Positions 1 through 32,000 of a stretch of DNA of 32,000 nucleotides are shown one piece after another. Numbering within the stretch: position 1 is the stretch's first letter; every line of letters begins with the position of its first letter. Source of the stretch: Promethearchaeia archaeon (lineage in GTDB: Archaea > Asgardarchaeota > Lokiarchaeia > Sigyniarchaeales > SOKP01); contig JAWOFX010000092.1 of assembly GCA_046497275.1 (NCBI GenBank), positions 1 through 32,000 on the forward strand, in the 5' to 3' direction. The notes below the pieces were generated by a model that saw only the letters and a list, made by a program, of their open reading frames with translations, did no database searches and was not told where the DNA came from. The position numbers and the translations under genes are program-made.

Positions 1-488
1 AATAGTTCAATTGATGGTCTATCTTCTCTGGTTCCAATATATCTCCATATTATATTCATTTCTTTATTGATCATGAATGTAGAAGGAATGGCTAATTTTG
101 TTTTGAGATATATGATATCTATGGCACTTCCAAAGGTATACACATTAAATTTCTTTGCAATTTTCGCTCCTCTGTCAGAAACTAATGGAAATTGATAATC
201 GAACTTATTTGACAATTTTTTGAGATGATTTTTGCTGTCACTGGCAATCGCTATAAAGATCACATTTCTTTTTTGAAATTCTGATATATTATGGTTAATT
301 TTTTCTAAATGTTCCTTGCAGGGAATTCAAAATGCTCCACGGAAGAAATCTATTAATATTCCTTCTGTTGTTTTCAATACTTCTTTAAATTCCAAAGTTC
401 TATTATTGATATCGATCAAAGCTTCAATAGGGCTTTTAGAACCCACTGGAATTCCTCTTTCTGAATTATTATTATCAATAACACTCAT
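1..488 (-). CDS. AhpC/TSA-family (peroxiredoxin-like) redoxin, probable selenoprotein with UxxC motif; 3' end runs off the window
   Basis: Manual translation from ATG at 488: MSVIDNNNSERGIPVGSKSPIEALIDINNRTLEFKEVLKTTEGILIDFFRGAF-[TGA 329-327]-IPCKEHLEKINHNISEFQKRNVIFIAIASDSKNHLKKLSNKFDYQFPLVSDRGAKIAKKFNVYTFGSAIDIIYLKTKLAIPSTFMINKEMNIIWRYIGTREDRPSIEL. The frame stays open for more than 100 codons after the TGA. FFRGAF-U-IPC matches the FYRGxWCPxC redoxin motif, and FPLVSD and AIPSTFMIN are also typical of the family. Confidence 0.88.
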
Positions 489-611
489 AAAAATATTTAT
501 GATTGAATATGATTTATTCCTTCTGTTAATGAAAAATAAATGAACAATATTAGAATAAATGGCTTTTATCGGAATTTTGTTATAGTTTTGTTATTTCTAA
601 AATGCAAATAG

Positions 612-627
612 AAAAACCTTCGCAAGG
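612..627 (-). terminator. Short GC hairpin plus U-tract, terminator-like
   Basis: Minus strand CCUU-GCG-AAGG-UUUUU, a GC-rich stretch in an AT-rich intergenic region. The stem is only 4 bp. Confidence 0.3.
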
Positions 628-670
628 CGGTCAACATAAATCTAAAATTTTCATTTATGTATCATCCCTT
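624..670 (-). promoter_or_regulatory. SECIS-like kink-turn stem-loop
   Basis: Minus-strand RNA: AAGG-GAU-GA-U-ACAUAAAU-GAAAAUUUUAG-AUUUAUGU-U-GA-CC-GCCUU. It has a perfect 8-bp upper stem, a U.U pair, tandem G.A/A.G pairs, a 3-nt GAU bulge, two G-C pairs closing the lower stem, and an A-run at the 5' side of the apical loop. Folded by hand only. Confidence 0.6.
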
Positions 671-695
671 TAATGTAGGTTCATAAAGCTATTTA

Positions 696-806
696 TCATT
701 TAAAATTAAATTTCATAAAATATTGGATTGATTTACATACTGGACAATAATTATAACCATATGAATTTTTATCCAATATTTTACCACAATTCTGACAGAT
801 AATCAT
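696..806 (-). CDS. Small zinc-ribbon protein (36 aa)
   Basis: MIICQNCGKILDKNSYGYNYCPVCKSIQYFMKFNFK-TGA-TAA; CxxC-x13-CxxC. Below the ORF-track length cutoff. Confidence 0.65.
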   Translation of the reverse strand: MIICQNCGKILDKNSYGYNYCPVCKSIQYFMKFNFK

Positions 807-944
807 CAAGATTTGAAAACTTAGAGAGAAATTAAAAATAAGTATTATTAATTAAAATTGCGATAATTTTATAATGATAAATAAATAAATTTTCATTAAT
901 TTATAAGATATCCAAAAAAATTATATAGAATTTTTAGATGAGTA

Positions 945-1985
945 ATGGCATTCGTAATCTATAATGATCAAAAATACCAAATAGAGAATGGAGTTTTAGA
1001 TTTAGGACTTTTAGGTATTAGGGATATATTAAATATTGAGGGACTAGATAAAATCGAAGATTTGAAACAATTGGATTTAGGTTCTAATGAACTTACTCAA
1101 ATAAATGGATTAAATAATCTTAGAGATTTGAGGATACTTAATTTAGGAAGTAATAAAATTAAAAAGATTTCTGGTTTAGATACTTTAAAAAATCTTGAGA
1201 TTTTGCATTTGGTGAGTAATCAAATCAGTCAAATCCAAGGTTTAGAAGAATTGGAAAATTTAAAAGAGCTTTATTTGAGGGGAAATAAGATTCAAACGAT
1301 TAAAGGGCTTGGAAATTTAAAGAATCTTGAGAAATTAGATCTATCTTGGAACCTTATCAAAAAAATTGAAGATTTAGAAAACCTCGAAAATTTAGAAGTT
1401 TTGTGGATTGCGGGAAATATGCTTGAAAACACAAAAGGTCTGAATAAATTAAATTCACTAAAAATTCTAAATTTAGCAGGAAATCAAATAAAAAAAATAG
1501 AAGCATTAGAAAATCTAAAAAATTTAGAGGAACTTTATTTGAACAATAATTTTATTGAAAAATTAGAAGAGCTAGGAAGTTTAGAAAAATTAGAATCTAT
1601 ATGGCTTAATAGTAATAGAATTGAAACTATTGAGGGATTAGACGGTCTTAGAAATCTTAAGTTATTAAATCTAAAAGAAAACAAGATATATCGGATTAAT
1701 GGATTATATAGATTAAAGGATCTAAAAGAACTTTATTTATCTGGTAATAAAATTATTAATATCACCGGCTTTGAGACTCTTACGAAATTGGAGACTTTAG
1801 ATCTGAATAATAACAAAATAAAAAGTATTACTGGTCTTGAATCTTTAACAAGTCTAAATTCTCTATGGATCAAGGGGAATCAGATACCAGAAGAGTTTTT
1901 AGAAAAGTTAGGTGGAATAGATCCCTCTGGATTTGCAAATAATCCTTTAAAATTTGTAGAATATTGTATAATTAAGATTTCTTAA
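945..1985 (+). CDS. Leucine-rich repeat protein, SDS22/internalin-like 22-aa repeats
   Basis: About 13 regular repeats of LxxLxxLxLxxNxIxxIxGLxx plus one irregular N-terminal repeat, ending in a C-cap (NNPLKFVEYC). Confidence 0.95.
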   Translation: MAFVIYNDQKYQIENGVLDLGLLGIRDILNIEGLDKIEDLKQLDLGSNELTQINGLNNLRDLRILNLGSNKIKKISGLDTLKNLEILHLVSNQISQIQGLEELENLKELYLRGNKIQTIKGLGNLKNLEKLDLSWNLIKKIEDLENLENLEVLWIAGNMLENTKGLNKLNSLKILNLAGNQIKKIEALENLKNLEELYLNNNFIEKLEELGSLEKLESIWLNSNRIETIEGLDGLRNLKLLNLKENKIYRINGLYRLKDLKELYLSGNKIINITGFETLTKLETLDLNNNKIKSITGLESLTSLNSLWIKGNQIPEEFLEKLGGIDPSGFANNPLKFVEYCIIKIS

Positions 1986-1993
1986 AAAAAAAA
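1984..1993 (-). terminator. Oligo-U terminator candidate for the MFS gene
   Basis: T10 run on the minus strand about 20 nt past the MFS stop at 2013, between convergent genes. Confidence 0.4.
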
Positions 1994-2012
1994 TTAGAGA
2001 ATTGAGGAGGAA

Positions 2013-3278
2013 TTATCTATCTCTTTCAATCTCTTCAAGCGATTGTCCTTTTGTTTCGTATGGTTTTATTAATAATGATAGTGTTGGGATAAGGATAATT
2101 ATTCCTGCTACCATCCACAATAAAAACATATCTGGATCTATTAGAAACAAAGCAGATGCAATTAAAGGTCCTGTGACATATGAAGAACGAGCTGCGGTAT
2201 TTGTTATTCCTACAGCAGTTGATCTGATTCTAGTTGGAAATATTTCACCAAAATATACCATTATCCATGCTAAAACAACAGGCATGAATAAATAGATCAT
2301 CCAGAAGAATATAGGTTCTTGTGTAAATCCTAAAAAGAAAAACCCAATAGCAGAACCAATACAACCAATAAGTAAAGTTCCAATTCTTCCAAGTTTATCT
2401 AATAAGAGTCCTCCAATTCCAGCTCCTACCATTGTTAGTAAACCACCAATTGTCAAATAAGTGTCATATTGTTCTTCAGGAATTCCTACTACATTTATAT
2501 AATATTCGCCACCCCAACTAGTACCCATTTTAAATGAGATAGACCAAAGAGTATACACTATTGAGGAAATTGCCACGTAAAGAATATCTTTCTTTGTCAA
2601 TGATTTTATTGCATCTTTTATTTTTAAATATTTACCTCCATGATCTTCTTGTCTACTTGTTTTCCATCTTTCAGTCTCCTTCATGAAATACAAAGGGATC
2701 AATAGGATTAAAAATAAGAAAAACATAATACCATAGGCCCAATACCAACCTAATGAAGTTGATATCCTTCCGGCTACAAAAGCATATATAGGTATCAACC
2801 CAATTAGAAATGTCAGGCCACCATAAATCCCACGCTTCTTAGAGGGAGACTCTTCAGTAATAGGAATTTGCCATGCATTTGATTGAGTCGCCATTATAGA
2901 AATTCCATACATGGTCATTATAAAAAAGAAATTACCGGGAAAAAGCCCAATAAATAGACATGGGATTGCTAAGGTTGACATTAACAATAATATACCTTTT
3001 CTCCTACCGAATGCATCAAAAAACCAAGCAATGAAAAATACAGCAAATGATATTATCCCATATATTGATTGCCAAAAAGCAAAAGTATCTTTATTTAACC
3101 ATGGATAAAAAGCTATAATCTCAGGTATTATCCGAGATTCAACAAGCGAAATGAAATTATCCATGTTGCCTACTAGACCCATGAAAACTACCAAAAAAAT
3201 CATATAACCACGAGATCTTGGTTTAAATTCTTTTAATTCTTCTTCTTTTTTTTTTGCTAAAGCATCTAATTTTGCCAT
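2013..3278 (-). CDS. MFS transporter
   Basis: About 12 hydrophobic segments; motif A twice (FFDAFGRRKG, LLDKLGRIG); TEESPSKKRG and GEIFPTRIRSTAVG; C-terminal ETKGQSLEEI as in the sugar-porter/AAHS group. ATG at 3278 preferred over the TTG at 3293. Confidence 0.92.
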   Translation of the reverse strand: MAKLDALAKKKEEELKEFKPRSRGYMIFLVVFMGLVGNMDNFISLVESRIIPEIIAFYPWLNKDTFAFWQSIYGIISFAVFFIAWFFDAFGRRKGILLLMSTLAIPCLFIGLFPGNFFFIMTMYGISIMATQSNAWQIPITEESPSKKRGIYGGLTFLIGLIPIYAFVAGRISTSLGWYWAYGIMFFLFLILLIPLYFMKETERWKTSRQEDHGGKYLKIKDAIKSLTKKDILYVAISSIVYTLWSISFKMGTSWGGEYYINVVGIPEEQYDTYLTIGGLLTMVGAGIGGLLLDKLGRIGTLLIGCIGSAIGFFFLGFTQEPIFFWMIYLFMPVVLAWIMVYFGEIFPTRIRSTAVGITNTAARSSYVTGPLIASALFLIDPDMFLLWMVAGIIILIPTLSLLIKPYETKGQSLEEIERDR

Positions 3279-3600
3279 AGATATTGTTCTCAATCTAAAA
3301 ATATTTAAATCTTTCTATTTCTATGGTTTTCTCATATAATTAGAAATATTGTAGTAGCTCATTCAGAAAAATTAGTTAAAATTTAATATTTCACTTTTTT
3401 CGGAATTTTCAAACTTGATTTTACAATAAAATTTTAATATCAGGAAGATCGAAAAAATAGTTTATTCTGCGAATATTGTGTCAATTAAATATATTTTAAG
3501 TAAATTGAAAGATTTAATAAAAATAGATAAAATACAATATTATTAAAAATATAATTAATATAGCTAATACAACTAAAGCAATTTAATGTAGGATATAAAT

Positions 3601-4866
3601 ATGAAAAATAACAAAATTAAAATTAATCCTTGGGAGAGCGCTAAGAAAAAACTTCAAATTGCAGCTAAGGAAATTAATATGAAGCCAAACACCTTAAATT
3701 ATTTGAATAAAGTTGAACGTATATTAGTGGTCTCCGTACCAATCCTCAAAGATGATGGAAATTTGGAGATTTTTGAGGGATATAGATGTCATCATAGCAC
3801 ACTTAGAGGACCTGCGAAGGGAGGGATTCGATATTCTCCAGATGTAACCATGGATGAAATTAAAGCTTTAGCATTTTTGATGACGTGTAAAACAGCACTC
3901 TTAAATTTACCACTCGGAGGATCCAAAGGCGGAGTAAGAGTAGACCCTAATAAATTGTCGAAAAAAGAACTGGAACGATTAACAAGACGTTATACCGCAG
4001 AAATTATAAATGTTATTGGTCCAGATCTAGATATTCCCGCACCAGATATGGGTACTGATGAGCAAGTTATGGCATGGGTCTTTGACACTTATTCAATGCA
4101 AAAAGGTAGAACAATTCCTAGTTGTGTTACAGGGAAACCATCTGAGGTTGGAGGATCTGTCGGAAGAACTGGAGCAGTTGGTACTGGGATGTTTTATATT
4201 CTGGAAGAATTATGTAAAAAAAAAAATTTGGATCTCAAATCAATGACTATAGCAATCCAAGGGTTTGGAAAAGTAGGGAAAGAAATAGGAAAGAAATTAT
4301 ATGATTATGGCTGTAAAGTTATTGCTGTAAGCGACAGTAAAGGAGCAATTTTAAATAAAAATGGATTGGATATTGATAGTTTGATCAAATATAAAAATAA
4401 AAATAATGCTGTAAAGGATTTTAATTCGCAAAATAGCGAAATTATTACAAATTCTAATTTGCTTGCTTTAGATTGTGATATTTTATGTCCTTGTGCTACA
4501 GAAAATTTATTATACTCTGGAAATGCTGATAATGTAAGGGCAAAGATCATACTTGAAGGAGCGAATAGTCCAACAACATCAAAAGCGGATGAAATATTTG
4601 ATAATAACGGGATTATTGTTATTCCAGACATCCTATCTAATAGTGGAGGTGTTTGTATTAGTTATTTTGAATATATCCAAGATATTCAATCTTATTCTTG
4701 GGACTTAGAAAGAGTTAACAGGGAGATGAGAACAGTTCTTTTGAAAGCTTTTGAACAAGTTTATAATTTATCGAGAGAAAAAAATGTATCTTTAAGAACA
4801 GCAGCATATATGATTGCCGGTGATAGGTTGGCTAAAGCACATGAATGGAGAGATTTATTTCCATAA
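3601..4866 (+). CDS. Glu/Leu/Phe/Val dehydrogenase (glutamate dehydrogenase-like), divergent copy 1
   Basis: GPAKGGIRY, MTCK, GGSKGG, PAPD, VTGKP and QGFGKVG motifs; several canonical residues are altered (see findings). Confidence 0.93.
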   Translation: MKNNKIKINPWESAKKKLQIAAKEINMKPNTLNYLNKVERILVVSVPILKDDGNLEIFEGYRCHHSTLRGPAKGGIRYSPDVTMDEIKALAFLMTCKTALLNLPLGGSKGGVRVDPNKLSKKELERLTRRYTAEIINVIGPDLDIPAPDMGTDEQVMAWVFDTYSMQKGRTIPSCVTGKPSEVGGSVGRTGAVGTGMFYILEELCKKKNLDLKSMTIAIQGFGKVGKEIGKKLYDYGCKVIAVSDSKGAILNKNGLDIDSLIKYKNKNNAVKDFNSQNSEIITNSNLLALDCDILCPCATENLLYSGNADNVRAKIILEGANSPTTSKADEIFDNNGIIVIPDILSNSGGVCISYFEYIQDIQSYSWDLERVNREMRTVLLKAFEQVYNLSREKNVSLRTAAYMIAGDRLAKAHEWRDLFP

Positions 4867-4893
4867 ATAATAATATTTTGAGGCTAAAAAAAG

Positions 4894-6144
4894 ATGAGTG
4901 TAAATCCTTTTAAAATGGCTCAGCAACAGATTGATCTTGTTGCTAAATATGTTGATGTTCATTCTAATATTCTGGAATTTTTAAAAACCGTAGAAAGAAC
5001 ATTAATCGTGTCTGTTCCAATAAGGATGGATGATGGTTCAGTTAAGATTTTTGAAGGTTATCGAGCTCAGCATTCGACCGTTAGAGGTCCAGGAAAGGGC
5101 GGGATTAGATATTCTGAAAATGTGAATTTAGATGAAGTAAAAGCCTTGGCAACGTGGATGACATGGAAATCAAGCTTATTAAATCTTCCACTAGGAGGTG
5201 CGAAGGGGGGTGTAACTTGTAGTCCGGCAGAACTTTCCAAAGCGGAGATCCAAAGAATTACCAGAAGATATACCTCCGAAATAATTAATGTCATCGGTCC
5301 CGAATTAGACATTCCCGCCCCCGATGTCAATACAAATGCAGAAATAATGGGATGGATTATGGATACTTATTCTATGAATATGGGTCATCCTGTTCCGGGA
5401 GTGGTGACTGGTAAACCGATTGAAATAGGAGGATCAGTAGGCAGACAATCGGCTACTGGTACGGGGCTTTATTATGTTCTTAATGAATTATGTAATAAAC
5501 TTAATCTTCAGCTGAAAGAGCAAGAAATTATTATTCAAGGATTTGGTAATGTAGGAGGAACAATTGCTCAATTACTTTATCAACATGGTTGCAAAATAAT
5601 AGCGATCTCCGATATTTCAGGAGGCTTGTATTCGGAAAATGGCCTAGATATTGAAAAATTAATCGAATGGAGAGACGCGGGGAATTTATTTGTGGATTTT
5701 CCGTCAAATGATTATATTAAAATATCTAATGATGATCTTCTTACAACAGAATGTGATATCTTAATTCCTGCTGCAGTTGAAAATCAAATAACCAAAGATA
5801 ATGCGAACCAAATAGATTGTAAAATCGTTTTAGAGGGTGCTAATGGCCCCACAACTCCAGAAGCTGATGAGATCCTAAACCAGAAGAAGATTTATGTTGT
5901 TCCGGATATTTTAGCAAACTCTGGAGGGGTTTGCGTAAGTTATTTTGAATATGTACAAGACACTAGCTCTTATTTCTGGGATTTAGAACGTATAAATAAG
6001 GAACTTAAGAAAATCATTACCAATGCATTTGAAGATGTTTGGAGAACATCAATAGAGAAGAATGTTTCTCTACGTATTGCTGCATATATCCTCGCTGTTA
6101 CTCGAGTCGCAAAAGCAATCGAATTTAGAGGCTTCTATCCCTAA
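4894..6144 (+). CDS. gdhA: Glutamate dehydrogenase, canonical copy 2
   Basis: GPGKGGIRY, MTWK, GGAKGG, PAPDVNT, GRQSATG, QGFGNVG, EGANGPTT, PDILANSGGV, VSYFE and terminal RGFYP. Confidence 0.95.
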   Translation: MSVNPFKMAQQQIDLVAKYVDVHSNILEFLKTVERTLIVSVPIRMDDGSVKIFEGYRAQHSTVRGPGKGGIRYSENVNLDEVKALATWMTWKSSLLNLPLGGAKGGVTCSPAELSKAEIQRITRRYTSEIINVIGPELDIPAPDVNTNAEIMGWIMDTYSMNMGHPVPGVVTGKPIEIGGSVGRQSATGTGLYYVLNELCNKLNLQLKEQEIIIQGFGNVGGTIAQLLYQHGCKIIAISDISGGLYSENGLDIEKLIEWRDAGNLFVDFPSNDYIKISNDDLLTTECDILIPAAVENQITKDNANQIDCKIVLEGANGPTTPEADEILNQKKIYVVPDILANSGGVCVSYFEYVQDTSSYFWDLERINKELKKIITNAFEDVWRTSIEKNVSLRIAAYILAVTRVAKAIEFRGFYP

Positions 6145-6251
6145 GAATTCTTCTATAAAAGCAATCATCTCAGAACTGGAAATTATATATTCATATTATT
6201 ATATTCTTTTTTTCATAATATGACAAAAATATAATTCAAAGAATTAAGAAA

Positions 6252-7031
6252 TTAAATATTCGTTAGTAAGGGTAATAAGTTATTTATTATCGAATTCATA
6301 GCGATGAATGATTTTGAATTCGTAGGAATTTCTATGATCGGCTTTCCTTTTAAATCATATTCAGAAATTATCTCATCCTCTGGAATCTGACCGATTAGTG
6401 GTATATCTAAATTTTTTATATAATCTAAAATCAATCCATAATCTTTTTTAACTCTATTTAAAATCAATCCAATATATTTTGAATGTGTGAACTTTTGAGC
6501 GGTTAGTTTGATTGATTTAACCGTTTCTAAGCTTCTAATAGTCATATCCGAAATGATAAGTATGACATCTACATTTCTGATTACTTTTCTATTAATTTGC
6601 TCTAAACCTGCTTCGCAATCAATTAAAATTATATCATAATCTTGAGATATTGAATCAATAACACTTCTGAGTAAAGTGTTTAAAGGACAGAAACATCCTT
6701 CGATATTTGGTTGACCAATGGAGAGTAATCCAAATCTCTTAGTCTCTTCAATTATATTGTAAACCTTATAATCAATTTCTTGAGCAATTTTATCAATTCG
6801 GAGAGTTTTATTAATAGATTTTTGTATAATTTCAGTTCTGAGATCCTCAATTGTGTTTTTAGGAATTAAATTCATCATATAACTTAGATGGGGATGTGTT
6901 GGATCTCCATCTATTAATAATAGTTTCTTATTATATATCTCGATTAAAACTTTTGCCATGAGTGTTGTTGTTAAACTCTTCCCAGCACCACCTTTTCCAT
7001 TAATAGATATTATTATTGATTTTTTAGCCAT
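6252..7031 (-). CDS. cooC: CooC/AcsF-type nickel-insertion ATPase (MinD/SIMIBI family)
   Basis: Deviant Walker A GKGGAGKS, IDGDP, metal-binding GCFC (6687-6698) and DCEAGLE. Confidence 0.88.
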   Translation of the reverse strand: MAKKSIIISINGKGGAGKSLTTTLMAKVLIEIYNKKLLLIDGDPTHPHLSYMMNLIPKNTIEDLRTEIIQKSINKTLRIDKIAQEIDYKVYNIIEETKRFGLLSIGQPNIEGCFCPLNTLLRSVIDSISQDYDIILIDCEAGLEQINRKVIRNVDVILIISDMTIRSLETVKSIKLTAQKFTHSKYIGLILNRVKKDYGLILDYIKNLDIPLIGQIPEDEIISEYDLKGKPIIEIPTNSKSFIAMNSIINNLLPLLTNI

Positions 7032-7047
7032 TTCTTATACCTTTATA

Positions 7048-7815
7048 CTATCTTTCTAATTCTTCTCTTTTTTTTAAGATTAATTGAATATTTTGACAAG
7101 ATTTTAAATACGGACAGATCTCGCAAGTCCATGAATATTCACAGTCTATTCGTTTCTTCCAATTATTTACTTTATCTCTCCATATACCGTCCACTTTTAA
7201 TTGGATATCAGAAACAAGATTTAAAAAATCTTCAACAACACTTTTATCTGAATTAACCATAAAGATTTTTATTGAGTGAATGAAGTCTTCGTATTTTTGT
7301 TTATATAGAAATATAAATGCTTTAGCAAGAAATTCAAATGAAAAATTTTTTTCAATTAATTCTTTACTAATACGACACCAAAATTTTCTTGGTATTGTTC
7401 TTTGAGATAATCCTTCGATACTATCCGAAATAATAGAAAATTGGCGAATTTCATCAAATAGAGGTTCTTTAATCTCTTTTAATTGGATTAGAATAAATAA
7501 TCCAAAATTGAGGTTTTTATCATTTCTCTCAAATATTTCATCTCCCAATAAATAGATAAAATCCCTATTATCATCCAATTGCTCTTGAGTTGGATAAATG
7601 AGAGAAAATGATTTCTTACCAATACCACCTAATTCTATTCCCAGTTCCTCTTTAAGCACAATATCTCTATGACTTCCCAATTCTAATCTGATATCGGTAC
7701 TTTTTAGAAATTTCTCCAAAGAATCATCGATTTCAAAAACTTTTAATTTTATTGAATACTTAGACTGTTCTTCAAAAAATTCAATTATACGTAAGAGGTG
7801 ATCGTTAATATTCAA
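7048..7815 (-). CDS. Truncated acetyl-CoA synthase beta (CdhC/AcsB) middle-domain-like protein with C-terminal Cys4 motif
   Basis: ELGG...SFSLI, LLGDEI, IEGLSQR...WCRISKE...KNFSF resemble the ACS middle domain (EMGG...AFELV...IGPDI...EGLWH...WLRVSK...KGF; comparison from memory). Ends in C-x5-C-x2-C-x5-C (7096-7143). TTG start. Confidence 0.7.
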   Translation of the reverse strand: MNINDHLLRIIEFFEEQSKYSIKLKVFEIDDSLEKFLKSTDIRLELGSHRDIVLKEELGIELGGIGKKSFSLIYPTQEQLDDNRDFIYLLGDEIFERNDKNLNFGLFILIQLKEIKEPLFDEIRQFSIISDSIEGLSQRTIPRKFWCRISKELIEKNFSFEFLAKAFIFLYKQKYEDFIHSIKIFMVNSDKSVVEDFLNLVSDIQLKVDGIWRDKVNNWKKRIDCEYSWTCEICPYLKSCQNIQLILKKREELER

Positions 7816-7922
7816 TCTGAATCAATTAGAATGATTTATATCATTAGTTTATTTAGAAAATAATTAAATATATATTAATTAAAGAACAATTAACTTTTAT
7901 TAAATTTATAAGTATTAAAAAA

Positions 7923-8342
7923 ATGATTGATATTCAACACCCTAAGGATTTGCTTTCAGTTTCTATTAAAAATATTCTAAGTTATCGTCCCGATTCAGAA
8001 ATGATTGAATTACTAAGAAATTATAATAAGAAAATCATAATAGAGTTAGAAAACTTTTATCCTGTAATGGTTATAATTCAAGATAAAAATATATCTTTTA
8101 ATTTTGGAGAGAAAATTGGAAAAGCTGATTTAAAGATAAAAATGGATTTAAATACCCTATTGGACTTAGCTTATAAAAGATTAGGACTAGTAAAGGCTGT
8201 ACTAACTCGACGATTGAAAATTAAGGGAATTTATAAACTAAAGACTGTTCTGAGATTCAAAAAAATCTTTCTCGATACTTTAAAAATGCTTGCAGCAGAT
8301 CCTAATCAAAACTATTATGAATTAAATAAAAACACCAGATAG
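7923..8342 (+). CDS. SCP2 sterol/lipid-binding domain protein
   Basis: ADLKIKMDLNTLLDLAYKRLGLVKAVLTRRLKIKG matches the SCP2 pattern ADxTIxM...KL...A...GKLKIxG. Confidence 0.78.
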   Translation: MIDIQHPKDLLSVSIKNILSYRPDSEMIELLRNYNKKIIIELENFYPVMVIIQDKNISFNFGEKIGKADLKIKMDLNTLLDLAYKRLGLVKAVLTRRLKIKGIYKLKTVLRFKKIFLDTLKMLAADPNQNYYELNKNTR

Positions 8343-8346
8343 GTGA
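8341..8346 (+). promoter_or_regulatory. Shine-Dalgarno site (AGGTGA)
   Basis: AGGTGA 7 nt before the ATG at 8354, complementary to the 16S 3' end. Confidence 0.6.
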
Positions 8347-8353
8347 ATGGAAT

Positions 8354-9835
8354 ATGACTACTATAAAAGATAACCAACGCTATAATGGCTTAAGTAAGGA
8401 AGATGTATACAAAAAATTGATCCAAATATTTGGAGACTCAAATGTAAGCAAACGAGCTGTTGATTTATATCCTTATTCCTATGATATGACAGAGTGCGAA
8501 GCTCATATGCCCGATTATGTGGTAATTCCAGAAAATTCTGAACAAATTATTGAATTAGTGAAGTTTTGTAATAAAAATATTATTCCAATCGTACCCTATA
8601 TCACTGGAAATAATGTAGGAGGGCTGACAATTCCTCAATATGGAGGAATTATATTAGATTTTAGTAAGAAAATGAATAAAATCCTTCATATCAATGAGGA
8701 TATGATGTATGCATTATTAGAACCAGGAGTCACTTTTGGTCAATTAAAAAAACACTTGGATGAAAAGTATCCTCACCTAAGATATAGCTATCCTTATGCG
8801 CCACCTTATGCAGGTGTGGTAGGTAATGCAATTTTGAGCGGTATGAATAACTTGTCTTGTAAAATCGGTTCTATGGGTGACTCTATTAATGGTTTAGAAG
8901 TTATAACTGCCGATGGAGAGGTTGCTAGAATAGGATCATGTTTTTATGGTGAAAAGGATGCAGATAAGGATAGCTGGTGGGCCAGATATCCAATGCCAGA
9001 TTTAATGGGTACATTTGTAAATTGGCAAGGTATGACTGGATTAGTAACTAAATGTGCAGTTCAGCTTTGGTCAAATCCTCCATACAAGAAAACTTTTCTC
9101 GTTTTAGTCAAGGGTTTAACAGATATTGCTCCAGTAATAAGAGAAATAGGAAAAACAGATGTGGTTGATGACGTTTCAGCGGTTAGTACAGAAGTGGTAA
9201 AAATGACCGTAGAGATTCCTGATCCCGAGAAATATCCGGGAGAACCTGATTTTGTTGCTCTTTTTCCGATATCTGGAAAAACAAAAAAATTATTAGAAGC
9301 TAAAAATGAAATTGTGCTAAATAAAATAAACGAATTGAAGAACCAAGGGAAAAATATAATTGTAGCGGATGTAGATGAGTTCGCCAAAATTTTCAATTTA
9401 CGTGTACGATGTCATTTAGATTTACCCGCAGTTCTATTATCTTTAGTTGAATATTCAGGTTTAACTTGGTTCGGCTCTTATGCTCCAACACATAAGTTAG
9501 AAGAATTAATCCAAAAAATTGATGAAATTTTCCATGAATATGATGTACCATCATTTATCTATATGAAAATCATGAAATCAGGTCATTATGGCATTTTCAG
9601 ACCTATTATACGCTATAATAAATATAAAGATGGCGAAGAAGAGAAAATCCATCAATTACTTAACGATATTACTGATTTTTGTCTAAGTAGGGGATGTATA
9701 CCTTATAAAACACCCTCTTGGATGACGGAAAAAATGCGAAAGAAAATAAATCCAGGCTGGTTGAAATTATTTGAAAAAATAAAAAATTGTATGGATCCTA
9801 ATAATATATTCAATCCAGGAAGGTGGAACACGTAA
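8354..9835 (+). CDS. FAD-binding oxidoreductase, VAO/PCMH-type fold (FAD_binding_4)
   Basis: PDYVVIPENSEQI, GGIILDF, EPGVT, GLEVITADG, PDLMG...GMTGLVTK and terminal DPNNIFNPG. Confidence 0.9.
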   Translation: MTTIKDNQRYNGLSKEDVYKKLIQIFGDSNVSKRAVDLYPYSYDMTECEAHMPDYVVIPENSEQIIELVKFCNKNIIPIVPYITGNNVGGLTIPQYGGIILDFSKKMNKILHINEDMMYALLEPGVTFGQLKKHLDEKYPHLRYSYPYAPPYAGVVGNAILSGMNNLSCKIGSMGDSINGLEVITADGEVARIGSCFYGEKDADKDSWWARYPMPDLMGTFVNWQGMTGLVTKCAVQLWSNPPYKKTFLVLVKGLTDIAPVIREIGKTDVVDDVSAVSTEVVKMTVEIPDPEKYPGEPDFVALFPISGKTKKLLEAKNEIVLNKINELKNQGKNIIVADVDEFAKIFNLRVRCHLDLPAVLLSLVEYSGLTWFGSYAPTHKLEELIQKIDEIFHEYDVPSFIYMKIMKSGHYGIFRPIIRYNKYKDGEEEKIHQLLNDITDFCLSRGCIPYKTPSWMTEKMRKKINPGWLKLFEKIKNCMDPNNIFNPGRWNT

Positions 9836-11026
9836 ATGACTGAAATAAAAATTCCAGATAATATTATGGGAAAAGAATTTTTAAAACTTTCTTTTGACCA
9901 TTGCATTAAATGTAGCACTTGTAAATATTCGTTTAAGGGTTTTACAGATTCATGTCCCTCGGGAAAATCATTCTTTTTTGAATCTTTTTGGGCATCTGGA
10001 AAAATACGAACAACACGGGGCTTATTATTAGGTGAATTAGAATGGAATGAAGATCTAAAAGATGCGATTTTTGCTTGCCCAACGTGCGGAGCATGTATGG
10101 ATGCGTGCCAAGCACCTCACGCGGATTATATTGTTGATATTATAGAAACACTTAGAGAATTAGCAGTGAAGAATATTGGACCTGCCCAAAACCAAGAAAA
10201 ATTAGTTGAGAGAGCAACTAATCCAAAAATGTGGAATCCTTATGGTGAACCTAATTCCAATAACGAAGCGTTAAAGAAAAAATATAATTTACCGGATAAG
10301 GCAGAATGGGTATATTATATTGGATGTACTTCTAATTATAGACAAAAAACATTAAGAGACTCAACTCTTAGGTTCTTAAAAAAAGCAGGAATAGATTTTA
10401 CTTTGATTGATGAACATTGTTGTACAAGCCCTATGATTAGAACAGGTCAAATTGAAAATAGTAAAGAATTTATGCGATATAACGTGGAAAAAATTGAAGA
10501 GGCTGGAGCAAATAAAGTCGTAACATCTTGTGCGGGGTGTTATAGAACTTTAAAAAAAGATTTTGAAAAATTTGGAATAGATTATGATTTTCAAGTTTAC
10601 CATACGGTTGAATTATTAAAAGAACTTATTGATTCTGGAAAAATTAAAATCAAGTCTAAATATAACAAGAAACTTACTTATCATGACCCATGTCATCTGG
10701 GAAGACATATGGGAATTTACGAAATTCCTAGGGAAGTATATAAGAAAATCCCTGGTATTGAATTTCTTGAAATGGAAAGAAATCGAAATCATTCTTGGTG
10801 TTGTGGGGCGGGAGGAGGAGTAAAAATTGGATATCCTGATTGGGCAATAGATATTTCAAAAGAAAGGTTAGAGGAAGCAAAAGAAACAGGAGCAGAAGTT
10901 TTATCCTCGACATGTCCCTTCTGCAAGACTAATTTGAGTGATGCTAACGAAAAATATGGCTTTAATCTTCAGGTCTTAGATCTGGTGGAGATATTAGATT
11001 CACTCGAGATAGAAATAATAAAATAA
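9836..11026 (+). CDS. Fe-S oxidoreductase with two ferredoxin motifs and two CCG domains (HdrD/GlcF-like)
   Basis: CIKCSTC...CP, CPTCGACMDAC, IGC, CCT, SCAGC, YHDPCHLGR, CCGAGGG and CPFC. Start directly abuts the upstream stop (TAAATG). Confidence 0.92.
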   Translation: MTEIKIPDNIMGKEFLKLSFDHCIKCSTCKYSFKGFTDSCPSGKSFFFESFWASGKIRTTRGLLLGELEWNEDLKDAIFACPTCGACMDACQAPHADYIVDIIETLRELAVKNIGPAQNQEKLVERATNPKMWNPYGEPNSNNEALKKKYNLPDKAEWVYYIGCTSNYRQKTLRDSTLRFLKKAGIDFTLIDEHCCTSPMIRTGQIENSKEFMRYNVEKIEEAGANKVVTSCAGCYRTLKKDFEKFGIDYDFQVYHTVELLKELIDSGKIKIKSKYNKKLTYHDPCHLGRHMGIYEIPREVYKKIPGIEFLEMERNRNHSWCCGAGGGVKIGYPDWAIDISKERLEEAKETGAEVLSSTCPFCKTNLSDANEKYGFNLQVLDLVEILDSLEIEIIK

Positions 11027-11028
11027 TT

Positions 11029-12219
11029 TTAATCTTTATTTTCATATTGCTCTTTGGCAATTAAATATTCAATTTTTTGTTCTAATTCCTCAAGCGTGAG
11101 TTCTTCAACTTTATCTTCATACCCCAATGCTTTTAATTTTTTTATTTTTTTTGCTCGTTCCTTATCTGCTTTTTTTTGTTTAAACTCTAAGAAACTTAAA
11201 TGGTCTGTTTTAGCTCTCTGTTTTTTAATCTCATCTTCCGGAACTTTATTAAGTAATTCCTTCACATCGCTTATTTTTTCAAATTTTTCCTTCATCTCTT
11301 TCATAATCTGTATTTGAACACTCATAGACTTTGGATCTTTCTCCCCTCGAAATACTTTAGTTGTATTTGTATTACTCAGAGAGTATTTATTATTAACACC
11401 AGGTGCCGTGTTTACATTTGGAGGTGGATTTAATTGGTTGGGTGCCCCATATGAACCAGTCGGAGCTTGAAGATATACAGGGTTTGCAGGAGCGGATGAT
11501 TTATTTAGTGCAATTTGCTTAATAGTTGAATTGAGTTCTTTTACTTGTTGCTTTAATTCCTTCAATTCCTTAAACCCTTGACGAATCATAAAAAAAGTTG
11601 TATCCCATGTCTTATCACCTTTTATTTCTAATAATTTCTGAAATTCTGATTCTGATATTTCAATTTTTTTTAAAGTTATTTCTCGATTATTAGACTTCAA
11701 GGAATTTTTAATAATTTTAGAACTCGATCCTTTCATTAATTTCTGATTGTTTTTTCTTCTAGGTTGAGATGATTTATTTACACTTGTCTTCTTTTTATAA
11801 GAATATCTTGTTTTAGTTTCATAGACTACCTCTTCTTCTAATATTTCAAAAAATTCTCCATCATCAAATAGAATTTCAGAAAGTTGGAAAGATTTATTGA
11901 TGAATATCTCTTCTCTATCCCCCGAATAATAATAAATTGTAAGTCTAATTACACGAATTTTAAGATCTTCAATATTACTTAATTTATCCAATTCAATTGA
12001 AAAAATTAGGATATTTGCTGAAAAGTGAAAGTTTTTAATGGATAATAGAAATGGTTCTTGAATAATATTTGGTGCTCTCTCATTCACTTTTAGCAACTCA
12101 AACTTAAGATTCATACTTTTTATAGTGTCGGGAATTAATCTATCTATCTCATCTTGATCCTTTCTGAATTTAAAAAGAAGTTTATTTTGATCTTCCCAAC
12201 ATAATTGTAAGAGTTGCAT
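11029..12219 (-). CDS. Hypothetical modular protein (beta-rich N-domain, RHH-like segment, coiled coil, Pro-rich linker, charged helical tail)
   Basis: 396-aa ORF; domain layout judged from composition only. Confidence 0.8.
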   Translation of the reverse strand: MQLLQLCWEDQNKLLFKFRKDQDEIDRLIPDTIKSMNLKFELLKVNERAPNIIQEPFLLSIKNFHFSANILIFSIELDKLSNIEDLKIRVIRLTIYYYSGDREEIFINKSFQLSEILFDDGEFFEILEEEVVYETKTRYSYKKKTSVNKSSQPRRKNNQKLMKGSSSKIIKNSLKSNNREITLKKIEISESEFQKLLEIKGDKTWDTTFFMIRQGFKELKELKQQVKELNSTIKQIALNKSSAPANPVYLQAPTGSYGAPNQLNPPPNVNTAPGVNNKYSLSNTNTTKVFRGEKDPKSMSVQIQIMKEMKEKFEKISDVKELLNKVPEDEIKKQRAKTDHLSFLEFKQKKADKERAKKIKKLKALGYEDKVEELTLEELEQKIEYLIAKEQYENKD

Positions 12220-12401
12220 ATCTCATTTAACATCCGATTTTTGTCGGATCCTTTCGAATGGAATATTCCTTTAGTTATCTTAGAGATAAGGAAAATTTAA
12301 ATGAAGATGGTCTCTAAATTTATTATAAAATAAATCTTGAAAAAATAAGAAAGAATTGAGAATTAAATAATTGCAATAAAAAAAAGATTTTAAGATATAA
12401 T

Positions 12402-13409
12402 CTATGGAATAGCGGTAGAGTCCCACGGAATTGGTATGCTTAGGGTCACGTTGATTGAAATCCCTCCAAATTCAGTATCAAATATTAAATTATAACTAAG
12501 ATTTGCATTCGTGGTGGCCAAACCTTCTATATATGACGTATCCATGACAGCTGTAAGATTTTGATTAAAAACACCGTCAAAAGCCCCGATTGAAGTATAG
12601 TGATTAATCGCAGATTCTCCAATTTTAGTATCAGGAGGAAGGGCACTTCCATTATCACTTGAAGATACCCAAATTTCAGATTTAAGATTTAGATTGGTAA
12701 GAGGATAGATCCCACCATTTGAAATATCATAAGTTAAAGTAAAATTTAATTCATCATCACCATAGTTCCCCGGGGGGGCCGTACCACCATCATCATAATC
12801 ATAATCATACGAAACTAAATTTGGTCTTAACATTACTCCGCTGCCTATGAGACTGAGTATCCAACCTACTAATATAAGACTCAAAATAACACCTACTACT
12901 TTAAATAGGAGGCTTGGTCTCGCTCTTCTTTTATATTCTGTAGAATCTTTTGTTACTCCACGTAATTCAAACGCTTCAAAGAGATATTGGAGACTTCTTA
13001 CTCCCGCTGATAATAATAATAACCAAGCGATAAATTGTAAGCCTAATGAAACGCTGAGTTGTTGTGTTGCAATAGAAAAGTTTCCTAAATCTTTATTTGG
13101 ATTAAAACCACCAAAGATATAAAAAAGATAAACTCCAGAAAATACAGTTATTATGAACATAATAACTCTATTCTTTGCTGAATCTTTTGGATAAGCTGCT
13201 TTCAAAACTGCCAGAAATACACCCACCAAACCAAATATTATTATACCAGTAATAAAAGCTTGACTAACTGTAAATATACCATAAAAATCAAGTCCTAATA
13301 GAATACCAAGCGGAATTGCAATATAGAGGATAGCATAAATGATTCCATTGAGGATCATCTTACCTATTTGAATTTCCATTTTAGATTCAAACTCATATTT
13401 ATTATTCAA
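12402..13409 (-). CDS. Membrane protein, about 5 TM segments plus C-terminal extracytoplasmic beta domain
   Basis: Hydrophobic segments followed by an acidic Ser/Thr/Asn-rich domain with several NxS/T sequons. Confidence 0.85.
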   Translation of the reverse strand: MNNKYEFESKMEIQIGKMILNGIIYAILYIAIPLGILLGLDFYGIFTVSQAFITGIIIFGLVGVFLAVLKAAYPKDSAKNRVIMFIITVFSGVYLFYIFGGFNPNKDLGNFSIATQQLSVSLGLQFIAWLLLLSAGVRSLQYLFEAFELRGVTKDSTEYKRRARPSLLFKVVGVILSLILVGWILSLIGSGVMLRPNLVSYDYDYDDGGTAPPGNYGDDELNFTLTYDISNGGIYPLTNLNLKSEIWVSSSDNGSALPPDTKIGESAINHYTSIGAFDGVFNQNLTAVMDTSYIEGLATTNANLSYNLIFDTEFGGISINVTLSIPIPWDSTAIP

Positions 13410-13747
13410 ATTTATATTATTGATACATTAAACCATATTCAGAGTAATAAATATGCGCATTTTATATCAAAAACAAATAGTAAATTCTAATAATAAGAAA
13501 CATCAAATTATTATGATTTTTATTTAAAGTATAAAACTTTAAAATTTTTTATTTCCGTTCGTATAGAAAATACCATTTTTTAATGCTTTTACTTCTATAC
13601 TGTTTAGATTTTATTTTTGATCGTAGGAATAAATATTAATTTCGTGTTCTTGATTATTTTTGGATTTATTTATAGCATTAACAAACCATAAAGGCAAGTT
13701 ATTTAAAATTACATCTTTTAATTTTCATTAGCAAATAAAGTAAAGAT

Positions 13748-14152
13748 GTGAGATTCATCAAACAAAAAACACATAATAAAATAAATAATAATTTATGCGG
13801 TACCCCAATAGAATTAAAAGAGGGTTATAGTAAATTAAAACTGACTCCCAATAAAAAAATGGTTTTAGATGAGTCAAATTTAATACATGGAGGTTTCACA
13901 TTTAGTCTTGCTGATTATGCTGCAATGTTGGCTGTTAACCACTCTAATGTTGTTTTAACAGAAGCAAATGTTCGGTTTATAAAACCAGTAATTTTGGGGG
14001 ATATACTTATTGCAGAAGCTCATATTATGCAGAAAGAGGGAAAAAAAATTATAGTTGAAGTAAATATAAATAAGAATGGCATTAATGTTTTTGAAGGTGA
14101 ATTTAAATGTTATATTCCAGAGATTCACATACTCGGAGGGGAGATTATATGA
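13748..14152 (+). CDS. PaaI-family hotdog-fold thioesterase
   Basis: HGGFTFSLADYAAMLAVN and VRFIKPVILGDILIAEA. Stop overlaps the next start (ATGA, 14149-14152). Start codon uncertain. Confidence 0.9.
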   Translation: MRFIKQKTHNKINNNLCGTPIELKEGYSKLKLTPNKKMVLDESNLIHGGFTFSLADYAAMLAVNHSNVVLTEANVRFIKPVILGDILIAEAHIMQKEGKKIIVEVNINKNGINVFEGEFKCYIPEIHILGGEII

Positions 14153-15885
14153 ATGGTGGTGAGCTAATTGGTCAAATTCTTAAAAAAAAAAGAGTTGATT
14201 TTATATTCACATTATGTGGTGGGCATATAGCACCAATTTTAGTTGGAGCCAAAAAACAAGGATTAAGAGTTATTGATGTGCGACATGAGCCTACAGCGGT
14301 TTTTGCAGCAGATGCAGTTTCACGACTTACGGGTATACCAGGTGTTGCAGTTGTTACAGCAGGTCCAGGAGTGACTAACTCGGTTACTGCTGTAAAGAAT
14401 GCTCAAATGGCACAATCTCCACTAATTTTATTAGGAGGTGCAGCAGCAACAGTTTTACAAGGGAGGGGGGCCCTTCAAGATATTGAACAACTTGATTTAT
14501 ATAAATCAATTGTAAAATGGGAAACCTCGATAGAGCAGAATTGCGATATTGAACCGATTTTGAATGAAGCTTTTGAAGTTTCAATGTCGGGAATTCCAGG
14601 TCCGGTTTTTATAGAATGTCCAATCGACGTATTATATGAAGAAGAACTTGTTAGAGAATGGTATGGAAAACGTTCGAAATCTCAAATCAACTCTTTAAAA
14701 CAGAAAGTGGTTAATTGGTACCTTCAGAGACATGTAGATAAGCTTTTTGCATGTTCAATTGATGATGTAAAAAATAAAGAAAATGAGGATATTGTACCAT
14801 TTTCTGTCGATCAAGAACAATTACAGAAAGTTGCTTCTCAAATTAACAATTCAAAAAAACCCGTTTTGATATTAGGAAGTCAAGCCACAAAACGAGTTGA
14901 ATTAGTTTATGAACTTGCAGAGGGATTGAAAAATTTTGGGGTACCTGTTTTTTTAGCAAGCATGTCAAGAGGGCTACTTGGAAGGGATCATCCTTCATAT
15001 TTTCGTCATGGACGTTCAAAGGCGCTTAAAGAAGCAGATTTAATAATAATATGTGGAATGCCTTGTGATTTTAGATTAAATTATGGAAGAGCACTTAATA
15101 AAGGAGCTTTCCATATAGCAATCAATAGAAGTAAAGATGATTTGACTAATAATAAAAAACCAGATATGGCAATTCAAGCCGATCCCGCAACATTTTTAGT
15201 AGAACTTTCTAAATCATTCTCATTTGAAAGAGAAAAATGGTTTCAATGGTATGAGACTTTGAAAGAATGGGAAATGGGTGGTAAAGCCAAAATTGAAAGA
15301 TTTGCTCATGTTGATACGGATTTTTTAAATCCATTAGCTTTTTTGAAGGAGATTTACAACTATATAGAGGATAATGTGATTATAATAGGAGATGGTGGTG
15401 ACTTCATTGCAACAACATCCTATATTATTAAACCACCAAAACCTTTATCTTGGTTGGATCCTGGTCCTTATGGCACATTAGGAGTTGGTGCTGGATTTGC
15501 ATTAGCAGCTAAATTAGTGCATCCAGAATCAGAAGTATGGCTTTTTTGGGGTGATGGTGCAGCTGGGTATAGCATTGCGGAAATTGATACATTTGTTAGA
15601 CATAGCTTGCCAATAATTTCAGTGATTGGAAATGATGCTGGCTGGACTCAGATTGAAAGAGATCAAGTAGAATATTTAGACGATTCGGTTGGAACGAACT
15701 TGAAATTCACAGATTATCATATAGTAGCAGAGGGATATGGAGGAGAAGGATTACTATTAAAAAATAAGGCGAATATTTCCCGTGTGGTCAACCAAGCAAA
15801 ATTATTAGCCAAAAATGGTTCTCCCGTACTTATCAATGCTCTTATGGGTAAGACAGATTTTCGAAAAGGCTCAATCTCAATGTAG
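14149..15885 (+). CDS. ThDP-dependent enzyme of the ILVBL/HACL2 (acetolactate-synthase-like, 2-hydroxyacyl-CoA lyase) subfamily
   Basis: [38 protein letters not shown]...GNDAGWTQI and terminal [11 protein letters not shown], very like human ILVBL as recalled ([20 protein letters not shown]). True start taken as MNGGELIG at 14149. Confidence 0.88.
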
Positions 15886-15912
15886 CAAATTTTTAGTTTT
15901 ATATCTATTTTC

Positions 15913-16821
15913 TTACTTTATATTTAAATTAAAAAAATTTATGGCATTTTGCGTAGTTTTTTCACTGACCAATTCTTGAGAAACACCATGGCTGTATGCG
16001 ATAGCTGCTATAGAATATCGAGCATTAGCAGGAACATTAAATGGGCCTCGCTTATATGGATGTTGATAATAACTATCTGTTTCTGTTACTAGTGAATCTA
16101 AAGGGGAGACTTTAGTTGCATTTCTCCAATTTTTAAATCCATAAGAAGAACTAGGAACAGATAAAGTAAATCCCTTCTCAGGTAAGATTTTTCCATATTC
16201 TTTCGGGCCTGAAAAACAATGAAACATTACTTTTTTAAAATTAATTTTATAACCACTTAAAATTTTGAGTATTTCCTTAGTGGCTCCATCAGGTTGATTA
16301 AATCTATGGTTGGGGTGTTTTTTATCATATTCATGTTTAGCAGGATTTCGAACATGTAAGATATAGGGTTTATTAAATTCTTTTGTGATTTGGAATATTT
16401 TTTCTAATTCTTCAACTTGTTTATTTCTTTTTTCTAAGGTTTTCGCGTGATGAAAATCAAGCCCTATTTCACCTATTCCCAAATATTTTTCTTGATTATC
16501 TCGTATATAATTTATCCACTGCTTCCATATTTCATCATATTTATTCTTAGGTGTATAGGTCACGGTTTGTGGAGCCCATCCAGATGTGAAACCATAGTTT
16601 TCATCAACATTTTCCTTAAATTTTAAGGTCATTTTAAGTGTTTCCAAATCAATGGAGCTTGTAATTAAATAAAGTCCTCCTTTATCAAAATAATCTGAGA
16701 GTTGTTCTTTATCTGGTGGCAAACGATCGTTTTTTTTAGGGCGGGGAAAAGGTAGGTGGCAATGTACATCAATAAATTTTAAATCCTTTTTCGGCTCTGG
16801 AATATTGTCACTCTTAGACAT
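15913..16821 (-). CDS. tatD: TatD-family metal-dependent hydrolase/nuclease
   Basis: DVHCHL, GEIGLDF, ILHVR, FHCFSG and TETDS motifs. Confidence 0.88.
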   Translation of the reverse strand: MSKSDNIPEPKKDLKFIDVHCHLPFPRPKKNDRLPPDKEQLSDYFDKGGLYLITSSIDLETLKMTLKFKENVDENYGFTSGWAPQTVTYTPKNKYDEIWKQWINYIRDNQEKYLGIGEIGLDFHHAKTLEKRNKQVEELEKIFQITKEFNKPYILHVRNPAKHEYDKKHPNHRFNQPDGATKEILKILSGYKINFKKVMFHCFSGPKEYGKILPEKGFTLSVPSSSYGFKNWRNATKVSPLDSLVTETDSYYQHPYKRGPFNVPANARYSIAAIAYSHGVSQELVSEKTTQNAINFFNLNIK

Positions 16822-17025
16822 AAAAAATTCTCTTTTCAGTTAAATTATCTAAAGAAATTATTATTAAATTAAATTCTTTTTGACTAATTGTATAAATTAT
16901 TTCTCTAAGATTCTAGATATATACTTTTAAATCTTTTTATTTAACCATATTTATATATTCTAAGTTCAATCAATACTTTGACTTGTTAATAAAACTAAAA
17001 TTCATACTTATTAAATTAGAGCCAT

Positions 17026-17196
17026 ATGAAAGGCTTTAAAAAATTCTATGTGGCAGATAATGGAGTCGTGAAAATATATATGGTCAATATTTTCAATGGT
17101 GAGGAAAAATTGATAAAAAAGATCCTAATATTGAATGAATTGTTTCTTACAAAATTGGAAAGCAAGGCTTTAGTCTTACCTTTTATTCATCGATAA
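17026..17196 (+). CDS. Possible small protein (56 aa)
   Basis: MKGFKKFYVADNGVVKIYMVNIFNGEEKLIKKILILNELFLTKLESKALVLPFIHR; open frame in an otherwise stop-rich intergenic region; no family recognised. Confidence 0.3.
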   Translation: MKGFKKFYVADNGVVKIYMVNIFNGEEKLIKKILILNELFLTKLESKALVLPFIHR

Positions 17197-17252
17197 AAGA
17201 TCATTTCATAATATAATTTTATAAAAATAAAATTTAAGAATAGTAAAATAAA

Positions 17253-17666
17253 ATGTTTGAAGAAATCTTTAATAAAATTGAAGAATTAAAAAATCTGGAA
17301 AAAGATATAGAACCTAAGATAGATGAGTTAAATAATCAAAGAGATAATGAATTACAAAAAATAAATCAAAAATATGAGGAGAAGATTTCTCACGTTTCAA
17401 ATGAAGTAGAAACTTACCGGAAAAATTTGATGAAACTTATTTATGATTCATTTGAAAATGCAGTAATGAATGAGTTTGATGCGAAAAGAAGTACTAGCGA
17501 ATACTCAATAACCCCTCAAATTAGAGAGTACAAAGAAGCGATGAAAAAAGTAGAATTCTTTCCTGAAAAATTAATTGAAAAATTAGAGAAAGTCATTGCA
17601 CAAGAAGAACCAATTGAAAATCTTGCGTATGATTTAGAAAAGATAGAAAGTCAATATTTCTCATAA
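17253..17666 (+). CDS. Hypothetical coiled-coil protein
   Basis: 137 aa, E/K-rich, heptad pattern in the N-terminal half. Confidence 0.8.
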   Translation: MFEEIFNKIEELKNLEKDIEPKIDELNNQRDNELQKINQKYEEKISHVSNEVETYRKNLMKLIYDSFENAVMNEFDAKRSTSEYSITPQIREYKEAMKKVEFFPEKLIEKLEKVIAQEEPIENLAYDLEKIESQYFS

Positions 17667-17878
17667 TTATCTCTTTTCCTTATTTCTAGGATAATAAATG
17701 GAAGTATATCATACTTTCTTAGTTATATGAACATATTGAGCCTTAATTTAAATTTATTTAGAATTTTTTCTTTATAATCATGAAAAACTGAATATAGTGT
17801 GAATATTACTTGATTTTATAATTATCTTTTAGGTGACCTAATTTCATAGAAATATAATTTTAAATTAGAGAAATTTTC

Positions 17879-18022
17879 ATGGAATTATTAGAGACAGAAA
17901 TTGAGATATATAATAGTAAATTAAGATTATTAAATTGGTTATGGGATGAGATAAAGTTATATGATGATAATTTAAAACAAGAAATTAATCAAAAGGGTAA
18001 AGAATTGCCCATAAATCTTTAA
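17879..18022 (+). CDS. Possible small helical protein (47 aa)
   Basis: MELLETEIEIYNSKLRLLNWLWDEIKLYDDNLKQEINQKGKELPINL; protein-like amphipathic composition. Confidence 0.4.
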   Translation: MELLETEIEIYNSKLRLLNWLWDEIKLYDDNLKQEINQKGKELPINL

Positions 18023-18146
18023 TTCATATAAAAAAACTAAAGTTTCAATTAAATTTCATTTATAAAATACTTAGATCCTCTAAAAATGATTTTTTATTTT
18101 TCAATTGATTTAAAAATAATTAGTTTCTTAGTTTTATTAAAAAATT

Positions 18147-19106
18147 ATGAAAAAAATGTCAAATTTATTGTCTAAGCTTCTTAAAAAACAATATATTCCA
18201 CTTTATATATGTTTCATACTTACACTTCTTCTTTATGGTGTTATTTATTTAATTGCCGCTTTTCCAACTATTTTGGCTCCTTTGGGAATTCCCGAAGTAT
18301 TCGTAGAAACCTTCGTTTTAATAATTCCTGGTCCATTATGGTCGGATATTATATTATTATATTTGTTTCCTTTATTAACTTATCTCGGAATACAATATCT
18401 TAGTCCTTATTCTACATTATTTTATACAAAATCTCATAAATCTTTCTATATCTTAAGAACTAAACCTATTTACGGTATATATCAAACTAAATCAGAAATA
18501 AGTGGTGCTAAATTATTACTCCGTTTATTAAAAGGAAGTTTTTTATGTTTTGTAATAGCTTCATGGTTTATACAAAGTGGGTTTCATCCTTATTTTCGAG
18601 ATATGACAAGTGCGGATCCAGCATATGAAGCCTTATTTAGAACAGAAGCATTATTTCTAGCAACTTTCTTTTTTACTCCATTAATTATTTTGATTTATTT
18701 TCCTCTATGGAATTTAGAAGATGCGGGTATAATTGCTTATAGAAAATTTAATAAGAAACGAAAAAACCCAGATATTGAAGGAGTAAATAGAATATTTCGA
18801 GATTTCATCGAATATTTTATAGGTTTTACAACTATATATGTTTATTTCAATCGTATATACAAGACATTTGTCTTTCTTCTGTATGAAAACCCCTATGGAC
18901 CGGACTTTGCTGCGTTATTTATTCCAATACTTTTAATATTTCTTCCTTTCCTTATTTCTGGTTTATTTTCTATTCCAATGCTCCTATATGAAATAAAATT
19001 TAAAAAAAATATGAATCGAATTCATGTATATTTTGAAATGAAAGATTTTTCATATATAGAAATTCCCAATTTTGAGAATTTGGTTAAAGAAAGAGATATT
19101 AAGTAA
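18147..19106 (+). CDS. Hypothetical multi-pass membrane protein
   Basis: 319 aa with about 6 hydrophobic segments; no family recognised. Confidence 0.85.
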   Translation: MKKMSNLLSKLLKKQYIPLYICFILTLLLYGVIYLIAAFPTILAPLGIPEVFVETFVLIIPGPLWSDIILLYLFPLLTYLGIQYLSPYSTLFYTKSHKSFYILRTKPIYGIYQTKSEISGAKLLLRLLKGSFLCFVIASWFIQSGFHPYFRDMTSADPAYEALFRTEALFLATFFFTPLIILIYFPLWNLEDAGIIAYRKFNKKRKNPDIEGVNRIFRDFIEYFIGFTTIYVYFNRIYKTFVFLLYENPYGPDFAALFIPILLIFLPFLISGLFSIPMLLYEIKFKKNMNRIHVYFEMKDFSYIEIPNFENLVKERDIK

Positions 19107-19140
19107 TAATTCAATATTAAATTTATTTCTTTTTTTTCGG

Positions 19141-20442
19141 TTAGATTTTTAAAATTTCAGTATCTTCGTAGCCTTCTGCCAATTTAGGTTTTATGAAATG
19201 AATTGAACTTAGATAAAAGGGGATTAAGCATAATTCTACAAAAATTGAAATTATGAATGGCGCTTTTAATCCTAAAAAATCAACGGCTAACCCTCCGAAT
19301 AAAGGTCCTATAATAAATCCAAAACTTCTAAAAAATCTATATGCTCCCATCATTTTACCTCGATGACCAATAGAAATTCTACTATAAATATTTTGCATTA
19401 AAATATTTCCAATATTTACTATTGCTGTATCAAATGTCAGGAGTAGTGAAAACAATATGATGTTATCAATATTGATTATTGCCCACGTAATAGAGGCTCC
19501 GATTATACTTATAATGAGTAATCCTAACGTTGGACTAATTCTATCAATGATATCTCCTAATTTAGGAGCAAGGAACATTGCGATAATACCACTTGGAATA
19601 TAGGCAAGCATCGCAAATATAGTATTATCAACAATCTCTTCAATAACATAGACATTTAGGAAAGGTTTAGCAAGCGATCCATTAATATTACTCAATAAAA
19701 TAACCAAACAGAAAAACAGAATTCCTATTAAAATACTATTGTTTGTAATATTTCGATTATTATTCAAATCTTCTTTATTTTTCACAGAGAAATTATTTTT
19801 TTCTGTAGGGAATTTGATTTTTTCATCAACCTTATAATGGAAAAGAATGCCTGCATAAAAGTTAGAAATCCCATAAATCAATATTGAACAATAAGTAAAA
19901 AAGAGATTATTTGGGAAAAAATAAATACCAATACCTAATATTCCAAAACCAAATAGTCCTCCTATAAATAATCCTTTTCCAACAGCAGAATCTCTTTTTC
20001 CATATGCATGGGATCGATGATTTTTATTAGATTTCTCAGCAATGATGGTATCAAAAGGAATCCAAAAAAATCCTACAAAGATTCCTATAGAAAATGTACC
20101 AATTCCAATATAAAAGAGAGATTTAAAGACAATAGCAAAATAAAGAATGAAATAAGCTATTCCTCTTCCGAAGGAACCCAGTAATATCAATTTAGTTCTA
20201 GATTTTATTTTATCGGTTAAATAACCTGTAAAAAATGTACTTATCAATAACCCAATAGTTTGAACTGAAAATATTAATCCAACATCAAATCCAGATGCGT
20301 TTAATTCTTGTGTAGCGTAAATAGGGATAATGAATTCTAAAAAGAAAAACCCAAGACTATTAAAAATTACATTATTGATTACAGATTTGAAATCATCGGT
20401 ATATTTCTTCTCTTGGTTTTTATGTGTGTTTCTTATCTTCAT
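19141..20442 (-). CDS. MFS transporter
   Basis: About 12 TM segments, motif A (GYLTDKIKSR; GDIIDRI), GFIIGPLFGG. Confidence 0.92.
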   Translation of the reverse strand: MKIRNTHKNQEKKYTDDFKSVINNVIFNSLGFFFLEFIIPIYATQELNASGFDVGLIFSVQTIGLLISTFFTGYLTDKIKSRTKLILLGSFGRGIAYFILYFAIVFKSLFYIGIGTFSIGIFVGFFWIPFDTIIAEKSNKNHRSHAYGKRDSAVGKGLFIGGLFGFGILGIGIYFFPNNLFFTYCSILIYGISNFYAGILFHYKVDEKIKFPTEKNNFSVKNKEDLNNNRNITNNSILIGILFFCLVILLSNINGSLAKPFLNVYVIEEIVDNTIFAMLAYIPSGIIAMFLAPKLGDIIDRISPTLGLLIISIIGASITWAIINIDNIILFSLLLTFDTAIVNIGNILMQNIYSRISIGHRGKMMGAYRFFRSFGFIIGPLFGGLAVDFLGLKAPFIISIFVELCLIPFYLSSIHFIKPKLAEGYEDTEILKI

Positions 20443-20770
20443 ATTCAGAGTAAATGTCAGATATATTTATCATAATAGTTAATGTAAATTATATTTTTTT
20501 AAAAATTGATTAAAATCGATTTCAAAATCTTAATCATCATAATTAGAGATTTTATTTGGAAAGTTATTGATGAATTTCATTTATAACATTCGTGAAAGCA
20601 CACTTTAACGCAGAAAGATATATATCTAAATGATATAGGAGTGATATATTCATTATTTTATAATTTGAAAAATGAAAACCATGAATGAATAATCAAAAAA
20701 TATTTGATACTGCTAATTTTTTTTAATTTACATGCTTTTATTTAAATAAGCATAGTTAAAATTATCGAGG

Positions 20771-23041
20771 GTGATTGCGATTCCACTTACAAGAGTAGGT
20801 AAAAAGGATCTTGTGCCGATTATTCTGGTACTTTTACTCTTATTCGTCTCAATAGCATGTGCTAATATGTTAATTCCTTCTTATGCTGCTATAAAAGATG
20901 AATTTGGTATATCTGAATCCTTAATTGCAATACCAGATGCCTTTTTTGTGTTAGTTAGTGCGTTTTTCGCATTAGTTTGGGGATATTATACTGATAGAAT
21001 AAATAGAACAAAATTAATCTTCGCTGGGGCATTTTCTTGGACAATTGGAATGCTTTTAACTGGATTTAGTATTAACTTGCCAATGATCATTTTTTCCCGT
21101 ATGCTAAGTGGAGCGGGTTTAGGATGTGTGTTACCTGTGGGGTATTCCATTATTTCTGATGCGATCCCTCCAGATGAACGATCTGGATGGTTCGGAATGC
21201 TTGCAATATTGAGTTCAGTTTCAAATGGTATAGGACAAGCACTATCATCATTTATTGGTCCTTTACTTACTTGGAGATTTCCTTTTTTCCTCTTGTCTGG
21301 AATAAGTTTAATAATTGTATTCTTTCTATTCTTTATTAAATTGCCCTATAGAGGGGCAAGTGAGATCGAATTAACAGAATTAGGGGATTTGAATCTTGAA
21401 TATAGTTATAGAATTTCTAAAACTGATTTAAATGAAATAATTGGAAAAAAAACAAATCAATATTTGGTTATTCAAGGGTTTTTTTCCATCATTCCCGGTA
21501 CAATTTTTATATATTTTTTAACCTCAATGTTTACTCTTATTTATTTTAATCCATTACCTCAAGAAATAAGACTTCAGACCGCTACTATTTTTGCAGGTTT
21601 GGTTGGAATAGGATATCTGTTAGGAAATATAATTCTTTCGGCACTTGGAGATTATTTATTTAAGAAAAATAAAAAAAATAGAGCAATACTAGCGACTATT
21701 TGTATGTTAGCTACAGTTCCAATCAGTTTATTAATGTTGTTCTTTATTCAGCCAATTGAATTAAATGCATTAGGAATAAGTTATCCATCTGTGATTTATC
21801 CCTCAGAAATTGCAACGTACTTATTTAGAACAATTGGCGCAATCTTTATTACCTATCCAAATTTTATTTTCTTTTTTATTTTTGCTTTGATTGGTTCAAT
21901 TTTAAGCAGTGGTCCCGTCGCAAATAGAAATGCTGTTATGATTGACGTTAATTTACCAGAACATAAAGGAACAGCAGCCTCCTTATTCAACCTTTCAGAA
22001 CAAATCGGAAAAGGTGTAACACTTCTAATCTCATTCCTACTGATTTCTTTACTGGGTAGTATTTACAGAATGATGATTTTTTCTGTATTTTTTTGGCTAC
22101 CCGCAGGGGTATTATGGTTTTTAGCAAGTCGTAAAGTTGAAGAGGATATGGAAAAGAAATCAAAAATCTTAAAGGAAAGAAAACAGATCACTTTAATAGA
22201 TTTTATTTTTGAACTTGAAATTCAAATGGACAGGGCAATACAAAAAATACAAGACTCTAAGTATTATATTAAAAAAGATAAAGAGAAATTTTTAGAGCTT
22301 TTAAATAACGCAATTGATATTCTAGAGAAATGTGAAAAACAATCTAAAGTAACAAGTATAACTAATATTCAAAATAAAACAAAAAAAATTAAAGAGAAAG
22401 CTAAACTCGTCAAAAATCAAGTGAAAGAGATTTATAAAGAACTTAAAAAGAAAGATATTCCAGAACAAAGAAGAAAAAGTCTTAATGAAGATTTAAACCA
22501 AATAAAATTATGGATGGGGGAGTGGGAAAAATCTACATTTGGCACTATTCAGACATATTATGAAGATGCGTATTTAAAAATATTAGAAGCAAGACTGTTA
22601 AGAAAAGTAAACTTTCTTGAGGCTTTATCTAAGATTCAAAATGCTATTAGCATTTATCATAGAGTTAAACATTTACTTAGTGAAAGGATTGATACGGTCG
22701 ATAAGAAGAGTGATTTATCTGAAGAAGATTTAGTTGCCTATGAAAAAGAAATGGAATTACAGAAAAAATCTCGCGACGCTCTATGGGCAACTATACATCT
22801 CAAAAACCAAATCGATGATGTAATCTCAAAATTAGAAGAACATAATATTGATAAAAAGGATTTAAAAAAAATCTCTAATCTCACCTCTGAATATGATATA
22901 AATATTCATAAAGTAATATTAGATACCTTCGCTCAAGATAAAACAACAAAAAGAAAATTAAAATTAATCTTGGATGAGATCAATAAGAGTTTTAATGAAT
23001 TCGACAAATTGTATGAATTGCAAGATCTTCAGGTGTTCTAA
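20771..23041 (+). CDS. MFS transporter with ~300-aa C-terminal soluble helical domain
   Basis: WGYYTDRINRT, SDAIPPDERSGWFG and DVNLPEHKGTA in the first ~460 aa; E/K-rich helical tail from about nt 22150. GTG start uncertain. Confidence 0.92.
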   Translation: MIAIPLTRVGKKDLVPIILVLLLLFVSIACANMLIPSYAAIKDEFGISESLIAIPDAFFVLVSAFFALVWGYYTDRINRTKLIFAGAFSWTIGMLLTGFSINLPMIIFSRMLSGAGLGCVLPVGYSIISDAIPPDERSGWFGMLAILSSVSNGIGQALSSFIGPLLTWRFPFFLLSGISLIIVFFLFFIKLPYRGASEIELTELGDLNLEYSYRISKTDLNEIIGKKTNQYLVIQGFFSIIPGTIFIYFLTSMFTLIYFNPLPQEIRLQTATIFAGLVGIGYLLGNIILSALGDYLFKKNKKNRAILATICMLATVPISLLMLFFIQPIELNALGISYPSVIYPSEIATYLFRTIGAIFITYPNFIFFFIFALIGSILSSGPVANRNAVMIDVNLPEHKGTAASLFNLSEQIGKGVTLLISFLLISLLGSIYRMMIFSVFFWLPAGVLWFLASRKVEEDMEKKSKILKERKQITLIDFIFELEIQMDRAIQKIQDSKYYIKKDKEKFLELLNNAIDILEKCEKQSKVTSITNIQNKTKKIKEKAKLVKNQVKEIYKELKKKDIPEQRRKSLNEDLNQIKLWMGEWEKSTFGTIQTYYEDAYLKILEARLLRKVNFLEALSKIQNAISIYHRVKHLLSERIDTVDKKSDLSEEDLVAYEKEMELQKKSRDALWATIHLKNQIDDVISKLEEHNIDKKDLKKISNLTSEYDINIHKVILDTFAQDKTTKRKLKLILDEINKSFNEFDKLYELQDLQVF

Positions 23042-23095
23042 AATCATGTTTATTAACACGTAAAAAAAGAAAAATGGGTGGAAGATTCTTATAAA

Positions 23096-23407
23096 TTAAT
23101 TTAATAACGTGGAACATTCTGCCTTTAATAAAATTTTATAATTCTCTTTTTCTCCCTCCGATAGCTCTTTAATTGCCTTTCCTTTTGTATGATAATGATC
23201 TGGGTTTTCAATATCAAAACATAAGTTCATTAAAAATATTATACAGTTTTTAATGCTCTCATAATTGTCTGCTTCTTTATCTAAACGTTTCATTAATCTC
23301 ATAAGATATTTAGAATTATATAACCATTTCTCTCTATTAAAATTGCTAAACTTATTATCTACAGATTTCTTGTAAAATTCTAGAATTTCGTCGATACACT
23401 TGTCCAT
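23096..23407 (-). CDS. Hypothetical protein
   Basis: Open frame to 23470; ATG at 23407 (MDKCIDEILEFY) looks the more natural start. Confidence 0.7.
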   Translation of the reverse strand: MDKCIDEILEFYKKSVDNKFSNFNREKWLYNSKYLMRLMKRLDKEADNYESIKNCIIFLMNLCFDIENPDHYHTKGKAIKELSEGEKENYKILLKAECSTLLN

Positions 23408-23611
23408 TTTTACCAAAATATAATTCATTTTCATACAATTGTGATAAATGCAAGTTGTTAGATAGTGCATTTTATATAAAAAGATATCTATATTTCTAAA
23501 GTTCCTTTGAAAAATAGGAAATTCTTTTGATTCAATGATAGACTTGATCTAAGGAGCTTTAAAAAGAAAGAAGTCCTACTGTTTTAAGGAAGTAAAAATA
23601 GAAAAAAAAAT

Positions 23612-24160
23612 TTATACCGCGATTTTTTCTATAAATTGATCAATATCTTGTTCTAGATCTACTACATCCTCAATTTCTTTAATTTCGCTACTCGCGAGTT
23701 TATTAAGAAATTCTTTCAAGAGTTTTTCTTTATCTTTATCTGTGGGAAATAAAAGAGAACTTTTATAATGCTCCCAGTCCAGGATGTTTGTGAATATTAA
23801 AAAAAGCGTTTCGATGTGTGAATATTCTATCAAACTTAATACTTTCTCTTTCGTGATAAGATCCTTTGTAGAATCTTTATAGAAGTTGCTAAGGTCATTA
23901 TAATAATTAGTTAGTCTTGCGATATTTTCTAATTGTGTCTGCAAGGCTGCTTGATTGATAGGGCTGTCTTTATCTTGATACATGATTTCAAAATATTGTG
24001 AAATGAAGTCCTTAAGCTTCTGAAGTTTTTGCTGAAAGATCCTTGTCTTTACAATCCTTTCAAATAGCGGGCTCTCTTTATATTTATAGAATTTGAGCTC
24101 AAATTTCACAAGATCGAGTATATCGAAAAAGAGCTCGCGGACATTTATATCTTCAGCCAT
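23612..24160 (-). CDS. Hypothetical all-helical protein
   Basis: 182 aa, preceded by SD-like GAGGGGT. Confidence 0.85.
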   Translation of the reverse strand: MAEDINVRELFFDILDLVKFELKFYKYKESPLFERIVKTRIFQQKLQKLKDFISQYFEIMYQDKDSPINQAALQTQLENIARLTNYYNDLSNFYKDSTKDLITKEKVLSLIEYSHIETLFLIFTNILDWEHYKSSLLFPTDKDKEKLLKEFLNKLASSEIKEIEDVVDLEQDIDQFIEKIAV

Positions 24161-24552
24161 ATATTTTACCCCTCTTATTTTTTTTTATTACAATAATATT
24201 TAAAATATTTTCCTATAAAAATAATATGCTATTGGTTTATAGATGATTTATAATCTGCTAAGTTCTTCTAATATTTCATTTAATAAAAAAGGTTGTTTGA
24301 GATGAAAAGATGAATCCTTGAAATTTAATTTACCGAATATTGAAAATTATATATTTATCTCTTTTACGACAAATATAACATACAAAATCAAAAAATACGA
24401 CAAAATTTTAGTTTGTTCTAGCGCAACATAAAAACCAATAAGATGTATATATTTTAATATAAAATTAATGGTATATATGTTGAAAGGTATATACGAGGAA
24501 AATGTATTTATCTTTTTAAGAATAAGTTAAGGGGTTAGGGGTATATTTTTCC

Positions 24553-25158
24553 ATGCTTACTAGTAGAGAGAATAATAAAGAAAAGATTCGATCTGAGATT
24601 GCAAATATTTTTATGAAAATATCTTGTGAAAACACTGAGAGTAATGAATTAGCTGAAATTGCACGGCAGGCAGTTCAGAAAGAAAATCAAAAAGAATTTA
24701 ATACTTCCTTAGAGCTTATTACGATATGGTTTCAATCTATTTTAGGTTTAAAAATATCACCTTCCGCAGGTAGATCTGATAATCGAAAAATTGCTAATAC
24801 ATCATTAAAACAATTAATAAAGAAAGTTAATGACTTTCATGATTTTATCTCTGCAAATGAATTATATTTAGGTTTTCTTCCAAAAATTAAGCAACAATAT
24901 ATTCAGTTGATAAAGAGTTGTCCTGAAGCGAAAAAAATATTAAATGAATTCCAAAATAAAGGGCATAAGAATTTGCAAAAGTTAAATTTGATTGAAAGCG
25001 ACTTTAAAATGTTTTTATATCATCTTGGGATATTTCCTAAAGATAATAAAATGAAAAATGAAGAGTGCCAAGAAAAACTAAGAATTATGGATTCTCTTAT
25101 AAAAATGATTGTTTTACTCCATAAACCAATAGGAAATGTGAATTCAAGGTTTCAATAA
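24553..25158 (+). CDS. Hypothetical helical protein
   Basis: 201 aa, preceded by GGGGT SD-like motifs. Confidence 0.8.
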   Translation: MLTSRENNKEKIRSEIANIFMKISCENTESNELAEIARQAVQKENQKEFNTSLELITIWFQSILGLKISPSAGRSDNRKIANTSLKQLIKKVNDFHDFISANELYLGFLPKIKQQYIQLIKSCPEAKKILNEFQNKGHKNLQKLNLIESDFKMFLYHLGIFPKDNKMKNEECQEKLRIMDSLIKMIVLLHKPIGNVNSRFQ

Positions 25159-25319
25159 ATTAATTTTCTTTTTCTTAAAATAATATTTTAATTAACTCTC
25201 TAACTCCCAAATTGAGTTTTAATAGTTTTAAATACTCTTTATTATTTTGATTTGGGTTTATATAGTAATTTAAAAACCTTGGGTGAGACTTAATATAAAA
25301 AAATCAAAAACATAACCTA

Positions 25320-25454
25320 ATGAGATATAAACATTTTCCTGCTGTTTTTGTTAAAAGAAATAAAAAGAGAGAAAGAAATCAAAAAATCAACTCATTAAAA
25401 GAAATTGATCCAATCTTAGAAAAGAAAAAAGTATTTGAGACCTTTTTTAGATGA
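25320..25454 (+). CDS. Possible small basic protein (44 aa)
   Basis: MRYKHFPAVFVKRNKKRERNQKINSLKEIDPILEKKKVFETFFR; may be a chance ORF in an A-rich tract. Confidence 0.25.
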   Translation: MRYKHFPAVFVKRNKKRERNQKINSLKEIDPILEKKKVFETFFR

Positions 25455-25483
25455 CCAGTGTAAGTAAGAGAGCAGATTCTTTT

Positions 25484-26341
25484 TTATTTCCTAATAAAAT
25501 CTCGAATAGAAGAAACAACCAAATCTGGATCATCGTGCATAATCCAGTGGGAAGAATCTTTACTTTTTATCACTTTTAAATCACTCACAAATTCAGAAAG
25601 ACCTTCATAAACAATAGGTTTAATATAACTGTCTTTCATACCAATAATAACTAAGGTAGGAACTTCAATTTTACCTGTCCAGTCATCATAACGCCTATTG
25701 GCTCTATAATAATTCACAGAGGTTTCTAGGACTTTTGGCTGCGACCAAGCTTGAAGATACATTGCTTTATCTTCCTTAGAAAAAGCGCTTTTATTACGAG
25801 CATTTTCGAAAACTGAGAATCTAAGCATTTGGAAATTATTTTGTTTAAGAAGCTCATCGCTTCCCTCTTTGATTAATTGAGAGATATATCCACTTGCTTT
25901 TCTCTGTTTTTTATTATCCTTAATCTTTTGACGAAAGATTTTATAATGTGGTGCGTTTATGATGATTAATTTATTGAGTAAATGTGGGTTTACTTCTGCA
26001 AAAGCCCAACTAATGAGACCCCCCCAATCATGCCCTACTAAGTTAAATTTATGTAGACCTAATTTTTCACTAAGATTCTTGATATCCTCTACAAGAATTT
26101 TTAGATCATAATCATTAACTTGTTCGGGTTTGTCTGATAAATTGAACCCTTTCAAATCGGGAACGATTAGTCTAAAATCATCTTTGAGTCCTTCTAAGAT
26201 ATTCTTCCAGCCATACCAAAAGTCAGGGAATCCATGTAATAAAATTAATGGATCCGCATCCTCTGGACCAACTAAAATAACATGAAGACTAATATCGTTT
26301 ATTTTTATAAATCTTTCTTCAACATCAGAATTAAAATCCAT
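25484..26341 (-). CDS. Alpha/beta hydrolase, epoxide hydrolase-like
   Basis: HGFP oxyanion motif, GHDWGG Asp nucleophile, cap tyrosines (SGYI, NYYRAN) and catalytic His in SHWIMHD. Confidence 0.9.
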   Translation of the reverse strand: MDFNSDVEERFIKINDISLHVILVGPEDADPLILLHGFPDFWYGWKNILEGLKDDFRLIVPDLKGFNLSDKPEQVNDYDLKILVEDIKNLSEKLGLHKFNLVGHDWGGLISWAFAEVNPHLLNKLIIINAPHYKIFRQKIKDNKKQRKASGYISQLIKEGSDELLKQNNFQMLRFSVFENARNKSAFSKEDKAMYLQAWSQPKVLETSVNYYRANRRYDDWTGKIEVPTLVIIGMKDSYIKPIVYEGLSEFVSDLKVIKSKDSSHWIMHDDPDLVVSSIRDFIRK

Positions 26342-26378
26342 TTTATAATTTCACCAGATTAATATCAAGATATAATTA

Positions 26379-27275
26379 TCATTTAAATTTTTTCCCAAAT
26401 AGAGTGGCTTTTCTATGAATTTTTAATATATGAATGGGAGATCGCATCATAAACCCCATATCATCCGAGATGCAGTTACGTAAGTCTAAAAACGTATTAT
26501 AATATCTCTTTTCTTGTTTAAATTTTCTATTATTTCCATAAGCTAAATACCTTTTTATAATTTTATCCAAAATGACAGTATCTTCATATACATAATAATT
26601 AAAGGTTCTTAATGACCACTTAACTGCTTCTAATTGATATTTAATGGCATTTAATGAGCGAAAAGGAGATATTAATAGAGAAAAAAAAGAAATCATTAAA
26701 TTCATCACTAAGCTTTTTAAAATCTCCCAAGTTGGGATTTTTGGTCGTTCGATGAGTGTATTTATCGGAACACCATACAAAATTTTATTACTATCAATTA
26801 CATTATTAATAACTATTTTTCTTGGAGCAAATAACACACTAAAAACACGATTTACTTCAAACATCTTATGAAATAATAGCTTACAAAAATGGGATTCAAA
26901 GGTTAGAAAATGACTTACAAACATTCCTGTGGATTTTTGAATCGCAAATAGAACTTTTTTCGGAAGATTTTCATTTGCTTCACGAAATTTATGCTTAATC
27001 TCTAATGCAGAGATATATTTCTCGCACTCCCTCATTATTGCTTTTGAGACATCATTGGAGACAATTATTAATAAATCACAGTCAGATATTGATTTGTTAT
27101 CCTTCCTTTGTGGAACCTGACTTCCAAAAAGAGTTAGAGAGATAAGGTTTTTTAATCCAATCTTTTTTCTAATTATTTTAAAAATATTAATTATGTAATC
27201 TTGAGATTTTTTATTCAAATTTTCAATATTTGATTTTAATTTCCCAAGAGAATTTTTTACATTATCAGTTTCCAT
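26379..27275 (-). CDS. Pol-beta-superfamily nucleotidyltransferase domain protein with C-terminal helical domain
   Basis: LTLFGS...SDCDLLIIV (hG[GS]...DxD). Confidence 0.8.
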   Translation of the reverse strand: METDNVKNSLGKLKSNIENLNKKSQDYIINIFKIIRKKIGLKNLISLTLFGSQVPQRKDNKSISDCDLLIIVSNDVSKAIMRECEKYISALEIKHKFREANENLPKKVLFAIQKSTGMFVSHFLTFESHFCKLLFHKMFEVNRVFSVLFAPRKIVINNVIDSNKILYGVPINTLIERPKIPTWEILKSLVMNLMISFFSLLISPFRSLNAIKYQLEAVKWSLRTFNYYVYEDTVILDKIIKRYLAYGNNRKFKQEKRYYNTFLDLRNCISDDMGFMMRSPIHILKIHRKATLFGKKFK

Positions 27276-27376
27276 TTTAATATGAAAAGGTTATCATTGA
27301 AAAAAATGCTGCTAAAACTATTAAACTTTTCAAAGTTTAAAAAATAAAATAAGAGAAAATAAAAAATAAATCAGAT

Positions 27377-29386
27377 TTAAGCACGGTTTCCTACTCTATA
27401 CCCTCTTGCGATTGCTTCAAGAGCGGTTTCAGGTTTTCTTGCGGAACCAATTTTTTCTACTTCAATACCTAATTTTTTAATTGGTTTATAAAGTGCGTCA
27501 TTTGATTTAACTCCAGTGGCATAATAGACGTGGTCTACATTATCTATAATTTTCTCTACACCTTCAGGATCTTCATACTTCACATATTCATCTCCAATTT
27601 CCAAAACATTTACATTTGCTAATTTATCAACACCAAGTTTATCTACTTTATCTAATAGAACCCATTTGGTCGTCTTCCCTAAGATGGAACCAAATTTAGG
27701 TAATCTTTCCAAGACTGTGACTTTATTCTTGCCTTTATAGAGCATATCGAGTGCTACTTTAGGATCTAAAGCATCATAAAAGGTTAAGAATTTAAATTGT
27801 TCGAGGGATAATGAACCATATTCCGCAAGATAAATCGCTAATTCGATCCCCGTTGCACCTCCACCAATTATCACATTATTTTTTCCAACTGGAGCATCTT
27901 TAGTAAATACATCATTAGCCCAGAATACGTGAGGTTTATCAATTCCCGGTATCTTAGGTTTTATAGGCAATGAACCTGTAGCAAGAAATACCACATCAGG
28001 ATCGAATTCTTTTACCATGTCTAATGTCACTTCCGTGTTCAAAACTGTCTTTATATCTAAACTTTGAATCCAATAAGTATAATCTTCAATCATGCGTTTG
28101 AATTCATTTCTTCCAGGAGGGATCCAGATCGTATTAATGAGTCCACCGATTTTATCGTCTTTTTCAAAAATTGTTACATCATGTCCTCTTTTTGCTGCAA
28201 TCCGAGCAGACTCCAAACCTCCAGGACCAGCGCCTATAACCATGATTTTTTTCTTCTCTTCTAACGGATTTAATTCTCGTCTACTCTCATCAGCTGCTCT
28301 TGCATTTCTTAAACAAGTTATAGGTTTTAATGCAAAAACATTATCGAAGCATCCTTGATTACATGCCACACAGTGTATTATAGAATGAAGAGCATTGTTT
28401 TTTGCCTTTTGGGGCAAATAAGGATCAGCAATTAAAGGTCTTCCCATACATATTGCATCAGCTTTACCCGCCATCAAAATTTCCTCAGCCAAGACTGGAT
28501 CATTTATTCTATTAGATGAGAAAATGGGGATATTCACACGATTTTTTATTATTTCCGCTAAGTATGAATAAGCTCCCTCTGGAACGTCCATAGTTAGTTG
28601 AGGAACTTTCGTTTCATGCCATCCTCCCGTCACATTATAATAGTCCAAATATTCAGATAATTCTTCGGCCACTACTGCTTTTTCTTTATATGTATTACTT
28701 TCGGGAACAAAATCATCACCTGAAATCCTATAACCCACGACAAAATCATCAACGGTCGTTCTTATAAGGTCTAAAGTCTCTTTTGGAAATCTTAAACGAT
28801 CCTCTAGATCTCCCCCATATTCATCAGTTCGCTTATTCGTCTTAGGAGAAATGAATTGATCCATCAGGTATCCTGCATTAGCACAAACCTCAACCGCATC
28901 AAATCCCGCTTTTTTTGCTCTTAAGGCGGCATCCGCGAACGCTTTTTGCTCTCGCTCTATATCTTCATCTGTCATTTTACGAGGAGTGGTGTTGCTAAAA
29001 TTACTATACACTTCCGATGGCGCGATTGGTTGCTTCCCTATTATTTGCGGAAAAGCATAGGCTCCACCGTGATAAAGTTGACAGCAAACTTTCACATCAT
29101 CTCTTGTATTATGGACTGCGTCTGTAAATTCTCGTAATCCTGGGATAAATTTATCATCGTCAACCGCAATCATAGATGGTAATCCCTTGCCATAAATATC
29201 TACATAACATCCTCCGATAATCAGCATCCCCGCACCTCCTTTAGCTCGCTCAACGTAAAAATCGATTAACCTTTGAGTCATTGCACCTTGATCCGCAAGT
29301 CCAAGATGCATAGCAGGCATTATTATCCTGTTTGATACTTCTAAATTCTTAATGCTTAATGGAGTGAAAAGTTTAAAGAATTTCAT
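27377..29386 (-). CDS. fadH: NADH:flavin oxidoreductase, 2,4-dienoyl-CoA reductase (FadH)-like
   Basis: OYE barrel (AGYLMDQF, RTDEYGG, GGWHE), 4Fe-4S motif CVACNQGC...C, FAD GAGPGG and NAD(P)H GGGATG. The Tyr/His pair typical of FadH is present. Confidence 0.8.
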   Translation of the reverse strand: MKFFKLFTPLSIKNLEVSNRIIMPAMHLGLADQGAMTQRLIDFYVERAKGGAGMLIIGGCYVDIYGKGLPSMIAVDDDKFIPGLREFTDAVHNTRDDVKVCCQLYHGGAYAFPQIIGKQPIAPSEVYSNFSNTTPRKMTDEDIEREQKAFADAALRAKKAGFDAVEVCANAGYLMDQFISPKTNKRTDEYGGDLEDRLRFPKETLDLIRTTVDDFVVGYRISGDDFVPESNTYKEKAVVAEELSEYLDYYNVTGGWHETKVPQLTMDVPEGAYSYLAEIIKNRVNIPIFSSNRINDPVLAEEILMAGKADAICMGRPLIADPYLPQKAKNNALHSIIHCVACNQGCFDNVFALKPITCLRNARAADESRRELNPLEEKKKIMVIGAGPGGLESARIAAKRGHDVTIFEKDDKIGGLINTIWIPPGRNEFKRMIEDYTYWIQSLDIKTVLNTEVTLDMVKEFDPDVVFLATGSLPIKPKIPGIDKPHVFWANDVFTKDAPVGKNNVIIGGGATGIELAIYLAEYGSLSLEQFKFLTFYDALDPKVALDMLYKGKNKVTVLERLPKFGSILGKTTKWVLLDKVDKLGVDKLANVNVLEIGDEYVKYEDPEGVEKIIDNVDHVYYATGVKSNDALYKPIKKLGIEVEKIGSARKPETALEAIARGYRVGNRA

Positions 29387-29501
29387 ATCTTTTTCCTCTA
29401 TTTATATTTTTATATTAATTTAATTTTAATTTATATTTTAAAATATATAATTGTATAATTTTGAAAACATGAATTTTCAAATTAGAAAATTTTAGAATTT
29501 T

Positions 29502-30290
29502 TTAACGAAAATAAGAGTCTGTGCCTTTGTCTTTTTGATATTCTTTCATAAAATGATCAGCTTGCTCTTTAAATTTGTCAAGCATGTCTTCCATCTCCTC
29601 TATTTTTTTATCGAGCTCGGAATAATCCATTTCAATCGCAAAATAATCCTTTAACACAGTGACCAAAGATTTTGAAGCTTTTGGGTCGAGATTAATCATT
29701 CTTAGTGGCAAAGTTTCTGCTAATAAGCAAATTCCGGGAGCAAAATTATTTTTACCTGCCCATGCAGGCAATATACCATTAGCTCCAGCAATAACTCCAC
29801 TCTCCATCACTTCCGTGTTTTCTAATTCTAAAAAACTTTCTGTAATCTTTTTATCTGTCCCAGAAACATAGACTGTAGGCTCTTCTTTATCCATGGACTT
29901 ATCTGAAACCATAGCACCTGCGCTTAAATACATTCTAATATTTCCTTTTGTTAATTTGTCCATCTCCTCACAAAATTGTTTGGAAAATTCAAATACACCT
30001 TCTGGGGATTGGGGTTGATAATCACCTGTTAAAACAAAAATATCTCCGTTTTCACGACCTTTATAAAACAATTTTGCTGTTGGAATATCGAGAGCTCCCT
30101 CTTCTACTGAACTTTTGGGAGGAAAGTCAAAATACTGGATATCAAATACTAATTCCGCATTAATAGCATCTTTAATCGAACTAATTGCTAATTTTCCCAC
30201 TAATGCAATACCCGGCCAACCGATTAATACCGTGGGATTGTTTAATTTCTCTGGATCAAGTTCAAGTTTCTTCTCGAAATTTATATACAT
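29502..30290 (-). CDS. PAC2-family proteasome assembly chaperone-like protein
   Basis: GWPGIALVGKLA, GANGIL, GICLLAET, DPKASKSLV and a C-terminal coiled coil. Confidence 0.88.
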   Translation of the reverse strand: MYINFEKKLELDPEKLNNPTVLIGWPGIALVGKLAISSIKDAINAELVFDIQYFDFPPKSSVEEGALDIPTAKLFYKGRENGDIFVLTGDYQPQSPEGVFEFSKQFCEEMDKLTKGNIRMYLSAGAMVSDKSMDKEEPTVYVSGTDKKITESFLELENTEVMESGVIAGANGILPAWAGKNNFAPGICLLAETLPLRMINLDPKASKSLVTVLKDYFAIEMDYSELDKKIEEMEDMLDKFKEQADHFMKEYQKDKGTDSYFR

Positions 30291-30543
30291 ACATATTTTA
30301 ATTTATCTATCTAATTTAACTTTATTTCTCTTAAACATAGTTAATGAATAAAAATATCGCAAAATCATCAATTCATTTTAAAAGAGGATTATAACTAAAA
30401 TAAATGAAATTGTAATATAAATGGAGCCATTTATTCAAATCTCAAGGAAATATTAAAATCAAAACTTTGATGGATAATATTTAATATTTAATAATCTTTC
30501 TAATACATGAAATTTTATAGTTTGAAGGCGATTTCAAATTTCA

Positions 30544-31260
30544 ATGAATACTTTAGAATTTTTAAACGGATTTTTGAGTCTTATTTATGTTGGAATATCG
30601 TTATTGATTGGCTTAACTCTAATTTATTCATATTTTAAACGAAATGAAAAAATACTTATTTATATAGGTTTTAGTTTAATTGGAATTGTCACTCCATGGT
30701 ATCCGAGTAGTATTTCATTTATCGTGGCGCTTTTTAATTATGGAAAAGGAATTCCAGAAGTATTATATTATATAATAGGAAACGCATTCGGTCCTCTCTT
30801 CCTTTTTGTATGGTTGGTGGTTTTCACCAACTATTATTATCAAAAGTATAAGAAATATATATTAGGCGCCTCGATAATTTATGGAATCGTATTTGAAATC
30901 ATTTTTTTTACTTTATTAATATTGGATCCGTCAAATATAGCATATTATGAACCCCCCGTAAATGTCGAATTTACGGGTATTTATTTGATACTAGCGGTAT
31001 CAGTTATAATGATTTTTTTTATCACTGGAATACTATTTTCTTATGGTGCAATTACTTGCCATAGACAAGAGGATAAGATAAAGGGCTTTTTTGTTTTTAC
31101 CGCCTTTATATCTTACACCTTGGGAGCATTTTTAGATGCTGCAGTTCAACAAGATTATTTAAATTTAATAATCACCAGAACGATATTAATTTCGGGAGCA
31201 ATTGAATGGTATTTTGGATTTATTATGCCCAATTGGCTTAAAAAAAGAATCCTAAATTAA
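30544..31260 (+). CDS. Seven-TM membrane protein, paralog 1
   Basis: Seven hydrophobic segments; collinear with the downstream paralog. Confidence 0.88.
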   Translation: MNTLEFLNGFLSLIYVGISLLIGLTLIYSYFKRNEKILIYIGFSLIGIVTPWYPSSISFIVALFNYGKGIPEVLYYIIGNAFGPLFLFVWLVVFTNYYYQKYKKYILGASIIYGIVFEIIFFTLLILDPSNIAYYEPPVNVEFTGIYLILAVSVIMIFFITGILFSYGAITCHRQEDKIKGFFVFTAFISYTLGAFLDAAVQQDYLNLIITRTILISGAIEWYFGFIMPNWLKKRILN

Positions 31261-31453
31261 TCTTCCAAGAATTATAATTATCATAGATTTAGGTATAAAT
31301 AAGAGGCGTTTTATTCTTATGTCTCCCTAATAACATTATAACTATTTTTCACTCAATAACGATTATTTCACAGAAGAAGAATAAAGTAAATTTAATAATA
31401 AGAAGTTTTATTATTTAGGTAATTCAGCATTTAATTCTGAGTGGTTTCAAAAT

Positions 31454-32000
31454 ATGGATGCTTTCACTATTTTAAATGGTACTTTTAGTATAATATATGT
31501 ATTTATTTCAATCTTAGTTGGAGGTACAATGATCGCAGCTTATTTTAAAAATAAGGAAAAGCTGCTACTTTTGGTTGGTTTGACATGGATTGGTTTAGTA
31601 ATGCCATGGTATCCAAGTAGTATATCCTTTATCGTTGCTCTTTTCAATAATGGAGTAGGAATCTCAGAGATCGCATACTACTTAATTGGGAATGTTGCAG
31701 CTCCGGTTTTTATTTTTATTTGGTTAATGGCGTTTACAGAATTCTTTTTTGTAGAAAAACGTAAGGTTATATTAGGAGGAGGATTAGTTTACGTAATACT
31801 ATTTGAGGCTATATTTTTAATATTATTAATTCTGAATCCTAGTGGTATTGCCGACTTTGAACCCCCGATTAATGTAGATTATAAAGGTCTGTATTTAATT
31901 CTGGCATTATCCGTCATTCTCATAGTATCTACTACTGGATTATACTTTTCATATCGGTCGATTAAAACAGAGAAGAGAAAAACCAAAATAAAGGGATATT
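31454..32000 (+). CDS. Seven-TM membrane protein, paralog 2 (partial, runs off the window)
   Basis: Manual translation MDAFTILNGTFSIIYVFISILVGG...PWYPSSISFIVALFNNG...EPPINVDYKGLYLILA...KIKGY; not in the ORF track because it has no stop in the window. Confidence 0.9.
   Translation, partial: MDAFTILNGTFSIIYVFISILVGGTMIAAYFKNKEKLLLLVGLTWIGLVMPWYPSSISFIVALFNNGVGISEIAYYLIGNVAAPVFIFIWLMAFTEFFFVEKRKVILGGGLVYVILFEAIFLILLILNPSGIADFEPPINVDYKGLYLILALSVILIVSTTGLYFSYRSIKTEKRKTKIKGY

Follow-up and report, generated by a model that had tools for sequence, protein, structure and literature searches.

The first 488 nucleotides of the window (the whole stretch of 32,000 nucleotides analysed here, from a Promethearchaeia genome) very probably contain, on the reverse strand (488..3), the 5' 95% of prxL, an Asgard gene of the Promethearchaeota/Lokiarchaeia type for a peroxiredoxin-like selenoprotein, in which the in-frame UGA of codon 54 is predicted to be read as selenocysteine (Sec). 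The coding sequence (3..488, reverse strand; codons 1-162 of 171) begins with the ATG at 488-486, is interrupted only by the TGA at 329-327 (feature 327..329, reverse strand) and is open to base 3. By alignment with orthologs and with CxxC proteins, codon 54 occupies position 1 of a U-x-x-C redox box, in the motif FFRGAF-U-IPC. Position 2 is the TGC of codon 57 (318..320, reverse strand), which encodes the sole Cys of the full 171-residue protein and lines up with the peroxidatic Cys in peroxiredoxins of the BCP type. The placing of this TGA on the first redox Cys, and of thioredoxin-fold sequence beyond it, by the original prediction was borne out in the reading frame: the Pfam domains AhpC-TSA (PF00578, E 1.2e-19, residues 25-148) and Redoxin (PF08534, E 3.4e-15) both span the TGA, and an AlphaFold2 model (pLDDT 89.5, pTM 0.85) consists of one continuous thioredoxin-like domain.

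The PrxL gene and its predicted selenocysteine codon

Orthologs of PrxL were sought in 40 related genomes and were present in 14 of them at 30-73% identity, all with TGA at the equivalent column; in several of them another TGA stands three codons on, which makes the box UxxU. A collection of species-representative genomes yielded 79 PrxL loci, nearly all from Promethearchaeota/Promethearchaeia and some from Hod-, Hermod-, Thor- and Odinarchaeota, of which 78 include the Sec site. TGA is found there in all 78 (UxxC in 64, UxxU in 14) and neither Cys nor Trp in any, and it is kept down to approximately 30-40% protein identity, with both halves of the gene conserved. Among solved structures the closest relative is a protein of the ResA type (PDB 4nmu, E 5.8e-10), whose WGTW-C-KP-C pairs with U54 and C57 of PrxL. 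Searching 1.84 billion representatives exhaustively and without a profile returned 981 homologs, and CxxC, typically as F[FY]RGxWCPxC, was present in 125 aligned domain matches among the best 150 of these. Homologs of the predicted protein thus carry either TGA, in orthologs, or Cys, in distant relatives, at the position that the original prediction had proposed to inspect. No close Cys-form orthologs were found, and the stop-free matches in the genomes of relatives are canonical BCPs with TxxC.

Because base 1 of the window is also base 1 of its contig (C167) in a 3.85-Mb genome of 188 contigs that is 98.9% complete, PrxL is truncated at its 3' end by the contig start, and its final nine codons, stop codon and 3' SECIS element fall outside the window. 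A blastn search of the source genome with the 3' ends of orthologs gave no match to the lost end of PrxL. The end was recovered by an exact-sequence look-up of the 53-residue N-terminal fragment in other NCBI assemblies: GCA_051746095.1 and GCA_964385245.1 (loci L047 and L048) contain DNA that is 100% identical to window positions 1-900 and extends beyond them, through nine further codons and a TAA to a Loki-type SECIS. At full length the protein comprises 171 residues, with the C-terminus ...SIELLSSKMNEKL-TAA. A second PrxL paralog, also of 171 residues, with the motif FFRGAW-U-HTC and a similar SECIS, follows 183 nt downstream (L047:3517-4275), and in this identical strain the gene of the window (PrxL-a) is the middle one of three tandem SECIS-bearing genes, between a zinc-ribbon open reading frame (ORF) and the paralog (PrxL-b). 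In the sequencing runs, one Logan contig of run X1 passes the window start by 623 nt, and two distinct 111-nt contigs of run X2 extend from window positions 1-30 to 81 nt past the window start; this pair suggests an assembly fork, and the repetition of PrxL and its SECIS in the downstream paralog is the likely cause of the contig break.

In PMC4989117 the lokiSECIS is described as AUGA, a 9-bp stem, an 11-nt A-rich loop ending in AG, and then GA; a pattern scan built on this description located such hairpins 4-21 nt past the stop codon in several PrxL orthologs. Twelve elements were aligned, with compensatory changes in eight of eight predicted pairs, and a covariance model was built from them. 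With this model the SECIS of PrxL itself, in the identical DNA (L047:3514-3576), scores 51.5 bits (E 2.9e-10), its AUGA core beginning 11 nt past the TAA and approximately 365 nt 3' of the UGA. The model also detected elements behind five more orthologs outside the training set. Across the collection a SECIS lies directly 3' of the stop codon in 77 of the 79 loci, the two without a match being L090, where the contig ends before the stop, and L128, which is N-terminally cut. In 85 elements 88.6% of the cells of the helix are paired, compared with 28-57% when the partner is slid, and cells with double changes number 215 against 79 expected; none of 500 shuffles attained the covariation score. 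It is the covariance model and covariation that support the SECIS, and not its stability, since the energy of the PrxL element folded alone is unremarkable (z -0.62). No Rfam family matches the SECIS region up to an E value of 1, and standard SECIS tools fail on Loki elements according to Mariotti et al. 2016 (PMC4989117). In the source genome the covariance model found eight SECIS elements, none of which was identified as that of PrxL; from the two identical assemblies we infer that it lies just beyond the contig end. Nearly all elements continue 3' of the core GA with C-nn-CCUYGCnnnGG, which could be a small hairpin of its own or else the 3' strand of a lower stem whose partner would be a CCC approximately 10 nt before the AUGA.

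Two other readings of the TGA were weighed, and each is extremely improbable. In one of them the TGA is a real stop, owing to a nonsense mutation in a pseudogene or to a sequencing error, or separates two genes for proteins of 53 and approximately 117 residues; gene callers produce precisely such a split, and C-terminal fragments of 96-120 residues are numerous in the databases. Against this stand the TGA in every locus that includes the site, down to approximately 30-40% identity and with both halves conserved, the single Pfam domain and single fold that cross it, and the SECIS behind the stop codon of the gene. The letters are also identical across independent assemblies and runs: a DNA contig from another study (run X2) spans window positions 1-513, and a contig of metatranscriptome library X5 spans positions 1-433, each with zero differences, the latter showing presence but not proving transcription. 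With the TGA in the two other assemblies, in the X2 DNA and in the X5 RNA library, the sequencing error that the original prediction had named as a possible refutation did not materialize.

The second of these readings is an altered genetic code in which TGA specifies one of the standard amino acids (Trp or Gly), and it draws on the close homologs from a word-indexed search, which are either the C-terminal fragments or full-length proteins with Trp at the Sec site. For the two Trp entries with DNA (P0006 and P0024; four contigs), however, the product fits only if TGA is translated as Trp; the Trp entries are gene calls under code 4 on short AT-rich contigs and do not represent TGG, so that the Trp (TGG) homologs that would have spoken against Sec were not encountered. 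Moreover, the wider family has Cys and not Trp at the site, tRNA-Sec and genes of Sec synthesis are present in the genome, and TGA terminates 2 of the 26 long ORFs of the window (GC 29.8%), at 14152 and 26379 as the original prediction had noted, the others ending in TAA (20) or TAG (4). Recoding of the UGA as Sec is thus very strongly favored by the comparisons of sequence.

An upstream zinc-ribbon ORF and its SECIS

The only SECIS in the window (617..679, reverse strand) lies 5' of PrxL, approximately 130 nt upstream of its start. It has all the parts of the Loki type (AUGA, a 9-bp stem, an 11-nt A-rich loop ending in AG, and GA), was detected by the pattern scan and scores 68.3 bits with the covariance model. 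It is located approximately 30 nt behind a neighbor of PrxL, a zinc-ribbon ORF of 36 codons (693..806, reverse strand; CQNC..CPVC) that reads MIICQNCGK...CPVCK...FNFK (806..696) and ends in K-TGA-TAA. A K-TGA-TAA/TAG ending together with a SECIS recurs in the relatives G001, G002, G009, G017 and ABR15, a few relatives have the zinc-ribbon ORF with this ending and SECIS upstream of PrxL, and in G002 the fourth Cys codon of the zinc ribbon is also TGA. The ORF is a candidate microprotein with C-terminal Sec, and the selenoprotein families that PMC11227280 and PMC13188914 list for Asgard archaea do not include it. A SECIS is present within 400 nt upstream of PrxL in only 5 of the 79 loci, one of these elements belonging to an upstream PrxL paralog; because of this rarity, and because PrxL has a 3' SECIS of its own, the element at 617-679 was assigned to the zinc-ribbon ORF.

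Recoding of the PrxL UGA by the element at 617-679, acting from the 5' untranslated region, is very unlikely. The element is on the same strand as PrxL and shortly before its start, and a 5'-untranslated SECIS has reportedly been proposed for one gene of Methanocaldococcus jannaschii. This reading has to contend with the SECIS 11 nt past the stop codon of PrxL in the identical DNA and with the prevalence of 3' elements among the orthologs (77 of 79) over upstream ones (just 5); furthermore, the upstream element always trails a zinc-ribbon ORF ending in K-TGA-stop, and this ORF itself requires a SECIS. In the RNA library, contigs span window positions 1-433 and 575-794, and none bridges PrxL and the zinc-ribbon ORF. 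With the element at 617-679 assigned to the zinc-ribbon ORF, the microprotein, PrxL-a (UxxC) and PrxL-b (UxxC) might conceivably form one putative selenium-based redox relay, in which the C-terminal selenol of the microprotein could be a substrate of the PrxL enzymes or their electron partner; this proposal is speculative and rather improbable, and the small number of PrxL loci with a SECIS within 400 nt upstream weighs against it.

Elsewhere in the window, an ORF at 26379..27275 (reverse strand) terminates in TGA-TAA (26376-26381), an ending that resembles that of the zinc-ribbon ORF. The covariance model found no SECIS near this ORF, and its TGA looks like an ordinary stop.

Selenocysteine machinery and other selenoproteins of the genome

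The original prediction implied that the genome would encode the Sec machinery, and for SepSecS, SelD and tRNA-Sec this was confirmed by matches above the cut-offs of the models, while EFSec and PSTK scored below theirs and are only probable. SepSecS scores 486 bits against a cut-off of 225, and SelD, whose gene has one in-frame TGA, 173 bits against 125. The tRNA-Sec (49.4 bits against the Rfam cut-off of 47) has a UCA anticodon in the anticodon loop CUUCAAA, a 9-bp acceptor stem and a 30-nt insertion in the T-loop, matching the 31-nt T-loop intron of Lokiarchaeota tRNA-Sec (PMC4989117). An EFSec-like GTPase (234 bits, under a cut-off of 242) is encoded approximately 3.3 kb from tRNA-Sec, and a PSTK-like kinase matches its full model with 173 bits, under a cut-off of 290; both of these models were built on other lineages, and the matches make the presence of EFSec and PSTK genes probable. 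The 119-nt tRNA-Sec occurs at two contig ends (G000:C33:11-129 and G000:C165:63-181), one contig also bearing SepSecS and the second the EFSec-like gene, and ARAGORN reported no tRNA-Sec at either locus. Because the tRNA-Sec genes at the two ends are identical, the contigs probably abut, forming a cluster of EFSec, tRNA-Sec and SepSecS.

Judging from the components found, SerRS would charge tRNA-Sec (UCA anticodon, T-loop insertion of approximately 30 nt) with Ser, which PSTK and SepSecS would turn into Sec with selenophosphate supplied by SelD, itself a predicted selenoprotein. EFSec would then bring the Sec-tRNA-Sec to the UGA, directed by the eukaryote-like SECIS hairpin. In the resulting protein, Sec54, at the N-terminus of helix 1, would be the attacking nucleophile and would cycle with Cys57 through a selenenylsulfide.

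Other SECIS-bearing genes of the genome are four of FrhD/VhuD, with two Sec each, and two of VhuU, which are the standard selenoproteome of Loki archaea. Further SECIS-like elements were noted on three contigs. Two tandem hairpins on contig C185 (G000:C185:8705 and 9275, forward strand) each stand behind an ORF of approximately 120-130 residues with an in-frame TGA in the context [ST]-U-x-x-x-F-C (..HQNSTUTTFFCG.. and ..YTSGSUSGYFCM..), and these ORFs may represent a further selenoprotein family. An element on contig C100 (G000:C100:58464-58526, reverse strand; 54.6 bits), 76% identical to that of the window, trails a small ORF that is hydrophobic and contains a TGA in frame (..GEPSGUAYIMSLIPFY..). 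On contig C118 (G000:C118:~75990, reverse strand) a hairpin lies 25 nt past an ORF that includes the adjacent TGA codons of ..DSGC-TGA-TGA-EKVRN.., which could be either a double stop or a pair of Sec residues.

Enzymatic role and comparison with known systems

In the AlphaFold2 model residue 54 directly precedes a helix (residues 55-66), and the nucleophilic Cys of a CxxC box is usually located just before that helix. The nearest folds are those of BCP/PrxQ, AhpE and ResA (TM 0.65-0.80). When PrxL is aligned with PDB 2cx3 and with canonical BCPs from its own genome and from relatives, Cys57 coincides with the peroxidatic Cys, while Arg50 stands in place of Pro, Sec54 in place of Thr or Ser, and Pro135 in place of the catalytic Arg; the motif P-x-x-x-T/S-x-x-Cp and the catalytic Arg that identify a canonical peroxiredoxin (BCP/PrxQ) are therefore absent. 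The NCBIfam model for ResA (NF002854) matches with 57.1 bits, below its cut-off of 170, and this match is a resemblance of motif and fold only.

Because PrxL lacks the Pro, Thr and Arg found in the active site of peroxiredoxins, it is somewhat likely to be a thiol/selenol-disulfide oxidoreductase of the CxxC type (ResA/TlpA-like). It is possible, on a more tentative footing, that PrxL is a true peroxidase in which peroxide would oxidize Sec54 to a selenenic acid, Cys57 would resolve it and thioredoxin would recycle the enzyme, in the manner of glutathione peroxidase. The structures nearest to PrxL, those of BCP/PrxQ and AhpE (TM 0.77-0.80), and the alignment of Cys57 with the peroxidatic Cys agree with a peroxidase, as does the general chemistry of selenoproteins: selenolates react with peroxides without activating residues, and the catalytic residues of peroxiredoxins would not be needed. 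However, all of the residues that define the peroxiredoxin active site (Pro, Thr/Ser and Arg) are replaced, the best sequence matches are to CxxC oxidoreductases (ResA of the PDB at E 5.8e-10, and of NCBIfam at 57 bits), and the genome already encodes a canonical BCP on another contig (C112).

Comparison of PrxL with BCP/PrxQ and AhpE (PDB 3hjp, 2cx3 and 1xxu) thus gives the closest folds (TM approximately 0.8) and a shared position of Cys57 and the peroxidatic Cys, with U54-I-P-C57 of PrxL aligned to S-P-V-C of the Aeropyrum pernix BCP, although PrxL lacks both the PxxxT/SxxC motif and the catalytic Arg. ResA/TlpA proteins (PDB 4nmu and 1st9) have in common with PrxL the thioredoxin fold and a W/F-C-x-x-C box at the start of helix 1, where the N-terminal nucleophilic Cys is matched by Sec54. 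ResA, a Cys-containing factor of cytochrome c maturation, is extracytoplasmic and anchored in the membrane, whereas PrxL carries the predicted Sec, has no recognizable signal or anchor, and is approximately 21% identical to it. The Prx-like and SelL-related proteins of bacteria and eukaryotes likewise have a UxxC or UxxU box in an AhpC/TSA-like fold, and their SECIS elements are bacterial in-frame or eukaryotic, not of the Loki type; PrxL matches the NCBIfam model for SelL-related redox proteins (NF040769) with 38.7 bits, below the cut-off of 120.

Public records of the identical DNA contain a domainless ORF of 53 residues followed by an 'AhpC-TSA' ORF of 117 or 96 residues, and the original prediction was therefore right to the letter in saying that ORF calling had missed the gene: the public annotation splits it at the TGA. 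In another database entry for PrxL (P0047) WGHW is read in place of UxxU, and some entries continue through the SECIS. Splitting, truncation and translation of UGA as Trp under code 4 thus amount to systematic database errors for PrxL, and the value of the window gene lies in the correction of annotation and in its use as a positive control, as a selenoprotein that is recognizable from raw sequence though standard pipelines mis-annotate it. Its biology adds nothing to the descriptions of Asgard archaea by Mariotti et al. 2016 and Huang et al. 2024.

PrxL.1 (UxxU) and PrxL.2 (UxxC) were described in Lokiarchaeota, together with the lokiSECIS and with no Cys beyond the redox box, by Mariotti et al. 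2016 (PMC4989117). According to Huang et al. 2024 (PMC11227280), 43.2% of the Asgard archaea that use Sec have Prx-like selenoproteins, whose SECIS elements are mostly eSECIS-like and of type I, and a 2026 review gives the same set of Asgard selenoproteins. The peroxiredoxin-like selenoproteins of Lokiarchaeia to which the original prediction alluded are exactly this family (PMC4989117; PMC11227280), and the window gene belongs to it, having every defining feature that can be examined: the AhpC/TSA fold, the U-x-x-C box of PrxL.2 (its UxxU relatives corresponding to PrxL.1), Cys in the redox box only, a type I Loki/eSECIS-like hairpin close behind the stop codon, and co-occurrence with SelD, FrhD/VhuD and VhuU selenoproteins and an intron-bearing tRNA-Sec. 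Nothing of substance distinguishes it from other Asgard PrxL genes apart from the contig end that cuts this copy.

What the first reader, a model, noticed from the sequence alone, without database searches (positions are those of the whole stretch)
624..670. Eukaryote-type SECIS/kink-turn hairpin lying upstream (5') of a UGA-containing gene
Seen: the minus strand folds as GG-[GAU]-GA-U-ACAUAAAU-(GAAAAUUUUAG)-AUUUAUGU-U-GA-CC. This gives the AUGA/UGA non-Watson-Crick core, a standard k-turn geometry (purine-purine-U bulge, G-C closing pairs), a perfect 8-bp stem and apical adenosines. Known: Lokiarchaeia use eukaryote-like SECIS elements, normally 3' of the selenoprotein gene, and a 5'-UTR SECIS is known for Methanocaldococcus fdhA. 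Inference: this element lies about 135 nt upstream of the redoxin start on the same strand. It could be a 5'-positioned or intercistronic SECIS, a SECIS for the small upstream ORF, or an L7Ae-bound regulatory k-turn. The upper stem is shorter than in eukaryotic SECIS elements.
Basis: partly seen in the sequence, partly recalled or inferred. Interest (0 to 1): 0.85.

Follow-up and report, generated by a model that had tools for sequence, protein, structure and literature searches.

The report
SECIS of hidden zinc-ribbon selenoprotein
The hairpin is a genuine Lokiarchaeia-type selenocysteine insertion signal, but it serves the tiny unannotated zinc-ribbon gene just before it, whose "stop" UGA is really a final selenocysteine, rather than the redoxin gene after it; this reveals a widespread selenoprotein family that I could not find in the catalogues I could search.

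Summary
The hairpin is real and is a textbook lokiSECIS: G-[GAU]-GA k-turn core, U.U plus 8 bp, an 11-nt A-rich loop ending AG, then GA-C. A model trained only on SECIS elements of known selenoprotein genes finds it at 53 bits (E 4.5e-10), the only significant hit in the window.

Its position is ordinary. It lies 27 nt after a 37-codon zinc-ribbon ORF (693-806, minus strand) that ends K-UGA-UAA.

I extracted 49 distinct orthologues of this ORF.
- 44 end UGA followed directly by UAA or UAG, and all 44 have a lokiSECIS downstream (27-49 nt in 43, about 130 nt in one).
- 5 end in Cys (TGT) plus a stop, and none has a SECIS.
- One orthologue also has UGA in place of the fourth zinc-ribbon Cys.

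So the terminal UGA almost certainly encodes selenocysteine.

The downstream PrxL redoxin has its own 3' SECIS in most relatives checked, including four of the five loci where the upstream SECIS is absent. The 5'-SECIS reading is therefore not supported.

Public protein sets cut the family at 36 residues and leave it unnamed. It is absent from the Asgard selenoprotein surveys I could read.

No expression or protein data could be obtained. The scan has noted bacterial zinc-ribbon C-terminal Sec proteins before, on other DNA.

The parts
693..806 (-). Unannotated 37-codon zinc-ribbon gene plus its true stop: ATG 804-806, C4-x2-C7-x13-C21-x2-C24, ...FNFK, Sec codon UGA 696-698, stop UAA 693-695.
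   Evidence: ORF listed. 49 distinct orthologues were aligned (A3); 47 are exactly 37 codons. M1, C4, C7, C21, C24 and K36 are invariant. The last position is U in 44 and C in 5. Mean pairwise differences at codon positions 1, 2 and 3 are 0.36, 0.28 and 0.52. AlphaFold2 gives a three-stranded zinc-ribbon-like fold with mean pLDDT 89.
696..698 (-). Terminal UGA, read as selenocysteine (inferred). It lies 30 nt upstream of the AUGA of the SECIS.
   Evidence: It aligns with TGT (Cys) in 5 orthologues that lack a SECIS. It is UGA plus an immediate UAA or UAG in the 44 that have one. In this genome TGA ends only 14% of long ORFs, and a stop is followed by TAA or TAG in 6-7%.
630..667 (-). lokiSECIS. 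Closing pair G667-C630; bulge G666 plus A665-U664; sheared G.A/A.G pairs from GA 662-663 and GA 631-632; U661.U633; stem 653-660 with 634-641; apical loop 642-652 (GAAAAUUUUAG).
   Evidence: All features given for the lokiSECIS in PMC4989117 are present.
612..628 (-). Conserved 3' motif GCCUU-GCG-AAGGU (616-628), which can form a short GC hairpin, followed by U5 (612-616). Possibly a SECIS accessory helix, a transcript 3' end, or both.
   Evidence: ACC..GGU sits at a fixed distance after GA-C in the 24 orthologous elements and in SECIS elements of VhuD, VhuU and PrxL. The RNAalifold consensus includes it. The CC/GG pairs never vary, so there is no covariation support. The U-run is not conserved in relatives.
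829..841 (-). A/T-rich box (UUAUUUUUAAUUU) 23-35 nt upstream of the ATG. Candidate TATA box of a short-leader transcript (inferred).
   Evidence: A TTTAAA/TTTATA-like box lies about 30-37 nt before the ATG in most of 27 orthologous upstream regions. No transcript data are available.
3..488 (-). Neighbouring PrxL (AhpC/TSA) selenoprotein gene with redox motif U54-I-P-C (UGA 327-329). Its 3' end is cut by the contig end. It is not the client of this SECIS.
   Evidence: AhpC-TSA, 70.9 bits. The window starts at base 1 of contig C167. Orthologues carry their own 3' SECIS. The missing 3' end is not found elsewhere in the assembly.
945..1985 (+). Divergently transcribed 346-aa leucine-rich-repeat protein, the most frequent neighbour of the small gene.
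   Evidence: Pfam LRR_4, 179.6 bits. Present next to the small ORF in 27 of 49 loci.

Best explanation
The hairpin is the 3'-UTR selenocysteine insertion sequence of the small zinc-ribbon gene at 693-806 (minus strand).

Proposed mechanism:
1. The gene is transcribed as a short mRNA from its own A/T box.
2. The ribosome reaches UGA at codon 37 while the k-turn hairpin, 30 nt downstream, is still folded outside the mRNA channel.
3. The SECIS, through the still unknown Lokiarchaeia SECIS-binding factor and the EFsec-like factor carrying Sec-tRNA(Sec), directs insertion of selenocysteine.
4. The next codon, UAA, terminates translation.

The product is a 37-residue protein with four zinc-ribbon or rubredoxin-type cysteines and selenocysteine as its very last residue (...FNFK-U).

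Shown: SECIS identity, conservation and covariation; the Sec/Cys alternation coupled to SECIS presence; presence of Sec machinery.

Inferred: actual Sec insertion, transcript boundaries, and the protein's function. The function is probably a thiol/selenol redox or metal-handling role, possibly linked to the PrxL that follows it in several genera.
For: 1. **SECIS identity.** The element meets every published lokiSECIS feature. Model R2, trained only on SECIS elements of VhuD, VhuU and PrxL, scores it at 53.4 bits, E 4.5e-10, the sole significant hit in the window.
2. **Position.** It starts 27 nt after the UAA of the small ORF, as lokiSECIS elements do after their genes.
3. **Distribution.** The small ORF is found in 101 of 134 other genomes of the same taxonomic family.
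4. **Sec/Cys alternation.** Of 49 distinct orthologues, 44 end K-UGA followed at once by UAA or UAG. All 44 have a lokiSECIS downstream, 27-49 nt in 43 and about 130 nt in one. The 5 that end K-TGT(Cys)-stop have none after the small ORF.
5. **Independent switches.** Cys forms occur in two genera (g11 and g5) that also contain U forms, so the switch happened at least twice.
6. **Second Sec.** The closest orthologue (G002) also has UGA in place of Cys24 (CPLU against CPVC).
7. **Chance expectation.** TGA ends only 14% of long ORFs here, and a second in-frame stop follows in 6-7%.
8. **Sec machinery in the genome.** tRNA-Sec scores 49.4 bits, over the cut-off. SepSecS scores 486 bits. An EFsec-like gene scores 234 bits, just under the bacterial SelB cut-off of 242. 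VhuD and VhuU carry UGA at known Sec positions with the same SECIS type.
9. **Coding signal.** Codon position 3 varies most, and length is fixed at 37 codons in 47 of 49.
Against: - There is no direct evidence of Sec insertion or of the transcript.
- Sec as the very last residue is not a pattern I know from characterised selenoproteins. From my own knowledge, Sec is penultimate or near the end in thioredoxin reductase, SelK and SelS.
- The UGA lies only 30 nt from the SECIS core. Mariotti et al. argue that the lokiSECIS has a minimal-distance requirement and that UGA codons very close to it act as stops.
- No curated protein family matches the ORF above threshold.
- The related genomes are not independent samples.
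Confidence: 0.85

Rival explanations
1. The hairpin is a 5'-positioned or intercistronic SECIS that recodes UGA54 of the downstream PrxL redoxin. This would resemble the 5'-UTR SECIS reported for one Methanocaldococcus gene.
For: It is on the same strand, 136 nt upstream of the PrxL ATG and about 295 nt upstream of its UGA. The 3' end of PrxL in this genome is off the contig, so its own SECIS cannot be shown here. The small ORF and PrxL are adjacent in 13 of 30 loci.
Against: - Orthologous PrxL genes have their own lokiSECIS after the gene. This includes the 73%-identical G002 gene, where the AUGA starts 11 nt after the stop.
- In four of the five loci where the small ORF ends in Cys, PrxL still carries UGA and has a 3' SECIS but no upstream one. 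The fifth, G021, has only the 3' SECIS.
- The upstream SECIS occurs in many loci with no PrxL.
- In this genome a U5 run follows the element.
Confidence: 0.03
2. The SECIS is dual-use. It serves the small ORF and, on a read-through bicistronic mRNA, also contributes to PrxL decoding.
For: HdrA and VhuD pairs share a single lokiSECIS in Lokiarchaeia (PMC4989117). The small ORF to PrxL order is kept across several genera. The U-run after the element is not conserved in relatives.
Against: Shared SECIS elements described so far lie downstream of both genes. PrxL has its own 3' SECIS in relatives. There is no transcript evidence.
Confidence: 0.05
3. The UGA is a true stop. The hairpin is a k-turn bound by L7Ae, or a stabiliser or terminator element at the 3' end of the small mRNA, with no role in recoding.
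For: The k-turn consensus (G-C closing pair, 3-nt bulge, tandem G.A) is what L7Ae-type proteins recognise. That is established knowledge and was not tested here. A GC hairpin plus U5 follows the element. Public gene callers end the protein at K36.
Against: This does not explain four observations.
- Position 37 is a Cys codon in the 5 orthologues that lack the hairpin.
- All 44 UGA forms keep a second stop directly behind the UGA.
- One orthologue has a second UGA at a zinc-ribbon Cys.
- The same RNA family follows VhuD, VhuU and PrxL genes with internal Sec codons.
Confidence: 0.05
4. The SECIS is a relic or a duplicated copy with no present function.
For: A 76%-identical copy exists at C100:58455-58521 after a different small ORF. 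SECIS elements appear to spread between genes (PMC11227280).
Against: The element is kept at the orthologous place across many genera, with compensatory stem changes and invariant core nucleotides. It is lost exactly where Sec is replaced by Cys.
Confidence: 0.02

Closest known systems
lokiSECIS (Mariotti et al. 2016, PMC4989117), which is the type I eSECIS-like element of Asgard archaea (Huang et al. 2024, PMC11227280)
   Same: AUGA before the stem. A 9-position stem (here U.U plus 8 bp). An 11-nt apical loop with A-rich 5' half and terminal AG. GA after the stem. Location a few tens of nt after the stop of a selenoprotein gene. It is recognised by a model built from such elements.
   Different: The client gene is not one of the published Asgard selenoprotein families (SelD, VhuU/FrhA, HdrA, VhuD/FrhD, PrxL, AhpF-N homologue, DsbA-like). 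The recoded UGA is the last sense codon, only 30 nt from the core. That is closer than any Sec codon of the VhuD, VhuU or PrxL genes seen here.
Eukaryotic type I SECIS (k-turn, AUGA..AA..GA)
   Same: The same non-Watson-Crick core, unpaired adenosines in the apical loop about 10 nt after the core, and a 3'-UTR position.
   Different: The upper stem is shorter (9 positions). There is no long helix I. No Rfam SECIS family matches even at E<=10. No SBP2 is known in Lokiarchaeia (PMC4989117). From my own knowledge, eukaryotic elements need roughly 50 nt or more between UGA and SECIS.
5'-UTR SECIS of a Methanocaldococcus jannaschii selenoprotein gene (Wilting et al. 1997, as cited in PMC4989117)
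   Same: It is an archaeal SECIS lying upstream of a UGA-containing gene on the same strand.
   Different: That element is of the GAA_A archaeal type and is the gene's only SECIS. Here the downstream gene has its own 3' SECIS in relatives, and the element follows another UGA-ending gene.
Bacterial FmdB-family zinc-ribbon selenoproteins (Zhang and Gladyshev 2008, PMC2398784: 'putative regulatory protein, FmdB family', CxxU motif)
   Same: A small CxxC...CxxC zinc-ribbon protein in which a cysteine is replaced by Sec. Annotation truncates the protein.
   Different: The bacterial SECIS lies inside or just after the ORF and is bound by SelB. The Pfam and NCBIfam scans at E<=1 listed neither the FmdB/Zn_ribbon_8 family nor NCBIfam 'protein DG' (NF049953). 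I recall the FmdB accession from memory. The archaeal family is 37 residues long with Sec as the final residue.
C-terminal-Sec selenoproteins of eukaryotes (thioredoxin reductase GCUG, SelK, SelS), from established knowledge
   Same: Sec sits on a flexible C-terminal tail. The AlphaFold2 model has residues 33-37 as coil.
   Different: In those proteins Sec is penultimate or third from the end, and they are not homologous. Here Sec is the last residue.

Membership tests
lokiSECIS / Asgard type I eSECIS-like element | AUGA immediately 5' of the stem | tested here: met
   AUGA at 662-665(-). Invariant in 24 orthologous elements.
lokiSECIS / Asgard type I eSECIS-like element | Stem of 9 positions and an 11-nt apical loop (Huang model: 7-15 bp stem, 8-20 nt loop) | tested here: met
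   U.U plus 8 Watson-Crick pairs, and an 11-nt loop. All 8 pairs show covariation.
lokiSECIS / Asgard type I eSECIS-like element | A-rich first five loop nucleotides, and G at the last loop position preceded by A | tested here: met
   The loop is GAAAAUUUUAG. AAA and the final G are invariant in the alignment.
lokiSECIS / Asgard type I eSECIS-like element | GA (or AA) directly 3' of the stem | tested here: met
   U-GA-C at 630-633. A-C invariant in the 24 orthologues; the G is A in two, the allowed AA variant.
lokiSECIS / Asgard type I eSECIS-like element | Lies just downstream of a selenoprotein coding sequence | tested here: met
   27 nt after the UAA of the small ORF. The ORF's UGA aligns with Cys in SECIS-less orthologues.
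lokiSECIS / Asgard type I eSECIS-like element | Recognised by a profile of accepted family members | tested here: met
   R2 (VhuD, VhuU and PrxL elements only): 53.4 bits, E 4.5e-10.
lokiSECIS / Asgard type I eSECIS-like element | Directs Sec insertion in vivo | not testable with these tools
   This needs labelling, mass spectrometry or a reporter assay.
Eukaryotic SECIS (Rfam SECIS families) | Match to the curated covariance models | tested here: not met
   No SECIS family among the matches up to E 10 in 1-3000. Mariotti et al. also report that standard SECIS tools miss lokiSECIS elements.
Kink-turn (Kt-7 or box C/D type) | Canonical closing pair, 3-nt bulge, tandem sheared G.A/A.G, then a non-canonical stem | tested here: met
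   At sequence level only: G667-C630, bulge G-A-U, GA/GA, U.U. The three-dimensional fold and L7Ae binding are not testable here.
5'-UTR SECIS serving the downstream gene | The downstream selenoprotein gene lacks its own 3' SECIS and depends on the upstream element | tested here: not met
   Orthologous PrxL genes have 3' SECIS elements, including in loci with no upstream SECIS. In this genome the 3' region is beyond the contig end.
Selenoprotein gene (comparative criteria) | An in-frame UGA aligned with Cys in homologues | tested here: met
   Position 37 is UGA in 44 and TGT in 5. Position 24 is UGA in G002 and Cys elsewhere.
Selenoprotein gene (comparative criteria) | SECIS present with UGA forms and absent with Cys forms | tested here: met
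   44 of 44 against 0 of 5. The related genomes are not independent, but there were at least two switches.
Selenoprotein gene (comparative criteria) | The genome encodes the Sec machinery | tested here: met
   tRNA-Sec, SepSecS and an EFsec-like gene at 234 bits, just under the bacterial SelB cut-off.
FmdB / Zn_ribbon_8 family | Match to the family profile | tested here: not met
   Not among the Pfam or NCBIfam hits at E<=1. Only sub-threshold generic zinc-ribbon families appear: Zn_ribbon_3, RpoP, Spt4, HypA and the rubrerythrin rubredoxin-like domain.

The most novel reading that the evidence does not exclude
The 37-codon gene is the founding member of an uncatalogued Lokiarchaeia selenoprotein family. 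It is a mini zinc-ribbon or rubredoxin-knuckle protein whose last residue is selenocysteine. The Sec codon is a UGA only 30-52 nt upstream of a eukaryote-like k-turn SECIS and is followed at once by a real stop. If so, it gives a natural lower bound for the UGA-to-SECIS distance in the system thought to be ancestral to the eukaryotic one. It also shows that homology-based surveys miss selenoproteins whose Sec codon looks like the stop codon.
Probability: 0.6. Interest if true: 0.65.

Novelty: new member of a known kind. Interest (0 to 1): 0.6.

Why it matters
The RNA element itself is already known; its client gene is not.

- **Scale of the family.** Asgard selenoproteomes have been surveyed twice (2016 and 2024), and a 2026 review counts 11 archaeal selenoprotein families. 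None is a zinc-ribbon protein. This family is found in about three quarters of the genomes of one Lokiarchaeia family. Public protein sets list it only as an unnamed 36-residue protein.
- **A blind spot.** A Sec codon at the last position is invisible both to gene callers and to searches that need sequence after the UGA.
- **Mechanism.** The eukaryote-like lokiSECIS would work on a UGA about 30 nt away, whereas UGA codons inside the element act as stops. [quoted passage not shown]
- **Anomaly removed.** There is no evidence here for a 5' SECIS.

Tried and rejected
- **Rfam scan** of 1-3000 at E<=10 found no SECIS or k-turn family. This is expected, because lokiSECIS is not in Rfam.
- **The search for related loci** with the family alignment found no stretch conserved enough.
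- **Foldseek** of the AlphaFold2 model against the PDB gave nothing at E<=0.001. There were only weak resemblances to small zinc-ribbon ribosomal proteins, RNA polymerase subunit P and desulforedoxin.
- **Search for the missing PrxL 3' end** and its SECIS elsewhere in the assembly found only the part already on the contig.
- **aragorn** in the script box found no tRNA-Sec. The Rfam model did.
- **A box C/D sRNA was considered and rejected.** The GAUGA and UGA boxes are only 29 nt apart, and there are no C'/D' boxes or guide regions.
- **PrxL as obligate partner was considered and rejected.** It is downstream in only 13 of 30 loci, while an LRR protein gene is divergent in 27 of 49.
- **The 3' mini-hairpin** is conserved in sequence but shows no covariation, so its structure remains unproven.

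Full report
**1. What is in the sequence**

On the minus strand, 667 to 630 reads G-[GAU]-GA-U-ACAUAAAU-GAAAAUUUUAG-AUUUAUGU-U-GA-C. RNAfold forms the perfect 8-bp stem with an 11-nt loop.

Directly 3' lies GCCUU-GCG-AAGGU (628-616) and a U5 run (616-612). The window begins at base 1 of contig C167 of a 3.85-Mb assembly with 30% G+C and 188 contigs. The redoxin gene on the minus strand therefore runs off the contig end.

**2. Identity of the element**

Mariotti et al. 2016 define the lokiSECIS by five features (PMC4989117):
- AUGA before the stem;
- a 9-bp stem;
- an 11-nt apical loop whose first five nucleotides are mostly A;
- an ultraconserved G at the last loop position, usually preceded by A;
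- GA after the stem.

Huang et al. 2024 give a looser type I model with a GA_[G/A]A core, a 7-15 bp stem and an 8-20 nt loop (PMC11227280). The element meets every point.

A simple descriptor scan of the genome recovered a small family with the same 8-bp stem and 11-12-nt loop.

As an independent test I built model R2 only from elements that follow known selenoprotein genes. These were four VhuD and two VhuU of this genome and six PrxL of relatives. With filters off, R2 finds 608-674(-) at 53.4 bits, E 4.5e-10. The next best hit in the 32 kb scores 17.3 bits.

Model R1 finds 9 hits with E<0.01 in the whole genome. Five of them follow VhuD or VhuU genes that carry UGA at the known Sec positions. 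The motif is therefore rare and specific, not a common intergenic hairpin.

The genome has the Sec machinery:
- tRNA-Sec at 49.4 bits, over the Rfam cut-off;
- SepSecS at 486 bits;
- an EFsec-like gene at 234 bits, just under the bacterial SelB cut-off of 242.

**3. Which gene it serves**

Between the divergent LRR gene (945-1985, plus strand) and the hairpin there is one ORF: MIICQNCGKILDKNSYGYNYCPVCKSIQYFMKFNFK-UGA-UAA (693-806, minus strand). The AUGA of the SECIS starts 27 nt after the UAA.

*Distribution.* A profile of the first five orthologues finds the ORF in 101 of 134 other genomes of the same taxonomic family, and in few outside it.

*Orthologue set.* I extracted 49 distinct orthologues.
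- 47 are exactly 37 codons long.
- M1, C4, C7, C21, C24 and K36 are invariant.
- Codon position 3 varies most, at 0.52 against 0.36 and 0.28.

*Last codon.* It is UGA in 44 and TGT (Cys) in 5.
- Every UGA form is followed at once by UAA or UAG.
- Every UGA form has a lokiSECIS downstream, 27-49 nt away in 43 and about 130 nt away in one.
- None of the five Cys forms has a SECIS after the small ORF. The only SECIS in those loci follows PrxL.

*Independence.* The Cys forms lie in two genera that also hold U forms, so the switch occurred at least twice.

*Second Sec.* The closest orthologue (G002) has a second UGA in place of Cys24, CPLU against CPVC.

*Chance expectation.* In this genome TGA ends only 14% of long ORFs, and a stop is followed by TAA or TAG in 6-7%. 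A conserved UGA-UAR pair is not what chance or drift gives.

These are the standard comparative criteria for a selenoprotein gene, and here they apply to the last codon.

**4. Why it is not the redoxin's SECIS**

The PrxL gene (3-488, U54-IPC; AhpC-TSA 70.9 bits) has orthologues in many relatives.
- In G002 (73% identical) the order on the strand is: small ORF, SECIS, PrxL, SECIS, second PrxL, SECIS.
- Own 3' SECIS elements were also found after PrxL in G009, G016, G021, G062, G066, G073 and G099, and in G108 and G063.
- In four of the five Cys-form loci PrxL still has its Sec codon and 3' SECIS but no upstream SECIS.
- The small ORF with its SECIS stands without PrxL in 17 of 30 loci of 3.1 kb.

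The presence of the element follows the small ORF's codon 37, not PrxL. In this genome the last 9 or so codons of PrxL and its 3' UTR are beyond the contig end and are not elsewhere in the assembly.

**5. Structure conservation**

- In 24 orthologous elements all 8 stem pairs have compensatory changes. 94.8% of cells are paired against 30-48% when slid, and 0 of 500 shuffles reach the covariation score. The same holds on 43 elements aligned to R2.
- The closing G-C pair, AUGA, loop AAA, last loop G and A-C of the 3' GA-C are invariant in the 24 orthologues; the G of that GA is A in two of them.
- The second closing pair varies and is paired in only about 58% of cases.
- After GA-C comes a conserved ACC..GGU motif that can form a small hairpin. 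It is also present after the SECIS elements of VhuD, VhuU and PrxL. Its CC/GG pairs never vary, so covariation says nothing either way.
- I did not find this motif described in the text of PMC4989117. I could not see that paper's figures.

**6. Mechanism proposed**

The gene has a conserved A/T box about 30 nt before its ATG. This suggests its own short-leader transcript, which is an inference.

When UGA37 is in the A site, the SECIS core is 30 nt downstream. From general knowledge of ribosome footprints, that is just beyond the stretch of mRNA covered by the ribosome, so the element can stay folded. This too is an inference. Sec is then inserted and the next codon stops translation.

UGA codons that overlap the AUGA of a lokiSECIS serve as true stops. 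This is seen in VhuU and VhuD here, in PrxL of G108, and as noted by Mariotti et al.. Together these observations place the minimal working distance between 0 and about 30 nt.

**7. The protein**

AlphaFold2 with the 49-sequence alignment gives a confident three-stranded zinc-ribbon-like fold, with mean pLDDT 89 and residues 33-37 as coil.
- Pfam and NCBIfam give only sub-threshold generic zinc-ribbon hits: Zn_ribbon_3, RpoP, Spt4, HypA and the rubrerythrin rubredoxin-like domain.
- Foldseek against the PDB gives nothing significant.
- The knuckles CxxCG and CPxC are rubredoxin-like. Replacement of Cys24 by Sec in one species suggests these cysteines may be redox-active or metal-binding rather than purely structural. 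That is my inference.
- Neighbours vary. An LRR protein gene is divergent in 27 of 49 loci. PrxL is downstream in 13 of 30. A 235-residue ORF whose sequence I judged AlaX-like by eye (not run against Pfam) is downstream in others.

I therefore commit only to 'small thiol/selenol redox or metal-handling protein, possibly working with PrxL', and with low confidence.

**8. Novelty**

- A library of 1.84 billion representative proteins holds the family only as unnamed proteins that end at K36, mostly 36 residues long.
- Gene calls on public contigs likewise split PrxL at its UGA.
- The Asgard surveys list SelD, VhuU/FrhA, HdrA, VhuD/FrhD, PrxL, an AhpF-N homologue and DsbA-like.
- The 2026 review counts 11 archaeal families (PMC13188914).
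- Full-text searches for a zinc-ribbon selenoprotein in Asgard or archaea found nothing relevant.
- The nearest precedent is the bacterial FmdB-family zinc-ribbon selenoprotein with a CxxU motif (PMC2398784). Earlier reports of this scan pointed me to it. The archaeal family does not match that profile.

**9. Limits**

There are no RNA or protein data. Organism names are withheld, so 'Lokiarchaeia' rests on the SECIS type and the selenoproteome. The related genomes are not independent, so the 44/0 against 0/5 split should be read as at least two coupled switches, not as 49 trials.

Noticed in passing
L002:1459-1525 (G000:C100:58455-58521, minus strand): A second copy of the whole module (SECIS plus GCCUUGCGAAGGUUUU) is 76% identical to the window's. 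Five of its 8 stem pairs are changed in a compensatory way. It lies 24 nt after a small membrane-type ORF that has an in-frame UGA (...NQPNSGEPSG-U-AYIMSLIPFYFDMLLI). A HEPN-like gene follows. This is a candidate further small selenoprotein, or a stop-codon extension. It has no Pfam match.
   Followed up: partly
L007:1311-1706 and L007:1914-2276 (G000:C185, SECIS at 8705 and 9275, plus strand): Two tandem ORFs carry ...NSTUTTFFCG... and ...SGSUSGYFC... Each ends in a UGA that is the UGA of the AUGA of its own lokiSECIS. The second has a sub-threshold hit to Fe-S_biosyn (HesB/IscA, 23.1 bits against a cut-off of 26.3). A HesB-like family is not in the Asgard list of Huang et al. 2024. Neither ORF has an ATG before the Sec codon.
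   Followed up: partly
L005:1517-1996 (G000:C118, SECIS 75934-75999, minus strand): A 160-codon ORF with two adjacent UGA codons (...DIQPDSGC-U-U-EKVRN...) is followed 25 nt after its stop by a lokiSECIS (23 bits with R1). It has no Pfam family. It may be a new selenoprotein, or an ORF that really ends at the first UGA.
   Followed up: partly
L003:1553-1625 (G000:C74:13052-13124, plus strand): A SECIS-like element with an atypical 17-nt loop (42 bits with R1) lies 11 nt after a long ORF (314 codons stop to stop, ...SLDCGK). The only UGA in that frame is far upstream. Its client gene is unclear.
   Followed up: no
window 612-628 (minus strand), and after every lokiSECIS inspected: A conserved ACC(Y)..(R)GGU motif starts 2-3 nt after the GA-C of the SECIS and can form a 3-6-bp hairpin. 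The CC and GG are invariant in 41-42 of 43 elements. I did not find it mentioned in the text of PMC4989117. It may be a helix-I substitute or a protein contact.
   Followed up: partly
window 3-488 (minus strand); L085 and L086: Table-11 ORF calling splits the PrxL selenoprotein at its UGA (53 aa plus 87 aa here). Public contigs show 48- and 45-residue fragments after the small ORF. In this assembly the gene also loses its last 9 or so codons and its SECIS at the contig end.
   Followed up: yes
L082 (G000:C33:11-129) and L083 (G000:C165:63-181): Two tRNA-Sec matches have identical scores (49.4 bits), each within 200 nt of a contig end. One is beside SepSecS (C33:2126-3427) and the other beside the EFsec-like gene (C165:3461-4498). 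The two contigs probably join through one tRNA-Sec gene. Each match spans 119 nt against a 91-position model, which suggests an insertion or intron.
   Followed up: no
relatives: G017:C53:21965-22057, G016:C24:2203-2295, G002:C10:32268-32673, G005:C174:199-294: Further small zinc-ribbon ORFs (50-65 codons, matching positions 2-34 of the family profile) lie just downstream of PrxL in several relatives. PrxL is thus often flanked by zinc-ribbon mini-genes on both sides.
   Followed up: no

Follow-up and report, generated by a model that had tools for sequence, protein, structure and literature searches.

What does a single domain of acetyl-CoA synthase (ACS) do when it is encoded beside a CooC-type ATPase and apart from the CODH/ACS core genes? 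In textbooks, both ACS and CooC belong to the Wood-Ljungdahl pathway. The 32,000-nt stretch of Asgard archaeal DNA analyzed here (the window) encodes such a pair, and no CODH/ACS core genes were found within it, as the first-pass annotation of this DNA had observed for the vicinity of the pair; in the source genome, contig C11, which is not that of the pair, carries CdhC, and contigs C46 and C136 carry CdhA and CdhD, respectively. No description of a stand-alone homologue of the ACS middle (A2) domain, or of its pairing with CooC, was found in the literature, which agrees with the earlier statement that no characterized function was known for the pairing, and the available part of a 2026 preprint on ACS phylogeny describes two- and three-domain forms only. 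The explanation preferred here, with a probability of about 0.4, is that the small protein (mini-ACS) is an Fe-S, possibly Ni-bearing, CoA-facing partner, loaded by its own CooC and serving neighboring redox enzymes, not the Wood-Ljungdahl pathway.

Table 1. Positions in the window of the mini-ACS/CooC pair and of the divergent operon beside it.
Feature	Coordinates	Strand	Details
mini-ACS gene	7048..7815	minus	255-aa ORF, TTG start; stand-alone ACS middle (A2) domain with C-terminal Cys loop
Pfam CdhC (PF03598) match, core of the A2 domain, containing the ELGG and WxRIS motifs	7243..7662	minus	residues 52-191
Cys loop C225-x5-C231-x2-C234-x5-C240	7096..7143	minus	predicted metal (4Fe-4S-type) site
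Spacer at the mini-ACS/CooC operon junction	7032..7047	minus	16 nt
CooC-family MinD-type ATPase, downstream of mini-ACS	6252..7031	minus	259-aa ORF
Deviant Walker A of the CooC-like ATPase, G12-K13-G14-G15-A-G17-K18-S19	6975..6998	minus	
CxC metal motif C113-F-C115 of the CooC-like ATPase	6687..6695	minus	TGT TTC TGT
AT-rich divergent intergenic region between the mini-ACS side and the SCP2-FAD-CCG operon	7816..7922	.	107 nt
SCP2-domain protein, gene 1 of the divergent operon	7923..8342	+	PF02036, E 4e-9
FAD_binding_4 / FAD-oxidase_C flavoprotein (GlcD / VAO-PCMH superfamily)	8354..9835	+	Pfam match
HdrD/GlpC/TfrB-like Fe-S protein, two CCG domains	9836..11026	+	PF02754 E 4e-35, Fer4_8; TfrB-like E 5e-68

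Organization of the Locus

The pair faces a divergent operon (Table 1), in which the flavoprotein has p-cresol methylhydroxylase and vanillyl-alcohol oxidase as its nearest solved structures (E 8e-33). The palindromes in the intergenic region between them are low-complexity AT repeats only, with no evident significance. Genes related to CoA esters also lie near the pair in the window, namely those for a 4HBT thioesterase, the SCP2 protein and a FadH-like protein. Neither an HGD-D gene nor an activator gene is present within the window, so that the pair does not belong to a BCR/HAD-type operon here.

RNA-library contigs identical to the window (four runs, three studies) cover parts of both genes, with other parts uncovered (e.g., 6040-6547), and DNA carry-over is possible; one such contig (6981-7142), subject to the same possibility, spans the spacer between the two genes.

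Fold and Conservation of mini-ACS

In Pfam, mini-ACS matches CdhC (E 4e-10, 40.2 bits against a cut-off of 24), and the match covers the A2 core only. NCBIfam has no model for the protein and gives far-sub-threshold matches to full cdhC only (37 bits against a cut-off of 356). The AF2 model is confident (pLDDT 91, pTM 0.84), and a Foldseek search with it returned 23 matches below E 1e-3, all of them ACS (E 2e-10), with the next match at E 0.7. VIA-align superposed residues 33-235 on ACS residues 313-533 (Z 18.0, rmsd 2.7 Å over 178 residues).

Compared with ACS (AcsB/CdhC; PDB 1ru3, 1oao, 3git, 9c0s), mini-ACS thus shares a common fold over residues ~33-235 (Z 18), the ELGG and W-x-R-[IV]-S motifs, and a CxxC that follows the domain at the homologous position. 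The homology of this CxxC to that of the A-cluster, proposed at first pass, is borne out by hhalign, in which C231xxC234 falls on the A-cluster CxxC of the 477-aa CdhC of the same genome (probability 93%), and by the VIA-align superposition, which extends to ACS residues ~530. In contrast to ACS, identity is only 15-19%, domain A1 is lacking, there is no counterpart of domain A3 beyond the CxxC, the chain stopping 21 residues after it, and the Cys-Gly-Cys ligands of the distal Ni are absent. Also peculiar to mini-ACS are its Cys spacing, which is new, and residues 1-40, which add a helix-strand-helix at the N-terminus. Without the distal-Ni Cys-Gly-Cys region the protein cannot be a normal ACS, just as had been suspected from the DNA, and the ORF, PF03598, Foldseek and VIA-align agree with the initial description of a 255-aa protein that holds the middle domain only and ends in C-x5-C-x2-C-x5-C. 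It is concluded that mini-ACS is the CoA-facing A2 domain of ACS, truncated right after the A-cluster CxxC.

Homologues number 291 (140-447 aa, nearly all 253-260 aa) and form 199 clusters at 50% identity, nearly all of 230-290 aa. A family of this size and constancy of length is far beyond chance. Among 104 diverse members, residues E61, L62, G63, G135, W146 and R148 are nearly invariant. A quick tree served solely for choosing representatives. The concern raised at first pass, that the gene might be a pseudogene fragment or the protein lack a structural match to ACS, is dispelled, since the homologues keep both the length and the CxxCx5C core and Foldseek found ACS only. For a decayed fragment or chance ORF there speaks only the shortness relative to ACS, against which stand the length, motifs and partner conserved across bacteria and archaea and the confident, compact fold; the probability of this reading is negligible. 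As a candidate, the pseudogene or chance ORF was rejected on the conserved-length homologues and the AF2 fold.

The Cys Loop and the Question of a Thioester Enzyme

Three cysteines of the loop (C231, C234 and C240) are invariant in the 104 sequences, whilst C225 is invariant in Asgard members and missing in bacterial clade IV. More generally, the fourth Cys lies x4-5 upstream in most clades (x5 in the window protein) and is absent from one bacterial clade. The AF2 confidence is low in this loop, as expected for a model without metal. The CxxCx5C core is therefore invariant, and the rebuilt loop is predicted to be a [4Fe-4S]-type site, with Zn also possible. In the A3 domain of Moorella ACS, the four Cys of the A-cluster cubane are spaced C-x2-C-x8-C-x9-C. 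mini-ACS does not have this full set, as only the CxxC aligns and the spacing is C-x5-C-x2-C-x5-C. With only three universal Cys, there are too few for a cubane and a Ni site in one monomer.

These features bear on whether a mini-ACS loaded with Ni by CooC could retain part of the ACS chemistry and, with a minimal Ni-Fe-S site, itself form, exchange or cleave acyl-CoA thioesters for CoA-dependent radical enzymes, an idea that is purely speculative and whose chances appear slim. Such an enzyme would replace the CoA-transferase or ligase normally needed in operons of the kind described below. The second Cys of the A-cluster CxxC is the one that bridges cubane and proximal Ni in ACS, and this CxxC is kept in mini-ACS. 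Further points in its favor are that the A2 domain makes the main contacts with acetyl-CoA in ACS (bioRxiv 10.1101/2024.08.05.606187), that the named CooC relatives (AcsF and CooC) act on Ni sites, that no CoA-transferase or ligase was found among the called neighbors in eight hand-checked loci, and that the CoA-ester genes mentioned above are close by. However, the distal-Ni Cys-Gly-Cys and the whole A3 domain are missing, and the Cys are too few. In addition, Trp405 stacks on the adenine of CoA in the ACS of C. autoethanogenum (bioRxiv 10.1101/2024.08.05.606187), and the corresponding Trp of Moorella, by the numbering adopted here for the alignment, lies opposite a variable residue of mini-ACS, which apparently has not conserved this Trp.

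The CooC-Family ATPase Partner

The 259-aa partner matches CbiA, AAA_31 and Fer4_NifH in Pfam, the last over its full length (E 4e-14), and aligns over its full length with CooC1 (PDB 3kje; E 2e-13), its CFC falling on the CYC of CooC1. Residues G12, K13, G14, G15, G17 and K18 of the Walker A GKGGAGKS are invariant among 36 partners, as are G112, C113, C115 and N118, and across 78 partners the conservation of GC[FY]CPxNxLL is 95% or higher. In the window partner, the CxC sits in EGCFCP. By these patterns, the partner is a true member of the CooC family of ATPases, CxC metal site included, and the ORFs and the CooC1 alignment uphold the earlier reading of a CooC-type ATPase with GCFC located 16 nt from mini-ACS. 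Two further CxC-bearing CooC paralogues are encoded in the same genome, with ~30% identity or less to the partner.

CooC inserts Ni for CODH. The partner resembles CooC1/AcsF (PDB 3kje) in its MinD-type deviant Walker A, the position of the CxC, its length (259 vs 254 aa) and the adjacency of an ACS-derived client, and differs in that the client lacks a Ni-Ni site and that the genomic context is one of BCR/HAD-type or FAD/CCG enzymes. In the case of AcsF, insertion of Ni into ACS is attributed to Gregg et al. (2016) in PMC10134865.

A predicted complex of two CooC chains and mini-ACS scored 0.59, compared with 0.28 for the best of three controls, with runs agreeing in at least 59% of contacts and a partner pLDDT of at least 75. 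Of 80 solved complexes, 58 attained the mark applied, as did 2 of 110 mismatched pairs. Only 7 of the 80 attained it with scores of 0.60 or below, a range in which both of the mismatched pairs fell. The job differed from the calibration in using its own alignments and two copies. The model is best regarded as a predicted interface that weakly passes.

The full-length Fer4_NifH match also invites a reading in which the CooC-like dimer, with a CxC-bridged Fe-S cluster, acts as a NifH/BchL-like ATP-driven pump that sends electrons, raised to a very low potential, via mini-ACS to radical enzymes. The FAD/CCG dehydrogenase could be the electron source; in 31 Asgard loci its genes precede mini-ACS within one operon, and BCR-type chemistry requires electrons beyond the normal redox window (PMC11971306). 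Against this, BcrAD-type ATP-driven activators (one or two) are already present directly upstream in 45 of 53 bacterial loci, so that a second pump looks redundant; electron transfer is known for no CooC-family member, and the CxC cysteines are spaced as in the CooC1 Ni site. This pump is quite improbable.

Gene Neighborhoods of Relatives

In 74/79 of the Asgard loci and 46/56 of the bacterial ones, mini-ACS is followed on its own strand by a CooC-like gene, and this also holds for all seven hand-checked distant members. The spacers range from -11 to +31 nt, often with overlap of the genes. The two genes form a conserved operon module that extends from bacteria to Asgard archaea.

The wider context, which the first-pass annotation did not contain, consists of BCR/HAD-type operons in bacteria and of FAD/CCG enzymes in Asgard archaea, including the divergent SCP2-FAD-CCG operon of the window. 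In bacterial relatives the operon order is HGD-D, HGD-D, BcrAD-activator (in some cases followed by another activator), mini-ACS, CooC; the activator lies directly upstream of mini-ACS in 45/53 loci and HGD-D is in the locus in 28/35. HGD-D is present in 25/79 Asgard loci, and these neighbors are nearest to BzdN (PDB 8s02, E 3e-38). A GlcD-like FAD protein is linked to mini-ACS in 55/79 Asgard loci, and an HdrD-like CCG gene is immediately upstream on the same strand in 31, which is the co-directional one of two arrangements of the FAD/CCG pair. The divergent order SCP2<, GlcD-like<, MINI> is found in 17 Asgard loci, and the window has the divergent order as well. The FAD/CCG pair also occurs with mini-ACS in a sister clade (L088) and in one bacterial locus (L129). 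In the examined loci, the module was never fused to the neighboring enzymes.

The proposal that mini-ACS is a partner for corrinoid methyl transfer finds no backing, as nothing links the pair to this function as a rule and a URO-D-like gene is upstream in only ~9/79 Asgard loci. Genes for Ni handling, HypA/HypB among them, seldom accompany the pair (2-3 of ~160 loci). No CODH, CFeSP or methyltransferase genes were noticed beside the pair on the gene maps of ~160 loci, which were viewed and not name-searched; in this, too, mini-ACS is unlike ACS. The module lies outside the Wood-Ljungdahl machinery, within BCR/HAD-type operons in bacteria and with an FAD/CCG dehydrogenase, often together with a BzdN-like HGD-D, in Asgard archaea.

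These maps weigh on the idea that mini-ACS is a regulator, decoy or assembly adaptor of the real CODH/ACS and that CooC is its Ni chaperone. The source genome does have full CdhC, CdhA and CdhD, and full CdhC also occurs in most Asgard mini-ACS genomes. However, CODH/ACS genes were not seen beside the pair on the ~160 maps (again viewed, not name-searched), full-length ACS had no match in 8 of 19 mini-ACS genomes from one bacterial phylum (completeness at least 90), and the two other CxC CooC paralogues are available for CODH/ACS. This role as a Wood-Ljungdahl accessory is disfavored and highly improbable. An argument for independence from the pathway drawn from two Asgard genomes with mini-ACS and no full CdhC match (G100 and G097) was dropped, since both carry CdhA and CdhD and the missing cdhC is probably an assembly gap.

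Possible Roles: Cluster Assembly or a Dedicated Partner Protein

The same neighborhoods would suit a cluster-assembly pair, in which the CooC-like protein and a mini-ACS carrier or scaffold, as in Nbp35/ApbC or NifH maturation, build or insert the unusual Fe-S clusters of the neighboring enzymes. The targets could be the [8Fe-9S] double cubane or [4Fe-4S]-OH2 cluster of HGD-D proteins, or the non-cubane clusters of CCG proteins. CCG domains do carry unusual clusters (HdrB), which counts for this possibility. So do the unusual clusters of the HGD-D neighbors (PMC11971306, PMC7317905), the variable fourth ligand of the Cys loop, which fits a labile, transferable cluster, the CxC, which could bridge a cluster at the MinD-type dimer interface, and the place of the pair as an operon accessory that is never fused to the enzymes. 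On the other hand, BzdNO was produced with its clusters in E. coli from a plasmid encoding BzdNO only (PMC11971306), and no mention of maturation, assembly or accessory factors was found in that paper. Most HGD-D and CCG proteins in nature do without the pair, and the source genome has 11 HGD-D matches, on other contigs, to one mini-ACS. Moreover, characterized CooC-family members insert Ni, not Fe-S. Cluster assembly is unlikely, and the metallocluster scaffold and the Ni/Fe-S sensor suggested at first pass are likewise kept as rivals.

In the preferred explanation of a CooC-loaded partner protein, the cluster held by mini-ACS would be of the [4Fe-4S] type, with one ligand position distinct from the others and possibly carrying Ni, as the proximal site of the A-cluster does. 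With ATP bound, the CooC dimer would load or repair this site via its CxC, much as CooC/AcsF does for CODH/ACS. The holo-protein may then be dedicated to the adjoining enzymes, assisting them in low-potential redox reactions or in substrate handling, and in the source genome could connect the SCP2/FAD/CCG dehydrogenase to BCR-like enzymes encoded on other contigs. As HGD-D and activator genes are absent from the window, the BCR-like link here rests on the relatives. mini-ACS takes the operon position that the ferredoxin gene (fdx) has downstream of bcrCBAD in Thauera. A plain electron carrier, for its part, has no obvious need for a 200-aa ACS domain or a CooC ATPase, which is a counterpoint to a carrier role. 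Also counting against the preferred explanation are the small number of universal Cys, the apparent loss of the adenine-stacking Trp, the scarcity of Ni genes near the pair and the weak pass of the predicted complex.

Characterized systems offer partial parallels. The pair closes operons in bacterial relatives whose HGD-D and activator genes are similar to those of class I benzoyl-CoA reductase (BcrCBAD/BzdNOPQ) and 2-hydroxyacyl-CoA dehydratase, but the characterized BCR and HAD operons are not known to encode ACS-like or CooC-like proteins. Likewise, the operon at 8354-11026 has the architecture of a split YdiJ, GlcDEF or PCMH-type flavoprotein with a CCG protein, yet for none of the characterized flavoprotein and CCG systems is a link known to ACS-like, CooC or SCP2 proteins.

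A bolder version, which we consider rather unlikely, is that the pair constitutes a previously unrecognized minimal A-cluster-like Ni-Fe-S cofactor system for BCR/HAD-type and FAD/CCG enzymes, which it would endow with a new ability, either acyl-CoA thioester chemistry or the delivery of ultra-low-potential electrons. If this were true, ACS would have an ancient single-domain sister outside carbon fixation, in bacteria and in the archaeal relatives of eukaryotes.

Implications

An ACS-derived domain with its own CooC appears to have been recruited to other biochemistry, that of ATP-driven radical acyl-CoA enzymes and flavin/CCG dehydrogenases. PF03598 matches in metagenomes should accordingly be used with caution as evidence for the Wood-Ljungdahl pathway; the label given to mini-ACS proteins by JGI is "CO dehydrogenase/acetyl-CoA synthase beta subunit". 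Should the Ni-Fe-S site be present, mini-ACS would be a natural A-cluster model of a new kind, and CooC chaperones would gain a new class of client. A role of mini-ACS in donating electrons or clusters would bear on the supply of BCR-type enzymes. In Asgard archaea, the pair may represent an unstudied module with ties to the fermentation of amino acids or of aromatic/acyl-CoA compounds.

Sequence and predicted structure

The 255-aa protein encoded beside a CooC-type ATPase (mini-ACS) is a real, conserved protein, for which modeling predicts the middle-domain (A2) fold of acetyl-CoA synthase (ACS). Both ORFs described in the first-pass annotation, their 16-nt spacer, the cysteine motif of mini-ACS and the GCFC of the ATPase are present in the window, with an AGGT ∼10 nt 5′ of the CooC ATG. 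The sole Pfam match in mini-ACS is PF03598 (CdhC) at residues 52–191 (E 4e-10, above the curated cut-off); the full-length NCBIfam cdhC and acsB models score one tenth of their cut-offs, and no curated NCBIfam model for mini-ACS was found.

An AlphaFold2 model built on a 104-row alignment (pLDDT 91, pTM 0.84, with uncertainty confined to the Cys loop) matched 23 PDB chains at E < 1e-3 in Foldseek, all of them ACS/CdhC, the next match coming only at E 0.7; the absence of structural resemblance to ACS that would have spoken against the original identification was therefore not observed. VIA-align placed model residues 33–235 on ACS residues ∼313–533 (Z 18.0, rmsd 2.7 Å over 178 residues), so that the match covers A2 and reaches the cubane-binding loop. 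Alignment of the Asgard profile with the 477-aa CdhC of the same genome (hhalign, probability 93%) paired 57–237 with 23–199, and the CdhC CxxC with C231-x2-C234. Mini-ACS is therefore A2 together with the opening turn of the A-cluster site. The A3 body and the Cys-Gly-Cys for distal nickel are missing, by sequence and by structural and profile alignment, in agreement with the earlier statement that the distal-Ni region is lacking.

Of 291 homologues retrieved by a word-indexed search, almost all have 253–260 aa and PF03598 and belong to Asgard MAGs (Promethearchaeota/Lokiarchaeota, Thor-, Hod-, Hermod- and Odinarchaeota). An exhaustive HMMER search of 1.8 billion cluster representatives returned 199 clusters at E < 1e-3, almost all of 230–290 aa, with no full-length ACS in the best 150, and the ESM Atlas holds more such clusters (∼240 aa, mostly Bacillota). 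The C-terminal end reads C225-x5-C231-x2-C234-x5-C240; all four cysteines are invariant, and C147 nearly so, in 23 Asgard sequences. Among 104 diverse members, with identity down to ∼20%, G91, C231, C234 and C240 are invariant and E61, L62, G63, S69, G135, W146 and R148 nearly invariant. One bacterial clade keeps CxxCx5C alone, usually with Asp/Asn just before its first Cys. This conservation of length and motif shows that mini-ACS is no recent pseudogene fragment, the other ground for rejection raised initially.

The partner is a CooC-family ATPase, with GKGGAGKS and EGCFCP motifs and Pfam matches to CbiA, AAA_31 and Fer4_NifH. CooC1 of Carboxydothermus (3kje) aligned with its full length (E 2e-13), placing C113-F-C115 on the CYC motif and bearing out the initial assignment; MinD structures score slightly higher, but over the C-terminal half only. 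In 78 mini-ACS partners, conservation is 95% or more both at the Walker A residues and along G112-C113-[FY]-C115-P-x-N-x-L-L. The genome encodes two further CooC paralogues with CxC motifs (CYC, CLC), the one on contig C44 adjoining HypC-like and [NiFe]-hydrogenase-like genes, not CODH/ACS genes.

DNA near-identical to the window occurs in sediment metagenomes, and parts of the stretch occur in RNA libraries labeled 'salt lake metagenome'. In four RNA runs (three studies), contigs match the window at ≥ 95%, most being identical, and cover parts of both genes; one spans the spacer and extends 51 and 95 nt beyond its two ends. These are a hint of expression and no proof of transcription, DNA carry-over being possible.

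Features of the window, of other contigs of its genome (C) and of related loci (L)
Feature	Location	Strand	Remarks
mini-ACS	7048–7815	minus	255 aa, TTG start
CooC-family ATPase	6252–7031	minus	259 aa, ATG start
RNA-library contig	6981–7142		162 nt
LRR protein	945–1985		346 aa
MFS transporter	2013–3293
Tandem Glu/Leu/Phe dehydrogenase paralogues	3601–6144		convergent with CooC gene
SCP2	7923–8342	plus
GlcD-superfamily flavoprotein (FAD)	8354–9835	plus
HdrD-like Fe-S protein (CCG)	9836–11026	plus
Two ORFs	11029–13409	minus	396 and 335 aa; no match in Pfam or NCBIfam
4HBT/PaaI-like hotdog thioesterase and TPP enzyme	13748–15885		46-nt overlap with start of TPP enzyme (592 aa)
Two MFS transporters	19141–23041		one 756 aa, MFS in first half only
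OYE + pyridine-nucleotide-disulfide-oxidoreductase fusion	27377–29386		669 aa; FadH/BaiCD/mycofactocin-OYE-like enoate or dienoyl-CoA reductase type
CooC paralogue	C33:48044–48829
CooC paralogue	C44:67621–68424
Cluster 9 protein	L014:93–581		162 aa; no match in Pfam or NCBIfam
URO-D-family gene	L020:4757–5908		MtaA-like methyltransferase/decarboxylase
DUF1847 Cys-rich protein	L027:5298–5774		in URO-D position
Second mini-ACS copy	L038:5974–6741
Second mini-ACS copy	L045:3442–4209
Second mini-ACS copy	L068:5974–6738
Pair and following genes	L083:7749–10026		Thermodesulfobacteriota MAG

Gene neighborhoods

Gene context is the main result on the pair. Among 79 mini-ACS loci from species-representative Asgard genomes, a CooC-like gene comes next on the same strand in 74, with spacers of −11 to ∼+31 nt and frequent overlap. 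FAD and CCG genes are both present in 55 of the 79, in two orders: co-directional FAD, CCG, mini-ACS, CooC (31/79), often with the gene for a 162-aa protein and two HGD-D genes, of BCR/HAD (benzoyl-CoA reductase/2-hydroxyacyl-CoA dehydratase) type, on the 5′ side, and divergent, with CCG, FAD and SCP2 opposed to mini-ACS and CooC (17/79), as in the window. HGD-D genes occur in 25 of the 79 loci, their nearest solved structure being BzdN of benzoyl-CoA reductase (8s02, E 3e-38). The conserved 162-aa protein precedes two of them in 14 loci, where an activator would be expected.

Second mini-ACS copies lacking a CooC neighbor were found in three genomes that already have the pair. All three adjoin two HGD-D genes, joined in L038 and L068 by a BcrAD_BadFG activator. 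The copies in L045 and L068 have directly on their 3′ side a protein with PF03692 (CxxCxxCC, Zn/Fe-chelating), possibly an alternative partner. A URO-D-family gene is divergently upstream of mini-ACS in L020 and ∼8 other Asgard loci, its position being taken in others by a DUF1847 protein. The dehydrogenase tandem (cluster 11) adjoins the pair in 13/79 loci, and an LRR gene related to that of the window (cluster 6) lies 3′ of the pair in 21.

Seven distant loci were inspected singly, and in all seven a CooC-like gene follows mini-ACS. Four, from Thermodesulfobacteriota and metagenome bacteria, have a complete operon of two HGD-D genes, one or two activators, mini-ACS and CooC; two are short contigs on which the visible neighbor of mini-ACS is an activator alone or CooC alone, and a Lokiarchaeota sister clade again shows FAD, CCG, mini-ACS, CooC. 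A metagenome scan with one bacterial clade gave 80 loci in which, with crude ORF calls, CooC-like genes come next in 46/56, an activator lies directly upstream in 45/53 and HGD-D is somewhere in the locus in 28/35. That bacterial operons already hold activators weakens the proposal that the pair is a NifH-like electron pump, which is improbable. FAD/CCG genes also occur in one bacterial locus (L129). In L083, genes for a 375-aa protein with multiple ferredoxin domains, for HypA and for a CobW/HypB GTPase come after the pair, a layout resembling that of the IsrA-HypA-HypB isoprene-reductase-type operon (PMC10134865).

Relationship to the Wood-Ljungdahl pathway

The full CdhC sought elsewhere in the genome is present on contig C11; it is scattered, with CdhA (C46) and CdhD (C136), at a distance from the window. 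Mini-size PF03598 frames occur in ∼19 of 121 Asgard genomes, mostly alongside full CdhC. Two with mini-ACS and no full CdhC were considered as candidates for independence from the pathway and rejected; both possess CdhA and CdhD, so the missing cdhC is probably an assembly gap. Of 251 genomes sampled at min_completeness 90 from the phylum to which bacterial locus L089 belongs, 19 have mini-size frames, and 8 of these 19 lack a full-length ACS match. No pair was noticed beside CODH/ACS genes in the gene maps of the loci examined, which were read without a name search for those genes. These results speak against the pair being an accessory of the classical CODH/ACS complex, and a Wood-Ljungdahl accessory role is highly improbable.

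Proposed function

Domain identities, conserved Cys chemistry and gene linkage are established for the pair. In ACS, the CxxC homologous to that of mini-ACS is part of the cubane, and its second Cys bridges to the proximal Ni. Three invariant cysteines with a variable fourth ligand suggest a [4Fe-4S] cluster in which one iron is special or to which a metal is attached. CooC and AcsF insert Ni into CODH and ACS in an ATP-dependent manner (work cited in PMC10134865), and by this family precedent the most likely task of the partner is loading or repair of a metal site in mini-ACS. Complex prediction with two CooC chains and one mini-ACS was a weak pass at 0.59 (best control 0.28); in calibration, the passes at scores ≤ 0.60 comprised no more than 7 of the 80 solved complexes, but both of the 2 mismatched pairs that passed. 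Runs agreed in at least 59% of contacts, with partner pLDDT of at least 75. A cluster-assembly system is a doubtful alternative, weakened in that E. coli carrying a plasmid for BzdNO alone produced BzdNO (PMC11971306).

A2 is the main location of acetyl-CoA in ACS (bioRxiv 10.1101/2024.08.05.606187), and CoA thioesters are the substrates of the module's usual neighbors, the window also encoding SCP2, a 4HBT thioesterase and a FadH-like enzyme. That mini-ACS is itself a minimal thioester enzyme is improbable. As to other window genes, the flavoprotein comes closest among solved structures to p-cresol methylhydroxylase and to vanillyl-alcohol/eugenol oxidases (E 8e-33 to 1e-28, mainly over the FAD domain), with lactate/2-hydroxyglutarate dehydrogenases far behind (E 7e-18 and weaker); its substrate may be a phenolic or another compound that is not a 2-hydroxyacid. 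The TPP enzyme reaches the threshold neither for acetolactate synthase (403 bits) nor for 2-hydroxyacyl-CoA lyase (293 bits) and is possibly a CoA-ester lyase.

No published description of a stand-alone A2-domain ACS homologue, or of its pairing with CooC, was found; the pair is an unstudied combination of familiar families, with an unstudied role. On the CooC precedent, the Cys pattern, the A2 acetyl-CoA site and the CoA-thioester neighbors, the favored reading, at a probability of about 0.4, is that CooC matures mini-ACS into an Fe-S (possibly Ni-Fe-S) partner protein, whose holo-form would supply BCR/HAD-type enzymes and the FAD/CCG dehydrogenase with electrons or handle their substrate.
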